This document shows, piece after piece, positions 1 to 57,279 of a stretch of 57,279 nt of DNA. Location: positions 1 through 57,279 of the IMG/VR virus record IMGVR_UViG_3300042309_002674; one strand, written 5' to 3'. The translations under genes were made by a program, and so were the position numbers. Each line of letters starts with the position of its first letter. Positions within the stretch are counted from its first letter, which is position 1. Below the pieces are notes generated by a model. That model made no database searches. It worked only from the letters and a program-made list of their open reading frames with translations, and was not told the DNA's origin. This stretch comes from a virus. Lineage: Duplodnaviria > Caudoviricetes.

Positions 1-2
1 GT

Positions 3-257
3 CAAAAATTCACCCGCAAGCTCAAGCGAAAAATAAAAACGTGGCGTTCTTCGGCTGAAAGAGTGTTGCGCCGGGTTGCCCATCATGGTCGAGATTTAGG
101 ATGTAGCAGTGTTGTGTTTGGTCATACGCATATGCCAGAACACAAAGTGATTGATGGTATAGAATGCGTCAACTTGGGCTCACAGTGTGATTTACCGGTT
201 AGCTATGCCATAATAGATAGTAATGGCAAAATAAAATTAAAATTTTTGGATAAATAA
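3..257 (+). CDS. Metallophosphoesterase, LpxH/YbbF (UDP-2,3-diacylglucosamine hydrolase)-like, 5'-truncated
   Basis: The frame is open from position 3 (QKFTRKLKRKIKTW...). It has the C-terminal calcineurin-like phosphoesterase signature VVFGHTHMP followed by the VNLGS motif. The N-terminus lies outside the window. Confidence 0.7.
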   Translation, partial: QKFTRKLKRKIKTWRSSAERVLRRVAHHGRDLGCSSVVFGHTHMPEHKVIDGIECVNLGSQCDLPVSYAIIDSNGKIKLKFLDK

Positions 258-1691
258 TCAGCCCCTTGCAACTGATTGCCTAAAATTAATTACCAGACCA
301 TAATTTCTGTCTTTTACAACAGATCTTTTATTTGTATAAGTTTCATCTGTGAATTGCCAGTACCACGCCATATTCGATAGTGCTGTCCATGATCCCCAAT
401 TCGAGCTAGTTCCAAATGACGGAATTCCGATAACGCTTTTTGAAAGAAGAATGGTATCTGTGCTCATTGTTGAAACTGGAAATATAAACATTCCTGCAAT
501 TGGCCCATCAGAGCTTGGATTATTAGCTGGATACAAAATTGTAGCTTCTCTAGACACCACCCCATTGACAGGTGTTAATTCTGAAGTACCCAATGGGTTT
601 AAAGATCCACCAGCGGTGGCCGTGCTTACATACGGAAGATTATCATACCATGGAATCTGCCCACCTGGTCCTCCCAAATAAGTCAAAGTAAAATTCGAAC
701 CAACGGATGGGAAGTCAAAATTTTCGGATGGACTAGTTGAGCCTCTTAAAAAGAGCGCGCCAAGACCTCCGCCGCCAACTGCACTATTAGCTACATCTAT
801 AGCTCCACGGCCAATAAGTGACCATGGAATTTCTGGATGTGTTTCATTTGCAAATCTACTATTTATTCCGCCGCTGTAATTATCATCATAACGAAATCCT
901 GCACCGTCAAAAATACTAGACCATTGACCAATCAATCTCAATCTACCCCAAGCATCAAATCCATTATTTGATAGGCCAATAGGCACTGTGCCAGCAGTGG
1001 TTAGCGCTGGTATGGTAATTTTTATTGTATAATAAAGTCTTAAAAATTGAAACTCTGTTAGAGTTACAGCTTCTGGAAGAACAAATCTAGAAATAAGAGC
1101 AACGTTAGTGCTAAATGTACCCTGTGAACCCTTTGCCTGATCACCGCTTCCGATACCAGATGAAGAACTGGCAGATATTCCTATTTCACGAACGGTTTTT
1201 GTTTCGCTAGCAGCTAAAGCTGCAAAATCCCAAACCCGTGTCATAGTTCTCACACCATTACCAAAATCATTTGTCATTGGTGATGTATTTTCATCAATAT
1301 TTGCTGCTAAACGTTTAGTCCAATATATTTCATTATCCGTACCCCTTAAAAAGGTATTGTTGGTGCTAAATGGATCAGCCGCACTATCACCAAAATAGGC
1401 AGAATGGATAATTCCTTTGGAAGCAATTCCGTTAGTGGTTGGCGAATAACCGCCAATACTTCCAGCGCCATCACCCTGAAATGCGACTGGGCCAATACCC
1501 ATGCTTCCATAAGTTCCATTAAAAATGTTTAACCCCCTATCCTGAATTAGATTTTTTCTCCATTTGTCACCGAGTGGTTTTTTAACAGAACCATTTGGAC
1601 AAACTACTTCAATTTTCCATTCACCATTTATTCCAATACGATTTTCTATTTCACTTTCCGAATAAACGCGTTTTAATATATTTAAAGACAT
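258..1691 (-). CDS. Putative virion structural (tail/baseplate-associated) protein, paralog family A
   Basis: 477-aa ORF. Shares WKIEV...KNLIQDRGLN, RVWDF...EIGI, SRFVLP..VTL...FLRLYY and WYWQF motifs with ORFs 9011-11047 and 11047-12162. Confidence 0.55.
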   Translation of the reverse strand: MSLNILKRVYSESEIENRIGINGEWKIEVVCPNGSVKKPLGDKWRKNLIQDRGLNIFNGTYGSMGIGPVAFQGDGAGSIGGYSPTTNGIASKGIIHSAYFGDSAADPFSTNNTFLRGTDNEIYWTKRLAANIDENTSPMTNDFGNGVRTMTRVWDFAALAASETKTVREIGISASSSSGIGSGDQAKGSQGTFSTNVALISRFVLPEAVTLTEFQFLRLYYTIKITIPALTTAGTVPIGLSNNGFDAWGRLRLIGQWSSIFDGAGFRYDDNYSGGINSRFANETHPEIPWSLIGRGAIDVANSAVGGGGLGALFLRGSTSPSENFDFPSVGSNFTLTYLGGPGGQIPWYDNLPYVSTATAGGSLNPLGTSELTPVNGVVSREATILYPANNPSSDGPIAGMFIFPVSTMSTDTILLSKSVIGIPSFGTSSNWGSWTALSNMAWYWQFTDETYTNKRSVVKDRNYGLVINFRQSVARG

Positions 1692-1751
1692 AATGTTGTT
1701 TTCCTTATTATATATACATTTTTTATTTTGTAAATTTATTTTTAAATCATT

Positions 1752-4700
1752 TTAATTTATATAATTTTTAATGCCGCTCAAATAGTCAATAATTCTATTT
1801 TCATAATCTTTTAAGATATCCACGTTTATACCGATAGAATACATTGCAATTCGCGCATCGCTATAACCCTCTGGGGTGGCAGCGCCATCACCAGTAGGAT
1901 TATTTGCAAAAACATATATATTTGATGCTTGCGCGCCATTTTCTATATAAACAAATGCTGTTTCTGATACGTATGTGTTTCTAGCAACCCAAACACCAGT
2001 ATTAAATCTTGAGGTTATCATAAGTCCGGTTGTTGGGACAAAATTGCCATAATTTGCGATTCCGCTTGCTCTTGATTTTTGGAATAAAGTGTTACTACCG
2101 CTTGCATATATTGCGCTAGATCCAGTGATAGATTGTATACCAGCCCCAATATAATATTGATTGGCTGAAGTTCCAGTTCTCGTTATATAAACAGCCATAT
2201 GCTGCGACCCAGTAGTTTCTTGATTTAAATTATGTGCAGTGTCAATGTATTTTGAAGATCCGTCTCCCAAAAGACCACTCAATCTGCTATAATCGCCGCT
2301 CACAAAATTATAAGAAATTCCAGTTTTGCCATTATTTTTGAGTGGTATAAATATTCCAGAATGAGTTCTTGGTCCAGCCATTAAACATCCGTCTGTTATT
2401 TTATCCCAAACATTATCAGTTTTTAATCCAGATATTAGTTTATCAATCTCAATACGAACTCCACTTTCTAATTTTTGTCCTTCGTACGATTCTAATCTTA
2501 AAATATAATCTAGCGAAGCTGAATCAAAGCCAGAAAGTATTGCATCCTCACCGGTATTAGTGAAATATGTAAGTCCGATAATTTCAGGATTTGCGCCAGT
2601 TATTAAACTGTCTCCAGTTACAAATGTTCCGCTTTGAATTGCGTATGCGAATTTAAATCCAGACAAGTATGTAATTCCAGTTATCTCCGGTATCACGCCG
2701 GTAAAAATAAAATCACCACTATTAAATACTATATTATTACCACCATACTGTATAGCCAAAATTGTAGGAACGAAATGTAAAGGATCTCCAAACAATAGTG
2801 GAGATTTTCCTGTAGTGATTAATCCAGAAATAACCCCAAGTCCAGTGCTCTGATTATAAACCCCAGAAAAACCACTTCCGTTTGTAAAATTAAAATCAAT
2901 ATTAATTTCATTTAAGAATGGCGTTGTGAATTGGGCAAATCCTGAAAATCCAGAAAATATACCAGATTCTTCAAAGTAATACTTTGATCCTATAAATCCA
3001 GTTTGCATTCCGGTACCGGAAATGGCACCATTAATTCCGCTAAAGCCAGAACTTAAAACAAAAAATCCAGAAAACAATCCACCATTGGCAAATTCAGGCT
3101 CATCATTAAATCCTGTTAAATTTATATATTGAAAATTATTAACAGACCCTATAAATCCAGTAAAGATACCAATACCGTACTCGTTAGGAGTTAAAGTTTG
3201 AGGATCTATTATGGCGCCAGAAAATCCACTATAACCAACAAAAAAACCACTATACTCGTATCCGTAATTTGAATTTGCAATTTCTGTATTTTCAAATCCA
3301 TTAAAAGCCCCAGTAAAATTTATAATATTTTTTGATCCTATAAGACCGGTCATTGAACCTATTACTGTGTTTGCAAATGGACCAGGGCTAATTTCAACAA
3401 AGCCACTATTACCATCAAACGTTATGGGTATTGGGTCATTGTTTTCATCTAAAATCGGATCACCATCTTCATCCAATAATTGGGAGAAAAATCCCGTATA
3501 TTTAAAACCAATATTTTCATCAAATCCATAAAGCCCACTAAACCCAGAAAATTCTCCAGATCCTGTCGGGAAATATAATTCTATAATATCTTCAGTTTCT
3601 GCCGGATTGGAAAAATCATTTTGTATAAAAATTCCACTATATAAACCATCTATTGGATTATTTTTATAAAAACCTGAAAAGTAGTCGCCGCTTTTTATGC
3701 CAATTAAAAATCCAGTTACTCCAATTGCTTCTATATCTTTATTTGGTAAAAAATTATATTGCATATTTTCATAAAAATATCCGCTAGAGCCTGTTAAAGA
3801 ATTATTATCAAAGCCAGAAAATATACCATTATCAAAACGATAACCACTTATATACCCGATTATTGGTTCGGGTATTAATTTAATTTTTGGAAACTTATAA
3901 ACGTTATTATTGATAAAATAACCACTAGAATACAATTCGGAGAATTCATTAAATGGTAAAAATTTATTACTGCTACTTTGTATACCGCTAACATAGCCAA
4001 TTACTTTTTCTTGAAACACTCTTCGTTTTGGTGGAAAAAATTCTTGACCAGAAATATTTCCATTACTACTTATTAAATAAAATCCACTTGTCCCACTTTC
4101 ATTTTGCTCAGTAAATCTTGAAAAAGAAAAATTTCCAAAACTGTCCACTTGTCCTATTCCGCTCACAAATCCAACAACACCCCTATTATAATAACTGCCA
4201 AAAACTGGAGGGTATATGCTTTGAAGACCAACATTAAAGCCAACACTAACAACTTCGCCTCTTGGCTCTAAAATATCAGCCCTTTCTGGCGATCTAAGCT
4301 CACCAGTAACCGAGTTAACTAATGTATATGTCCATCTTCCGTAGTCTATATAGGATCCGCTATATATTGTTGCGGAAAATTTTAATATATCATCATAATC
4401 ACTATATGTTTTATACGAAACTGGCGTTGTATAATCATAATAATTTATTGATTTTATATATCCACTACAAGAAAAATTATCGCTAAATATATTTCCAACA
4501 GCAAAGTTTGTTTCTAAATTTTGCACAGGTCGCACTTTAATTCCAATCGCCTCTGCCATATTTTCAGCTATGTCTTTTGCTTTATGGGTGTAATCACCTT
4601 GCAATATTAAAACTCCTGCGCATAAATGATCTAATCCTTCTAAATCATAAATTGCTACGCTGTCATTTTTTACGCCAGCACCAATTACCATTCTTTGTGG

Positions 4701-5597
4701 AAATAAATTATTTATATAAATACCAGAAGTTTTGGTATCACGGGCTTGTATGGTATATTTTGGATCTGGAAATCTACCAGTTAAAATTCTGTAATCTTTT
4801 CCAAAAAATGATCTGATGGAATAGTTGTTTTTTTTATATACAGTATTTATACAAACAAATTTATTTTCATTGTTATCTATTTCATAGAATGAAACTGGTG
4901 GCGGTGTATAATTTGCTATGCCAGTACCAACTTCTCTTCCGGTATTTTGAGTAAAAACATTGTATTTTTCAGCTTGTGATGCTGAAAAATCTACTTGATA
5001 ACCCTTTTTATCACCCCCATATATTTCATCATATATATATGTGGTTCCAACGGTTCTGAAATCACTTGTAGAAAATTCAGGAGCAATTACTCCAAAATTA
5101 TCAACAGAATCATCAAACCAATAATATGGACAAGTCTGGCCCGGCCTATAAAGGCTTGTTTCATTTTTTGGCCTATTATGTTTTAAAAAATAAAAAACAG
5201 AAGTTTCATTTCTTCTAAATTGGAACTTATCATCAGTTCTAACTTTTCCAGAAAAGTCTATAAGACCGACTGTTTTGAATCTTCTCCTTCCAACTACCAA
5301 ATCAGACCCAAGATTTATTCCGCTTTCTGTCCATTGTGCAATTTCTGGAAAAAAAACTGGCGCTCCAGAAGCCATATCGCCAATCCCAAATGCATAATTT
5401 CCTTTTCCTATATTTTGCGCAGACCTAAGTGGATAAAATGCAAAAATATCATTACTGTCGCGTGTTATAGAAGATATATATTTAACAAAATTATTTAACC
5501 TACTTGAAGATTCTGTATTAAAATATGTATCTCCTGATCCTGTAACTCTTAATATAAAATCATTAAGAAGTGGATGCGTTATGTTTTCAATTAACAT
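1752..5597 (-). CDS. Large putative tail fibre/virion protein with central [ST]G-rich repeat region
   Basis: 1281 aa. The N- and C-terminal domains resemble family B (FYPL; LKTDNVWDKI...ARIAMYSIG). About 550 aa in the middle are FSGF/YTGF/ISG repeats. Confidence 0.6.
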   Translation of the reverse strand: MLIENITHPLLNDFILRVTGSGDTYFNTESSSRLNNFVKYISSITRDSNDIFAFYPLRSAQNIGKGNYAFGIGDMASGAPVFFPEIAQWTESGINLGSDLVVGRRRFKTVGLIDFSGKVRTDDKFQFRRNETSVFYFLKHNRPKNETSLYRPGQTCPYYWFDDSVDNFGVIAPEFSTSDFRTVGTTYIYDEIYGGDKKGYQVDFSASQAEKYNVFTQNTGREVGTGIANYTPPPVSFYEIDNNENKFVCINTVYKKNNYSIRSFFGKDYRILTGRFPDPKYTIQARDTKTSGIYINNLFPQRMVIGAGVKNDSVAIYDLEGLDHLCAGVLILQGDYTHKAKDIAENMAEAIGIKVRPVQNLETNFAVGNIFSDNFSCSGYIKSINYYDYTTPVSYKTYSDYDDILKFSATIYSGSYIDYGRWTYTLVNSVTGELRSPERADILEPRGEVVSVGFNVGLQSIYPPVFGSYYNRGVVGFVSGIGQVDSFGNFSFSRFTEQNESGTSGFYLISSNGNISGQEFFPPKRRVFQEKVIGYVSGIQSSSNKFLPFNEFSELYSSGYFINNNVYKFPKIKLIPEPIIGYISGYRFDNGIFSGFDNNSLTGSSGYFYENMQYNFLPNKDIEAIGVTGFLIGIKSGDYFSGFYKNNPIDGLYSGIFIQNDFSNPAETEDIIELYFPTGSGEFSGFSGLYGFDENIGFKYTGFFSQLLDEDGDPILDENNDPIPITFDGNSGFVEISPGPFANTVIGSMTGLIGSKNIINFTGAFNGFENTEIANSNYGYEYSGFFVGYSGFSGAIIDPQTLTPNEYGIGIFTGFIGSVNNFQYINLTGFNDEPEFANGGLFSGFFVLSSGFSGINGAISGTGMQTGFIGSKYYFEESGIFSGFSGFAQFTTPFLNEINIDFNFTNGSGFSGVYNQSTGLGVISGLITTGKSPLLFGDPLHFVPTILAIQYGGNNIVFNSGDFIFTGVIPEITGITYLSGFKFAYAIQSGTFVTGDSLITGANPEIIGLTYFTNTGEDAILSGFDSASLDYILRLESYEGQKLESGVRIEIDKLISGLKTDNVWDKITDGCLMAGPRTHSGIFIPLKNNGKTGISYNFVSGDYSRLSGLLGDGSSKYIDTAHNLNQETTGSQHMAVYITRTGTSANQYYIGAGIQSITGSSAIYASGSNTLFQKSRASGIANYGNFVPTTGLMITSRFNTGVWVARNTYVSETAFVYIENGAQASNIYVFANNPTGDGAATPEGYSDARIAMYSIGINVDILKDYENRIIDYLSGIKNYIN

Positions 5598-5608
5598 ATA
5601 CAGGTATT

Positions 5609-8134
5609 TTATTCGTAGTAACCAAAAAGTACGATATTAATATCAGATATGCCAGATAAAGGATTATATATATCTATACCTATTCTATTATTCCAAGGGG
5701 CATTGAAACCAATATTAAAAGACTCATTGTATAACTGCCCAGTTTTTAATCCAAACTTTGGACCTATTACTTTATTACCATTTTTATCCTTGTGATAAAA
5801 GTTTCCAGTAAATGATCCTGAATATGGAGTATTTCTATAACCTATAATCCCAGTCATTATTCCAGTTCCATATTCTTTTGTTACAAAATTTACATTTCTC
5901 CAACCCACGTATCCAGTTATAATTCCAGATCCTGAGTTTATAAATGTATCTCCAATAAAATTATTACCTATATATGGGTATGGTCCAAAACCTGTGTATA
6001 AAAACCCTAAGTTATTGTTAAATCCTGAAAATCCAGTAAACCCAGAAAACATACTTCCGGTTGGAAAAAAGCTTTTTTGATTTCCTGTTATAAAACCACT
6101 AGAGCCTGTAATTTGATTAAATTCGTAAAATTCACCAAATACGTTTTTAAATCCACTGATAAATCCAACAATATATTCTTTTACTACGCCAGTAAATCCA
6201 ATTCCGCTAAATCCACTTGTTGAAGGATAAAACCCGCTATAAGAATATCCATATTTTGTAAACGAAGGGTTATTGTCAAATTTGGGGAATTTATAATACT
6301 TAGGATCAAATGTTCCGCTTGGAAACATATAAGTATTATTATCTATAAAATATCCACTTATTCCCGAAGTATTTTCCGCAAGACCTGACATGATTTGAAA
6401 ATTGTATAAAGCATTTGCTCTCGAAAATCCTGTGATATCTTGCCTTCCGCTAACATTTCTTTTTCCTACACCACCAATCCATTGGCCCGTATAGCCAGCA
6501 CCATCAAAAATAAGGCCGGAAAAAAAGTCTTCATTGATGTCGAAATGCATACCAGTATACTCAAAGCCAAGTCCAATATCTATACCAGGTCTTCCAGAAA
6601 ATCCCGAAAATGGTATAAATATATTTGCTCCACCAATAATTCCAGTCATTATTCCGTCTGTATTATTTGTGGCACCATTTAATCCGGAAAATCCACTACC
6701 TAATGGAAATGAAAATCCGGTATAGTAAGATGAATAACCGCTACCGGTATAAATACCATACATTTTATCAAAGCCGGTATATCCCATTGTTGGAAAAAAT
6801 ATTTTAATATAATCTGATAGAGTATTTATAAAATAACCGCTAGAATTTCCTATTGAAAATTGGTTAGAACCATTCATGAATCCGCTCACAAAACCTATTA
6901 TAGGGTAATAAATAGGGCGATCTGCTGGGAAAAAATATTTTTCTCCATTAATAAAATATCCACTTGATCCAACCACGAAACCACTTAAATCTAGCCTGAA
7001 TATTCCAGTATCTATTCCTCTATATGGATCGTAATCATCATGATAAAATACCCCAGAGCCAGAAACTCCGGTCGTAATTCTCGATAATCTTACAAAGCCG
7101 CCATATTGATTTAAATATCCACTCAAAAATCCAGAAACTTTTTCTGGGAATGCTCCACTTCTCCACCCTATGTTTTGCAATATCTCTCCGGAACCAAAAT
7201 TTATATTGTTGTAGCCACTGTATATGCCCACAGAAAATATACCATTTGATGATATTTGAAATCCGGTATATTGAAATCCGGAAATAGAAGAAAAACCAGG
7301 CTGCCCAGAAAATCCAGAAAATATTGCTGTTGCTGGAAAATTGATTTTGTTATTATTTAAAATATAACCACTCCAGTTACTTATATCAATTTGATTTTCG
7401 CATGGATTACATGGTGTTTTTAGAATTGAAAGTGACTGTGCATAAATAGGCACAGGACTTACAAACCCACTTATATATCCGGTTACTTGTTCGGCAAACG
7501 TTAATTGACCAATTCCAGTATTACTGCAATAAACGCCGAAGCCGCTAAAAACAGAATCCCATTGGTTGTATTCTTCGTGTATATTTTCTGAAAAAATTGG
7601 TATATTTTTTGCGTAAAAGTTTATCTGTTTTGGCATCCGATCAAAATGTGCCGCTGCTGGAAAATACCCTAATAAGTGAACAGACAATGAGCGCATGTCT
7701 TCCGGAGCATTGTAAATATTTAAACCTATTATACTGTTTTTTTCAACCTTGTAATTGATTTCGGTGTGCTGTATTATTTGTTCTGGGGCCAATTCAAAAT
7801 TAGCAAATACAGTGGTATTAATTGATGAAGATGCTGGTCTTTGATAAAATCCTCCAAAAAAATTCTCTGTTCCTGTGGTGGGGTGACTGCACGTTACAAG
7901 AAGCCCCGTGGCCATAAAAAAATCATTTAAATATGTTTCATTTAAATATTGTCCCTCTTGTGGCCATTGCGAATAAAATGAAATCGGCGCATATCCTTTT
8001 ATGAAAAATCGATCTGATAATTGAATACCAGAACTATTTTTTATAAGATTATTGTTGATATATAGACTGCCATTTGAAGCAGTTAGCATATCACCATTGA
8101 GGTTAATATTTTCTATTGAAAAAACGCTTGCCAT
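5609..8134 (-). CDS. Putative virion structural protein, paralog family C, with ~560-aa [ST]G-rich insertion
   Basis: 841 aa. Two copies of a beta-rich domain (ISFY...G.FY...IG.NIY...L.V.L.GY) also found twice in 22885-24717. The second copy is interrupted by repeats. Confidence 0.6.
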   Translation of the reverse strand: MASVFSIENINLNGDMLTASNGSLYINNNLIKNSSGIQLSDRFFIKGYAPISFYSQWPQEGQYLNETYLNDFFMATGLLVTCSHPTTGTENFFGGFYQRPASSSINTTVFANFELAPEQIIQHTEINYKVEKNSIIGLNIYNAPEDMRSLSVHLLGYFPAAAHFDRMPKQINFYAKNIPIFSENIHEEYNQWDSVFSGFGVYCSNTGIGQLTFAEQVTGYISGFVSPVPIYAQSLSILKTPCNPCENQIDISNWSGYILNNNKINFPATAIFSGFSGQPGFSSISGFQYTGFQISSNGIFSVGIYSGYNNINFGSGEILQNIGWRSGAFPEKVSGFLSGYLNQYGGFVRLSRITTGVSGSGVFYHDDYDPYRGIDTGIFRLDLSGFVVGSSGYFINGEKYFFPADRPIYYPIIGFVSGFMNGSNQFSIGNSSGYFINTLSDYIKIFFPTMGYTGFDKMYGIYTGSGYSSYYTGFSFPLGSGFSGLNGATNNTDGIMTGIIGGANIFIPFSGFSGRPGIDIGLGFEYTGMHFDINEDFFSGLIFDGAGYTGQWIGGVGKRNVSGRQDITGFSRANALYNFQIMSGLAENTSGISGYFIDNNTYMFPSGTFDPKYYKFPKFDNNPSFTKYGYSYSGFYPSTSGFSGIGFTGVVKEYIVGFISGFKNVFGEFYEFNQITGSSGFITGNQKSFFPTGSMFSGFTGFSGFNNNLGFLYTGFGPYPYIGNNFIGDTFINSGSGIITGYVGWRNVNFVTKEYGTGIMTGIIGYRNTPYSGSFTGNFYHKDKNGNKVIGPKFGLKTGQLYNESFNIGFNAPWNNRIGIDIYNPLSGISDINIVLFGYYE

Positions 8135-8141
8135 GATTTTT

Positions 8142-8147
8142 ATTACA
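8142..8147 (-). promoter_or_regulatory. Putative late promoter motif TGTAAT
   Basis: TGTAAT lies 7 nt upstream of the ATG at 8134 and overlaps the stop codon of the upstream gene. The same motif recurs before many genes. Confidence 0.4.
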
Positions 8148-9009
8148 GTGCTGACCTTCCCATTGCCGCCTGAAATGTTTCCACTATTTTATTAAAGTTA
8201 TATATATCATTTTCTGTTAAACCATACCCAATGCTTGCAAAACTTAAATTTGCTCTTAAACAGTCATTATTAGCAGTGTTATCATAGCCATTTCCAAAAA
8301 TTGTCAGCGTTCTCTGGTTATATGTATGAATTTCAGTTGGGAGTAATGGAAATTGTGATCCAAAAATTGTTCCATTTAAATAGCATTTTGCATTTTTTAA
8401 AAGATTGCTAGAATTGTTTGCTATAATAAATCCTTTACCAGATAAACTATTATCAGCCATATTTTGATATGTCATGCCAAATCCGCCTTTGTCATTTAAG
8501 ATATTATAAACGTAACCTATTATTCCGCTATTTTTATTAAAATTAATCTCCATCGCACCAACATCTCTTATTGGCATTAATCTTTTTCTAGTATTAACAC
8601 CTATTAACCTACCAGAGCCTACCGTATTTGATATTTCAGTTCTCGTATATGCGCTCATATGTACATTTTTAAAATTTGAAAGCATTGTTAGCGGTATTCT
8701 TGTGTCCCCATATCCTCCACTTCCATTAGCACCAAAATTATTAAATGTTACAGATCCAGCCCAAGATATTTTATATTTTAGTGGATCTATTAAATTTAAA
8801 CTATTTTTTTCAAGATTTGATCCTCCAGCAAATGGGTAAACTGCTATAAATTTATTCCATAAATTATTTTCATACAAGGCGTTAACAAGTTCTGTTATGG
8901 CGCCTATTTGGTTAGTTGGTAAAGTTTCAACCCCTATTTGTTTTAAATACTGATTGGCTACAAGAATAAACTTGTGCTTTTCAGATGATCTCTGGTTTGG
9001 AAAAATCAT
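8143..9009 (-). CDS. Putative virion structural protein, paralog family B (helical N-terminus plus lectin-like beta domain)
   Basis: 288 aa. NNLWNKFIAVYPFAGG...SLNL, GYGDT, HMSAY and LSFASIGYGL...IVETFQ..GR match 12164-13363. Confidence 0.6.
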   Translation of the reverse strand: MIFPNQRSSEKHKFILVANQYLKQIGVETLPTNQIGAITELVNALYENNLWNKFIAVYPFAGGSNLEKNSLNLIDPLKYKISWAGSVTFNNFGANGSGGYGDTRIPLTMLSNFKNVHMSAYTRTEISNTVGSGRLIGVNTRKRLMPIRDVGAMEINFNKNSGIIGYVYNILNDKGGFGMTYQNMADNSLSGKGFIIANNSSNLLKNAKCYLNGTIFGSQFPLLPTEIHTYNQRTLTIFGNGYDNTANNDCLRANLSFASIGYGLTENDIYNFNKIVETFQAAMGRSAL

Positions 9010-9010
9010 A

Positions 9011-11047
9011 TCAAGATCTGTTAATTGAAAAATTCAAATATAAATTAATAATCTGGTCTTCATATTTTATTTGCGTATTATCAAATTTATAGTACCAAGC
9101 TGAATAATTTCTTTGCAATCTGCAGTCAATAAAAGCACCAGTGTTTTCATATATTGTTGGTTTTACGTGCTGCCAATTGCCAAAAGTTCTACCCTGAACA
9201 TCTGTATATGATCTGCTTTCAGTTATAAGCCCATCTGACTGTTTGCAAATTAAAAATCCATTTATTCCAGTATCTCTGTTTGGATATTGGCCTGCAAAAA
9301 TCATTTGTATATCTATGTTATTTGGCCAAATACCTGTTGGATTATTTTGTGCGGTATAATTGTGAACCAATAAATTATTCTTAGAATAAAGCGGCCATGA
9401 TGTGAATGATGTCAAGCCCGCGCTTGAAAACCATTTTGGTTCATAATAATTTCTTGGACCAGGCGGAAAGCCGCCGCTACATGTGCCTATTAGCGGATCC
9501 AAGTCAGATTCTGCTCTTATTTCGTCATCTAGCCATGTTGTTAAAATTGGTATCCCTGAATTAATTGGTGGAAATCCAGTATTGAATCCTATGCCACCAA
9601 TAACTATGCCGCTTGCTAACATTAATGCTGATAAATGCGAGTTTGGGTATGGCGTATCATCTCTTTGCCAAGACGGCAAATCCCTCCAGTTAGTTTTATG
9701 TATAGGCCACCAAGCACCATTCCCTTGCGTAACTTTACCATCACCATCTAATGATCCGAAAATTTCTTTCATCTGGCCAATAAGTTTTAATTGCCCGCTA
9801 CCGTTAAATTCTCCATATACAATATTATTTCCAGTTATTGGAATTGGATCAACGATGGCTGGAATTCTCATGTACGTATCGTATCTTAACTTTAAGAATT
9901 CTCCTGTTGTAAGAGTTATTGGATATACAATATTTCTATAACCAACAGTTCCAGTTATATAACCATCTAATTTTAATATATTTCTAGAGCCTATAATTCC
10001 GGTCATGCTGCCTGTTAGCGTACCATTTGTTGGGCGAAATCCACTTCCATATGTTTGATAGCCGATGTTAAATCCAGTATGCACATATCCGCTTTGTAAA
10101 TTGAAATATTTTCCAGTAAAATTATCAAAGCCAGAGAAGTTACCACCAGATGGATAGTAAATAGTTTGAACAATTTCATCCTGCAAATAAATTCCGCTAA
10201 GGCCACTTGATTCGCTTGGATAATTTGAAAGCGTAAATGGATAAAAAAATCCACCACTTAAATATCCGCTTATAAACCCAGTTACTAGTTCGGTTATATT
10301 TGTTGGTGAATATACAAATCCTGTTGTATTTCCACTTTCGTTGATCAAAAACATTCCTGAGCTTTCAGGCCAAACATATCTCCACCCAAGATTAAATGAT
10401 GGTATTCCGCTAAAACCACTGTAAATTGAACTTGTATGTTTGGGGATATCATATCTAGAAGATTGAACAAACACTCCGCTCAAATCCATTCCTGTAATAT
10501 TTTCGCCACTATTGGCATAAATGTATCCAGAAACTCCAGTTTCTGCAGTAAATACAAATCGTGACCATAATTGATTTATTTTTCCTGTTGGAAGCGCATT
10601 GGCGATATCGGGTCTAAAGCCAGCCTCTGCATATGTAACTATTCCAGTTTCAATTCCAAAATCGTATTTTCTACTAAAAAGAGCCATGCCTGATTCTGGA
10701 TAATAAATTCCAGTGCATTGATTAAAAAATGGCCTTATATAATTTGTAGATTTTATTGGAATAAATAATCCGGTTTGATTATATGCAGGTTCATTTTGGC
10801 CAGCCCCAACATGCATTGTGCCTCTCGTTATTGCGGAAAATGAAAGGCCATCAGAGTGTTGTCTAATTGCGCCGCCTGATGGTGAAAGCAAATAAGTTAG
10901 CCCATTTAGCCACTGATCTAAAATCATATTGTTTTTTAAGTCTTCACCTAATGGAAAATGGGAGTAAACTCCATTTTCTCCAGACTTGCATATTTCAATA
11001 TTCCATTTTGCATTAAAATATGCATTTATATTTCCGTTATTATTCAT
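9011..11047 (-). CDS. Putative virion structural protein, paralog family A, with ~208-aa [ST]G-rich insertion
   Basis: 678 aa. Family A motifs KWNIEI, KNNMILDQWLN, RKYDF, SRFVF [insert] PITL..GEFLKLRY, WYYKF. Confidence 0.6.
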   Translation of the reverse strand: MNNNGNINAYFNAKWNIEICKSGENGVYSHFPLGEDLKNNMILDQWLNGLTYLLSPSGGAIRQHSDGLSFSAITRGTMHVGAGQNEPAYNQTGLFIPIKSTNYIRPFFNQCTGIYYPESGMALFSRKYDFGIETGIVTYAEAGFRPDIANALPTGKINQLWSRFVFTAETGVSGYIYANSGENITGMDLSGVFVQSSRYDIPKHTSSIYSGFSGIPSFNLGWRYVWPESSGMFLINESGNTTGFVYSPTNITELVTGFISGYLSGGFFYPFTLSNYPSESSGLSGIYLQDEIVQTIYYPSGGNFSGFDNFTGKYFNLQSGYVHTGFNIGYQTYGSGFRPTNGTLTGSMTGIIGSRNILKLDGYITGTVGYRNIVYPITLTTGEFLKLRYDTYMRIPAIVDPIPITGNNIVYGEFNGSGQLKLIGQMKEIFGSLDGDGKVTQGNGAWWPIHKTNWRDLPSWQRDDTPYPNSHLSALMLASGIVIGGIGFNTGFPPINSGIPILTTWLDDEIRAESDLDPLIGTCSGGFPPGPRNYYEPKWFSSAGLTSFTSWPLYSKNNLLVHNYTAQNNPTGIWPNNIDIQMIFAGQYPNRDTGINGFLICKQSDGLITESRSYTDVQGRTFGNWQHVKPTIYENTGAFIDCRLQRNYSAWYYKFDNTQIKYEDQIINLYLNFSINRS

Positions 11048-12162
11048 TAAATTCTAGTTATAGATTGCCTTAACATTATTACAATCTTTTTAGAAGATTG
11101 TTTTATTTGATTATTATTAAATTTCCAAAGCCAGCCATCTACAGTGTTTTGTCTTGGGCTACTATCTGCACCTCTAAGAACTGTAAATAATATGCCTTCA
11201 GATGGTTCATTATAAATTGGATTTTCATAATCAAATATATATTCTATATCTCTAAAGTGACTGCCATCAGAATATGCCGATGGGTTAATGCTGTTATTTT
11301 TTTCCTCTAGCCTTTGCCCTATCCATTCAGATATGATTGGCGAATTTATAGAATTAAAATTTAATATTCCTGGTGAAAATAAATAGGCTGTACCAAAAAT
11401 TTCTGTTTGGCAAGACTGATGTTCCGCGCAAAAGCTCTCATAAAATGGAATGAATGAGGACCTTGGTGAGTCACCATATACTATTACTGGATTGCCATTA
11501 TTGTCAAAGTTTCCAAAAATATCATCAAATCTACCACATAGTTTTAATTCTCCATTAGCATTAAATGTACCAGATGATAAGTTTATATTTGATGAATTGA
11601 CTATCATATCTGAGCCTATTGTAAAGTCATAAAATAATCTAATCCATTGGCCAACTGCAATTTTTATTGTTTTAGGCAATAAGAATTTAGAAAAAAGTGT
11701 TTTTGGGCTTTTCCAGTCAGAAAAAATACCAATTTCTTTAACTTCAATATTCGTGTCTCCGTTTTGGATTACTGGAAAATCATATACTTTTCTGAATGTT
11801 CTTGTTCCATTCACAAAATCGTCTGTTGCGCTGCAAGAATCATCATTGACTATTCTGGTTTCAGATGTTTCATTGTAAAGAGATGTATCTGAATTTTGTG
11901 GTGCTAAATTGCCATCTCCATAAACTGCGCCACCTATTAAAAATGATGGTATAGTATTCCAGTTAAAAACTGAATATTGTTTGTAGTATTTTCCTGCAAT
12001 TAAAAGATCTAATCCCTGATCTAAAATCAGATTATTTTTCATCTCTTTTCCGAATGGAAAAATTTCATGCTCTTTACTGGCAATAGATATGTTCCATTTT
12101 CCGCCAATTTTTGTTTGCGGATTATTAAATATTTCTTTATAGTTAGAAACTAATATATTCAT
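11047..12162 (-). CDS. Putative virion structural protein, paralog family A
   Basis: Likely start is the ATG at 12162 (MNILVSNY), 1 nt after the upstream stop. Motifs KWNISI, KNNLILDQGLD, RKVYDF, EIGIF, SKFLLP, WLWKF. Confidence 0.6.
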   Translation of the reverse strand: MNILVSNYKEIFNNPQTKIGGKWNISIASKEHEIFPFGKEMKNNLILDQGLDLLIAGKYYKQYSVFNWNTIPSFLIGGAVYGDGNLAPQNSDTSLYNETSETRIVNDDSCSATDDFVNGTRTFRKVYDFPVIQNGDTNIEVKEIGIFSDWKSPKTLFSKFLLPKTIKIAVGQWIRLFYDFTIGSDMIVNSSNINLSSGTFNANGELKLCGRFDDIFGNFDNNGNPVIVYGDSPRSSFIPFYESFCAEHQSCQTEIFGTAYLFSPGILNFNSINSPIISEWIGQRLEEKNNSINPSAYSDGSHFRDIEYIFDYENPIYNEPSEGILFTVLRGADSSPRQNTVDGWLWKFNNNQIKQSSKKIVIMLRQSITRI

Positions 12163-12163
12163 T

Positions 12164-13363
12164 TTATATTTCTGTAAATGATTGTATAGACACTGAAATG
12201 TTAGCGCTATCTTCCGCAAAAATTCTAATAGGTCCGATAACTTCTATTTTAGATATTTTTAAATTAGCAGATAAGCTATTTATTTTTTCATTTTCTTTTG
12301 GTTGTGGCGATTTGCTTAAATATTCCCTGTATGGTTTTGTAGTTAATGTTGTTAATTTATTAAATTTAACGTTACAGCTTAATTCATCTGAAAAAATTTC
12401 TTCGAATGTTTTTAATTTGACTGGATAAACCTCTCTTCCCAGTATTCTTTGAAATTCTTGAACTATATTGTAAAAAATTTTATTTTCGTTATCATTAATT
12501 GAATATCCAACACTTGCAAATCTTAAATTTACTCTAGCTTTTCCAGAAGATTGACTGAATGGATCGTTGGTAAAAAGCAAAAATGGAAATTGAGAAATAT
12601 TTGGTATTGCCGCAGTTACGCCATTCAAAGTTCTTGTACTTACTTGATTTATTGGAAGTGATGGCGTATCTGTTGTTAAACCTAATCTTCCAAACAGTTC
12701 TCCGTTTACATAACATCTTATTCCGTTGACTCCTACGATAAATCCGTGGGTTTCAACATGAGAAAATCCAGATGAGTCATCGCCAGCAAATCTAACATTT
12801 GCAGACTTTGATGGCCCACAAGAATAGGTAAAAATAGGAGCCCTATTCCATATGCCATTTATAATAATAGGCTCTAATGATTTTAATGTAATTGTATGCA
12901 TCCATGCATTTTCATAATCATTAGATTTAAAAGAAGATGGTGTTCGGGTCCCAATTGCTGGCGCAGAGCTATTAATGTTTTGCCAATAATCAGAGCAATA
13001 AATAGAGATATGAATATCGTTGTCAGAAAAAAAACTCGGAGCAATAACTGTATTTCCATAGCCAATACCAGTATTTGTTACGCCATTTTTATCATGTTTT
13101 AGATTAGCGCTATTATGCCAAACAATATAATGCCTTTCTGTGTTTTTTAAATTAAGAGAATGTACTGTTGGAACTTTGCCAACGAATGGATATATTGCCT
13201 TAAATTTATCCCATAAATTATTTTTAACAAGTTGCCTAGTTAAGAAATCAATAGCATTTATTTCATTTGGCTCTAATAAAACATTTAATTTTTTACATTT
13301 ATCTATAAAATTAAACGCAAGCGGATGAACAATATCTTTTGATTGTTGAAAGTTTGTTGGCAT
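12164..13363 (-). CDS. Putative virion structural protein, paralog family B
   Basis: 399 aa. NNLWDKFKAIYPFVG...SLNLK, GYGNT, HISIY, LRFASVGYSI...IVQEFQRILGR. Confidence 0.6.
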   Translation of the reverse strand: MPTNFQQSKDIVHPLAFNFIDKCKKLNVLLEPNEINAIDFLTRQLVKNNLWDKFKAIYPFVGKVPTVHSLNLKNTERHYIVWHNSANLKHDKNGVTNTGIGYGNTVIAPSFFSDNDIHISIYCSDYWQNINSSAPAIGTRTPSSFKSNDYENAWMHTITLKSLEPIIINGIWNRAPIFTYSCGPSKSANVRFAGDDSSGFSHVETHGFIVGVNGIRCYVNGELFGRLGLTTDTPSLPINQVSTRTLNGVTAAIPNISQFPFLLFTNDPFSQSSGKARVNLRFASVGYSINDNENKIFYNIVQEFQRILGREVYPVKLKTFEEIFSDELSCNVKFNKLTTLTTKPYREYLSKSPQPKENEKINSLSANLKISKIEVIGPIRIFAEDSANISVSIQSFTEI

Positions 13364-13483
13364 TAGTAAATATTACAACTGTTAGCTTTAATACACATAT
13401 TATATATTAAAATATTAATAAATATAAATTATATGAAAAAACTAGATATTTTAAGTAAAAACTGTAATTAGTATTACGCTTAT
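13364..13483. promoter_or_regulatory. Divergent AT-rich promoter region with outward-facing TGTAAT motifs (13372-13377 minus; 13463-13468 plus)
   Basis: 120-nt non-coding gap between divergent operons, with one TGTAAT on each strand 8 and 15 nt before the respective ATG. Confidence 0.6.
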
Positions 13484-14335
13484 ATGTCACACCCCAAAAG
13501 AAGTAAAAAGGTACATATTGAGGATAAAAGTCCAAAAATATATCAAAGGGATAAGATAGATTTTGAATTAAAAGTCAGGGAATTAGATTGGACTGATAAG
13601 CAAAAAGAATTTTTTAGCTTGGTCAATGATAAGGATACTAGAATTGTTTTTGTGAGCGGTCCCGCTGGCTCTTCTAAAACTCTAGTTGCTGTTCGGGCGG
13701 CGTTGCAAATGCTAAATGATAAAAAAGCATCAGATATTATATGTGTTAGGGCTGCTGTAGAAAGTGCAGATTCAAAGCTTGGATATTTACCTGGCGATCT
13801 GCAATCTAAATATGATGTCTATATGATGCCATTTGCTGACAAACTAGAAGAGCTTTTGCCGATTGATCATGTCAAAAGATTAAAAACAGATAATAGAATT
13901 ACCAATCAGCCTATTAACTTTTGTCGTGGGCTGAGTTTTGTAGCAAGAGTAGTACTTATGGACGAAATGCAAAATGCCACACTATCAGAGTTTGCTACTT
14001 TACTTACAAGAATTGGAAAATTTACAAAAATGATTATATGCGCAGATTCATCGCAGTCAGATCTTCCATTTAATAAGCAGGGCGCTTTTGATAAAATTGT
14101 TGAATTATTCTCATGCGAAGAATCAAAAAAGATGGGCATTCATCATTTTCAATTTACAGAGGATGATATTTTAAGATCTGAGCTTTGCAAATTTGTGGTT
14201 AAAAAAATAACAGAACGCAAAAAAGAAGATGCGATTAAATTAGCTGAAAAAGAAAAAGAAAAGAAAAATAAGCCTCATAGCACAAATATTTCTCAAGTTT
14301 ATCAAGATAGCTGGTGCCCAAGTCAAAAATTATAA
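13484..14335 (+). CDS. phoH: PhoH-family ATPase
   Basis: Walker A-like GPAGSSKT, LGYLPGDLQSK, RG(L)SF, DEMQN, LTRIG, QSDL and DILRS motifs typical of PhoH. Confidence 0.92.
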   Translation: MSHPKRSKKVHIEDKSPKIYQRDKIDFELKVRELDWTDKQKEFFSLVNDKDTRIVFVSGPAGSSKTLVAVRAALQMLNDKKASDIICVRAAVESADSKLGYLPGDLQSKYDVYMMPFADKLEELLPIDHVKRLKTDNRITNQPINFCRGLSFVARVVLMDEMQNATLSEFATLLTRIGKFTKMIICADSSQSDLPFNKQGAFDKIVELFSCEESKKMGIHHFQFTEDDILRSELCKFVVKKITERKKEDAIKLAEKEKEKKNKPHSTNISQVYQDSWCPSQKL

Positions 14336-14402
14336 AATAAATTAAAATTAGATTTTTACTCTTATTTTGAGTAGAATATTACATAATAAATTTATTTTAA
14401 TT

Positions 14403-14876
14403 ATGTTAAGTTATTTCTGTTCAAAATGTGGCGGTAAAAATCTTTACCAATTTCAAAAACCAAAATTCTGTTCTCATTGTGGTGCTGGTTTCTCTTTAGC
14501 ATCAATAAATGATGTTAACAGTATTAAATCAAACCAGTTTGAAGTTAATATAAGTAACATTAAAAATAAAAATCAAAACACTAACATCATAGATGATGAC
14601 GAAAGTTTTGAAACGCCAATTCGGGACTATAGTTCGATGCGCGGTTTAGATGTTGATATTCAAAAATATAATCAAGATAATGGCATAAGGCTTGGTGAGC
14701 TTGTCTCTGATGAGCCCATAAAACAAATAGCTGGGAATAAAAAAATAGCAAAACAAAAACGTGGCAGAAAAAAAATAGCCAAATCGTTGCCGGAAAGTTT
14801 TGTTTCAGAGGCTAAAATGTCTGGCAGAAATAGCCATAACTACGAAGAGCCTAATATTGCAGATATTGAAGAATAA
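14403..14876 (+). CDS. Zinc-ribbon domain protein
   Basis: Start ATG at 14403. N-terminal CSKCG...KPKFCSHCG double CxxC motif. Confidence 0.7.
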   Translation: MLSYFCSKCGGKNLYQFQKPKFCSHCGAGFSLASINDVNSIKSNQFEVNISNIKNKNQNTNIIDDDESFETPIRDYSSMRGLDVDIQKYNQDNGIRLGELVSDEPIKQIAGNKKIAKQKRGRKKIAKSLPESFVSEAKMSGRNSHNYEEPNIADIEE

Positions 14877-14877
14877 T

Positions 14878-15561
14878 ATGGAGCGTCCATCTTTCGAGTC
14901 CTCTTTGGATTTAATAAATCAAGAGATCGCTAAAAGGCGCTCTCAATGGAAATTAACATCCATTGCATGGATGGATTTTAATGACGTAGAGCAAAAGCTT
15001 AGATTGCATATTTTTAAAAAATGGGAAAAATGGAATCCTGAAATGCCTCTGCTTCCATGGCTTAATACGGTTATTACAAATCAAATCATTAATCTTGTTA
15101 GAAATAATTATTCTAATTACGCAAGACCATGTTTGAATTGTCCACATAATGCTGGTGGTAATAATTGCAAGTTATATGGCACACAAAATAATAAATGCGC
15201 AGATTATGCCAAATGGGAAAAAACAAAAAAGCATGCTTACGATGTTAAACTTCCCGTTAGCGTAAATGATGAAAGAATTTTCGGGGAAGGTAATGAATTT
15301 GATGCTAGAGCATCTGACGCTAGCGGATTTGATTTTGAATCGTTTGTCCCAAAAATACATGAAGCGATGTTAAAATCTTTGACGCCAATACAGCAAAAAG
15401 TTTATACATATTTATTTATAGATGGATATCCAGAAACAGAAGTTATCACCATGCTTGGTTACAAAAATGGGTCTACTAAAACTGGATACAAATTTGTAAA
15501 GAAAATAAGAGCACAAATCGTTGTAAAGGCTAAAAAAATTGTTAAAGAAATGATAGCATAA
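14878..15561 (+). CDS. RNA polymerase sigma-70-like factor (candidate phage late sigma)
   Basis: Start ATG at 14878. Region-2-like DVEQKLRLHIFKKWEKW...WLNTVITNQIINLVR and region-4-like LTPIQQKVYTYLFIDGYPETEVITMLG helix-turn-helix, with a four-Cys insert between them. Confidence 0.75.
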   Translation: MERPSFESSLDLINQEIAKRRSQWKLTSIAWMDFNDVEQKLRLHIFKKWEKWNPEMPLLPWLNTVITNQIINLVRNNYSNYARPCLNCPHNAGGNNCKLYGTQNNKCADYAKWEKTKKHAYDVKLPVSVNDERIFGEGNEFDARASDASGFDFESFVPKIHEAMLKSLTPIQQKVYTYLFIDGYPETEVITMLGYKNGSTKTGYKFVKKIRAQIVVKAKKIVKEMIA

Positions 15562-15562
15562 T

Positions 15563-16675
15563 ATGGCTGAGCATGGACAATTTGAACTTTCTGAAATTCA
15601 AAAAGAAAAAATAGAAGAGTTGTTTTCTGGAAATAACGAGCCAGAGCTTTCTTTTATTGCCAAAACTGTTTTTGAAAATGAATCGCTTGACGGCAAAACA
15701 AAAGAAGCCAGAGCAATAAAAGCATTTTGTAATGATAGAGGTCTAAAATTTAAAACAAGAACGATTGTGCTGAAAGGGCTTATTGAATTAAAAGATGATC
15801 AAATAACTTACATTAATAATAATTTTAGAGTTAAATCCGCTCTTGAAATTGCAAAAGAGCTTTTCAACAATGATGAATTAACAAATTTAAGCCAAGAATA
15901 TAGAACTGTTAATACAAAAATTGAAGAAATAAAAGAGGTTATTAAAAAAGAAAATATTCCACAGCAAAAAAATGAACTGGAAATTATTTCTATAAACTAT
16001 AACCCTGAAGAGTTGATAGATTCAGAATATAAACCGCCAAAAACTTTAAAGCAAACGATTGAGCGCGTTAATCATTACTTAAATTATGGATACAATGAAG
16101 AAACTTTAAAAAAGCAACAGCTTTTTGAAATGCAGCAGCTTAAAAAGTACTTAAATATATTCAGATTTATATACCAAATTAATACCTATAAAATACAAGG
16201 GGATAGAGATTTATTTGAAGATGCGTTTATTAGATATACGCACGATAAGCCAGATTTAACACAAGAAGATTTGGATCAGTTTATTACGCTTTGCAATCAA
16301 ATTGTACGAGCAGCGGAAATTCAAAGAAGAATTGAGTCGCTTAGAGCCACAATGGCTGCTGGTGAAATTTCAATGAAAATGAATGAGGCAATTAATGTGC
16401 TTCAAACAGAGCTTAATTCATGTGAAAATATAAAAACAAAATTGTATAACGATTTAACAACAAAACGAAATAAGCGTCTGGAAGAAAAAACAGATGGATT
16501 CGAAAAGCTTATTAACCTAGTTCAGGCATGGAAAGATGAAGAGTTTAGAAAGAAAACAATACACCTTGCAGAGCTTGAAAAAATGAAAGTTAAAGAAGAA
16601 GCTGGCCGTATTAATTCAATGAGCGAAATTAAGGCGCTTCTTCGTGGGGCAACATTAGAAGAATTAGTTGGATAA
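15563..16675 (+). CDS. Hypothetical protein, possible terminase small subunit/DNA-binding coiled-coil protein
   Basis: 370 aa. Two tandem helical repeats at the N-terminus and a coiled-coil C-terminus. It lies two genes upstream of the large terminase. Confidence 0.4.
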   Translation: MAEHGQFELSEIQKEKIEELFSGNNEPELSFIAKTVFENESLDGKTKEARAIKAFCNDRGLKFKTRTIVLKGLIELKDDQITYINNNFRVKSALEIAKELFNNDELTNLSQEYRTVNTKIEEIKEVIKKENIPQQKNELEIISINYNPEELIDSEYKPPKTLKQTIERVNHYLNYGYNEETLKKQQLFEMQQLKKYLNIFRFIYQINTYKIQGDRDLFEDAFIRYTHDKPDLTQEDLDQFITLCNQIVRAAEIQRRIESLRATMAAGEISMKMNEAINVLQTELNSCENIKTKLYNDLTTKRNKRLEEKTDGFEKLINLVQAWKDEEFRKKTIHLAELEKMKVKEEAGRINSMSEIKALLRGATLEELVG

Positions 16676-16676
16676 T

Positions 16677-17597
16677 ATGGATATTAAATGTACTTTTTGC
16701 ACTAAACAGTTTAGCGGCGTAATTGAGCTTTCTAAGCATCTAAAAGAGCATAAAATTTCTCAAAAAAAATATTTTGAACAATTTTATCCAAGACATGACT
16801 TATTGAATAAAAATAAGATACATTTTAAATCTGTAGAGCAATATTTTCTTTCTGATTTCGAAGATAAGATTTCTATGAAGTCTTGGCTTAATAAAGCTGG
16901 GCATGAAAAAGCACTGGATTACGTGTCTGGGAAAATAAAAAAATATTGTGAGATTAAAAATTTAAAAAATGCGCCTCCAGAATTTTTTATACAAACAGTT
17001 AGTTGTTTACCATCCATTAGATTTATTGAAAAATTATGCGGAGCAAACTACAATGAGATTGCAAATAAAAGCGGAAAAATTTCTCAATATGATTATTTGG
17101 ATTTAGAAAGCAGGGCAACAAATTGCAAGCCAGCAAAGCAAATAGTTATTGATACTAGAGAGAAGCGCCCTCTAAAGTTTGCTAAAGATTTAAGGAAAAT
17201 TAATGTTGCTCTTGATTATGGTGATTATGCACTTTCACCAGCTTCAAGAATTGTCATTGAAAGAAAAAGTTTTAGTGATTTTTTTGGAACTTTTGGTGCT
17301 AATTTAGAAAGGTTCGAAAAGGAGCTATTAAGGGCGCAAAACAATAATGGTTATATAATCATAATGGTTGAAGCTTCTTACAGTTCGTTAGCATATAATA
17401 AAAAACGATGGTTTGCGACCAGCCCAGAATATATATTTCATAGAGTTAGAGATTTGTATAAAAAATATGAATGTTTTCAAATTGTATTTTGTGATGGCCG
17501 AAAGCAAATGACAGATTTGGTATTAAAAATATTGGGGCTTGGCGAAGAGGTTAAAAAAATAGATTTGCAATACTGCATTGAAAAAGAAATAATATAA
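16677..17597 (+). CDS. C2H2 zinc-finger plus ERCC4 (XPF/Mus81-like) nuclease domain protein
   Basis: CTFC...HLKEH finger. IVIDTRE, GDY and IVIERKSFSDF are the ERCC4 signature (ERKxxxD). Likely ATG at 16677. Confidence 0.85.
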   Translation: MDIKCTFCTKQFSGVIELSKHLKEHKISQKKYFEQFYPRHDLLNKNKIHFKSVEQYFLSDFEDKISMKSWLNKAGHEKALDYVSGKIKKYCEIKNLKNAPPEFFIQTVSCLPSIRFIEKLCGANYNEIANKSGKISQYDYLDLESRATNCKPAKQIVIDTREKRPLKFAKDLRKINVALDYGDYALSPASRIVIERKSFSDFFGTFGANLERFEKELLRAQNNNGYIIIMVEASYSSLAYNKKRWFATSPEYIFHRVRDLYKKYECFQIVFCDGRKQMTDLVLKILGLGEEVKKIDLQYCIEKEII

Positions 17598-17598
17598 T

Positions 17599-19503
17599 AT
17601 GGCTATTTGGGCAGGAAATCAACCAGCGAAAGATATAGCAGATGTAAATAAAGAACTGCTAAATCTTCATGGAGAGATTGATGATAGAACAGCTAAAATA
17701 ACTTTGGCAAAATTTTTACGTCATAATATTGGATTTACTTCTCAATTAATTCTTGGAATTAATATGGAGCCAATGCAGGTTATGCATATAAATGCAATGT
17801 TTGAAAAAAACAATTGCATGCTTATTTTTAGTCGTGGCGGTGGTAAGTCTACATTGGCTGGATGGTATTGTATATTAAAATGTATATTTGAGCCTGGTAC
17901 AAGAATAGTTATTGCTTCAGCAAATTTTAGAACTAGTCGTAGAATATTTGAAGAAATTGTTAGGTTATTAAATACGGAAGAGGCGCAATTAGCAAGGTCA
18001 TGTTTTGATAAAAAACCGTATTTGAGAAACGACAAATTTCAGTGGGACGTAAACGGCGGTTATATATGTGCAATTCCACTTTCTGAAGATACTCGCGGTA
18101 TGCGTTGCGATGTTCTTATCCTTGATGAGGTTTTATTGTTATCTCCACAAATGATCAATGATGTTTTAGCACCGTTCCTTTCCTCTCCAAGGGATGCAGC
18201 TTTCAGAATTAAAGTGAGAAAGCTTGAAGATGAATTAATTAAAAATGGAACATTACATCCTAATAATAAAATGATTTTTGAGAATGCAGCGCAAATGATT
18301 TGTTTGTCATCTGCTTCTTATCAGTTTCAGCATTTATATAAAATGTATTCGGATTGGACAGACTTTGTTGAGCGCCCAGACTTATTAACGATGAATTCTA
18401 AAGAAGAAGAGCGGCCTACGTATTTTATATCTCAGATGGGATGGGAGGCCATACCCGCTACAATTCTGAATAGAGAATTTATTCAATCCCAAAGAGCAAG
18501 CATTTCAGAAGATTCGTTTCAAAGAGAATATGGCGCACAATTTCGTGATGGTGGTGATGGATATTTCTCAATGCGAAAAATGAATGAATGCACCATTCCT
18601 GACGGTGAACATCCGCACTCAAAAGTTATTGGCGACCCATTAAAAAAATACATACTTTCCATTGACCCTAATTATTCAAAAAGTGCGTCTTCTGACTTTT
18701 TTGCAATGTCTGTTATAGAAATTGATGAAGAAAAAGAAGAAGGCGTTTTGGTTCATGGATATCAAAGGGTTGGGGCCGATCTTCAAGATCATATAAAATA
18801 TATTTTTTATATATTAACACATTTTAACGTGGTATTGATAATTGCTGATTCATCAAACATAGATACGATTATCGATGCTTGTAATGAAAGTGAGCTTTTT
18901 AAAGGAGCCAATAAAAAAATAACATATATTACAGAGTGGGATTCAACTAAAGATGGTCAGGATCAAGTTGACATGCTTGTCAAAGCAAAGAAACAATATA
19001 GTCCTGACATGGGCTGCATGTGCATCAGGCAAACACCATCAACAGAGTGGATTATGCGATCAAATTCTTATTTACAAGCATGTATTGATCATAAAAAAAT
19101 ATGGTTTGCCTCGCGCGCGAGCAACCACCCAGAATATATGTCTTATATGTTTAATTTAAGAATTCCATTAAAGTTAGTATTTCCTCATGGATCTGGAGTA
19201 ATAGAGGGCGACTCTAAAGAGGACAATAGAAAATTATCAATAAGAGAGTTTATTGAAATTCAAGACGATATTGTACTATCAACAAAAGAGCAATGTGCAA
19301 ATATCGAAGTAACCTCTACCTCCAGAGGCCACCAAAGCTTTGATCTCCCAAGATCGGCAAGAACTTCTACGGCCAATAATAAACCTAGAAAAGATAACTA
19401 CAGCACGCTATTATTAGGCAATTGGGGTATAAAATGTTATTTTGAATTGATTAAAACTCAAGTGCAAATAAAAAGAGAGCAATTTATACCAACACTAATT
19501 TAA
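17599..19503 (+). CDS. terL: Terminase large subunit
   Basis: Walker A SRGGGKS, RG.RCDVLILDE Walker B, LSSA coupling motif, FQREYGAQF, RNase-H-like LSIDP...SDFFAM and C-terminal KDNYS. Confidence 0.9.
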   Translation: MAIWAGNQPAKDIADVNKELLNLHGEIDDRTAKITLAKFLRHNIGFTSQLILGINMEPMQVMHINAMFEKNNCMLIFSRGGGKSTLAGWYCILKCIFEPGTRIVIASANFRTSRRIFEEIVRLLNTEEAQLARSCFDKKPYLRNDKFQWDVNGGYICAIPLSEDTRGMRCDVLILDEVLLLSPQMINDVLAPFLSSPRDAAFRIKVRKLEDELIKNGTLHPNNKMIFENAAQMICLSSASYQFQHLYKMYSDWTDFVERPDLLTMNSKEEERPTYFISQMGWEAIPATILNREFIQSQRASISEDSFQREYGAQFRDGGDGYFSMRKMNECTIPDGEHPHSKVIGDPLKKYILSIDPNYSKSASSDFFAMSVIEIDEEKEEGVLVHGYQRVGADLQDHIKYIFYILTHFNVVLIIADSSNIDTIIDACNESELFKGANKKITYITEWDSTKDGQDQVDMLVKAKKQYSPDMGCMCIRQTPSTEWIMRSNSYLQACIDHKKIWFASRASNHPEYMSYMFNLRIPLKLVFPHGSGVIEGDSKEDNRKLSIREFIEIQDDIVLSTKEQCANIEVTSTSRGHQSFDLPRSARTSTANNKPRKDNYSTLLLGNWGIKCYFELIKTQVQIKREQFIPTLI

Positions 19504-19541
19504 TTTAATTTTTAAATAAAATGAATTTCAGAATACATTAC

Positions 19542-19547
19542 TGTAAT
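19542..19547 (+). promoter_or_regulatory. Putative late promoter motif TGTAAT
   Basis: In the terL-portal gap, 12 nt before ATG 19560. Confidence 0.5.
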
Positions 19548-19559
19548 AAATAACTGCAT

Positions 19560-21455
19560 ATGATATCTAAAAAGGGTACAAGGTCTAAAAAGAATAAAAA
19601 GGAGATTTCGGAGCCACTAACAGCTAGCTTGGATGATTATGATAAGCTAATTGGGTCTTGCGATACAACTCCTGAAAGAGGCTCAAGGGCAAATTCGGCT
19701 GGTAGCATAACCAGAATTCAGAGATTTGCAAACCTTGAAGCTGGAGTCGCGCCATTTTTATATGAAAAAAATGGCGGCAGATATTCAACTAATATTTCTT
19801 TACAGGATACAATTCTTTTGTGTCAAAAAGCTTACTGGAATGTGCCTATTTTTAGAAATACAATTGATCTAATGACTGAATTTGCAATTTCTGATATTGT
19901 ATTTTCAGGCGGAAATAAAGAGTCAAGAAATTTTTTCAATGCATGGGCTGAAAAAATTAATTTGTGGCAATTATCAGATATGTTTTTTCGTGAATATTTT
20001 CGTAGCGGAAATGTTTTTATTTATAAATTGTTTGGCGAATTTCCAAGAGAAAGTTTAAGAAAACTTCAGCAAATGAATATTGCTGAAGCGGCTTTAAAGA
20101 TTCCTTTAAAATATATTATATTGAATCCATATGATATACAAGTATTAGCATCCTCCAGCTTTACTGCGCCAATATACAGAAAAAGATTAAACTCATTTGA
20201 GTTAGGGGCATTAATGCGCCCATCGAATGATGAAGACAAAAAAATAGCATCTACTATACCAGAACTTAAAAATATCAAAAATGGAAATCAATCTTTAGAA
20301 ATTTCTCTAGACTCTGATCGTCTTGTTAGCGTTTTTTATAAAAAGCAAGATTATGAACCGCTCGCTGTTCCTATGGGATTTCCTGTTTTAGAAGATATTA
20401 ATTGGAAGCTTGAGCTTAAAAAGGTTGATATGGCTGTTTCTAGAACTATACAGCAGGCAGTACTTCTTATAACTCAAGGCGATGAAGAGCTTGGGCCACC
20501 AAGCCAAAAAAGCCAAGAAGTGCTTCGTAAAATTTTTGAAAATGGTAGCGTCGGTAGAGTTCTTATTGCTGACTATACAACTAAAGCTCAATTTGTTATT
20601 CCACAAATTGGTGATATTCTTGATCCAAAAAAATATGAAATAGTTGATAAAGATATAAGACTTGGTCTTAATAATATTATATTTGGAGATGATAAATATG
20701 CAAATGCAAGTGCAAAAATGGACGCTTTCTTTAAAAGGCTTGAGTTTGCAAGGCAAGAATTCATGACAAAATTTTTAGTACCTCAAGTTCGTGATATCGC
20801 AAAAACAATGAACTTTAAATCTGTTCCGGTTCCAAAATGGAAAACTCATAATTTTAGAAATGATTCTGCTGTTCTTTCAAGAGTATATACAAGACTTCTC
20901 GAGCTTGGCGCAATATCTCCAAAAGATGCAATTTCGGCTATTAATACAAATGTGTTGCCTGAGCCTTATGAGCTTGCGGAATCTCAAAAAGAAATGATTT
21001 CTGAAAAAGAACAAGGATTTTACGAACCGCTTTTAAACCCAAAGCAAAATGTTGGTCAATCTGGTAGGCCAGCAGCAACACCAGCAAAGCAAACTACTCA
21101 AAAAATTACACCAGTTGGACAAAAGTCTGTTGCATCTTACAAGTTTAGTACAACTCTAATGACTTCAGTTATTAAAGAGAAAGAAGAATTAGAAAATTTA
21201 GTTTCAGATGCGTTAAAGAAAAAATATAAAATAAAAAGATTGAATAGCGCTCAAAAGCTTATTGCTTCAGATATAACAAATATTATTATATCTTCAGAGG
21301 AGAAGCCAAAATGGAAAGTAAAAATTAATGAATATATTAATAATCCAGTATCTGATATAATAAATAATAATATTACTAAAGATATTTTTGATATAGCTGC
21401 CTATCACGAAATTGGACAGAATGAGGCTGCCATTCTTTACCATTCTAAAAAATAA
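19560..21455 (+). CDS. Portal protein
   Basis: 631 aa immediately after ter[30 protein letters not shown] and LNPYDI patterns resemble portal wing/stem elements. Confidence 0.78.
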
Positions 21456-22879
21456 TGAGAACTTTAATTCGAGCCTCACAACTTCATCCAGATATTTCTG
21501 GTTTGGTGATAAACTATACTAGCGGTATATATCCTGCATTTAGCAATATATCTGGCGTGTCCGGAATTAGCGCTATTATCAGTGGTTCTTATTTGTTTAT
21601 TGCTCCGGACGGAAATGAAAATGTATCGGAAATTAACAATTTAACCGGCAGTCTATTTTTGACTGGCGAGAGTGGCGTTTATGTAAAACTAAATGGGCAA
21701 AATATTACAGTTGGTTATTCGGGTGGTGGTGGTGCTGGTACTGTAAAAAATATATCTGGATACGGCAATATCGATGTATGGCCAGCTAATGATTCTACTT
21801 TTATAATAAGTGGAATTTCAATAACTGGAACTAATGGCATAGAAACTTCTTATAATCCATATAAGACTTTATTGACAGTTAAAGGTGCTGGTATTGGAAC
21901 GTTAAATAGCATTACTGGAAATATTAATTTAATAGGAAATAATGGCGCGAATATAACAACTAGCGGTCAGTTTATATATATAAATACTGCACAGGCAGCC
22001 TCATCTGGAGTCAATTCTATAAATACATTAAGAAATGGTGGAGTTTCTTTAATTGCTGGAACAGATATTGATATTAATACGGTTACTGGATCTAAAACAA
22101 TTATAGTTTCTTATTCCGGAAATGGCTGGGGAAATAGTAATGTAAATTTGGGTACAAACTCTGATACAAATTATATAGGTAATGATAATATTTTTCAAGA
22201 TACAACAGAGTCTTTTATTTTAGGAAACTCAAACCATATTGATAGCGGATCTGCTGTTTATATTTTAGGCTCGCAAAGTTCCAGATATAATTTAGCTGCT
22301 CATTCTACATTTATAAATACTACTGGTAGTTATCTTGGCTCATTAACAGGATCGACAGTAATAAATGGGATTATAAATAACTCTGTTCTTAAGCACCCTT
22401 ATTCTTTTTCTGTTGGTGGTTCTGTTGATAATACATTCACTAACAATTTTTCAATGAAAGCTTTTCTTTCTGGAAAGCAAGTAATGAAACCATTTGTCGT
22501 GCCAAAGACAAAATATTCTGGTATTTATATGTCAACAGGATCTATATTATTTGGAGAAATTAATTATGTTGCCGTAAGATATGATGTCACGAATTTTGAA
22601 GCAAGTTTTGATGCTAAAGATTTTGGAATATATGGAAAGAAAAATTTTATGGCTCAAAGAGCTACAAATTTACAAGTTCAAGTTAGAGATGAGTCAGATT
22701 TGTTTGGCGGAATAGATAAGTATGGAATATTTTTGAGCGGAGGTAATGATGAAAACTTGTATTTATGGGCTAGTGGGTATTCCGGTAATGATCCTGGCGA
22801 TGGTCTCGATGGCGTTCATGATGTTATCTTTATAGCAAATTTGAATTTTGTTAATTTTGGCATATCTCCATATTTATAA
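21455..22879 (+). CDS. Putative virion fibre/structural protein
   Basis: 474 aa, rich in G/S/T/N/I. Repeated V.SIN.LTG...L.G..G..I units and a beta-helix-like N..IG stretch. Confidence 0.55.
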   Translation: MRTLIRASQLHPDISGLVINYTSGIYPAFSNISGVSGISAIISGSYLFIAPDGNENVSEINNLTGSLFLTGESGVYVKLNGQNITVGYSGGGGAGTVKNISGYGNIDVWPANDSTFIISGISITGTNGIETSYNPYKTLLTVKGAGIGTLNSITGNINLIGNNGANITTSGQFIYINTAQAASSGVNSINTLRNGGVSLIAGTDIDINTVTGSKTIIVSYSGNGWGNSNVNLGTNSDTNYIGNDNIFQDTTESFILGNSNHIDSGSAVYILGSQSSRYNLAAHSTFINTTGSYLGSLTGSTVINGIINNSVLKHPYSFSVGGSVDNTFTNNFSMKAFLSGKQVMKPFVVPKTKYSGIYMSTGSILFGEINYVAVRYDVTNFEASFDAKDFGIYGKKNFMAQRATNLQVQVRDESDLFGGIDKYGIFLSGGNDENLYLWASGYSGNDPGDGLDGVHDVIFIANLNFVNFGISPYL

Positions 22880-22884
22880 TTTTG

Positions 22885-24717
22885 ATGAAAAAACTAATCA
22901 AAACATCTTATTCTAATTTAAATATTGCCTCTTTATATATGAGCGGCAGTCATGTTAAATTAGATGATTGGAAAGAAACTTTATTAATTGATGGTAGGCC
23001 ACTTGCTGTTCCTGGAGCAAATCCATTTATTGTTCTACCCTCAGAGATTGGACTTCAACCGCCAAGTTATTTTGCATCTTTTCCATATACAGGGCTTTCG
23101 CTATATGAAGAATACACGGCAACATCATATATAGTTACTGGATGGAGCGTATCTTTAGGAAAGAGTGGTTTGGGGCCTGCCCATGCCGACCCATTAAATC
23201 CAAGCCAGTTATTGTTCGGCCCACTTACTGGAGATTTTTACACAAGAAGCTTAACTGATCCAAATAGCAAAACTACAATAACTCCGTTTTGGATTAATTC
23301 TGGTCAATTTTTTAATTCTGGATTTATACCAGAAACTACAATAAGTGGCGATACTATTATTGGATGGAATGTATATTCGGGCCTGTCTGGGGCTGAAGAC
23401 TTGATAGTTTCATTAAGGGGCAGATATAATGACATAAATGAAGCTAATGTTAGCGATGGTGTTATAATGAGCAGTGGTGATTCTGCGATATCTTTTTTCT
23501 TAGAATATGGATCTATAACAGGTGAAACAATTCTTGAATATTATACGCCAAATGAATTTATAGCAACAAGATGGGGGGTTTATTCGGCATCTACTGGGTC
23601 AAGCACTATAGGCAATGGCGATCCGTTAATAATACAAGAACCGTTAAGTGGAAGATTCTATTATCGTGATCCAAAATCTTCTAGCAGAACAACTATAACT
23701 AGCTTTACGATGCCAACTGGCACATTTGCCTCTTTCAGCTTAATAGGTCAAGATAAAAATATATTGCCAAGACAAATTGTTGGTATTGACATTTATAAAG
23801 GTTTAAATAATTTAACAAATTTACATATTGTTCTTGGCGGTAGAGCTATTGCTTCTGCGAATTATATAAAAAATGTAGTTACAAAAGATATTTTTGATAT
23901 TTTTTCTGGACAAGTAACTGCAACATTAAATACTGGCATTCAAATCATATCAGGAAATGTAGATACTTTTTCTGGACAAATGACTGGTGATTTTTATGCC
24001 CTTTCTGGTTTTCTAACTGGACTTATTCAAGCTGGAAATTCTGGAGTTACAAGTATAAATGGCTCTTTTGGCGCAGTTTATTTTGATGGAGTAAGCGGTA
24101 TTAAGGTTGCTGGTGGCTACCCTTCACAAAGCATTTCTATAGAATATACTAGTGGTAATTTTAATAATATTGATTTTTCTCCAAATCTTGACACCACAAT
24201 TCCATATAAAGAAGGTAGGATTTATTATAGTGAAGATACAAAGACATTTAATGCCTTTTTAGATAAGCCAGACGTTACTTTAAATATTGGACAAGAGCAA
24301 TATATTAGAGCGGTTAACAAGTCAAACGCCACGATAGATAATGGAATGGTTGTTTATATCTCGGGAACTCAAGGAAATAGGCCGAAAATTTGGCCAGCAA
24401 TTGCAAGCAATGATTATCACACTTCTCATTTGATTGGAGTAGCAACTCATAATATTTTAAATAATGAAGAGGGATTAATTACAACATTTGGGGCCGTTGG
24501 CGGAATAAATACATCAAATTACGCTGCTGGTGATATATTATATTTATCCAATACGTCTGCTGGAAATTTAACAAAAGATCCTGTGGGCGGAAAAAGAATT
24601 AAAATTGCGTATGCTTTAAATTCTACTAATGATGGAAAAATACTTGTAATAAAGCCTGAAGAAGAAATTGACAATTATTTAACAATTAGAAATTTAACAC
24701 TTTTAAGATATATTTAA
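22885..24717 (+). CDS. Putative virion structural protein, paralog family C, with C-terminal fibre-type domain
   Basis: Two family C domains, then TLNIGQEQY..AVNK.....NGMVVYISG...IGVAT.....EGLITTFG.V.GINTS...GD.LYLS, a pattern common in phage fibre proteins. Confidence 0.6.
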   Translation: MKKLIKTSYSNLNIASLYMSGSHVKLDDWKETLLIDGRPLAVPGANPFIVLPSEIGLQPPSYFASFPYTGLSLYEEYTATSYIVTGWSVSLGKSGLGPAHADPLNPSQLLFGPLTGDFYTRSLTDPNSKTTITPFWINSGQFFNSGFIPETTISGDTIIGWNVYSGLSGAEDLIVSLRGRYNDINEANVSDGVIMSSGDSAISFFLEYGSITGETILEYYTPNEFIATRWGVYSASTGSSTIGNGDPLIIQEPLSGRFYYRDPKSSSRTTITSFTMPTGTFASFSLIGQDKNILPRQIVGIDIYKGLNNLTNLHIVLGGRAIASANYIKNVVTKDIFDIFSGQVTATLNTGIQIISGNVDTFSGQMTGDFYALSGFLTGLIQAGNSGVTSINGSFGAVYFDGVSGIKVAGGYPSQSISIEYTSGNFNNIDFSPNLDTTIPYKEGRIYYSEDTKTFNAFLDKPDVTLNIGQEQYIRAVNKSNATIDNGMVVYISGTQGNRPKIWPAIASNDYHTSHLIGVATHNILNNEEGLITTFGAVGGINTSNYAAGDILYLSNTSAGNLTKDPVGGKRIKIAYALNSTNDGKILVIKPEEEIDNYLTIRNLTLLRYI

Positions 24718-24734
24718 TGTAAGGATTATATAAT

Positions 24735-25190
24735 ATGCCAAAACAAACATCACTTTTTTTAACTAAAGAAATAATAAACGCTGGACAGACATTTACTGCT
24801 TTTGGAGAAAGTGGGGTTTATAAAACTATTTTTACAGCTGGAAATGATGATAGTTTAGTTAAATCAATAAACGTTATCGCTACAGTAACTGGTGCTGTTG
24901 CCCCAGCCACATTAACAATACCGATGCAGTTTGCTATTTCCGGCGCAAATAGAAATGAACCAACGTTAATACATCCATTTACAACAGTTAGCATTCCGCC
25001 AATGGCAGGCTCTGGAGCAACGCCACCGATAGATGTTCTCTCTGCAAGCGGATCTCCAGCATATCCAATAGACAGTGCTGGCAAAAGATATTATCCAGTT
25101 GAATCAGGAGCGCAGTTAGTTGCAAGATATATGAATAATTTAGGTCTTAATGGTCAGATTACAGTTACTGTTATTGCTGAAAATTATTAA
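24735..25190 (+). CDS. Hypothetical (likely structural) protein
   Basis: 151-aa beta-rich ORF within the structural block. Confidence 0.55.
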   Translation: MPKQTSLFLTKEIINAGQTFTAFGESGVYKTIFTAGNDDSLVKSINVIATVTGAVAPATLTIPMQFAISGANRNEPTLIHPFTTVSIPPMAGSGATPPIDVLSASGSPAYPIDSAGKRYYPVESGAQLVARYMNNLGLNGQITVTVIAENY

Positions 25191-25195
25191 ACTAT

Positions 25196-25942
25196 ATGAG
25201 CAGTCTATTGGCAAGGCTAGGCGGCTCGTTAAATAATGGGCTATATAGTGGTCCTTCAGGTGGGGTTGGAAAGCCATTAATACAGGTTCCGTTTGGCAAA
25301 TCTAAATCTAAATCTAAAGATCCATTTTTTGATAATGTTTCTATTTTATTAAAAATGAATGGTCTGAATAATAGTAATATTTTTACAGATGCTTCTTTAA
25401 ATAATAATATTGTAACTGCAGTTTCAAATGCAAGAATATCTACAGCTTTTAATAGGGTAGATTTTGAGCAGTCATTGTTTTTGCCAGCAGATGGTTCTAG
25501 ACTAAATTGGCAAAATAGTTCGCTTTTTGCTTTCGGAGTTGGAGATTTAACAGTTGAGTTTTGGGTTTATAGAACCACGTCCCCACAATTTGTAAGATTT
25601 ATGGGTGGAGGATCTTGGGGTATAGAACTTGGAGCAACCGGATCAAACACAAAATGGGGCTCTCCAGCTGGAGAGCGAATATTGACTCCTGCCCCACCAG
25701 CCAATCAATGGGTTCATGTTGCTTTTTCTAGAGCGGCTGGTATAATTCGTGTTTTTTACAATGGAGTTTTGCAGGCAAGCAATACAGACTCTGGAGATAT
25801 AAATTCAACCACAGGAACGATTTATTTAGGCGCAGACAATAGCGGGACATTTCCATTTGGTGGATATGTGGATGAATTGAGAATAACAAAAGGTATTGCG
25901 CGTTATATCTCAAACTTTCAAATGCCAACTGAGCCATTTTAG
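25196..25942 (+). CDS. LamG/concanavalin A-like lectin domain protein
   Basis: DPFFDNVSILL, FGVGDLTVEFWV, NQWVHVAFSR, FYNGV and GYVDELRITKGIARY are typical LamG-like phage domain motifs. Confidence 0.85.
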   Translation: MSSLLARLGGSLNNGLYSGPSGGVGKPLIQVPFGKSKSKSKDPFFDNVSILLKMNGLNNSNIFTDASLNNNIVTAVSNARISTAFNRVDFEQSLFLPADGSRLNWQNSSLFAFGVGDLTVEFWVYRTTSPQFVRFMGGGSWGIELGATGSNTKWGSPAGERILTPAPPANQWVHVAFSRAAGIIRVFYNGVLQASNTDSGDINSTTGTIYLGADNSGTFPFGGYVDELRITKGIARYISNFQMPTEPF

Positions 25943-25948
25943 TGTAAT
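25943..25948 (+). promoter_or_regulatory. Putative late promoter motif TGTAAT
   Basis: GTGTAATAAATA, 14 nt before ATG 25963. Confidence 0.5.
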
Positions 25949-25962
25949 AAATAAATAATATT

Positions 25963-26265
25963 ATGAGCGATTTCTTAAACACAATACATCTTTTAACAGG
26001 ACAGCAGGCTCCATTTACTGGTCAATGGGCAGAAATTGGTCGTAGTCGTGAAAATCTATTTAGCGCATTTGGAACTACATCTGGCACAGTCAAATTACAG
26101 TATAGAAGTCCATTTTTTATAGATCAGGGCATTCCATTCTATGATATCGAATTAAGTGGATCTGGGTATGCAACGCCTGTTTTTTCAACCTCTCCAATGG
26201 GAGAGGTTAGAGCAATATCAAGTGGTAATGGCGCTTATTGGTGCGCAATCACTCAACAAAATTAA
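25963..26265 (+). CDS. Small hypothetical (likely structural) protein
   Basis: 100-aa ORF joined to the next gene by TAA-T-ATG. Confidence 0.6.
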   Translation: MSDFLNTIHLLTGQQAPFTGQWAEIGRSRENLFSAFGTTSGTVKLQYRSPFFIDQGIPFYDIELSGSGYATPVFSTSPMGEVRAISSGNGAYWCAITQQN

Positions 26266-26266
26266 T

Positions 26267-27865
26267 ATGGCTAAAAGAAGTAAAAAATTAGAAGAATGTC
26301 CATTCCATGTTCGTTTTGATAGTATTCAAATCAAAGCGGTTTCAATGGACAAAGAAGATCTTCAATATATAGCTAAGGCAAGCGCCGATAAGCTTAAAAA
26401 TTTACTTCCAAAAGATTTTGATTTTGAATCAAGCTATGATATTTTAGGTGTTGCTTTTAATGCTTACACTCCAAATCTTGGCAACAAAAACGGCCATATG
26501 ATTTCTGGAGAAAAGGGTATTGCTATTGCAAAAAGCTTTAAAGGAAAATACATTAATATTGAACATGAAAGAAAAAATGTAGTTGGTTGTATTACTGACT
26601 ATGGTTTTTCTTCATTTCCAGATGATCAGCCTATAGCAGAAGCCACCGCGAGAGAATTAGCTTCAGAAGGAAAAGTATTCAACGTTGTTCTTTCTGGTAT
26701 TATATGGAGAGCAGTAAATCCTGATTTTGCTGATGCCGTATCAGAGTCTGGAGATGCCGCTTCGGATAAGTTTGGTTCTATTTCTGCTTCATGGGAGGTT
26801 GCTTTTAAAGAGTTCAATATTGCCAAGGGGTCAAAATACCTAAAGGAATGCGAAATTGTTGATGAAGAATCAGCTATTGGTGAATTAAAGGGACGCCTTA
26901 AAACTTTTGGCGGTAATGGTGCCGATGAAGAAGGTAATCCAGTATATTTAAATTTAAAAGGCGAAACTATTTTAAGCCTTGGTATTGGATTAACTGAAAC
27001 TCCAGCAGCTGAAGTTAAGGGTATTATTACCACAGACAATTCAAATGAAGAGTCTGTAGACCTTAAACTTGTAAAGGTTGGATCTGAAGAAGAAGAAAAA
27101 AAATGTGATAAAATTCATTTAGAAAATGTAATAAAAGAGGAAGCATCAATTAATTTAATTATGAAAATAACAGACATCAAAGATATCAATGAAAATTCTA
27201 TGAAAGAACTTTCAGCATCAGCAGTAACTGATTTTATTGCTGAAAAAATCGCAGAAAATTCAGAATCATGGAAAAAACAAGTCGATGAAAAAGAAGCACT
27301 TGCAACAAATCTCAATGATCAAATTGCCCAATTGCAAGCACAATTAGATGAGCTAAAAAAATCAAAAGAAGATTCAGAGGTAGCTCTTAATGAACTTAAA
27401 AATCAAATCGCCGCTAAAGAAGCTGAAGAAGTATTTCAAGCTCGTATGGCAACTATCGATTCAGAATATGATCTTACAGATGAAGATCGTGAAATTATTG
27501 CTGAAGATCTAAAAGTTGTTGCTAGCGAAGAAGATTTCCAAAAATGGTTCAAGAAATTTTCAACATTGGCATCTGCTAAAAATAAAGCTGCTAAAAAAGC
27601 TATGGCTGAAAAAATGAAAGAAGAAGAAAAAATGAAAATGGCCAAAGCTAGCGAAGAAGAAGTTGCTGCACCAGCAGTAGAAGAAATTGTTGTAACCGAA
27701 GAGGTAAAAGAAGAAGCTAAAGTAGAAGAAGTTGTTACTGAAGCTGTTTCTGAAGCCTCTGTAAAAAATGATGTGGCCAACGCTGCTGGCGCAGTAGAAT
27801 CTTTAAAAGATCGCATGGCTTCTGCATTTGGCGGAGACAACGTAAAAATTAAATTAAATAGATAA
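26267..27865 (+). CDS. Prohead protease fused to scaffold protein
   Basis: Likely start ATG 26267. N-terminal NKNG, INIEH, SASWE and TPA motifs resemble HK97/assemblin-fold maturation proteases. The C-terminal half is an acidic E/A/K coiled coil. It lies upstream of the capsid genes. Confidence 0.8.
   Translation: MAKRSKKLEECPFHVRFDSIQIKAVSMDKEDLQYIAKASADKLKNLLPKDFDFESSYDILGVAFNAYTPNLGNKNGHMISGEKGIAIAKSFKGKYINIEHERKNVVGCITDYGFSSFPDDQPIAEATARELASEGKVFNVVLSGIIWRAVNPDFADAVSESGDAASDKFGSISASWEVAFKEFNIAKGSKYLKECEIVDEESAIGELKGRLKTFGGNGADEEGNPVYLNLKGETILSLGIGLTETPAAEVKGIITTDNSNEESVDLKLVKVGSEEEEKKCDKIHLENVIKEEASINLIMKITDIKDINENSMKELSASAVTDFIAEKIAENSESWKKQVDEKEALATNLNDQIAQLQAQLDELKKSKEDSEVALNELKNQIAAKEAEEVFQARMATIDSEYDLTDEDREIIAEDLKVVASEEDFQKWFKKFSTLASAKNKAAKKAMAEKMKEEEKMKMAKASEEEVAAPAVEEIVVTEEVKEEAKVEEVVTEAVSEASVKNDVANAAGAVESLKDRMASAFGGDNVKIKLNR
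27161..27865 (+). CDS. Putative nested in-frame scaffold protein (internal start)
   Basis: In-frame ATG at 27161 in ATTATG context, preceded by TGTAATA at 27127, exactly at the start of the coiled-coil half. Confidence 0.5.
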   Translation: MKITDIKDINENSMKELSASAVTDFIAEKIAENSESWKKQVDEKEALATNLNDQIAQLQAQLDELKKSKEDSEVALNELKNQIAAKEAEEVFQARMATIDSEYDLTDEDREIIAEDLKVVASEEDFQKWFKKFSTLASAKNKAAKKAMAEKMKEEEKMKMAKASEEEVAAPAVEEIVVTEEVKEEAKVEEVVTEAVSEASVKNDVANAAGAVESLKDRMASAFGGDNVKIKLNR

Positions 27866-27895
27866 AAATTATTTAGGAAAAAAATAAAAATTAAC

Positions 27896-27901
27896 TGTAA
27901 T
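27896..27901 (+). promoter_or_regulatory. Putative late promoter motif TGTAAT
   Basis: CTGTAATATATA, 25 nt before ATG 27927. Confidence 0.55.
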
Positions 27902-27926
27902 ATATACTAAGAAAAAATAAAACACT

Positions 27927-28466
27927 ATGAATATCAAACCTCTACGTGCAGTCAATCAATATGACATTGTTCCGTTCTTCTCATATGACGGAGCAACTGC
28001 CAACAAGGGTACATTTGTTACCGCTGTTGGTCAAGGTCTAAATCTCAAAGACGAGCTAACGCTTGAAAATCTATCTTCTGTTGAAGGTACGCTTTCAGCA
28101 ACATTCAATGTTCCTTGGCTCGTAACAGCAGCCCCATCTGGCGCAGCAAAAGCAAGCGTTCTCGGAATGATGCTTAAAGATGTTCGCACAGTTGATGAAA
28201 ACGGCTACCCACTAATTTATGATCCACGTAAAGCAGCCGAAATGGATGTAACAGTAAGCGGACAAGCCGCTCCAGTTGCAACAAAAGGCTTTGTTCTTTA
28301 TAGCGGTATTGTCGGAACACCAGCCTTTGGTTCTGGTGCAGCAATCGCAGACGCTGGTGACGGCTCACTTAAGGTTGTCGCTGCAACTGACGCAAAATCA
28401 ATCGGACGTTTCCTAGGTCCTAAGAATGATCAAGGATATGCTCCATTGGAGTTCAATCTTAACTAA
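27927..28466 (+). CDS. Capsid decoration/cement protein
   Basis: 179-aa A/G/V-rich protein between scaffold and major capsid. Codon usage visibly like that of the capsid gene. Confidence 0.65.
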   Translation: MNIKPLRAVNQYDIVPFFSYDGATANKGTFVTAVGQGLNLKDELTLENLSSVEGTLSATFNVPWLVTAAPSGAAKASVLGMMLKDVRTVDENGYPLIYDPRKAAEMDVTVSGQAAPVATKGFVLYSGIVGTPAFGSGAAIADAGDGSLKVVAATDAKSIGRFLGPKNDQGYAPLEFNLN

Positions 28467-28497
28467 TTTAAAAGGAGAATAAATAAAATATAAAAAT

Positions 28498-29613
28498 ATG
28501 AAAATCGAATTCAAAAATACACCAGAGCAAGTAGCCTTAATCAAGGCTATGGCTTCTAACAATAAAGTCGAAGCCGCTGAGGCACAAGAAGCTTTTGCAG
28601 CTTTCTTAAGTCCAGTTGTTCAAGAAGTTTTGATGCACGCTGGATCAGCTGCTCAAATTTATCGTGACGAAGCATACAATGAGGATGATTCTCCTTCGTT
28701 CCCAATCGACACTCTTTTTGGTCAAGGATATGGCGACATTTCCATCTGGTCACAAACTGTCGGTGGCGGTCTCCCAACAAACGAAGTTGCAGGAGCAAGC
28801 GAAATCAAACTTCGCACATACGATCTCGATAGCGCAATCAGCTTCGATAAGCGTTATGCTCGCAGAGCACGCTTAAACGTTGTAGCTCGCTACATCGAAT
28901 TCGCAGCTAACCAACTCTTAGTAAAACAAGAGCGTAATGCATGGGCTGTTATCATGAAAGTTCTTGCTGACGCATCTTCAAATGGAAAAAATCACGTTTT
29001 CCGCTCAGCAACAGCCGGAACATTCATCCCTGACGATCTAAGCGCAGTATGGACACTAGTAAGCCGTTTCAATGCTGATTATCTCGGCGGAACATCAACA
29101 GCATCAGCTGCTGGACTTACAGATCTTTATGTCAGCCCAGAAATCAAAGCTCAAATTCGTGCGTTTGCTTACAACCCAGTAAACACACGCAGCGGAGCCG
29201 GAACAAGCGCTGGTAACGTTGCTCTTCCTGATGAAGTTCGTAGCCAAATCTATCGTAGCGCTGGAACATCCGAAATCTTCGGCGTAACAATTCACGAATT
29301 GCTAGAACTTGGCGAAAGCAAGAGATACAATGAACTCTTTGACTTCTTCGCTGGAAGCAAATCCTTCACAAAAGCTGACGGAACAAGCGGAGCCGCATTC
29401 AACAACTCAACAGATGAACTTCTAGTTGGTTTCGATATGGCCCGTGGATCTTTCCTACGCCCAGTTGAAACATATGACGACAATGGTGGTCAAGTTCAAA
29501 CATTCGTAGACGACCAATTCCAAGCTCGCGCAAACAAAATGGGCTGGTACATGAAACTACGCGAAGGTCGCGTATGTCTCGACAGCCGCGCAGTAGTTGG
29601 CTTGATTGTCTAA
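28498..29613 (+). CDS. Major capsid protein
   Basis: 371 aa in the canonical position, with biased high-expression codon usage and a following terminator. TDLYVSPE, EIFGVTI and C-terminal GW....EG...LD.RAV patterns are consistent with an HK97 fold. Confidence 0.82.
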   Translation: MKIEFKNTPEQVALIKAMASNNKVEAAEAQEAFAAFLSPVVQEVLMHAGSAAQIYRDEAYNEDDSPSFPIDTLFGQGYGDISIWSQTVGGGLPTNEVAGASEIKLRTYDLDSAISFDKRYARRARLNVVARYIEFAANQLLVKQERNAWAVIMKVLADASSNGKNHVFRSATAGTFIPDDLSAVWTLVSRFNADYLGGTSTASAAGLTDLYVSPEIKAQIRAFAYNPVNTRSGAGTSAGNVALPDEVRSQIYRSAGTSEIFGVTIHELLELGESKRYNELFDFFAGSKSFTKADGTSGAAFNNSTDELLVGFDMARGSFLRPVETYDDNGGQVQTFVDDQFQARANKMGWYMKLREGRVCLDSRAVVGLIV

Positions 29614-29641
29614 TCAAAGTTCAAAAAGCTAATCAAAGATT

Positions 29642-29673
29642 AAGCCCTGAGAAATCAGGGCTTTTTCTTTTTT
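29642..29673 (+). terminator. Rho-independent terminator
   Basis: AAGCCCTGA-GAAA-TCAGGGCTT hairpin followed by a T-rich tract after the capsid gene. Confidence 0.9.
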
Positions 29674-29737
29674 ATATTAAATATTAATTTAGAATTATAC
29701 CCAAACTCTTATTATAATAAATTAAATAAATAATATT

Positions 29738-30103
29738 ATGCCAAGAAAAAAACGCACATCTAAAGAAGTATTAAATCAAAATATTGAAATTGATGGTAAA
29801 ATTGCCGCAAATAAACCAACAGCATTAGAGCAAATTTGGGGCTCTGATGGATTATCTAAATATGGAACGATGGATATCGAAGTTTATACAGCGAAATTAA
29901 ATGATATGCTTCCTGTAGACCTTCAAAACCATGCCAGAGACGTTGGGTTGCGACCAGATGCAGAGCCACATCTTTTAAGAGAAAGATTAATAAATGAATT
30001 CCAAAGGCACGTTGCTTCTTTTAAATCTGGGCATGTGAACGTATCGTCTTCGCCATCTTCTTTGCCAAAAAGCGTTCATAAAATACTCAGAGAAGGCGCA
30101 TAA
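29738..30103 (+). CDS. Hypothetical protein (possible HeH/SAP-like helical motif)
   Basis: 121 aa. LNDMLPVDLQNHARDVGL...LRERL pattern. Confidence 0.6.
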   Translation: MPRKKRTSKEVLNQNIEIDGKIAANKPTALEQIWGSDGLSKYGTMDIEVYTAKLNDMLPVDLQNHARDVGLRPDAEPHLLRERLINEFQRHVASFKSGHVNVSSSPSSLPKSVHKILREGA

Positions 30104-30132
30104 TTTTCTAGATTAATTAAAGCACGATTGCG

Positions 30133-30138
30133 TGTAAT
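30133..30138 (+). promoter_or_regulatory. Putative late promoter motif TGTAAT
   Basis: ATTGCGTGTAAT (30127-30138) is identical to 33815-33826 and lies 7 nt before ATG 30146. Confidence 0.55.
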
Positions 30139-30145
30139 TAATAGC

Positions 30146-30694
30146 ATGCAATACCCTAAATGGTTTAATGATTTTGTAAATAATGTTTCTTCTGACTTGG
30201 GCGATAGAGACGATTATTCATACACTTATTTGGTTGGCTGGTTTTTAGATCCGGCAAATTTAGGTTATTTGAATAACCAAATAGATGGCTGTTTTCAAGT
30301 AACCCCATATTACTCAAATTTAAATAAAGTTACGGGGATAGGAATAGAGCCACCATTAGGCAATCAAGAACAAGCAATTTACAAGGCTAATTTTGATACG
30401 TTTTTTTATAATAGAGAGGCTAAAATGGCATTGTCTGGAGCTTACAATATTGGCGCGTGGACAACTTTAAAAGAAGGCGATTCAACTATTACAAGAGTTA
30501 ATAGATCTGAACTCGCTAGAACTTATCAAGGATTCCGCAAAGATGCTCAAGATAGCGCTAATAATTTAGTAAAACAATACCTTAAGTCCAAATCAAAACC
30601 ACAATCAGTTGACGGCACAGATGTTATTGATGGTGGTTATTGGGCCGAAGCTAATCGTAGTACATATTATCCAAGAAGTGAACCAGGTTTATAA
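30146..30694 (+). CDS. Putative head-tail adaptor (neck) protein
   Basis: Likely ATG 30146. Position after the capsid gene; W..LKEGDSTITR hairpin followed by a helix, as in adaptor proteins. Confidence 0.5.
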   Translation: MQYPKWFNDFVNNVSSDLGDRDDYSYTYLVGWFLDPANLGYLNNQIDGCFQVTPYYSNLNKVTGIGIEPPLGNQEQAIYKANFDTFFYNREAKMALSGAYNIGAWTTLKEGDSTITRVNRSELARTYQGFRKDAQDSANNLVKQYLKSKSKPQSVDGTDVIDGGYWAEANRSTYYPRSEPGL

Positions 30695-30696
30695 TT

Positions 30697-31140
30697 ATGC
30701 CATCTTTTTTATCAGAAGCAGAGAAAGCAGAGATGTCTCAGCAGTTTTTTAATTTGCACGATACGTTTGGTAGAAATGTTTATGTATTTAGAGAATCTAA
30801 AAAAGTAAATATGTTCACAAATGAAAATTACATATCTGTTTATAGAAACGCCAATCAAGGTGAAAATTTTACCTTCTCTTACGAAACAGTTTCTGGCATG
30901 TTTCCAATGCGAGTAAAGTGGCTAAAGCCCAATGAAGAAAAAGATATTCCAATTGAAATTGATATTCCAGATCAAATTTGCAGATTAAAAATGAAAAAAG
31001 ATGCATTTGATTTTTTAAGTGGATATAAAACATTATATATAGACGGCATATCTTGTGAATTAGTTGGTGGATATCGACCGCATGGGCTTTTTGATATTGA
31101 TTTTTATACAGTTTACGCAAAAAGAAGGGATATGGAATAA
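30697..31140 (+). CDS. Putative head closure/stopper protein
   Basis: 147-aa beta-rich protein in the neck gene position. Confidence 0.45.
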   Translation: MPSFLSEAEKAEMSQQFFNLHDTFGRNVYVFRESKKVNMFTNENYISVYRNANQGENFTFSYETVSGMFPMRVKWLKPNEEKDIPIEIDIPDQICRLKMKKDAFDFLSGYKTLYIDGISCELVGGYRPHGLFDIDFYTVYAKRRDME

Positions 31141-31736
31141 TGAGAAGGGCAAGATTAAATTTTAAAGAATTTCAAGAATATATAGCAAGAGATAAAGGCG
31201 TAAAAGCTAAAATGCTCGATATTATCAAGCCCAAGGTTGAAGAAAGCAAGCAAATCTTAATTGCTGAGTTTTCATCCCACCCAGTCTCTACAGAAATTGC
31301 AAGCGGCCCAAATTCTTCAAACTCATCTGGAACGCTTGGTGGCTACGGAAACTTGTTTTCTTTTATAGGATTTTCTTCAGGAGATAATCCTGTTGATAGA
31401 TGGGTAAATTTTATAAAAAAAGCAATTATGCTTCAAGACAGGATTGATGTTTCTATTAGTGGTGGAGATGAAATCGTATTTAAATTTAAGATTAATTCTA
31501 TTTCTAATGAAGACCTACTATCTGCCGGAAGTATGCCTTGGGAAGGCGGAAGATCTTGGATTGAAGCGGTAGAGAGGGGTATTTCTGGGTTTTCTTTTTA
31601 TATTTCTAAAGCTAGCACTGGTAGGTCTGGTGGGGGTATTCAAAGTAAAAACAAAAAGAAGAGCGGTGGGTCTTTCAGAAATGTTCCATACTGGTCTCGT
31701 ATGTGGAATAATTTTAATAAAAATATAAGTCAATAA
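31140..31736 (+). CDS. Putative neck/tail completion protein
   Basis: 198 aa, basic and Gly-rich C-terminus, in the neck cluster position. Confidence 0.45.
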   Translation: MRRARLNFKEFQEYIARDKGVKAKMLDIIKPKVEESKQILIAEFSSHPVSTEIASGPNSSNSSGTLGGYGNLFSFIGFSSGDNPVDRWVNFIKKAIMLQDRIDVSISGGDEIVFKFKINSISNEDLLSAGSMPWEGGRSWIEAVERGISGFSFYISKASTGRSGGGIQSKNKKKSGGSFRNVPYWSRMWNNFNKNISQ

Positions 31737-31739
31737 TAT

Positions 31740-32603
31740 ATGGTTCCTCAAATTATAAATAGAATAGCTCCAAGCTTTATTTACTTTTTAGATCACAAAA
31801 TGCTCAAAAATGGGCAAGCTTTTGTAAATGTAGATAGCGGACACTTGTCTTTCAAAGAAGATCCAAGCTTTCCAAATAAAACAATTTTTGCCAGCCAATA
31901 TAGGCAATTTGTTTCTGATTATAGCATTCAAGGAGCGAACATTCCATCAGGGGTGTATATTAATAATAATTTTATTGGAAAAAATGTCAGCGGCTTAAAA
32001 ATAGACTATGAAATGGGTCGCATTATGTTTGATGACAATGTTTCTAAAAATATTAACAATATAAAGTGCTCTTATGCATTTAAAGAGTATAATATTTATT
32101 ATAATGAATCTCAAGACGAAGAAATTATTTTTGATGCTAAATATCAGGTAAAACCTAGTAATATAAATGGGCAAAACCCAAGCCTTGAATACTCTCAAAT
32201 AGTTTATCCTGCAATATTTGTAAAAAGCCAATACAATGAGCATGTACCGTTCGCTTTTGGCGGCGAGAAGGAGCTTCAAATGGATTTGAGGGCTATTTAT
32301 TTGGCAGATTCGCAATATTTATTAGATGCAGGAATGTCTATAGCCTCTGAATTAGTGCATAAATATTTTCCGGTACTATATCCAAAAGATATGCCATTTA
32401 ATGTTTTTGGTGATTATAAGTCTTATAATTTTAATTATTTAAATTTATGTTCTGCCTATAGCCAGACCGGATCTTTAATGGCAATGATAAATTCAGTAAA
32501 AATATCAAAATTCTCAAGCAAAACCAATAATATTGTTGGAAATGGTATATATGGTGGCTTTGCAGATTTTTCTATAAAATATATGGCAGGCGTAACTTCT
32601 TAA
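31740..32603 (+). CDS. Putative tail terminator/completion protein
   Basis: 287 aa directly before the tail tube gene; YPAIFV...PFAFGG pattern. Confidence 0.45.
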   Translation: MVPQIINRIAPSFIYFLDHKMLKNGQAFVNVDSGHLSFKEDPSFPNKTIFASQYRQFVSDYSIQGANIPSGVYINNNFIGKNVSGLKIDYEMGRIMFDDNVSKNINNIKCSYAFKEYNIYYNESQDEEIIFDAKYQVKPSNINGQNPSLEYSQIVYPAIFVKSQYNEHVPFAFGGEKELQMDLRAIYLADSQYLLDAGMSIASELVHKYFPVLYPKDMPFNVFGDYKSYNFNYLNLCSAYSQTGSLMAMINSVKISKFSSKTNNIVGNGIYGGFADFSIKYMAGVTS

Positions 32604-32631
32604 AAAAAATAAGAAAACTTTTTATTATAAA

Positions 32632-32637
32632 TGTAAT
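32632..32637 (+). promoter_or_regulatory. Putative late promoter motif TGTAAT
   Basis: ATGTAATATA in the gap before the tail tube gene, 37 nt before ATG 32675. Confidence 0.5.
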
Positions 32638-32674
32638 ATATTGTAAGGAATTTTAAAAATAACCAAATAAAACT

Positions 32675-33760
32675 ATGAGCAGAAACCGTATTATATACCA
32701 ATCCCTAGGCGTATTTGCTAGCCAAGTTGCTGCGAGCGCAAACCAAACAGGAGTAGGGTCAGTTAAACAACTAACCCGTGTTCAATCTTTCGAGTCATCA
32801 TTTGAAAGAAATCTAGAAGACATTAACCAATTTGGTAACTTAGCTGCAATTGATCGCTTGGACACAGAGGCGCCAACAGTCAGCGCAACTTTGGAATACT
32901 ATCTAACAGATGGTGGAAATGAAAACCTTTTGGGTCTTTCAGTTACAAAAGGAGCCCAAGCGGGAGTTTCATGTATTTCAGGAATTCTTAAAAAAGAAAC
33001 TGATGAAAAGAATATTTACTTGATGGTAGCTAATGAAGGTAGTGATGCATCTAACTATGCAGGAACAACCGGAGTTGTTGGGCTTGGTAATGCATTTATT
33101 ACATCATACACATTAGATGTTGCTGTTGGAGAAATTCCATCAGCAACAGTTGAATTAGAGGCATTAAATGCAAGAATGTATGCCAATGCAACATCTACAG
33201 GAAATGCTGTTCCATCTGTAAATCCAGAAAATGGATTGCCTGTTGCAAATACATTTTTTGCACTACCACAGCACCAAACAAATGCTTATGGAACACAGCC
33301 AACCGCATTGCTACCAGGGGATGCAACTCTTGATGTAACAGGAATTGTTGGATGGGCCGGAAGTGATCTTAAAGTTCAAAGCGCTTCAATGAGTGTTGCT
33401 CTTGACAGAACGCCTCTTAATAAATTAGGAAGCCGCTTCTCGTTTGCTCGTGAAATCGACTTTCCAGCAACAGCCACTCTAGACGTTGAAGCCGAAGTTG
33501 GAGATTTGGCAAATGGAGATTTCTCCGATCTTCTTTGCCAAACTGGAACATACGACTTAACACTTAAACTCAAAAAGCTTGCATGTGGTGGAAGTGGAGA
33601 CTTCGCAATGATTGCCACCCTTAAAGGCGCAAAATTGGTAAGTCAAGATATTACAACATCAATTGGTGACAACGCAACGATGTCAGCTTCATTTGAAGTA
33701 CCAATTGGCGGACCAGAAGATAATAATCGCGGTATTTTTCTTTCAGGAACCTATCTCTAA
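32675..33760 (+). CDS. Major tail (tube) protein
   Basis: 361 aa rich in A/G/S/T. Two internally similar halves (RVQSFESSFERNLEDINQFG / KVQSASMSVALDRTPLNKLG). It has its own motif upstream and a terminator downstream, and precedes the chaperones and tape measure gene. Confidence 0.75.
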   Translation: MSRNRIIYQSLGVFASQVAASANQTGVGSVKQLTRVQSFESSFERNLEDINQFGNLAAIDRLDTEAPTVSATLEYYLTDGGNENLLGLSVTKGAQAGVSCISGILKKETDEKNIYLMVANEGSDASNYAGTTGVVGLGNAFITSYTLDVAVGEIPSATVELEALNARMYANATSTGNAVPSVNPENGLPVANTFFALPQHQTNAYGTQPTALLPGDATLDVTGIVGWAGSDLKVQSASMSVALDRTPLNKLGSRFSFAREIDFPATATLDVEAEVGDLANGDFSDLLCQTGTYDLTLKLKKLACGGSGDFAMIATLKGAKLVSQDITTSIGDNATMSASFEVPIGGPEDNNRGIFLSGTYL

Positions 33761-33779
33761 TCTTCGAATTGGATTATTC

Positions 33780-33814
33780 AAAAAAGAGGCCATTTTTATG
33801 GCCTCTTTTTTTTT
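33780..33814 (+). terminator. Rho-independent terminator (possibly bidirectional)
   Basis: AAAAAAGAGGCCAT-TTTT-ATGGCCTCTTTTTTTTT. Confidence 0.9.
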
Positions 33815-33820
33815 ATTGCG

Positions 33821-33826
33821 TGTAAT
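33821..33826 (+). promoter_or_regulatory. Putative late promoter motif TGTAAT
   Basis: Immediately downstream of the terminator, 31 nt before ATG 33858. Confidence 0.55.
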
Positions 33827-33857
33827 ACCTTATAAGGAAAAAGGTTAGTAAAGGTTA

Positions 33858-34088
33858 ATGAATTTTAATATTCAAAATTTTATTAAAGGTTTTATAAAAA
33901 GATCTGTTACTAGATTATTTTTGTCTTTTATTTATATTCTTGAAGATCTTGTATCTGAAGGTAAAATATCAGACGATGAGTTTCAAAGAATAAGAAAAAG
34001 AATTCTAGACAAGGGCAATAATTGCATAAGGGATATAAATATAGAGCTAGAAAATTTTGATTTTTTATTTAAAAACAAAGATAATTAA
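33858..34088 (+). CDS. Small hypothetical protein
   Basis: 76-aa ORF filling the gap between terminator and chaperone gene. Confidence 0.6.
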   Translation: MNFNIQNFIKGFIKRSVTRLFLSFIYILEDLVSEGKISDDEFQRIRKRILDKGNNCIRDINIELENFDFLFKNKDN

Positions 34089-34102
34089 ATATAATAACAA
34101 AT

Positions 34103-34894
34103 ATGAGCGAGCAAAGCGAAAATAATAATGGCGAGATTTTAGAACAAAACAAAGCAGCTTCAGATGCTGAGAAAGGCCCAGAGCAGGCTGAAGTCGTAAC
34201 TGAAGATTCTAAAAATAAAAACGATGTTGAGTTTGATAATAAAAAATGGCTATATGCATTTTATGGGAAAATTAATGGAGAGAATAAAAAGTTTTTCATA
34301 TTAAAACCAGGGCGTAGGTTAAGACAAGGCGGAGAGCTTGAATACGCAAAGCAGTTGGCGAAATTTGTTAAAGCGGGCTTATTGCCAAAGGCCGCTTGGG
34401 GAACTATATTGGATAATGCTGGGGGTACAATCTCGGAAACGGAAGCGGAATCTTATACTTCTGCAAAAAATAGGTTTTTTGAGTTAAGCTTGCGGCTGGG
34501 CTCATTACAACAGCAAGAAAAAAGCGAAGAAAATACAAGCGAAATCGAGCAGATAATGTTTGAAATTGAATCTGTTAAAAATCAAATTCAGGCATTTGAA
34601 CTTGAACAAATCTATATTTTTGAAAATACGGCAGAAGCAAAAGCTAGAAATTCTACAATCGAATGGTGGTTATGCAACCTTTCGTACGATGAAAATCAAG
34701 AGCCATTTTTTAAAGGGCAAGGTGTTGAAGAAAAGCTTGATTGGTATGATTCGTTAGATTCAAAAAACGATAGTGATGCTGATCTGCTAAAAATTGGCCA
34801 AAGATTTAGTTATTTAATAACGCTTTGGTTCTTGAATAGAATTGGGACACCAGATCAGTTTAAAGATGCAGATATCGCTAATGTTAAAAAATAA
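34103..34894 (+). CDS. Putative tail assembly chaperone (G-like)
   Basis: 263-aa acidic helical protein between tail tube and tape measure genes. Confidence 0.55.
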   Translation: MSEQSENNNGEILEQNKAASDAEKGPEQAEVVTEDSKNKNDVEFDNKKWLYAFYGKINGENKKFFILKPGRRLRQGGELEYAKQLAKFVKAGLLPKAAWGTILDNAGGTISETEAESYTSAKNRFFELSLRLGSLQQQEKSEENTSEIEQIMFEIESVKNQIQAFELEQIYIFENTAEAKARNSTIEWWLCNLSYDENQEPFFKGQGVEEKLDWYDSLDSKNDSDADLLKIGQRFSYLITLWFLNRIGTPDQFKDADIANVKK

Positions 34895-34905
34895 GCGATC
34901 GCTTA
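34892..34905. repeat. Perfect 14-bp palindrome TAAGCGATCGCTTA
   Basis: Spans the stop codon of 34103-34894 and the whole gap up to ATG 34906. Confidence 0.9.
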
Positions 34906-35910
34906 ATGGCAAATGATGTCAAAGAGTATATTATAGAAAATATCTTAGAGCATATCTTCTCTGGATATTCTGAATATTCGTTGGAAAACGAATTTGGAAA
35001 GCAAGTTTCAGTTTTTATAAAGCATCCATCTCAATCAGATGCTATCAAAATTTATAATCAATATAATCATTATTTTAATAAATATAAAAACGAAGGCTTA
35101 ATGTCTCAAGAAGAGCAACTGGCCTTTATTTGCGATAATGGATGGTGGTCGAAAGATAAAGAGAGCGAAATTTTATATGCCTCTGATTCTATAAAAAGAT
35201 TAGAACAAACAAAAAGAAAAATAATTTATGAATCTGACAGGAAAAGGATTGCCGATCAAATATCTGATTTAAAAAATAAACTCTTATTACTTGAAAGACA
35301 AAAATCAGAATATATTTCATCTACAGCGGAAGATTTAGCATCGCAAGAATCTTCTAGTTTCTTTGTGGAGAATTTTATTTTTATAGATAAAGATTTTAAA
35401 GAAAAGATAAATATATCTGATAATGACAATATTTTCAATAGCTGTTTGTTAATATATTATACATATTTAAATGATTTTTCTGCCTTGAATGTTAAAAAAG
35501 CAGCCCTTTCTTTAAATTTTCAAAATATGCTATACACATCTTCTGGGTCGTGTATGGATGTTTTTGGTGTTCCCGTAATTAAACTGACAAAATATCAAAC
35601 AGATTTGCTAATGTGGGGAAATTATTATCAAAAACTTGTTAAAAATTGCACAAAGGAAGTTCCTGAAGAATTGTACAAAGATCCAGATAAGTTTATAGAA
35701 TGGTATGAGTCGGTTAACAATATTGAAATAAATAAAAAAAATACCAAAAAAAGGAGAGATAAAAAAAGTAAATACGGCTCAGAATCCAAATTTTTATTTG
35801 GCGAAAGAGAAGAGGTTAAAAAAATAGGTGGGGAAATATCTGGCGATAAAATATTAAAAGAAGCAGAGAAGTCTGGCGGTTTTGGTATATACGATTTAAT
35901 GGAAAAATAG
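34906..35910 (+). CDS. Putative tail assembly chaperone (T/GT-like)
   Basis: 334 aa immediately before the tape measure gene, in the -1 frame relative to the upstream gene. Confidence 0.5.
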   Translation: MANDVKEYIIENILEHIFSGYSEYSLENEFGKQVSVFIKHPSQSDAIKIYNQYNHYFNKYKNEGLMSQEEQLAFICDNGWWSKDKESEILYASDSIKRLEQTKRKIIYESDRKRIADQISDLKNKLLLLERQKSEYISSTAEDLASQESSSFFVENFIFIDKDFKEKINISDNDNIFNSCLLIYYTYLNDFSALNVKKAALSLNFQNMLYTSSGSCMDVFGVPVIKLTKYQTDLLMWGNYYQKLVKNCTKEVPEELYKDPDKFIEWYESVNNIEINKKNTKKRRDKKSKYGSESKFLFGEREEVKKIGGEISGDKILKEAEKSGGFGIYDLMEK

Positions 35911-35942
35911 GCATCTATATCCGCGATTTTAAGTTTTAAAAT

Positions 35943-35948
35943 TGTAAT
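35943..35948 (+). promoter_or_regulatory. Putative late promoter motif TGTAAT
   Basis: TTGTAATTTATA, 20 nt before ATG 35969. Confidence 0.5.
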
Positions 35949-35968
35949 TTATATAAAGGTAAAAGGAT

Positions 35969-38900
35969 ATGGCTAGACCATCAATTCCAGTAGATGTAAT
36001 AGGTAATACAGCGCAGCTTAGAAGGCAAATAGAAGAGCTTTCTAAAACGCCTGTAGTTTTAAATATTCAAGGCGCTGGCGGCAGAGGCGCCAGAGGTTTA
36101 GAGAGACAATCTTCAGCTATATCTGATATAGGCACTGGGTTAGCTGCTGGTGGAGCAGCCGCCAGATCTTTCAATCAGCCCCTTGGAAAAATAAATGGAA
36201 ATGTATCTGAAATTGATAAATCTTTAGGTGCTGCCAATGCTCGCGTTATTGCTTTCGGAGCGGCTGCTGGTGGTATTTTCGCACTTCAAAATGCTGTGGG
36301 TCAATTATTTACTTCATTTGTAAATACAGAAAAAAAACTTGCAGAAATAAATACAGTTTTTAATCTTGATCAGGGAGGACTTAAATCTTTTGGAAAGCAA
36401 ATATTTAAAACCGCAGGGCAAACTGGGCAGTCGTTTGATACGGCAAGCGAAGCAGCGTTAGAATTTTCTAGACAAGGTCTTGGTGTTGAAGAGACAACAA
36501 AAAGAACAAGAGACGCACTTGTGTTGTCAAGGCTTAGTGGTCTTGATGCCGCTTCAAGCGTTAATGCGCTAACCGCTTCTGTAAACTCATACAGAAAAGA
36601 GGGAATTACAACCGGGCAAGTTGTTAATAAATTAGCAAATGTTGATGCTGGCTTTGCGGTAAGTTCTGCTGATTTGGCTGAAGCATTAAGTCGTGTTGGC
36701 TCTAGCGCCCAAGACGCTGGGGTGTCATTTGATGAATTAATTGCTCTTGTAACATCTGCACAACAAACAACTGCCCGTGGCGGTGCTGTAATTGGTAACT
36801 CATTAAAAACAATATTTACAAGATTAAATAGAGAGAAAACAACAGAACTCTTTGAAGGCTTGGGTATTTCTACATTAGACGAACAGGGAAATGAAAAAAA
36901 TCAAATTGGCCTATTGAAAGATCTTGCTGGTGTTTATGGCACGCTTGGAACACAGCAAAAAAACTATGTAGCTGAGCAGGTTGGTGGGGTGTTTCAATTA
37001 AACATATTAAAAGCTGCCTTATCTGACTTGGGTAGACAGTATTCTGTATATGATAGGGCATTACAAACATCTCTTGGGTCAACAAATCAGGCAGACAAAA
37101 GAAATGAACAATTAAATCAAACGTTGTCAGGTCTAGGCACTCAAACGCTTGCAAATGTTCAAAGCGCTGCTTCCACTATTGGCGGCGAACTGTTTGCTCC
37201 TGCAGCAAAAAATGTTTTAAATATCGGCAATTTTCTTGCTCAAGGAGTTAATGAATCTGAGAGTTCAAGTGTTGGTACGAAACTAGGTCAAGGTATAATT
37301 AGTGGACTAGGTTCTTTTTTAGGTGGACCAGGGTTGGCATTGATTGGTGCTGTTTTAGCAAAACTTTTTGGTGATTTTTCAAAATATGGAGCAAGTGCTG
37401 GCAAGAGCTTGTTGGGGCTAGATCAAGCAGCAAAAAATCAAGCAACAATCCAACAAAGCGTTGCTGGTTATTTACAAAAAAATGCAAGTCTTTATAGTGC
37501 AATAGCTAGCGGACAAACTTCAGTAACTTCGGCCGCAAAACAATATTTACAAGTTATAAATCAGCAGAGCGCAGCACTGCAAGCTCAAGCAGCTATAGCT
37601 AAACAAGTAGCAGCAGCTGTTACGGCAAATGTTGGTAGATCTGCAACAACCCCAGTAGTTGTGCCATCAACTGCGTCAGGAAAAAAAACAAGATTTTCTG
37701 GATTTATACCAAATTTTGGAACAAGAGATTATTATCAAGAAGTTGAAAATGCAGGCGCATCAAATCATAAGAATGGTTATAGGGCCGGTATATTGAAAGG
37801 AGTAACTGTTCATGACGGCATGGGTAATAAAGAGCGCGCTTGGATGACATCTAGAGAATCAAAAAAAACATTTACAAATGCTTCTGGTTTTAAAGCTACG
37901 CAAATAACGCCACCTAATGGTTTTAGTTCAGATACTATGATGGCAAGCTCTGGGTTTGTTCCAAATTTTGGAGCATTTAGAGGGCCAGTAACCAAAGAAG
38001 AAATTGAAATCGCCAAAAAACAAATGGCAGAATCTGGTCGCGCCGGATACTTAAAAAGAGTGGGCGCTGAACTTACAGATCAACAAATAGCAAAAGAGTT
38101 GAGAAATAGCACTTTACCAATGGATCCTGTTGGTAGGGGTAAAGCTTTAAATGACAAAATACAATCTTTAACTGAAGGTGCGGCTACCCGATTCAATAAG
38201 CAAGTTGCAATTATAAATCAAAGACGGCAATCTATTGGATTAGCTCCATTAACAGAATCTAGAATTGCGCAGCTAGAAAGTGCCGGAGCAAAGCAGCCGA
38301 CACAAAATGAGTGGAATGAGCTTTTTAAAAATCAATATAGAAAAATTAGTTCCGCGGAATATGACGCAGCTATAGCTAAAGATGCAAAATTAAGAGGTGA
38401 ATCTGGTTTTAGAAAGGGCGGTTATATAGCTAGACCAGATACTCCTGAAAATCAAGTAATTAATCTTGGTGATTTATCATCTAAACCAGGAGGGATTTCT
38501 TTAGTTCACTCAATGGAAAGGGGGCCACAAGCAATCACGGCGCAAACCCCAATAGACACAAAGAAGGGCGGGTCAGGAAAGGCTTATAGAGCTAGCGTAT
38601 TAACTTCTGGCATAGATACATCAGTTATAAAGGGGGCTCTGCCAAACACAAAGCAAAGAATGGAGGAAGCTGTAACTCAACTTGCAAATGATTTTGGTCG
38701 ATCTCTTGGCTTAAAAAATACATTAACAGTTGCAGATATTCCAAATGCTGGATCTGTAGCGAGCGCCGCTGGTGTTGCTTTTGAGCAGGCCCTAACAGGG
38801 TTTGTAAAAAGAAGCACAAGGAGAGCAGAAAATGCAAGGGTTGATTTTGCTGATCCTACTAATTTAAGAAAATTTTTCTATAATATACCAGGCATGTATG

Positions 38901-41900
38901 AAGCAAAACAAAATCCTGGTCCTAAAAACGTTCAAGATGTTATAAAAAAATATGTTGATACAAACAAAGAATTTCAGTCAGAGGCGGCAAGGGTAAAAAA
39001 ACCAAATATTGCTCCTTTTCGTGCTGGAAAATGGACGCCTAGTCCAGAAGAGCAAAAAAAACTTGAAGCTCTAAAATCACAACCCAAAACAAATAATCCA
39101 TATTTGCAAGCTTATTCTGGATTTATTCCGAATTTTGGCCCAAACATAGCCGCTATACAAAAGCTAATGACTCAAGGAGCAACGTCTGGTGAGAGACAGG
39201 CAGCTTTTGCTGCTATGCAAAGAATTCAATCAAATGCATTATCTAAGCTTGGAACTGGAGATAAATTAACAAAATTTAGAGAACTTTTGTATGGATCAAA
39301 ATCTAATGCCGGTTTTAATCTTGATGCTATAAAAATAAAAGATTTAAAGTATAAGCCTCTCCTTGCTGGTGCAAAAGAACTGGGTTTAAGCATGAAAGAT
39401 TTAGAATTGCTTGCTGGCAATCCAATTGCTATAAATCAGCTTAGAGGTTTAAGCGGTAAAACTAAATCTTCCTCATTTGCAAAAGGATTTTTACCATCTG
39501 GGTCTGGACAAAAATTAAATCCATTACTTGGAAGAAATAAATTTCAAGCAAATTGGATAAAAGAATTTGCTAAAAAAAATAATATTGATTTAAAAAATCC
39601 AGATGCAATGTTCAAAATTGCTTCTGCTTTTGCTAAAAAATATCCAAATGAACAGTCTATGTTTGGTTTTAATTCAGGCTTTATTCCCAATTTTGCTTCT
39701 GAATTTAAAACTGCACAAAAAAGAGCGGTAGGTGCTGAAAAATTATTTGGTAAGGGTGCTGTTATGGACGAATATAAAGGAATGAGCTACGTTCGTCAAC
39801 CTGGCCAATCATCTAATTTTAAAACAATGATGAAGCAGGATCATCCTGAGGGCTTTAAAGCTGCTGTGCAAAATTCAGCTGTTTCTCAAGGACTATCTCG
39901 CGGTTTTATACCTAATTTTGCGCCGAATGAAGAAGAATATGGCGGAGGATTAACGGCCTCTGCTCTTCAAGGGCTTTTGATGACGCTGGCTTTTACTTTA
40001 CCTCAAAGAGGATCAATGGCAGAGGGCATTGAACAAGAGCGCAGAAAAAATGCAGAGGCATTTATTAAAAAAAGATCAGAAGATCAAAAGTTTGAAGCGC
40101 AAAGAAGGGCTAACCAACAAAGATCAGATGCAGTTAGACAAAAACAATCTATTTTGAGCGAAAGAAGATCTGGAAAAATTACACAAGAAGAAGCTAGAAA
40201 AAAATATAATAACATTAACAAGGTCATAGCAAGCTCTGGTGAGGATTTAAAAAAATCTTTTATAAAGATAGATGAAAATTTACAAAAATCTAATGAAAGA
40301 TTGTCAACGAATCAAAAATATTTATCTAGAATAAATGAAGTTGCATTAAAAAATGCTGGAGCTACTGGTCGAGGCGCAAGCTTATTTGGCAAAGCTGCAT
40401 CTATTATACCTGGCGTTTCTCAAGAAAAGGCAGTTGCTGGGTTTGAGGGGTTAAAACAAAAAGGCAGAGGTATACGTGAATCACAAATATTTAAAGGGCC
40501 TGGCGCAGGGCTTGGCGGCGCAATAGCCGCACCTATATTAGCTGAAACAATAGCGGCGGAACTGGGCAGAGATACTACTGGGGGTCGAGTAGCAAGCGCG
40601 GCAGGCAATGCAGCTTCTTTTGCTTTAACTGGCGCAGCAATCGGTGGACCAAAGGGAGCATTGGTTGGCGGTCTTGTTGGTGGCGGAATGCTACTCAATG
40701 AAATAATAACTGCCAGAGGAAGTACGCTATCTGAAACATCTAAAGAGTCTGAAAAAGCAACTCAAGAAGCTGGAAGAATTAATGATTTAGCAGGTCAGGC
40801 GCTAAGTGATATTGGAGACTATTATGAAGCAGTTGGTTCGCAAGGGCCAGATTCAAAAAAAGCAAAAAAACTTAAAAAACAATTAACATCAACAATATCT
40901 AAATTTGGCCCAGACAGCGCTAAAAAATTATTCGAAGCTTTTTATCAAGGTCCAGAAAAATTTCAAGAAGAAATTGGCAAACAGCAAGACCAAGCAACTA
41001 AAGAACAAAAAACTCGTGAAGCCGGACAAGCATTATCAAAAATTTCAGAAGGTACTAGGGCTAGAAAAAGCTTTGCTGGTATTTTTACATCTCAGCTTCC
41101 AGATTTATTATTCGGTCAAGAAACAAAAGGTGGATTAAAAGGTTATACTTCGGATCTAGAAAAAGAAAATATTTCTGATACTGTTAGGCAGGGCTTGTTT
41201 GGTGGACTCGGCAGTCAAGAAATTCTTGATAGGGTTGAAAAAGATTTTGGCGGGGCAGGTAATTTAATAAAAATATTTACTGACGCTGAAGCAGCAACAA
41301 AAAAATTTGAAAAAAGAGTTAAAGAGCTTGGTGGTACTGGCGGTAGAAGTTTAGAAAAATTTGCTGAATCAATGGAATATGTTTATGGATCAAGCGAAGG
41401 CAAAGAGTTTTTAAGCACAATAGATAAGCAAAAAAAAGCACTACTAGATTTAACCGAAAAAGGTTTTGGCGCTTCACTTTCTGAATCTGGCAGAAAAGCA
41501 TTTTTAGAAAATTTAGATGTAACTGCTCTTAGGCAAGTTGGTGGAGATGTTGCTAAAGACATTGTAGATGCAAGGGGTATAATAAAACAAGAGGAAGATG
41601 TTAGAACTACACGTGGGGAATCAAACCAAATGCGCGTTGCCCAACAGATGGCAAAAGTACAATCTGAAATGCAAGATTATACTGGCCGAGGTGGAGAATC
41701 ATTTGGTGAAATAATTTCATCTTATCAAACAGGGGAGCTTAATAAGCTTGAAAGACAAAGATTGGCAGGCCCAACCCCAGACATAATAAGCTATAATGAA
41801 GAGAGAGAAGCCAAAAGACAAGAAAGAATTCAAAAATCACAAAGAAGATTAGATTTCTTACAGCAATACGGCGTCAAAGGTGGTAAATCCGATATGCAAA

Positions 41901-44900
41901 GTATCATTCAAGAGGCATATGGTGCAAGAATCGCAGAGGCTGAAGATCTTGGAATTGCTAACATGCCGGGGCTTAAACAGTCTATATTTGAAAATATAAG
42001 AAGACAAGTTTATGGTTTTGCTGGCAGAGGAGATGAAACGGCGCAATATGAAGTGGATATGAAAGCTGATGCGAAAAGGCGCCAGCAAGCCATGCCAGAA
42101 TATATTCAAAAAAAATCTCAATTTGAACAACAAATATCAGGATATGGGGCAGAACAGCTTGTTAAAGAGCAAGAGAAAGTAAAGAGCAATTTAGGCATAC
42201 AGCAAGAGCTATTGGGTTTAATGAGATCAGAGGCTGGAATGACTGGAGAGGGCGCTGCCCAAAAAATGATTCAAGGTATTGACAGAGAAATACAAGACAT
42301 GGGTCCTGTTTTTTCTTACGAAAAAGACAGACAAGACCAATTGCAGTCTTTAATTGAAAAAAGAAGTCAGGTTGAGAATTACTTACCTCAGTTAAGGCAA
42401 ACTAGTGATGATTATAATGTTATAAGGGGGCAAGAAGCAGGGTCAGAAATGATGATTCAAAGCATGCAGCAAATGCTTCAATCGCTAAGACAAGGAACGA
42501 AAGAACAGCCATCAGTGCCAGCTGAAGATAAGGATGCGTCAGGTAAGGCCACCAATCAGGCCGCAGCCAATATGGCCACTTCTGCAGATAAAATAGCTAG
42601 CGCAAGCGAAAAAGCTGCAAGCGCAATGTCAGCATTTGCCACAAGCGCAGCGTCTTCAATTGAAAAGTTGACAGCTTTATCTGCAATGCCAACGCCAGCA
42701 TCAAATGCCCCAAATACCTCTGCTATGGGATTTATACCTAATTTTGCAATGCCAAGCAAAAAAAATATAAATCAAACAAAAAATTTAGAATCTTTTGCTT
42801 CTGGAAAAACGGCTACATATCATACAAATCCATTTCCACACGTTAGAAATGCAGGACAGCCAACTTTTGGCTCGGCAATGAGAGATCATGGCGGATTAGA
42901 AAATGCACTCAATGATTCAGCAGAAATGCAGAAAAATTTTGCATCAGGATTTATTCCAAATTTTGCATCGTTTGGGGAGATTAAAGCTAAATTTAGTTCA
43001 AAGCCAGAATATTCTACAGCCTTTGGTAAAATTGATAAAATCAAAGATTTTTTTACAAATTTTAGAGCACCAGAGTTACCAATCCCTAATTTTGCTTATA
43101 ATCCAGAAATGGTTCCGGGCAATACCCCAAGAGCTATGAAAAAAGCCTTTGCAAATGTGCAGGAGGTTATTGCTATTGTATCTCAAAATTTAGGTTTTAA
43201 TGCCGGAAATGTAAATACGCCAACAAGCATGTCTACTGGAAAATACGGGCAAAAAGGGCGAGCGTTTGCTGCAGTAACAACAAGCAGTATGGGAGATAGC
43301 AATGTTTGGTTTTCTGACAGGCTGGGCAGAGGTAACACATTGGGGATTATAGCAAATGAGGCAACTCACGTGAATCAAGGTTTGAATATTTTGTATGATA
43401 GAAATTCATATACTAATAAGTTAAAATCCTTTACTGATTTTCTAGAATCAAAAGGTATGGTTACAGGAGCGCAAAGTGGCGGTGGGTTTAGCGATAATAG
43501 AAGGATTGCTTTTACCACAACTCAAGAAGACAGCATGGCTTCAATACAGAATAAAAAGAAAGAAATACAGGAAAAAGCAGACTTTAGTTTTAAAAAAGAT
43601 ATCTTAAAATCGGAATCTGAAATGTCTCAATTTGCAAAAATTACAACATCATCTTTGTCACAAAAAATTAGAGAACAATCAGAAAAAACATCTTCGACGG
43701 TAAAAAACCAACATGATAAAACATTAAGAGATATAGAGAACAGTTTTAATAAAAATCAATCATTGGCAAATCAAGAAATAGCGAATTTTGATCAAACGGT
43801 ATCTAGAAGACGAGGCGGTATAGGCTCTGAATTTAATCATTCTGGCGATCAGCAGGCGTATGAAACAGAGAGACTTTCATCATTAATGCATGGTTTGGTA
43901 AGTGGAATTCAGGTAGGAAATATAAATGCTCAAGACTTGGTTTCGTCTGGTGCTGCTGCAAATTACGATCAGGCAGTCCAAATAATCGAATCGGTGTCTG
44001 GCGCTGAGCAAATGCTTAGGAATTCAGGTATAAATGCTGCTCGCGGATTTATTCCGAACTTTTCAAATAGAAATTTGGCTGGGGTTTTAGAAAAGTTTCA
44101 AGCAAAAAATGCCAATTACAGATCTGGAATATTAAAAACTGTAACCGCACATGATGGTTTGGGAAACAGTTTTAAAACTTATGCTAATTCAAGAGAAGCA
44201 ATAACAAGAGGAACGAATGACTTGGGATATAAGGCAACTATGATTGAGCCACCAAATGGATTTAATTTTGCAGCAAAAGGTTATATTCCAAACTTTGCAC
44301 CTCGTGGCGGCGTTCGTGTTAAAAATAATTTTCAGCGCCAAATGAAAGAAGCATCAAATACTCGCCAAAAACTTTTGGGTCTAGATGAAACAACACAAAA
44401 AGCTATGGCAGAAGCGGCCGAGCAGAGACGTTCAGAAGCAGCTTATAGAGAACTTGAAAGAAGAAAAAATTCATCAATAGATGATGCAGTCAAATCCGAC
44501 CTAACTTCGGAATGGCAGAGGTTAATTGATTGGGGTAATGATCCTGATTATACTAGTAGACCAGATACGCTAAGATCGTATCTTGAACAAGATAAAGCTG
44601 CGCGCGCTAGATATGACAGGATGCAAGCTGCTATGTCTGGAAAAGAAAAAATAAATGAAAATTTTGAATTGGATACCAGAAACAGAATATCTCAGAGACT
44701 ACAAGAAAATAAAATAGATTTATCTCAACCAGAAAACCTGTCTCCTGATCAGAAATCTCGGGCATTTAAAATAGCAGAAGAGGAATGGGCCAAAAATATA
44801 GGAAGCCCAACGCTTGGTCCTGATAAGAAAATTGTTGGAAACTATCCTTCTGGATTTGAAAGCCCTATAGATAAACAGCAAATTCCTTGGAGTAGTGAAA

Positions 44901-46513
44901 TTGGCCGTCCTATTATTGATCAAGATCGTGATGTTGCCAGAGCGGCTGCTGCAAGCAGGCGTGAACCCAGATATAAAGATCCAGTAACTGGCGAGGTAAA
45001 GGATATACCTGGCGGGCTTCCAAGTCTTGATGGAGAATCTCAATATGGACAATTTATAGAAAGCGTTAAACCTCTTGGGTATAGCTTGCCTACAGATTCG
45101 GGCCCTTCACCAGCATATGAGGTAAAATATGGGGGATGGCAAAGAAATACAGAAGCCGATATAACTAGAAATTATATGGAGCAATATGGATTTGGCAAAG
45201 GTGGTATGGAGGGGTATGCTGCGAAAGTAAATGAAAAAATTAAAGTGCTTGAAGGGCCATCCCCAGCACAGGCACAGGCTCTTAACCTCGCCCAAACAGC
45301 TGTTAACGGTGCTATGGGTGGTTGGGGGGCCTTTGGCGGTGGGCTGGCAGAAACTCCAGAAGGTTTAGAAATAATTAAGAGGTCAAGAGAGTGGGCTTTT
45401 AAAAATGCCGGTGATCCCTCAGCGCAAATACCTTTATCAGATTTATTACCAGATAATTTAAGAGAGTCTATTAGGGGAAACACTCGCAAAAATACGCCAA
45501 ATACTTCATCTGAGTCTAGGCTCTCAAAGCCAATTTCAAATGAGAAAACTTATCCAAATACAAGCCCTGTTTCTCGAAAAGAAACACCAATTGGCAAAAG
45601 TGCTGCCAATGCGCCAAGTACGTTTTCTAATTTTGGTGGTAATAATAATTTGCCATTAACTCAATATACTCAAGCTTCTGCGGCACTTACCGAAGCCAGT
45701 CGCGCCATAAATGAAATGTCAAATTTTCCATCTTTTGGTTCGCAGCCAATGTTGGGATCATCAGCGCCGTTAACAAACTTATCAGATAGTTCTATAAATG
45801 GCATCCAGCAAGGAATGGAAAACGCTATTAAAAATAGTGCCCCTGCAATGTCTAACAGTAGTTTTGGGATGACGCCGCCACCATCATACCAACCGGTCCC
45901 ATATACCACTTCGCCTGGTGGTTCTGCTATTGCTCCAAACCCATCGACAATGGGCGCAGACCCTACACAGCTTGCGCGACAATCAGCGCTTTCATATGCT
46001 AATACTGATAAACCCGTATATGATTTTAATTATACAGCATCTCAAACACCTGCGCCTGTTTCTAATGCTCCTTACGTACAACCACCTTCTCCACAAGCTC
46101 CACCAGCACCACAAGCACCACAAGCACCACAGCAACAAGGCGGAGGCACATCTTTTCAATCTTTAGAACAGGCAATTAAATCAGCAGAGCAAACCATAAA
46201 AGCCTCAGAGCAGACTGTAAAATCTGCAGAGCAAGCCGTAAGAGAATTGGCAAACAAGAATAATAACAAAGACGATGGCGGTAATGGGGGCCAAAATGCT
46301 GATGTAACTTTAGAAGTTAATGTAGATGTTGACCCTCCAGAGGTAAGTATAGATTTAAATGTTGATACTAAAGACTTATCTTCACAGCTTGCATCGTTAC
46401 CAAGTGAAGTTATGGGGGCAATACAGCCAACAATAAATCAAATACAAACAGAATTAACAAGAGTAAAACAAGAGATAGCAATTCTTTTCCAGTCTTTGAG
46501 TAATAACAGGTGA
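35969..46513 (+). CDS. Tail tape measure protein (TP901-type core) with multiple G[FY][IV]PNF-delimited modules
   Basis: 3514 aa. N-terminal TP901/PhageMin_Tail-like core (EFSRQG, LANVDAGFAVSSADLAEALSRVGS, GNSLKTIFTRL), Gly/Ala hydrophobic segments, long helical regions and canonical position. Confidence 0.9.
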   Translation: MARPSIPVDVIGNTAQLRRQIEELSKTPVVLNIQGAGGRGARGLERQSSAISDIGTGLAAGGAAARSFNQPLGKINGNVSEIDKSLGAANARVIAFGAAAGGIFALQNAVGQLFTSFVNTEKKLAEINTVFNLDQGGLKSFGKQIFKTAGQTGQSFDTASEAALEFSRQGLGVEETTKRTRDALVLSRLSGLDAASSVNALTASVNSYRKEGITTGQVVNKLANVDAGFAVSSADLAEALSRVGSSAQDAGVSFDELIALVTSAQQTTARGGAVIGNSLKTIFTRLNREKTTELFEGLGISTLDEQGNEKNQIGLLKDLAGVYGTLGTQQKNYVAEQVGGVFQLNILKAALSDLGRQYSVYDRALQTSLGSTNQADKRNEQLNQTLSGLGTQTLANVQSAASTIGGELFAPAAKNVLNIGNFLAQGVNESESSSVGTKLGQGIISGLGSFLGGPGLALIGAVLAKLFGDFSKYGASAGKSLLGLDQAAKNQATIQQSVAGYLQKNASLYSAIASGQTSVTSAAKQYLQVINQQSAALQAQAAIAKQVAAAVTANVGRSATTPVVVPSTASGKKTRFSGFIPNFGTRDYYQEVENAGASNHKNGYRAGILKGVTVHDGMGNKERAWMTSRESKKTFTNASGFKATQITPPNGFSSDTMMASSGFVPNFGAFRGPVTKEEIEIAKKQMAESGRAGYLKRVGAELTDQQIAKELRNSTLPMDPVGRGKALNDKIQSLTEGAATRFNKQVAIINQRRQSIGLAPLTESRIAQLESAGAKQPTQNEWNELFKNQYRKISSAEYDAAIAKDAKLRGESGFRKGGYIARPDTPENQVINLGDLSSKPGGISLVHSMERGPQAITAQTPIDTKKGGSGKAYRASVLTSGIDTSVIKGALPNTKQRMEEAVTQLANDFGRSLGLKNTLTVADIPNAGSVASAAGVAFEQALTGFVKRSTRRAENARVDFADPTNLRKFFYNIPGMYEAKQNPGPKNVQDVIKKYVDTNKEFQSEAARVKKPNIAPFRAGKWTPSPEEQKKLEALKSQPKTNNPYLQAYSGFIPNFGPNIAAIQKLMTQGATSGERQAAFAAMQRIQSNALSKLGTGDKLTKFRELLYGSKSNAGFNLDAIKIKDLKYKPLLAGAKELGLSMKDLELLAGNPIAINQLRGLSGKTKSSSFAKGFLPSGSGQKLNPLLGRNKFQANWIKEFAKKNNIDLKNPDAMFKIASAFAKKYPNEQSMFGFNSGFIPNFASEFKTAQKRAVGAEKLFGKGAVMDEYKGMSYVRQPGQSSNFKTMMKQDHPEGFKAAVQNSAVSQGLSRGFIPNFAPNEEEYGGGLTASALQGLLMTLAFTLPQRGSMAEGIEQERRKNAEAFIKKRSEDQKFEAQRRANQQRSDAVRQKQSILSERRSGKITQEEARKKYNNINKVIASSGEDLKKSFIKIDENLQKSNERLSTNQKYLSRINEVALKNAGATGRGASLFGKAASIIPGVSQEKAVAGFEGLKQKGRGIRESQIFKGPGAGLGGAIAAPILAETIAAELGRDTTGGRVASAAGNAASFALTGAAIGGPKGALVGGLVGGGMLLNEIITARGSTLSETSKESEKATQEAGRINDLAGQALSDIGDYYEAVGSQGPDSKKAKKLKKQLTSTISKFGPDSAKKLFEAFYQGPEKFQEEIGKQQDQATKEQKTREAGQALSKISEGTRARKSFAGIFTSQLPDLLFGQETKGGLKGYTSDLEKENISDTVRQGLFGGLGSQEILDRVEKDFGGAGNLIKIFTDAEAATKKFEKRVKELGGTGGRSLEKFAESMEYVYGSSEGKEFLSTIDKQKKALLDLTEKGFGASLSESGRKAFLENLDVTALRQVGGDVAKDIVDARGIIKQEEDVRTTRGESNQMRVAQQMAKVQSEMQDYTGRGGESFGEIISSYQTGELNKLERQRLAGPTPDIISYNEEREAKRQERIQKSQRRLDFLQQYGVKGGKSDMQSIIQEAYGARIAEAEDLGIANMPGLKQSIFENIRRQVYGFAGRGDETAQYEVDMKADAKRRQQAMPEYIQKKSQFEQQISGYGAEQLVKEQEKVKSNLGIQQELLGLMRSEAGMTGEGAAQKMIQGIDREIQDMGPVFSYEKDRQDQLQSLIEKRSQVENYLPQLRQTSDDYNVIRGQEAGSEMMIQSMQQMLQSLRQGTKEQPSVPAEDKDASGKATNQAAANMATSADKIASASEKAASAMSAFATSAASSIEKLTALSAMPTPASNAPNTSAMGFIPNFAMPSKKNINQTKNLESFASGKTATYHTNPFPHVRNAGQPTFGSAMRDHGGLENALNDSAEMQKNFASGFIPNFASFGEIKAKFSSKPEYSTAFGKIDKIKDFFTNFRAPELPIPNFAYNPEMVPGNTPRAMKKAFANVQEVIAIVSQNLGFNAGNVNTPTSMSTGKYGQKGRAFAAVTTSSMGDSNVWFSDRLGRGNTLGIIANEATHVNQGLNILYDRNSYTNKLKSFTDFLESKGMVTGAQSGGGFSDNRRIAFTTTQEDSMASIQNKKKEIQEKADFSFKKDILKSESEMSQFAKITTSSLSQKIREQSEKTSSTVKNQHDKTLRDIENSFNKNQSLANQEIANFDQTVSRRRGGIGSEFNHSGDQQAYETERLSSLMHGLVSGIQVGNINAQDLVSSGAAANYDQAVQIIESVSGAEQMLRNSGINAARGFIPNFSNRNLAGVLEKFQAKNANYRSGILKTVTAHDGLGNSFKTYANSREAITRGTNDLGYKATMIEPPNGFNFAAKGYIPNFAPRGGVRVKNNFQRQMKEASNTRQKLLGLDETTQKAMAEAAEQRRSEAAYRELERRKNSSIDDAVKSDLTSEWQRLIDWGNDPDYTSRPDTLRSYLEQDKAARARYDRMQAAMSGKEKINENFELDTRNRISQRLQENKIDLSQPENLSPDQKSRAFKIAEEEWAKNIGSPTLGPDKKIVGNYPSGFESPIDKQQIPWSSEIGRPIIDQDRDVARAAAASRREPRYKDPVTGEVKDIPGGLPSLDGESQYGQFIESVKPLGYSLPTDSGPSPAYEVKYGGWQRNTEADITRNYMEQYGFGKGGMEGYAAKVNEKIKVLEGPSPAQAQALNLAQTAVNGAMGGWGAFGGGLAETPEGLEIIKRSREWAFKNAGDPSAQIPLSDLLPDNLRESIRGNTRKNTPNTSSESRLSKPISNEKTYPNTSPVSRKETPIGKSAANAPSTFSNFGGNNNLPLTQYTQASAALTEASRAINEMSNFPSFGSQPMLGSSAPLTNLSDSSINGIQQGMENAIKNSAPAMSNSSFGMTPPPSYQPVPYTTSPGGSAIAPNPSTMGADPTQLARQSALSYANTDKPVYDFNYTASQTPAPVSNAPYVQPPSPQAPPAPQAPQAPQQQGGGTSFQSLEQAIKSAEQTIKASEQTVKSAEQAVRELANKNNNKDDGGNGGQNADVTLEVNVDVDPPEVSIDLNVDTKDLSSQLASLPSEVMGAIQPTINQIQTELTRVKQEIAILFQSLSNNR
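46085..46240 (+). repeat. Low-complexity tandem repeats in TMP C-terminus (PQA repeats; 7-aa xKSAEQx repeats)
   Basis: GCACCACAA-like 9-bp units encode PQAPPAPQAPQAPQQQ, followed by EQAIKSAEQTIKASEQTVKSAEQAV. Confidence 0.75.
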
Positions 46514-46528
46514 TAAGAAATTTACTAT

Positions 46529-48100
46529 ATGATCTCATTCGATAATGCATCGCTTTTAACATACAGTCACGTACCAAAGTTTTTTGGTGACGGAATATTT
46601 AATTATGCAGTAGAAAAAAATATAAAAATAGAAGGATATTTGCTTGACTTGGAAAATTTTGAAGGAGTCAGTGGCGTTGTAAGTGGCATAAATGTAATAA
46701 AAAATTTGGCAAAAACAAGTGGTGAATTTGTTTTGAATGGTAATTATTTAGGTACTGGTTATATTAAAAATATAGAAGTTAATGGAAGGCCCGATAATGA
46801 TCCTAATTGGGTTAGATATGCAAATTATATAGCTGATATATTAATTTTATCTACCGGATCTATTCATGATATGACTGGCAAATATTATCAAGATATTGAC
46901 CAGCAAGTTTTTAATACAAAAAATTTATACTTAGTTAATGATTTTAAAGAAAATTTTTCATTAAATTTAAATGATAATGGAATTTATAATTATTCTCATG
47001 TTTGCGATATTGGTTTTGAAAATGGTATAGCTAAAAATATTGCAATAACAATAGCTAAAACAATAGCTTCGGGTTTGATTTCTTCTGAGGTTCCTTTTGA
47101 AATTTTAAATAGCAATAATCAAGATTTTTTAAGTGGTAGAAAAATTTATAAAGAAACATATGATATAATCAACAATAGATTTAGCTTTTCCGAAGAATTT
47201 CAAAAATCTAAAAGCGGCGACTTTGCCGATGCATTATATGATTATCAAATAACTTATGATGAAAATGGGCTCATAGTCGTAACAGAAGATGTTACCATTA
47301 AAAGCTTGGCCTCTCCAATTTTTGAAAAGTCTATCGAGAAATTATTGAATATAAAATCAGGATCATATTCGAGATGTCAATCAATGTATTATGGTTATTA
47401 TGCAAATTCAGGAATTTTAAATGCAAATTCGTTGAATCAGGGATTGAATATTAATAGGTTCAATGGTGAAATTATCTGCCAAACTACATTTTCAAATGAT
47501 AATTTCATTGAAAGTGGCTATGATTGGGAATCAACAGTTGATGTTTCTGATGGGCAAAGCGAGAGAGTTGTATCTGTTAGTCTATCAATAGATGGGCATG
47601 GACCAAAAAATTCAACAACAAAATGGAATAATGCTTTAATGGGATTTAATAATAAAAAAAATATATTTGATAGCTTACTTGTAAGAAATAGCGGCTATAA
47701 TGCTTTAAAAAGTTTAAGTATTAATTATAAGTGCAGGCCGAGCGCGATGCCGTACTATTTAGTAAATCAACAGGCGGAATCATCTTTTTATAATGGAAAA
47801 ATTAATTTTACAAAAAATTATTCTGATATAAATGGGCAATCTATAGAGTCTATTTCAAGGCAATCATCTGTTCCTTTATATACAGTATATACTTCAGCTA
47901 ATATTAAAGTTAATCATCCGCAAACATCTTTAGGCAAATACGCCAAAACAGTGCAAACTTTCAATCCAAATCTTACACTTTCTATGCCTTCACCATCCAT
48001 ACTTGCCGGGATTGGGTTGCTAGAATCGGCTTCAACAAAGCATAAAATAAATGAAAATATCGTAGAAACTAATGCGATATATTTTACACATAATGAATAA
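46529..48100 (+). CDS. Putative tail tip/distal tail protein
   Basis: 523 aa, first gene after the TMP, beta-rich, and similar to the next ORF (INRFNG / INRFDG). Confidence 0.5.
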   Translation: MISFDNASLLTYSHVPKFFGDGIFNYAVEKNIKIEGYLLDLENFEGVSGVVSGINVIKNLAKTSGEFVLNGNYLGTGYIKNIEVNGRPDNDPNWVRYANYIADILILSTGSIHDMTGKYYQDIDQQVFNTKNLYLVNDFKENFSLNLNDNGIYNYSHVCDIGFENGIAKNIAITIAKTIASGLISSEVPFEILNSNNQDFLSGRKIYKETYDIINNRFSFSEEFQKSKSGDFADALYDYQITYDENGLIVVTEDVTIKSLASPIFEKSIEKLLNIKSGSYSRCQSMYYGYYANSGILNANSLNQGLNINRFNGEIICQTTFSNDNFIESGYDWESTVDVSDGQSERVVSVSLSIDGHGPKNSTTKWNNALMGFNNKKNIFDSLLVRNSGYNALKSLSINYKCRPSAMPYYLVNQQAESSFYNGKINFTKNYSDINGQSIESISRQSSVPLYTVYTSANIKVNHPQTSLGKYAKTVQTFNPNLTLSMPSPSILAGIGLLESASTKHKINENIVETNAIYFTHNE

Positions 48101-49628
48101 AATTTATTACAATAATTTCGATATTTTTAGTGGGATTTGTTATACTCCATTTGTTTCTTATGTTTTGGAGTCGGATGGCCACATACAAGCAAAAGAAACT
48201 ATTACTTTAGATGGGGAAATATTTTCCGACTGCATATCTGGGTCATCTGGGATATTTTTAAAACAAAAAAATTTAATCAATAATTTTTCGAAAAATTTTT
48301 CAAATTTTAAAATTTTAGAAAATAGCCAGACAATTTATTCTTGTGATTATGCAGTTATAAAATCTATAGATTTTGATGAATCTAATTATACATATGTTGT
48401 TCCGTTTTCTATAGAGATAGACTGTTACGAAAAAGATTTTTTTAGTGGTTATTATGGCGTATATGGTATGGAAAACACTTTTGAGCTAGAAGAAAGCCAA
48501 GATCAAATAGTTGCTATAGCTCATAACGTTTCGGCTAAAGGATTTAATAATCATAATTCAGCAATATATAATGCTACCAACTGGGTAAATACACATTCTG
48601 GCTTAAAAAATATGCCACAAACTGCTTTTATCAAAATGAATAATGGTAATGAGCCAATCCTAACAGAACTGACTGAAGAAATAAACAGGTTTGATGGCTC
48701 GGCTTCGATAAAAGAGATTTATCAGTTTGATCAGGCAATTTTGGGTAGTGGAATTTTAAGATATGTAACAGATATTAAATTAAATAGAATAGAATTCAAT
48801 ACTGTTTCATTAAAGGGCCAAATAAATATGGGTAGATATGGTAATATTTCGCAAGCCAGAAATAGATTTAAAAATACTGATTTTTATAGTATCGCATCGC
48901 ATATTTATAGAAAATCTACATTATTAAATGATCTTAGCGCAATACCCTTGAAATATTCTATAAAAGAAAAATTAACAGAAAATACTCTTGATTTTGATAT
49001 TGAATTTAATAATGATAATGGGCCAATTGTTGTATTGGAAACATCGGCAAGTATAGATAAGGGAAATAGCGTGTCAAAAAGCCAATTCACAGCATCTATA
49101 AAAACAAAATTAAGCTCTAGAAGCGGAATTGTTTCTGCTAGATATCAAGAAGTTTTGAATTATTTTAAAAATAATTTTAATCCAATTCAAGAATTTATAA
49201 AAAATATGCCAAATGTAATTTTAGATTATGATTTGGCAAATTTTCGACACGAGCAGGATAGTGTGAAATTTTTAGAAAAAAGAGGCATCATAGAATATTC
49301 TTGCACTTGGTCTATTAATTCAATTAATAAATTTTTACCATGCTATTTTAAATCAATTTCGATAGAGCTTGAATCTGGTCCTCAAATTAATGATTATAGT
49401 TTTGTGCAGCCAATTTGTTCTGATTGGGTTGCTTTTATAAAAGGCTATAAATGGAAATATGGTAAAGCTTCTGGGAAAATAACAGTTTATCCTGGTAATG
49501 AAAGTTTAGCCCTTCAATGGGCTAGAAATCTGCTTGCTGGCCATGGTGGCATTAAAAATGTAGAAATAGAAACTACTTCACCTGGTAATATAAACTTTGA
49601 ATACAAGTATGATATTCATACAATATAA
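48093..49628 (+). CDS. Putative tail tip protein, paralog of upstream gene
   Basis: Likely start ATG 48093, overlapping the upstream stop; ETITLDG, ENTF...IAHNVSAKG, EEINRFDG. Confidence 0.5.
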   Translation: MNKIYYNNFDIFSGICYTPFVSYVLESDGHIQAKETITLDGEIFSDCISGSSGIFLKQKNLINNFSKNFSNFKILENSQTIYSCDYAVIKSIDFDESNYTYVVPFSIEIDCYEKDFFSGYYGVYGMENTFELEESQDQIVAIAHNVSAKGFNNHNSAIYNATNWVNTHSGLKNMPQTAFIKMNNGNEPILTELTEEINRFDGSASIKEIYQFDQAILGSGILRYVTDIKLNRIEFNTVSLKGQINMGRYGNISQARNRFKNTDFYSIASHIYRKSTLLNDLSAIPLKYSIKEKLTENTLDFDIEFNNDNGPIVVLETSASIDKGNSVSKSQFTASIKTKLSSRSGIVSARYQEVLNYFKNNFNPIQEFIKNMPNVILDYDLANFRHEQDSVKFLEKRGIIEYSCTWSINSINKFLPCYFKSISIELESGPQINDYSFVQPICSDWVAFIKGYKWKYGKASGKITVYPGNESLALQWARNLLAGHGGIKNVEIETTSPGNINFEYKYDIHTI

Positions 49629-49631
49629 TAT

Positions 49632-51416
49632 ATGTCAGCTTTTTCTCTAGATTATTTTTTTAAAAAAGGGCTTCAAGACAAGTCTAGGACTGTAGGTTAC
49701 TTTGATTTTTCTGATTTGTCAAATAGTGGCTCAACAATTTTTAGCGGCAATTATTTTAATAATATTGATTATTTATCATTTCTAATTGATAATCCTATAG
49801 AGTTCTGGGGCAGTAGTGGCGTTGCAAGCTTTAATTCCTCTGGAAATTACAAGATATCTGGAAATCTGTCAAATAGCATTTTTTATGCTGTTGCTGTTGA
49901 GTCAATGGCTACCGGTAAAGAAAATATTTTGTATTCATCTCTTGGATGCAATGGGAATGACTGTTCGGGATATAAGGTTAGCATAGCAAAAAATGGTTAT
50001 CCTTACATTGAGTATAAAGATGTAAATTTAGGGACTAAATATTTTTCATATTCAAAACCTATTAGCTCTAACGATTCTTTTGTTCTTTTTTTTGGTTTAG
50101 ATACGTTAAATAACTTGTTTTTGGGAATATATTCAAATGAAGAAAATGCCGTAATAGAAGAATCTTGCCCGTGGATTGCAAATTTTAATAATTCTAATTC
50201 TGCATATTTTGGCGGCAATCCGAGCCATGAGCAAGAAAAATATTTTTCTGGGTCCATAAAAGAGATCATAGCCTGCGAAAACTCTGCTTTTAAATCATTT
50301 GATAAAAATATTATTTTTAGTGGTATTGTTTATGAATTAGGGGAAAGTGTTGTAACTGGAATTATCAGCGGACAAACTGGAATTCTTTATGGAGACGTTA
50401 TTGAAATAAAATCATGCTATCTTGGAATTTCTGGAAATTCCGGAATAACTAATAGCCAAGTTTATTCGGGTGTAGAATACTATGTTCCAACTTATCAAGA
50501 ATTTATTGATTTTAATAACGAATCTTTTAGTAATTATTACTACAGCGGTGTAACTGGAGAGTTTTATCAAAGTTCTTATTTTGAAACTTCTGGAATAATA
50601 ATTTGCTCAGAAACAGTAACTGGCTATGAGTTTTACGAGTACGATTCTGGATATAAAATAGAATATGAAATTAAAACACTATCAACATTTTTAAATAACT
50701 TAAGATATTTGTATCCGGCACGTAATGGCATACAGTTTAATTTTAATTTAAATAGTGGTGATACAATTTGTGCCATTTATCAGCCAATAACAAATTTGAT
50801 CAAAAATGGGTCAAATTATAATATATTAACTTTTGATAATCAGCTTTATGCTTATTATGATAGGGACAACATAAGTAAAATATCAGGGTTGTATTTTAAT
50901 GGGCAATATCATAGATACTCGACTGGATATCAAAGCTCATTTAATGGTATAAATTATAATATTTCAGCAGATAATGATTTTGTTATATTAAATGATTATA
51001 TTTTTTCAAATAATAAAACGTATTTGCCTCCTGAATTTTCAAACGATCAATATTCTCATTTGCTTGCTGATTTATGGGCCGGATCTGGTATTAATAATGT
51101 TTCCCAAACTGGAATAGCTAGCGGTCAGCTAGTTAATGGTTTAAACTTTTCTAATTCTTTGGTTTTTTTAAATGGCCAATTATTAACATCTGGAATTGAT
51201 TATCAACTTCCAAGTAAAATAATGATTAGCGCAAATTCAGGATATAATATTATATCTGTTGTTTATTTAGATTTATTTAACAAAAATAGTATTATTAATA
51301 TTAATAATAGTAATACAAGGTTCATACCATTAAATGAAAATTTTATAGAAAAAAGCCTAATGGTTTGGATTAATGGAGTAAGGGCCATCAACGGCACGGA
51401 TTATACGGAAATATAA
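49632..51416 (+). CDS. Putative tail protein with LamG-like N-terminal domain
   Basis: GYFDF...YFGG...FSGSIKEI LamG-like pattern, an [ST]G-rich middle, and repeated LYFNGQ / VFLNGQLLTSGIDY / VWINGVRAINGTDY units. Confidence 0.55.
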   Translation: MSAFSLDYFFKKGLQDKSRTVGYFDFSDLSNSGSTIFSGNYFNNIDYLSFLIDNPIEFWGSSGVASFNSSGNYKISGNLSNSIFYAVAVESMATGKENILYSSLGCNGNDCSGYKVSIAKNGYPYIEYKDVNLGTKYFSYSKPISSNDSFVLFFGLDTLNNLFLGIYSNEENAVIEESCPWIANFNNSNSAYFGGNPSHEQEKYFSGSIKEIIACENSAFKSFDKNIIFSGIVYELGESVVTGIISGQTGILYGDVIEIKSCYLGISGNSGITNSQVYSGVEYYVPTYQEFIDFNNESFSNYYYSGVTGEFYQSSYFETSGIIICSETVTGYEFYEYDSGYKIEYEIKTLSTFLNNLRYLYPARNGIQFNFNLNSGDTICAIYQPITNLIKNGSNYNILTFDNQLYAYYDRDNISKISGLYFNGQYHRYSTGYQSSFNGINYNISADNDFVILNDYIFSNNKTYLPPEFSNDQYSHLLADLWAGSGINNVSQTGIASGQLVNGLNFSNSLVFLNGQLLTSGIDYQLPSKIMISANSGYNIISVVYLDLFNKNSIININNSNTRFIPLNENFIEKSLMVWINGVRAINGTDYTEI

Positions 51417-51426
51417 TTTATTATTA

Positions 51427-51432
51427 TGTAAT
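51427..51432 (+). promoter_or_regulatory. Putative late promoter motif TGTAAT
   Basis: In a 23-nt gap, 7 nt before ATG 51440. Confidence 0.45.
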
Positions 51433-51439
51433 TTATTTT

Positions 51440-53746
51440 ATGGCTATACAGGTAAAAAATCCATTTATAGGAGCAATTTCAATATCTTTATCAACTTCAA
51501 GGTCATCACCATCAAAATGTACTGTTATTGGAGGAAGTGGTGCTATTGGCGTTCCATTTGCTGGGCGAGCCGTTGGTAGCGGTGTAGAAATTGGGGTTGG
51601 TAAAAATTTTACAATAACAGAATATCTTGATAATAGCATATATTTAGATCAAAACAATATTATACTCTTTAGAAGAGGTATGCCATCCAAAGCAATTTCT
51701 GTAACTAAGTCCATTCGTGTCCCAAGACTTTCTGTTAGTGGCGGCACTGGCGGGGCATCTGTTCGTTTTTATGATGAGCTTAGAGATATTGCCGTTGAAA
51801 GGCGAGCGGGTTCTGGCAATGGAATTCTTGGCTCTGAAGGTTGGGCTGATAACCCATGTGCTGGATCTGCGGTTAGATATGCCGCGAACGAGGCAACTAA
51901 TATGATTGGCGCCCCAAGCGTTGGTTATTTTTTGGTTTCTTATGAGGGACAATACAGATCTGTGCTAAGCAGTATATATGGAGATGCTGGGTATTCGTTT
52001 TGGTGGAATTTTACAAGCGCAGGGATTGCTTTAATACAGGGCTCACCAAGAGGAGAGGCTAAGGGCCTTCCAAAAACAGGATGTAATATAATTTCATCGG
52101 CGTATGGAGAAACAAAAGAGGGGACAAGATCGCATTCAAGTTTTACTTACCAAAATGGTCTTTCAGAACAAATAAGGAGCAGTTCATTTTCTAGAAGAAG
52201 TTTTCATAATTTTGCTGTTAGTCCAATCAATGGCGTTTTATGGCCAAGCGATGAAGAGTTAAACAACCAATTTACGGGCGGTGCTTGGTACAAATATCAA
52301 GCTCTTCTCGGAAATAGAAGTCTCGCAGAATTTGGTCTTTATGTTGTTGGATCCCTGTCTTTACCTTCACCATCGAGTAAAGAGTGGCGTCAGAGCGTTG
52401 GATGGAATGATGATATTGGACCTATATCAAATTGGAATAACATATTAAATATACCAAAGCAAAGAGTTAGTTTGTTAACAAATCAAACTATACCAACAAA
52501 TTGGAATTATACGGATGGTATTATAATGCTTGTAAAAGCACATTCCCCATTCACAAATAGAGTTACTCAAACAGAATTTTATTACCCTCATCGTTCAGTT
52601 TCTTATCAAGGAAGATTGGGGGCTGGTCCTGTTGGGCAAGCTGGAGCGGCACCAGCTAATGACTTTTCAACGTCAACATCGGCAACTATGTCTATAGTAG
52701 ATTTTTCTTACCAAACGCAGCCACATGCATCCGCAAGAGGAAGAAATCCTTGCCAGCAGGATCCTGAATATCTTACTGGCTGGTCTAGAACTGGGCACTG
52801 GAGAGGCGTTACTTTTTGGTCCCCAGATGATGCAGAAGAGGGCATTTCAGATAATAGCAATTATTGGTTTGGACTTGCATGCCAAGAAGCGATTGCAGAT
52901 TGTGTCCAGCCATTATCTACTAAAGCGTGGATAGCTCTTGAAGAGCTAAATAATCCAAAAATGGATAAAGAAAAACCTCCATCTGGTACGCTTTCGTATT
53001 TGGTTAAATGGGGATATCAAGTTGTTTGGGTAAAAAAACCAAATGATAATATTAATATAAATTGGAGCAGAGGATGGGTAAATTGCAATGATTTGGCTGA
53101 AGTTTCCGGCTATAAAAGCCCAAATGATTTAACGAATGATCCAATATCAAGAAGGCCAACGATTTATTTTAAAGGTGTTTGTAGCAGTCCCATTGAAAGA
53201 ATACAAGAGCAAGACCAAGAAGCGCTTCAAGATCCACTTATCGATGCAAAAAATGTCGAACCAGGTTTGCAGCACGCAATCGCATATGGGTGTGTTATAA
53301 CCTGCAATGGATATACCAAAAGATTTGTAGCTCCAGCTCGCGCACCATACATTGTAACCGGAGAACTATCTGTAAACTATGATATAAGAGCAAAAACTAA
53401 TGCTGGAAAAATTGGTGCTGGCAATGCATTCTTGCAAGCAGGATCGCTATCATCAACCGGTGGATCTTTGGCGCATACTGTTTCTGTTACTGATGTTACC
53501 CCGCCAGATGACGGATCTCCAATAAATGTACCAAGCTCACATGGTGGTGGCTCAATTGGCTGGGCAAAATATACAGCTATAGATTTTTGTTGCCCAATTA
53601 ATTCATTTTTAGAAACTCTTTCAGCTACATTATCTTCAGAAGGATTTACTGCAACTTATAGTTATAGAGATATAAGCCCACTAACGCCAATATTGCAAAG
53701 GTTTGCGCATCCAAAAATTAACAACGCTGGCTCTGTCACTATTTAA
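51440..53746 (+). CDS. Putative baseplate hub/central tail protein
   Basis: 768 aa. YEGQYRSVLSSIYGDAGYSFWW resembles hub proteins, and the C-terminal LETLSATLSSEGFTATYSY strand pattern fits. Located in the tail-tip cluster. Confidence 0.5.
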   Translation: MAIQVKNPFIGAISISLSTSRSSPSKCTVIGGSGAIGVPFAGRAVGSGVEIGVGKNFTITEYLDNSIYLDQNNIILFRRGMPSKAISVTKSIRVPRLSVSGGTGGASVRFYDELRDIAVERRAGSGNGILGSEGWADNPCAGSAVRYAANEATNMIGAPSVGYFLVSYEGQYRSVLSSIYGDAGYSFWWNFTSAGIALIQGSPRGEAKGLPKTGCNIISSAYGETKEGTRSHSSFTYQNGLSEQIRSSSFSRRSFHNFAVSPINGVLWPSDEELNNQFTGGAWYKYQALLGNRSLAEFGLYVVGSLSLPSPSSKEWRQSVGWNDDIGPISNWNNILNIPKQRVSLLTNQTIPTNWNYTDGIIMLVKAHSPFTNRVTQTEFYYPHRSVSYQGRLGAGPVGQAGAAPANDFSTSTSATMSIVDFSYQTQPHASARGRNPCQQDPEYLTGWSRTGHWRGVTFWSPDDAEEGISDNSNYWFGLACQEAIADCVQPLSTKAWIALEELNNPKMDKEKPPSGTLSYLVKWGYQVVWVKKPNDNININWSRGWVNCNDLAEVSGYKSPNDLTNDPISRRPTIYFKGVCSSPIERIQEQDQEALQDPLIDAKNVEPGLQHAIAYGCVITCNGYTKRFVAPARAPYIVTGELSVNYDIRAKTNAGKIGAGNAFLQAGSLSSTGGSLAHTVSVTDVTPPDDGSPINVPSSHGGGSIGWAKYTAIDFCCPINSFLETLSATLSSEGFTATYSYRDISPLTPILQRFAHPKINNAGSVTI

Positions 53747-53750
53747 TCCA

Positions 53751-55793
53751 ATGATTATTCAAAAAACATTTTATCCGCAAAATAACTTTTCGTTTTTGCT
53801 AAAAATATATGATAATTTTATATATAGTAGTGGAATTATAAAATTTATTTGCACTAGCGGAATAGATGCTTATGATATACATATAAAAGAAAATGCTGTT
53901 TTTGATAGTCAAAATAATTTTATTAGTAGTTTAGATTTGTATAAGCCAAATTATTTTTCTGGAAATTTTAATGAAGGTGATTTTCAGTGCTATTATTATT
54001 CTTCGGAAGATATAAATTACAAAAAAAATATACATGATGTAAATACCGTATCAAATATTTTGATCAGTGGAATTTATTTTCAAGGTTTTCAAAAAAATAA
54101 TATAGTTAATAATGATTTGTCTCAGCCAGAATTGGATATTTTTCAGAATAATAAATTAAATTATACTATAGAAATAAATGATGGTCAAAATGTAGGTAAT
54201 GATTTAAACGTTGTATTTTCAAACAAAAATGATAGTTTGGGTGCTATAAAGATAAATAATATAAAATATGAAGATTTAGATATAGGTTATTATTCAATAG
54301 ATCCTGATTTAAATTTTCCTCAATATGTGTACCCAGGGGAAAATTTTTCTTTCAATCTTATCAGTAAATATAATTTACAATTTATAACTAATATATACCT
54401 TACTCTTGAAACAGACGCTGGAATTTTACAATACGAAAAGCCAATTTCAGCAACATCCTCCGTTGCCACAGGATTTCAAACAAGTTTTGAAAATAATATT
54501 TTTGTTTCATCAGCAAATGATTATATAGCGTGGGATTTAAGTGTAGATAATTCTATTAATCTCTCTAATTTTTCTATAACTGGAAATATTTATTTTGAAA
54601 TATATGATAATACTAATCAAGAAATTATTTGGTATAAAAATCAGAACAATAACTCTTTTATTTTTGGCATTGGAAGCGGCCCATATGTAAAAAATAATTT
54701 TTATGATTATTGGTCTGGGCAGGTAATATCAAATCAAAACTTAGCACTTTCTATATCTGGTAGTGAGAAGTATGGTAAGGAAAGTTTTGGAAACATTGAA
54801 ATTTTAAAAGATTTTTCTTGGACAGATAAGTGGCAAGACAGTCTCATTCTAAATCAAACAAATTCTGCGGGTATTTTATTTGAAACGACTGGAATTGCAA
54901 TTAATAATATTAACTTATATTTATACAGCAAAAATAATACTAGTGGTTTATTAAATTATTATATAAACAAAGTATTTTATACAGGATCTAGTAATGGATA
55001 TAAAAACATATTTAGCGGCCTTGGTTGGCACACTGGCTCATTATCTAACTGCTGCGGTACATCCGGATTTCCATATGAATTCCCATCTGGATTTCCATTT
55101 TCGGGCCAAAGTATTTATGGATTTTTTTCTGGTTTTGGCTTTGGAAAACTGTCTGGATTTTTATTGACTGGGGAGCCAATTCATAGTGGAAATATTAATA
55201 TTTCTGGAAAAAAATTAACGCCAGATGATCCAAATTATTTCGCACCAATATCTGAAAATCATAAAATAAAAATAGATACAAATTATATGCTATCTAGCGG
55301 AATATATGCTTTAATTTTTGATTCAGTACCAAATACTAGCGTCCAAAATGAAACTGGAATTTTTTGGCCAAAAATGTGGCCAAACAATGTTATACCGCCG
55401 AATAATTTTACTTTGGTTGTTCCAGAAAATCCTGATTATTTTTATGCAAGCGGTTATGAAAATTCAGGATATGCATATTTTGGCAGTGGAATAAATTTTA
55501 TAAAAACAATAGTGTCAAATACCAATAAATTTACATATACTGGTATTGATTATAATTCAGCTTTGTCTTTAAATAGTTTAAATAATTATAGCAATTTGCT
55601 AAATTTAAGTTACTATAATAATAGTAATATTTTTCATTTTAATATTTTAAGATTTTTAAACAGAGAAGAGCTTTTATATAATGATTTTTATGATGAATGC
55701 GTGTATAAAATTTCAGGGAATAACATTTTTAAAACAGGAAAATTGTTTGCTAATAAAAATACTAACAGACAATTACAAGGAGACATAATATGA
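53751..55793 (+). CDS. Putative tail structural protein, Asn-rich with [ST]G-rich segment
   Basis: Likely ATG 53751. FSGFGFGKLSGFLLTG-type repeats near 54980-55210. Confidence 0.5.
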   Translation: MIIQKTFYPQNNFSFLLKIYDNFIYSSGIIKFICTSGIDAYDIHIKENAVFDSQNNFISSLDLYKPNYFSGNFNEGDFQCYYYSSEDINYKKNIHDVNTVSNILISGIYFQGFQKNNIVNNDLSQPELDIFQNNKLNYTIEINDGQNVGNDLNVVFSNKNDSLGAIKINNIKYEDLDIGYYSIDPDLNFPQYVYPGENFSFNLISKYNLQFITNIYLTLETDAGILQYEKPISATSSVATGFQTSFENNIFVSSANDYIAWDLSVDNSINLSNFSITGNIYFEIYDNTNQEIIWYKNQNNNSFIFGIGSGPYVKNNFYDYWSGQVISNQNLALSISGSEKYGKESFGNIEILKDFSWTDKWQDSLILNQTNSAGILFETTGIAINNINLYLYSKNNTSGLLNYYINKVFYTGSSNGYKNIFSGLGWHTGSLSNCCGTSGFPYEFPSGFPFSGQSIYGFFSGFGFGKLSGFLLTGEPIHSGNINISGKKLTPDDPNYFAPISENHKIKIDTNYMLSSGIYALIFDSVPNTSVQNETGIFWPKMWPNNVIPPNNFTLVVPENPDYFYASGYENSGYAYFGSGINFIKTIVSNTNKFTYTGIDYNSALSLNSLNNYSNLLNLSYYNNSNIFHFNILRFLNREELLYNDFYDECVYKISGNNIFKTGKLFANKNTNRQLQGDII

Positions 55794-56305
55794 GAGTTTT
55801 TTCAAATAGTCCAATTCCGGCAAATAACGGCAATTCAGAATCTATATATTTTACTCCGGATAGTGGGCCATGGGCTCTTAGATGTGAAGATGGTTATGTT
55901 TCTGTTGCTTTGGGGCATGTATTCAACTCAGATATGCAAGGAATTGAAATTGATCTTAGTAATAGAATGCCTATTTCAGATGGAGTAAATTTAATAACTT
56001 TAGAATTAAATTTAGAAAATGGTTCAGTTTATTCTTCTCATGTATTCAATAATAACAGCAACCAACTCCCAATATATAGAGAATGGGCGCTTGGCGATGG
56101 AGAAAAAAAATCAGTTGCTAATCAGACAGTAATAAGAGCATTAATCGCCGGTGTTTTTGTTGGCACCAAAGGTTTTGGAATGGCGAGTGTTTATAATGGC
56201 ACCCTTCAAAGGTATACAGTTTATAGATGTTTGTATAATGACCTTATGCTTTATCAAGGATGTGATGGCTTGATTTTTTTGCCAGCGCCATATTCGATCC
56301 CATAA
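55790..56305 (+). CDS. Hypothetical protein (last gene of tail operon)
   Basis: 171-aa ORF with an ATGA overlap with the upstream gene. Confidence 0.6.
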   Translation: MRVFSNSPIPANNGNSESIYFTPDSGPWALRCEDGYVSVALGHVFNSDMQGIEIDLSNRMPISDGVNLITLELNLENGSVYSSHVFNNNSNQLPIYREWALGDGEKKSVANQTVIRALIAGVFVGTKGFGMASVYNGTLQRYTVYRCLYNDLMLYQGCDGLIFLPAPYSIP

Positions 56306-56320
56306 ATCATATATGATTTT

Positions 56321-57100
56321 TTAAGAGCTTTTGCCATTTTTTCTTTTAATTCTTTCAATAATTTCGAATATTCTTTTCTTGGGGATATCTGAAATAGAAT
56401 TCCATTCTGTTGCTTCACTATCGCTTTCTGAAATTAATTTGGCTTTAATTGTGTCAAAATTTAAACCAACCTCAGACATAACTTTATTTAGAACATTTGC
56501 AGGATTGGTCGGTTGAGATTCCTCAATTATTTCGTTTTTCTTTTTTGGATCAATTTCATCCTGACCAACAATATTAATTCTTAGAAAATTACGAACTGCA
56601 CGAATAAATGCCCTATTTTCAGCAATGGCCATTAAAAATTTATTTCCAAAGCCACTTGTATTTTCAAAGTGCGCATCTGCTAGCGCAGAGAATTTAACGG
56701 GCAGCATCCCAGTTTCATAATTTGGAATCCACGCTATATTGCATTTAACAGCTACATAATCTTGACGAGCGGTAATAACATTGTAATTAACTTTAGTAAA
56801 TCCACGAATACAGGCAACATCTTTAATTCCGCCTAATAAAATTAATAATTGTCCATCTTCTAGTTGAGTTACATCTATAGAGCCGAAATCTGTACCTGCG
56901 GGAAATTTATCCTTATTAGGTACAAGAAATTCTGGCTTAACCATAGCTTTCCAATCTACAGTTCCATCATCATTGTGCTTATATGCAATGTTTTTTAGCA
57001 AACCATTTTCATTTCTGCTGAATGGATCTTTTTTAATGTCTAGGGTATTCTGGTTGACAACTACTGTTTCTATTTCTGTTTTTTGTGACATTTTTGGCAT
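56321..57100 (-). CDS. Putative Rad52/Rad22-like single-strand annealing protein
   Basis: 259 aa. Beta strands followed by MAIAENRAFIRAVRNFLRI...DEI, resembling the AxTxAxxRA helix of Rad52-fold annealases. Confidence 0.45.
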   Translation of the reverse strand: MPKMSQKTEIETVVVNQNTLDIKKDPFSRNENGLLKNIAYKHNDDGTVDWKAMVKPEFLVPNKDKFPAGTDFGSIDVTQLEDGQLLILLGGIKDVACIRGFTKVNYNVITARQDYVAVKCNIAWIPNYETGMLPVKFSALADAHFENTSGFGNKFLMAIAENRAFIRAVRNFLRINIVGQDEIDPKKKNEIIEESQPTNPANVLNKVMSEVGLNFDTIKAKLISESDSEATEWNSISDIPKKRIFEIIERIKRKNGKSS

Positions 57101-57102
57101 AA

Positions 57103-57279
57103 TTATTTATCTTCTTTTGCATAAAGATAGCAGAATTCTAATTCTTTGTCAAGATTTTTATAATTTTTGATTTTATCTAATTTTTCAAAATTTGAATCAG
57201 AGCTTTCATTGTTTATGTATGAAAGTATAGATAGATATATTTTTCCTGAGCTTAATACTAATCGATTTGTTTTCAATAT
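57103..57279 (-). CDS. Partial hypothetical protein (5' end outside window)
   Basis: Open frame ILKTNRLVLSSGKIYLS...YLYAKEDK-stop, ending 2 nt before the next ATG. Confidence 0.6.
   Translation of the reverse strand: MLKTNRLVLSSGKIYLSILSYINNESSDSNFEKLDKIKNYKNLDKELEFCYLYAKEDK

Follow-up and report, generated by a model that had tools for sequence, protein, structure and literature searches.

The window, a stretch of 57,279 bases analysed as a whole, encodes a giant tape measure protein (TMP), here called P0001. The scaffold of this protein and the two genes preceding it are laid out as follows:

34103-34894 (+), upstream gene 1; 263 aa, tblastn match in 76 of 80 related loci
34906-35910 (+), upstream gene 2, immediately before the TMP gene; 334 aa, match in 78 of 80 loci
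35969-46513 (+), TMP gene P0001; 3514 aa, a single uninterrupted ORF
36407-36988 (+), PF10145 PhageMin_Tail domain (aa 147-340); Pfam E-value 2.6e-27
39920-42727 (+), tape segment (aa 1318-2253, 936 aa); from hydropathy and composition, Gly-rich and hydrophobic at aa 1326-1345 and 1507-1582
44297-46510 (+), C-terminal region (aa 2777-3514); a Pro/Gln-rich stretch and a heptad-like C-terminus, from the translation

A sequence-only reading of this DNA had called the protein a TMP, and profile searches agreed. P0001 scored 96.4 bits against PF10145 (Pfam gathering cut-off 33.2), which identifies it as a TP901-type TMP, and eight PHROG TMP families matched it, the best at 1.1e-44. The PF10145 domain lies within a conserved N-terminal block (aa 1-577) that formed a single cluster in 53 of 55 proteins. 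In addition to the two stretches in the tape segment, a hydrophobic Gly-rich stretch was found at aa 441-471. The hydrophobic segment between two motif clusters, which the same reading had put at about 940 residues, measured 936, with its Gly-rich hydrophobic stretches at the start. A PDB sequence search with the C-terminal region gave no match.

Five genes upstream of the TMP gene are conserved in 70-78 of the 80 related loci. TMP chaperones are usually encoded where upstream gene 1 sits. We found no PHROG or Pfam name for any of the five, and no conserved frameshift of the G/GT type between upstream genes 1 and 2. The ORF at 26156-27865, which had been put forward as a protease, matched nothing in PHROG, Pfam or PDB sequence searches. 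In a near relative, L009, the ORFs in the region 25963-30694 are 87-95% identical to those of the window, and the TMP is half as long.

Scanning P0001 recovered nine copies of G[FY][IV]PNF and two degenerate copies, all where the sequence-only reading had placed them:

37700-37717 (+), junction motif 1, GFIPNF, aa 578
37952-37969 (+), junction motif 2, GFVPNF, aa 662
39119-39136 (+), junction motif 3, GFIPNF, aa 1051
39485-39502 (+), decayed junction GFLPSG, aa 1173, between cassettes P and Q
39677-39694 (+), junction motif 4, GFIPNF, aa 1237
39902-39919 (+), junction motif 5, GFIPNF, aa 1312
42728-42745 (+), junction motif 6, GFIPNF, aa 2254
42947-42964 (+), junction motif 7, GFIPNF, aa 2327
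43076-43096 (+), decayed copy LPIPNFA, aa 2370-2376, inside cassette W (IPNFA from aa 2372, nt 43082)
44045-44062 (+), junction motif 8, GFIPNF, aa 2693
44279-44296 (+), junction motif 9, GYIPNF, aa 2771

None of 2000 shuffles of the same protein contained the motif even once, and a six-frame scan of the whole window found it nowhere outside the P0001 frame. Motif 5, the last of the first array, stands directly before the hydrophobic stretch at aa 1326-1345.

Relatives of P0001 were encoded by 556 of 595 pattern-matched IMG/VR stretches; at E <= 0.001 the family comprised 523 cluster representatives. The giant TMPs studied numbered 55 (P0001 and 54 relatives). Neither a family member nor a motif array was found in 50,697 deposited phage records, where matches to P0001 span aa 106-433 only. 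The earlier reading had proposed testing whether relatives keep the motif while the segments between copies vary, and this is what we saw: all 54 giant relatives carry 4-12 copies, and the segments differ in number, type and order. Relatives only about 20-55% identical to P0001 still keep the motif. The family consensus is a sharply bounded ten-residue peptide, [AL]-[AS]-[SGA]-G-[FY]-[IV]-P-N-F-A. In a logo of 403 copies from the 55 giant TMPs, G, P and N were present in 100%, the final F in 98% and the next A in 79%, and information content fell to background beyond positions -3 to +6. The motif was not found in any non-TMP frame of at least 60 aa in the 80 related loci.

The segments between the motifs of P0001, which we call cassettes, are as follows:

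37718-37951 (+), cassette D, first copy, the short 'first module' (aa 584-661); by clustering
37970-39118 (+), cassette s2 (aa 668-1050); a helical N-terminal part and the family-wide A domain
~38456-38992 (+), A domain in s2 (about aa 830-1008); hhalign of s2 against cluster A, 99.3% probability
39137-39676 (+), cassettes P and Q fused over the decayed GFLPSG (aa 1057-1236); cluster P
39695-39901 (+), cassette E, first copy, the short 'last module' (aa 1243-1311); by clustering
42746-42946 (+), cassette E, second copy (aa 2260-2326); clusters with aa 1243-1311
42965-44044 (+), cassette W (aa 2333-2692); cluster W, four members
44063-44278 (+), cassette D, second copy (aa 2699-2770); clusters with aa 584-661

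The suggestion that these segments are discrete modules held for the first motif cluster, where AlphaFold2 placed every motif in a segment without secondary structure and with pLDDT under 50, with folded domains on either side. The first copy of cassette D was modelled as a helix and four strands (block-mean pLDDT 65-89 over model residues 21-90), and the cassette is homologous to cluster C of the relatives (hhalign, 93.8% probability). The A domain alone reached a pLDDT of 80.7. Both alignments show invariant columns at G935, F938, E939, K980 and K994; D959 is invariant in A3. The conserved order E939, D959, [DE]978-x-K980, K994 is PD-(D/E)xK-like, a pattern that by itself is weak evidence. 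Foldseek returned no match to the A domain model at E <= 0.001, and the best VIA-align hit (Z 3.7, rmsd 4.0, 59 aligned residues) was not a nuclease. Neither a family nor a fold could be recognised for C/D and A, the near-universal modules. On visual comparison, the C-terminal part of the P-Q segment matches the consensus of cluster Q (cluster 14 in the first round). Within the clustered set of 135 proteins, cassette W occurs elsewhere only in P0012, P0044 and P0045, and no PDB, Atlas or shorter homologue of it was found.

Cutting these 135 proteins at the motif gave 588 internal segments in 103 clusters (cassette types; 57 singletons). The commonest architectures were C-A-B (18), C-G-B (14) and C-A-E (9), with up to 11 cassettes; the minimal core consists of the first short module, the A domain and the last short module, and as many as 11 further cassettes are added to it. 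Among seven pairs of close relatives, all five indels of at least 40 aa in the array region were bounded 0 to 2 aa from the G of a motif, and the indel unit was a cassette plus one motif. P0016 and P0020, for instance, differ by a 204-aa cassette and are otherwise 98% identical. Replacements break at the motif as well. P0021 and P0024 share only 14% identity in one cassette, against 87-96% in the six segments before it and in the next cassette and 75% in the terminal tape, and one cassette is 16% identical between P0008 and P0023. The motif is a family-wide junction element, and the unit in which cassettes are acquired, dropped, duplicated or exchanged is one cassette with one motif.

The sequence-only reading also held that the modules are effector domains. 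Relatives gave this some substance, since several carry recognisable enzymatic cassettes. GNAT (PF00583, cut-off 20.7 bits) matched one inter-motif segment each in P0018 (26.0 bits) and P0028 (22.2 bits), and Pfam matched it in 4 of 15 further family proteins. P0046 has an ART-PolyVal ADP-ribosyltransferase (6.7e-25) and a DUF7178 domain (8.6e-20), each within one inter-motif segment. GNAT cluster F occurs in 24 of the 135 proteins; of the enzymatic cassettes only GNAT is common. Among the cassettes of relatives are thus protein-modifying enzymes. For P0001 itself the claim found no support: no enzymatic function could be assigned to its own cassettes in Pfam, PDB, Foldseek and VIA-align searches, and Pfam found no GNAT cassette in it. 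The effector reading therefore rests on the relatives. Pfam found no peptidase domain in 21 family proteins, among which divergent peptidases are possible. The three modules of the minimal members (C, A and B) may not be cargo but parts needed for structure or injection.

We propose that P0001 is a 'polyvalent' TMP whose cassettes are bounded by a peptide that one common reader recognises, most likely a candidate processing site; we give this account slightly less than an even chance. The scaffold would consist of the N-terminal PF10145 block, the hydrophobic and helical tape and the C-terminal region, with two arrays of independently folding cassettes inserted into it and the same short peptide, in a flexible linker, bounding every cassette. 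One common factor may read all copies. Most likely the polyprotein would be cut at the junction peptides, either during tail maturation or after ejection, and the cassettes, freed within the tail lumen or the host, would be expelled ahead of the DNA, as T5 does once with a muralytic domain. Delivery into the host is suggested by general TMP biology.

Sequence variants of the motif count in favour of a common reader. A distant subgroup has IPRF at homologous junctions (GYIPRF, GFMPRF, GNIPRF), some other family proteins are rich in PNY variants, and these lineage-level variants cluster within proteins: there were 17 same-protein pairs against a shuffle mean of 5.4, and only 2 of 2000 shuffles reached 17. 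This clustering could also stem from shared ancestry or duplication. The reader would be a protease, probably not the prohead protease, since the motif is absent from head and other genes in the window and in the 80 related loci.

A run of six adjoining, nearly invariant residues suits a docking epitope just as well as a cleavage site. The peptide might stay uncut and repeatedly bind one partner, holding or threading the cassettes in an ordered or unfolded state; the partner could be the lumen of the tail tube, a chaperone of assembly (either conserved upstream protein, for instance) or a host factor that ratchets the ejected chain inward. Short linear binding motifs typically look like this element, an aromatic-rich peptide that is contiguous, sharply bounded and set in disordered linkers, the two genes directly upstream are co-conserved with the TMP gene (76 and 78 of 80 loci), and the lineage-wide PRF and PNY variants would fit co-evolution with a partner. 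However, the motif occurs at cassette borders only and not along the tape, where a tube-contact motif might be expected. We regard such docking as possible but doubtful.

We consider it quite improbable that the motifs of three TMP chains pair as short strands and keep a trimer in register at the cassettes. The T5 TMP is described as trimeric in the lumen (PMC10038345), and every non-tape insert here is bracketed by the motif, but the AlphaFold2 model, which is of a monomer only, has no structure at the motif, and in P0172 some motif copies stand in tandem, no cassette separating them.

A recombination scar alone, in which the 18-nt repeat would serve as microhomology for cassette shuffling and have no role in the protein, is very unlikely. 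Indels of exactly a cassette plus one motif are the signature of direct-repeat exchange, and the copies in P0001 are pairwise identical at 13-17 of 18 nt, with exact runs of up to 17 nt. Most exact runs, however, are no longer than 12 nt, and amino-acid invariance goes together with background-like variation at synonymous sites; the motif is also kept in three-module minimal members and in relatives only about 20-55% identical to P0001. The observation that codons differ among copies was borne out, and synonymous codon use at 292 copies from 80 genes follows the rest of the gene, so conservation acts at the protein level. A recombination linker at the pure DNA level, one of the roles suggested earlier, leaves that conservation unexplained. 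Just as improbable is asparagine-lyase chemistry at the invariant Asn, by which assembly would trigger self-cleavage at PN|F. Such chemistry occurs in some virus capsid maturations and would suit an Asn present in all 403 copies of the logo and followed by Phe in 98%, but the distant subgroup has Arg, which is incapable of it, in place of Asn, and the motif is unstructured in the AlphaFold2 model.

Our preferred account, a polyvalent TMP with a common reader, has a bolder form that we advance only tentatively and think rather unlikely: the TMP as a self-loading cargo polyprotein, cut at every G[FY][IV]PN[FY], with its effectors fired into the host before the DNA. The tube would assemble around the TMP first and cutting would come after, leaving free effectors stacked stoichiometrically in the lumen, acetyltransferases and ADP-ribosyltransferases along with dozens of unknown folds. 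The junction peptide would then act as a portable tag meaning 'cut and load here', and the arrays would be a fast-exchanging arsenal like MARTX or eCIS payloads, but within a siphophage tail.

Giant TMPs with swappable modules bounded by the same ten-residue peptide belong to a large family of uncultured phages. Should the junction peptide signal processing or loading, these phages would carry many host-directed proteins in the tail and not in the head, and about a hundred uncharacterised cassette types would become candidates for anti-defence proteins or effectors that act early. That would also account for the fact that some TMPs greatly exceed the length their tails require (compare the TMP of L009). 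Since the motif is easy to search for and to mutate, the hypothesis is directly testable in a cultured or expressed member.

Several known systems share parts of this design. MARTX toxins are giant polypeptides with a strain-variable effector array that is released by cleavage in inter-domain linkers. They resemble P0001 in carrying a variable domain array on one giant chain, but they are toxins that bacteria secrete, and they contain glycine-rich repeats and a cysteine protease domain of their own; no such domains were detected here. Mycobacteriophage TMPs such as that of TM4 contain embedded peptidoglycan-hydrolase motifs and are likewise tapes with small functional modules inside; theirs are single cell-wall motifs, with neither a repeated junction peptide nor cassette exchange.

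The polyvalent proteins of phages and conjugative elements are very large, combine GNAT, ART and many uncharacterised domains, evolve by accreting domains, and have been suggested to travel into the host together with the DNA and to undergo processing (Iyer et al. 2017, PMC5512222). The likeness lies in multi-domain giants that combine GNAT and ART, domains seen here in relatives of P0001. Polyvalent proteins, unlike these TMPs, are said to be packaged in the head, and their processing is ascribed to zincin-like peptidases; the main text describes no conserved junction peptide (PMC5512222). The word 'tape' is absent from that main text, and the supplementary architecture lists may hold a TMP-linked example (PMC5512222). 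Cargo of eCIS/PVC particles rides in the lumen of a TMP-measured, phage-tail-like tube and bears a short loading tag (bioRxiv 10.64898/2026.05.27.728243). That cargo, as reported, consists of separate, N-terminally tagged proteins loaded by an AAA+ ATPase, whereas the candidate cargo here is part of the TMP chain itself.

T5 pb2 and lambda gpH are, like some members of this family, TMPs with an enzymatic domain, there cut once in tail morphogenesis. T5 pb2 is reported to be cut after R1127, between a hydrophobic stretch and the muralytic domain, and both parts remain in the lumen until they are expelled at infection (PMC10038345). P0001 resembles it in arrangement only, its candidate site at aa 1312 having a non-tape domain on one side and a hydrophobic stretch on the other. 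Where T5 pb2 has one cleavage, one muralytic domain and no repeated peptide, the family described here has 2-12 junctions, variable cassettes and putative cleavage.

The open reading frame at 35969-46513 is one uninterrupted frame of 3514 aa on the plus strand. PF10145 (PhageMin_Tail) matches aa 147-340 with 96.4 bits against a cut-off of 33.2, the sole Pfam match at E <= 0.1, and eight PHROG tape-measure families match the N-terminal region, 85-790. On the basis of these matches we assign the protein as the tape measure protein (TMP). The features needed here are as follows.

32675-33760: putative tube protein
34103-34894, plus strand: ORF1, first of two upstream genes (~260 aa)
34906-35910, plus strand: ORF2, second upstream gene (~335 aa), directly before the TMP
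35969-46513, plus strand: TMP gene

The nine copies of G[FY][IV]PNF and two degenerate copies that the sequence-only reading had located in this protein were all confirmed, in position as well as in number. None of 2000 shuffles of the TMP produced a copy, and no other frame of the 57,279-nt window contains one. A word-seeded search with aa 560-1340 returned 55 proteins of 2002-4812 aa, one of which (P0002) is the window's own protein from a later start; all 54 relatives carry the motif, with 4-12 copies each. A scan of IMG/VR with single-protein patterns found no close relatives, but the alignment-based scan succeeded, giving at least 556 relatives among at least 595 pattern matches. We retained 80 of these loci, on contigs of up to 178 kb. 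The TMP frames of these loci have 2-9 copies of the motif each, and their other frames of at least 60 aa have none. Among 50,697 deposited phage records, none of the 25 matches listed extends beyond aa 106-433, so that collection contains no cultured member of the family.

As had been proposed, the codons vary among copies. Over 292 copies in 80 family genes, synonymous codon use within the motif tracks the remainder of each gene, so the motif is conserved at the protein level. A logo of 403 copies reads [AL]-[AS]-[SGA]-G-[F83/Y15]-[I53/V44]-P-N-F-A. In it G, P and N are invariant (100%), the last F is present in 98% of copies and A in 79%; information content is at background beyond positions -3 to +6. 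Low-copy relatives that we inspected have variant junctions such as GHIPNF, GFVPNY and GYIPNY at the same places, and a distant subgroup has G-[FY]-[IM]-P-R-F-A. Variants cluster by protein: 17 pairs were observed where shuffles average 5.4, and a value of 17 is reached in 2 of 2000 shuffles. One member of the Arg-variant subgroup, P0172, has tandem junction peptides with no intervening cassette at ~aa 880-930, reading ...GYIPRFAKGRIPRFAKG...VQRFARG....

Alignment of seven close pairs of relatives yielded 20 indels of at least 40 aa. Five lie inside the arrays, the runs of cassettes between motif copies; both ends of each fall within 0-2 aa of a motif glycine, and it comprises one or two cassettes and an equal number of motif copies. 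One more begins right after the last motif and finishes within the tape, and the other 14 are tape-region events with no relation to the motif. Whole cassettes are also replaced. P0021 and P0024 share only 14% identity in one cassette, against 87-96% in the six segments that precede it and in the cassette that follows, and 75% in the terminal tape; P0008 and P0023 likewise differ by one replaced cassette (16% identical). The motif marks the exact borders of exchangeable cassettes. P0016 and P0020 are 98% identical except for a 204-aa cassette and a tape duplication, the latter a 115-aa tandem duplication at aa 2661-2775 of P0020 with GIAGNKQGYARG at each end. Tape length changes by another route than cassette exchange.

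We cut 135 proteins at the motif (56 from databases and 79 encoded by the loci), leaving out L047, whose longest frame is not the TMP, the duplicate P0002 and the fragment P0057. BLAST sorted the 588 internal segments into 103 clusters, of which 57 have a single member. Minimal architectures are the most frequent: C-A-B in 18 proteins, C-G-B in 14 and C-A-E in 9, the letters denoting cassette clusters. By profile comparison, C and D group together (93.8%), as do A and G (93%), and window segment s2, aa 668-1050, contains an A domain (99.3%). Taken with these joins, the minimal architectures define a core that runs from the N-terminal TMP block through a short first module (C/D), the A domain and a short last module (B/E) to the tape, with a motif copy at each of the four junctions. 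Expanded members have up to 11 inserted cassettes in partly conserved order. The window TMP itself is laid out as D-[x+A]-P(decayed junction)Q-E, a 936 aa tape, E-W-D and a C-terminal region; its second array is common only to a subgroup of relatives. The cassette architecture as a whole is well supported. The C-type first modules of L017-L076 (alignment A7; e.g. L024:11483-11821) end in a conserved pseudo-copy, GFNPYA, 2 residues ahead of the true second motif GFIPNFA; this pseudo-copy resembles an ancient junction peptide duplicate that has diverged, and is absent from the window's D-type module.

AlphaFold2 modeling of aa 560-1330, based on 62 aligned arrays, reached pLDDT 66.9 on average, with the following predicted units.

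Units in the AlphaFold2 model of aa 560-1330 (model numbering)
D module, 27-88: block-mean pLDDT 65-89 over model residues 21-90
Helical part, 117-249
A domain, 271-449: block-mean pLDDT ~90, with dips to 67-79
P cassette: helical folded unit

All modelled motif copies, including the decayed one, lack secondary structure and have pLDDT <50. The motif, which is specific to this TMP family, is a junction peptide at the protein level and lies in flexible linkers. Fold searches with the 771-residue model returned generic helical matches only. Modelled alone, the A domain reached pLDDT 80.7 and pTM 0.67. Its conserved residues (E939, D959, [DE]-x-K980, K994) make a pattern suggestive of a PD-(D/E)xK nuclease, but the domain matched no solved fold, which leaves the guess unsupported: no PDB profile match was significant (best E 0.078), Foldseek on the single-domain model had no match at E <= 0.001, and VIA-align reached at best Z 3.7 (rmsd 4.0, 59 aligned residues). 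When the A-domain profile was run exhaustively with HMMER, 523 cluster representatives matched at E <= 0.001; nearly all of the 150 listed are long proteins with the domain at ~residue 600-1300. Among 135 proteins newly returned by this profile, 6 have no strict motif copy and 15 have one.

Some relatives carry recognizable enzymes. By Pfam, GNAT (PF00583) passes its cut-off in P0018 and P0028 and scores more weakly in P0037, and 4 of 15 further relatives have it; P0046 has an ART-PolyVal ADP-ribosyltransferase (6.7e-25) and DUF7178 (8.6e-20); each of these domains is contained in a single inter-motif segment. Cluster F, which holds the GNAT cassettes, is represented in 24 of the 135 cut proteins. 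One of 15 relatives in alignment A4 has a match to T2SSF, type II secretion protein F (6.2e-05). The majority of cassette types have no known family, and the window's own cassettes gained no assignment from Pfam, PDB sequences, the ESM Atlas or a search of shorter proteins. Specifically, phmmer against PDB sequences found no match at E < 0.3 for s2, W and the C-terminal region, a profile of the C/D module had no significant match to PDB or Pfam, and the ESM Atlas gave no usable match for W or the A domain. When shorter proteins were searched for free-standing cassettes, array 1 matched only a 108-aa fragment and a partial 1817-aa TMP, and W matched none.

The window, an IMG/VR virus record, is 37% complete by CheckV estimate. 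A near relative, L009, has ORFs 87-95% identical to the window's in 25963-30694. The L009 TMP, at 1680 aa against 3514, differs two-fold in length; it has two motifs, and its N-terminal block is only 54% identical. In the comparison with L009 and L008, the 371-aa ORF at 28498-29613 is 95% identical between the window and L009 and a tube-like ORF 73%; the 371-aa ORF had no phmmer match to PDB sequences at E < 0.3. Together these differences form a strong mosaic gradient toward the tail. The TMP gene bins (36001-46000) have a GC of 0.37-0.41, above the 0.30-0.32 of adjoining tail genes, and bin 28001-30000 is likewise high (0.42). The left arm (258-13363, minus strand) has very large ORFs of 1281, 841, 678 and 477 aa, and Pfam had no match at E <= 0.01 for the four scanned there. 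The whole phage is very poorly annotated, with only weak terminase-like (17599-19503) and cement-protein (22882-24717) matches. Eighteen genome-contig loci fall in MAG bins of several different phyla, as do the family contigs L088-L100; these are probably mis-binned phage DNA, so we set aside host assignment from bin names.

The copies are alike, and changes of variant (PRF, PNY) run through whole lineages, so a single factor probably reads all of them, although shared ancestry could contribute to the variant clustering. Our favoured but tentative reading is that the motif is a putative processing site, at which the TMP would be cut and its cassettes released. Viral polyproteins commonly have long conserved cleavage sites, which argues for this reading. 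So does steric fit: by our own reasoning, folded domains of 20-30 kDa, each in three tethered copies, would fit awkwardly into a narrow tube unless freed or unfolded. The T5 TMP offers a direct precedent: it is cut next to its hydrophobic stretch, which releases an enzymatic domain that stays in the lumen until it is expelled (PMC10038345). Docking to the tube, to a chaperone or to a host factor is a tentative alternative, nearly as likely as processing. ORF1 and ORF2 occupy the usual G/GT chaperone position, with conservation in 76 and 78 of the 80 loci respectively; neither has a PHROG or Pfam family. A complex prediction for both proteins with TMP aa 565-680, run without controls, gave 0.09, 0.45 and 0.00 against a mark of 0.32, which speaks neither for nor against an interaction. 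In the window, ORF1 ends in AAAAAATAA and ORF2 is in the -1 frame relative to it. Over 69 loci the relation is +1 in 24, -1 in 24 and same frame in 21, with no conserved slippery site, and we rejected a G/GT programmed frameshift joining the two. A prohead protease as reader is disfavoured because the motif is missing from every other gene examined; the supposed protease at 26156-27865 had no PHROG, Pfam or PDB sequence match (phmmer none at E < 0.3). Asn-dependent self-cleavage is argued against by the distant subgroup, where Arg replaces Asn. The mechanism, processing included, is directly testable by experiment.

We found no paper mentioning 'GFIPNF' and no description of this cassette-TMP architecture, judged mostly from summaries. 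The two closest concepts are T5-type processed TMPs and polyvalent proteins. The latter are described by Iyer et al. 2017 (PMC5512222) as large phage proteins that are injected and carry GNAT and ART domains, but that are packaged in the head; the word 'tape' is absent from the main text of that paper. MARTX toxins (PMC6315884) and eCIS lumen cargo (bioRxiv 10.64898/2026.05.27.728243) are functional analogues of the cassette TMP.
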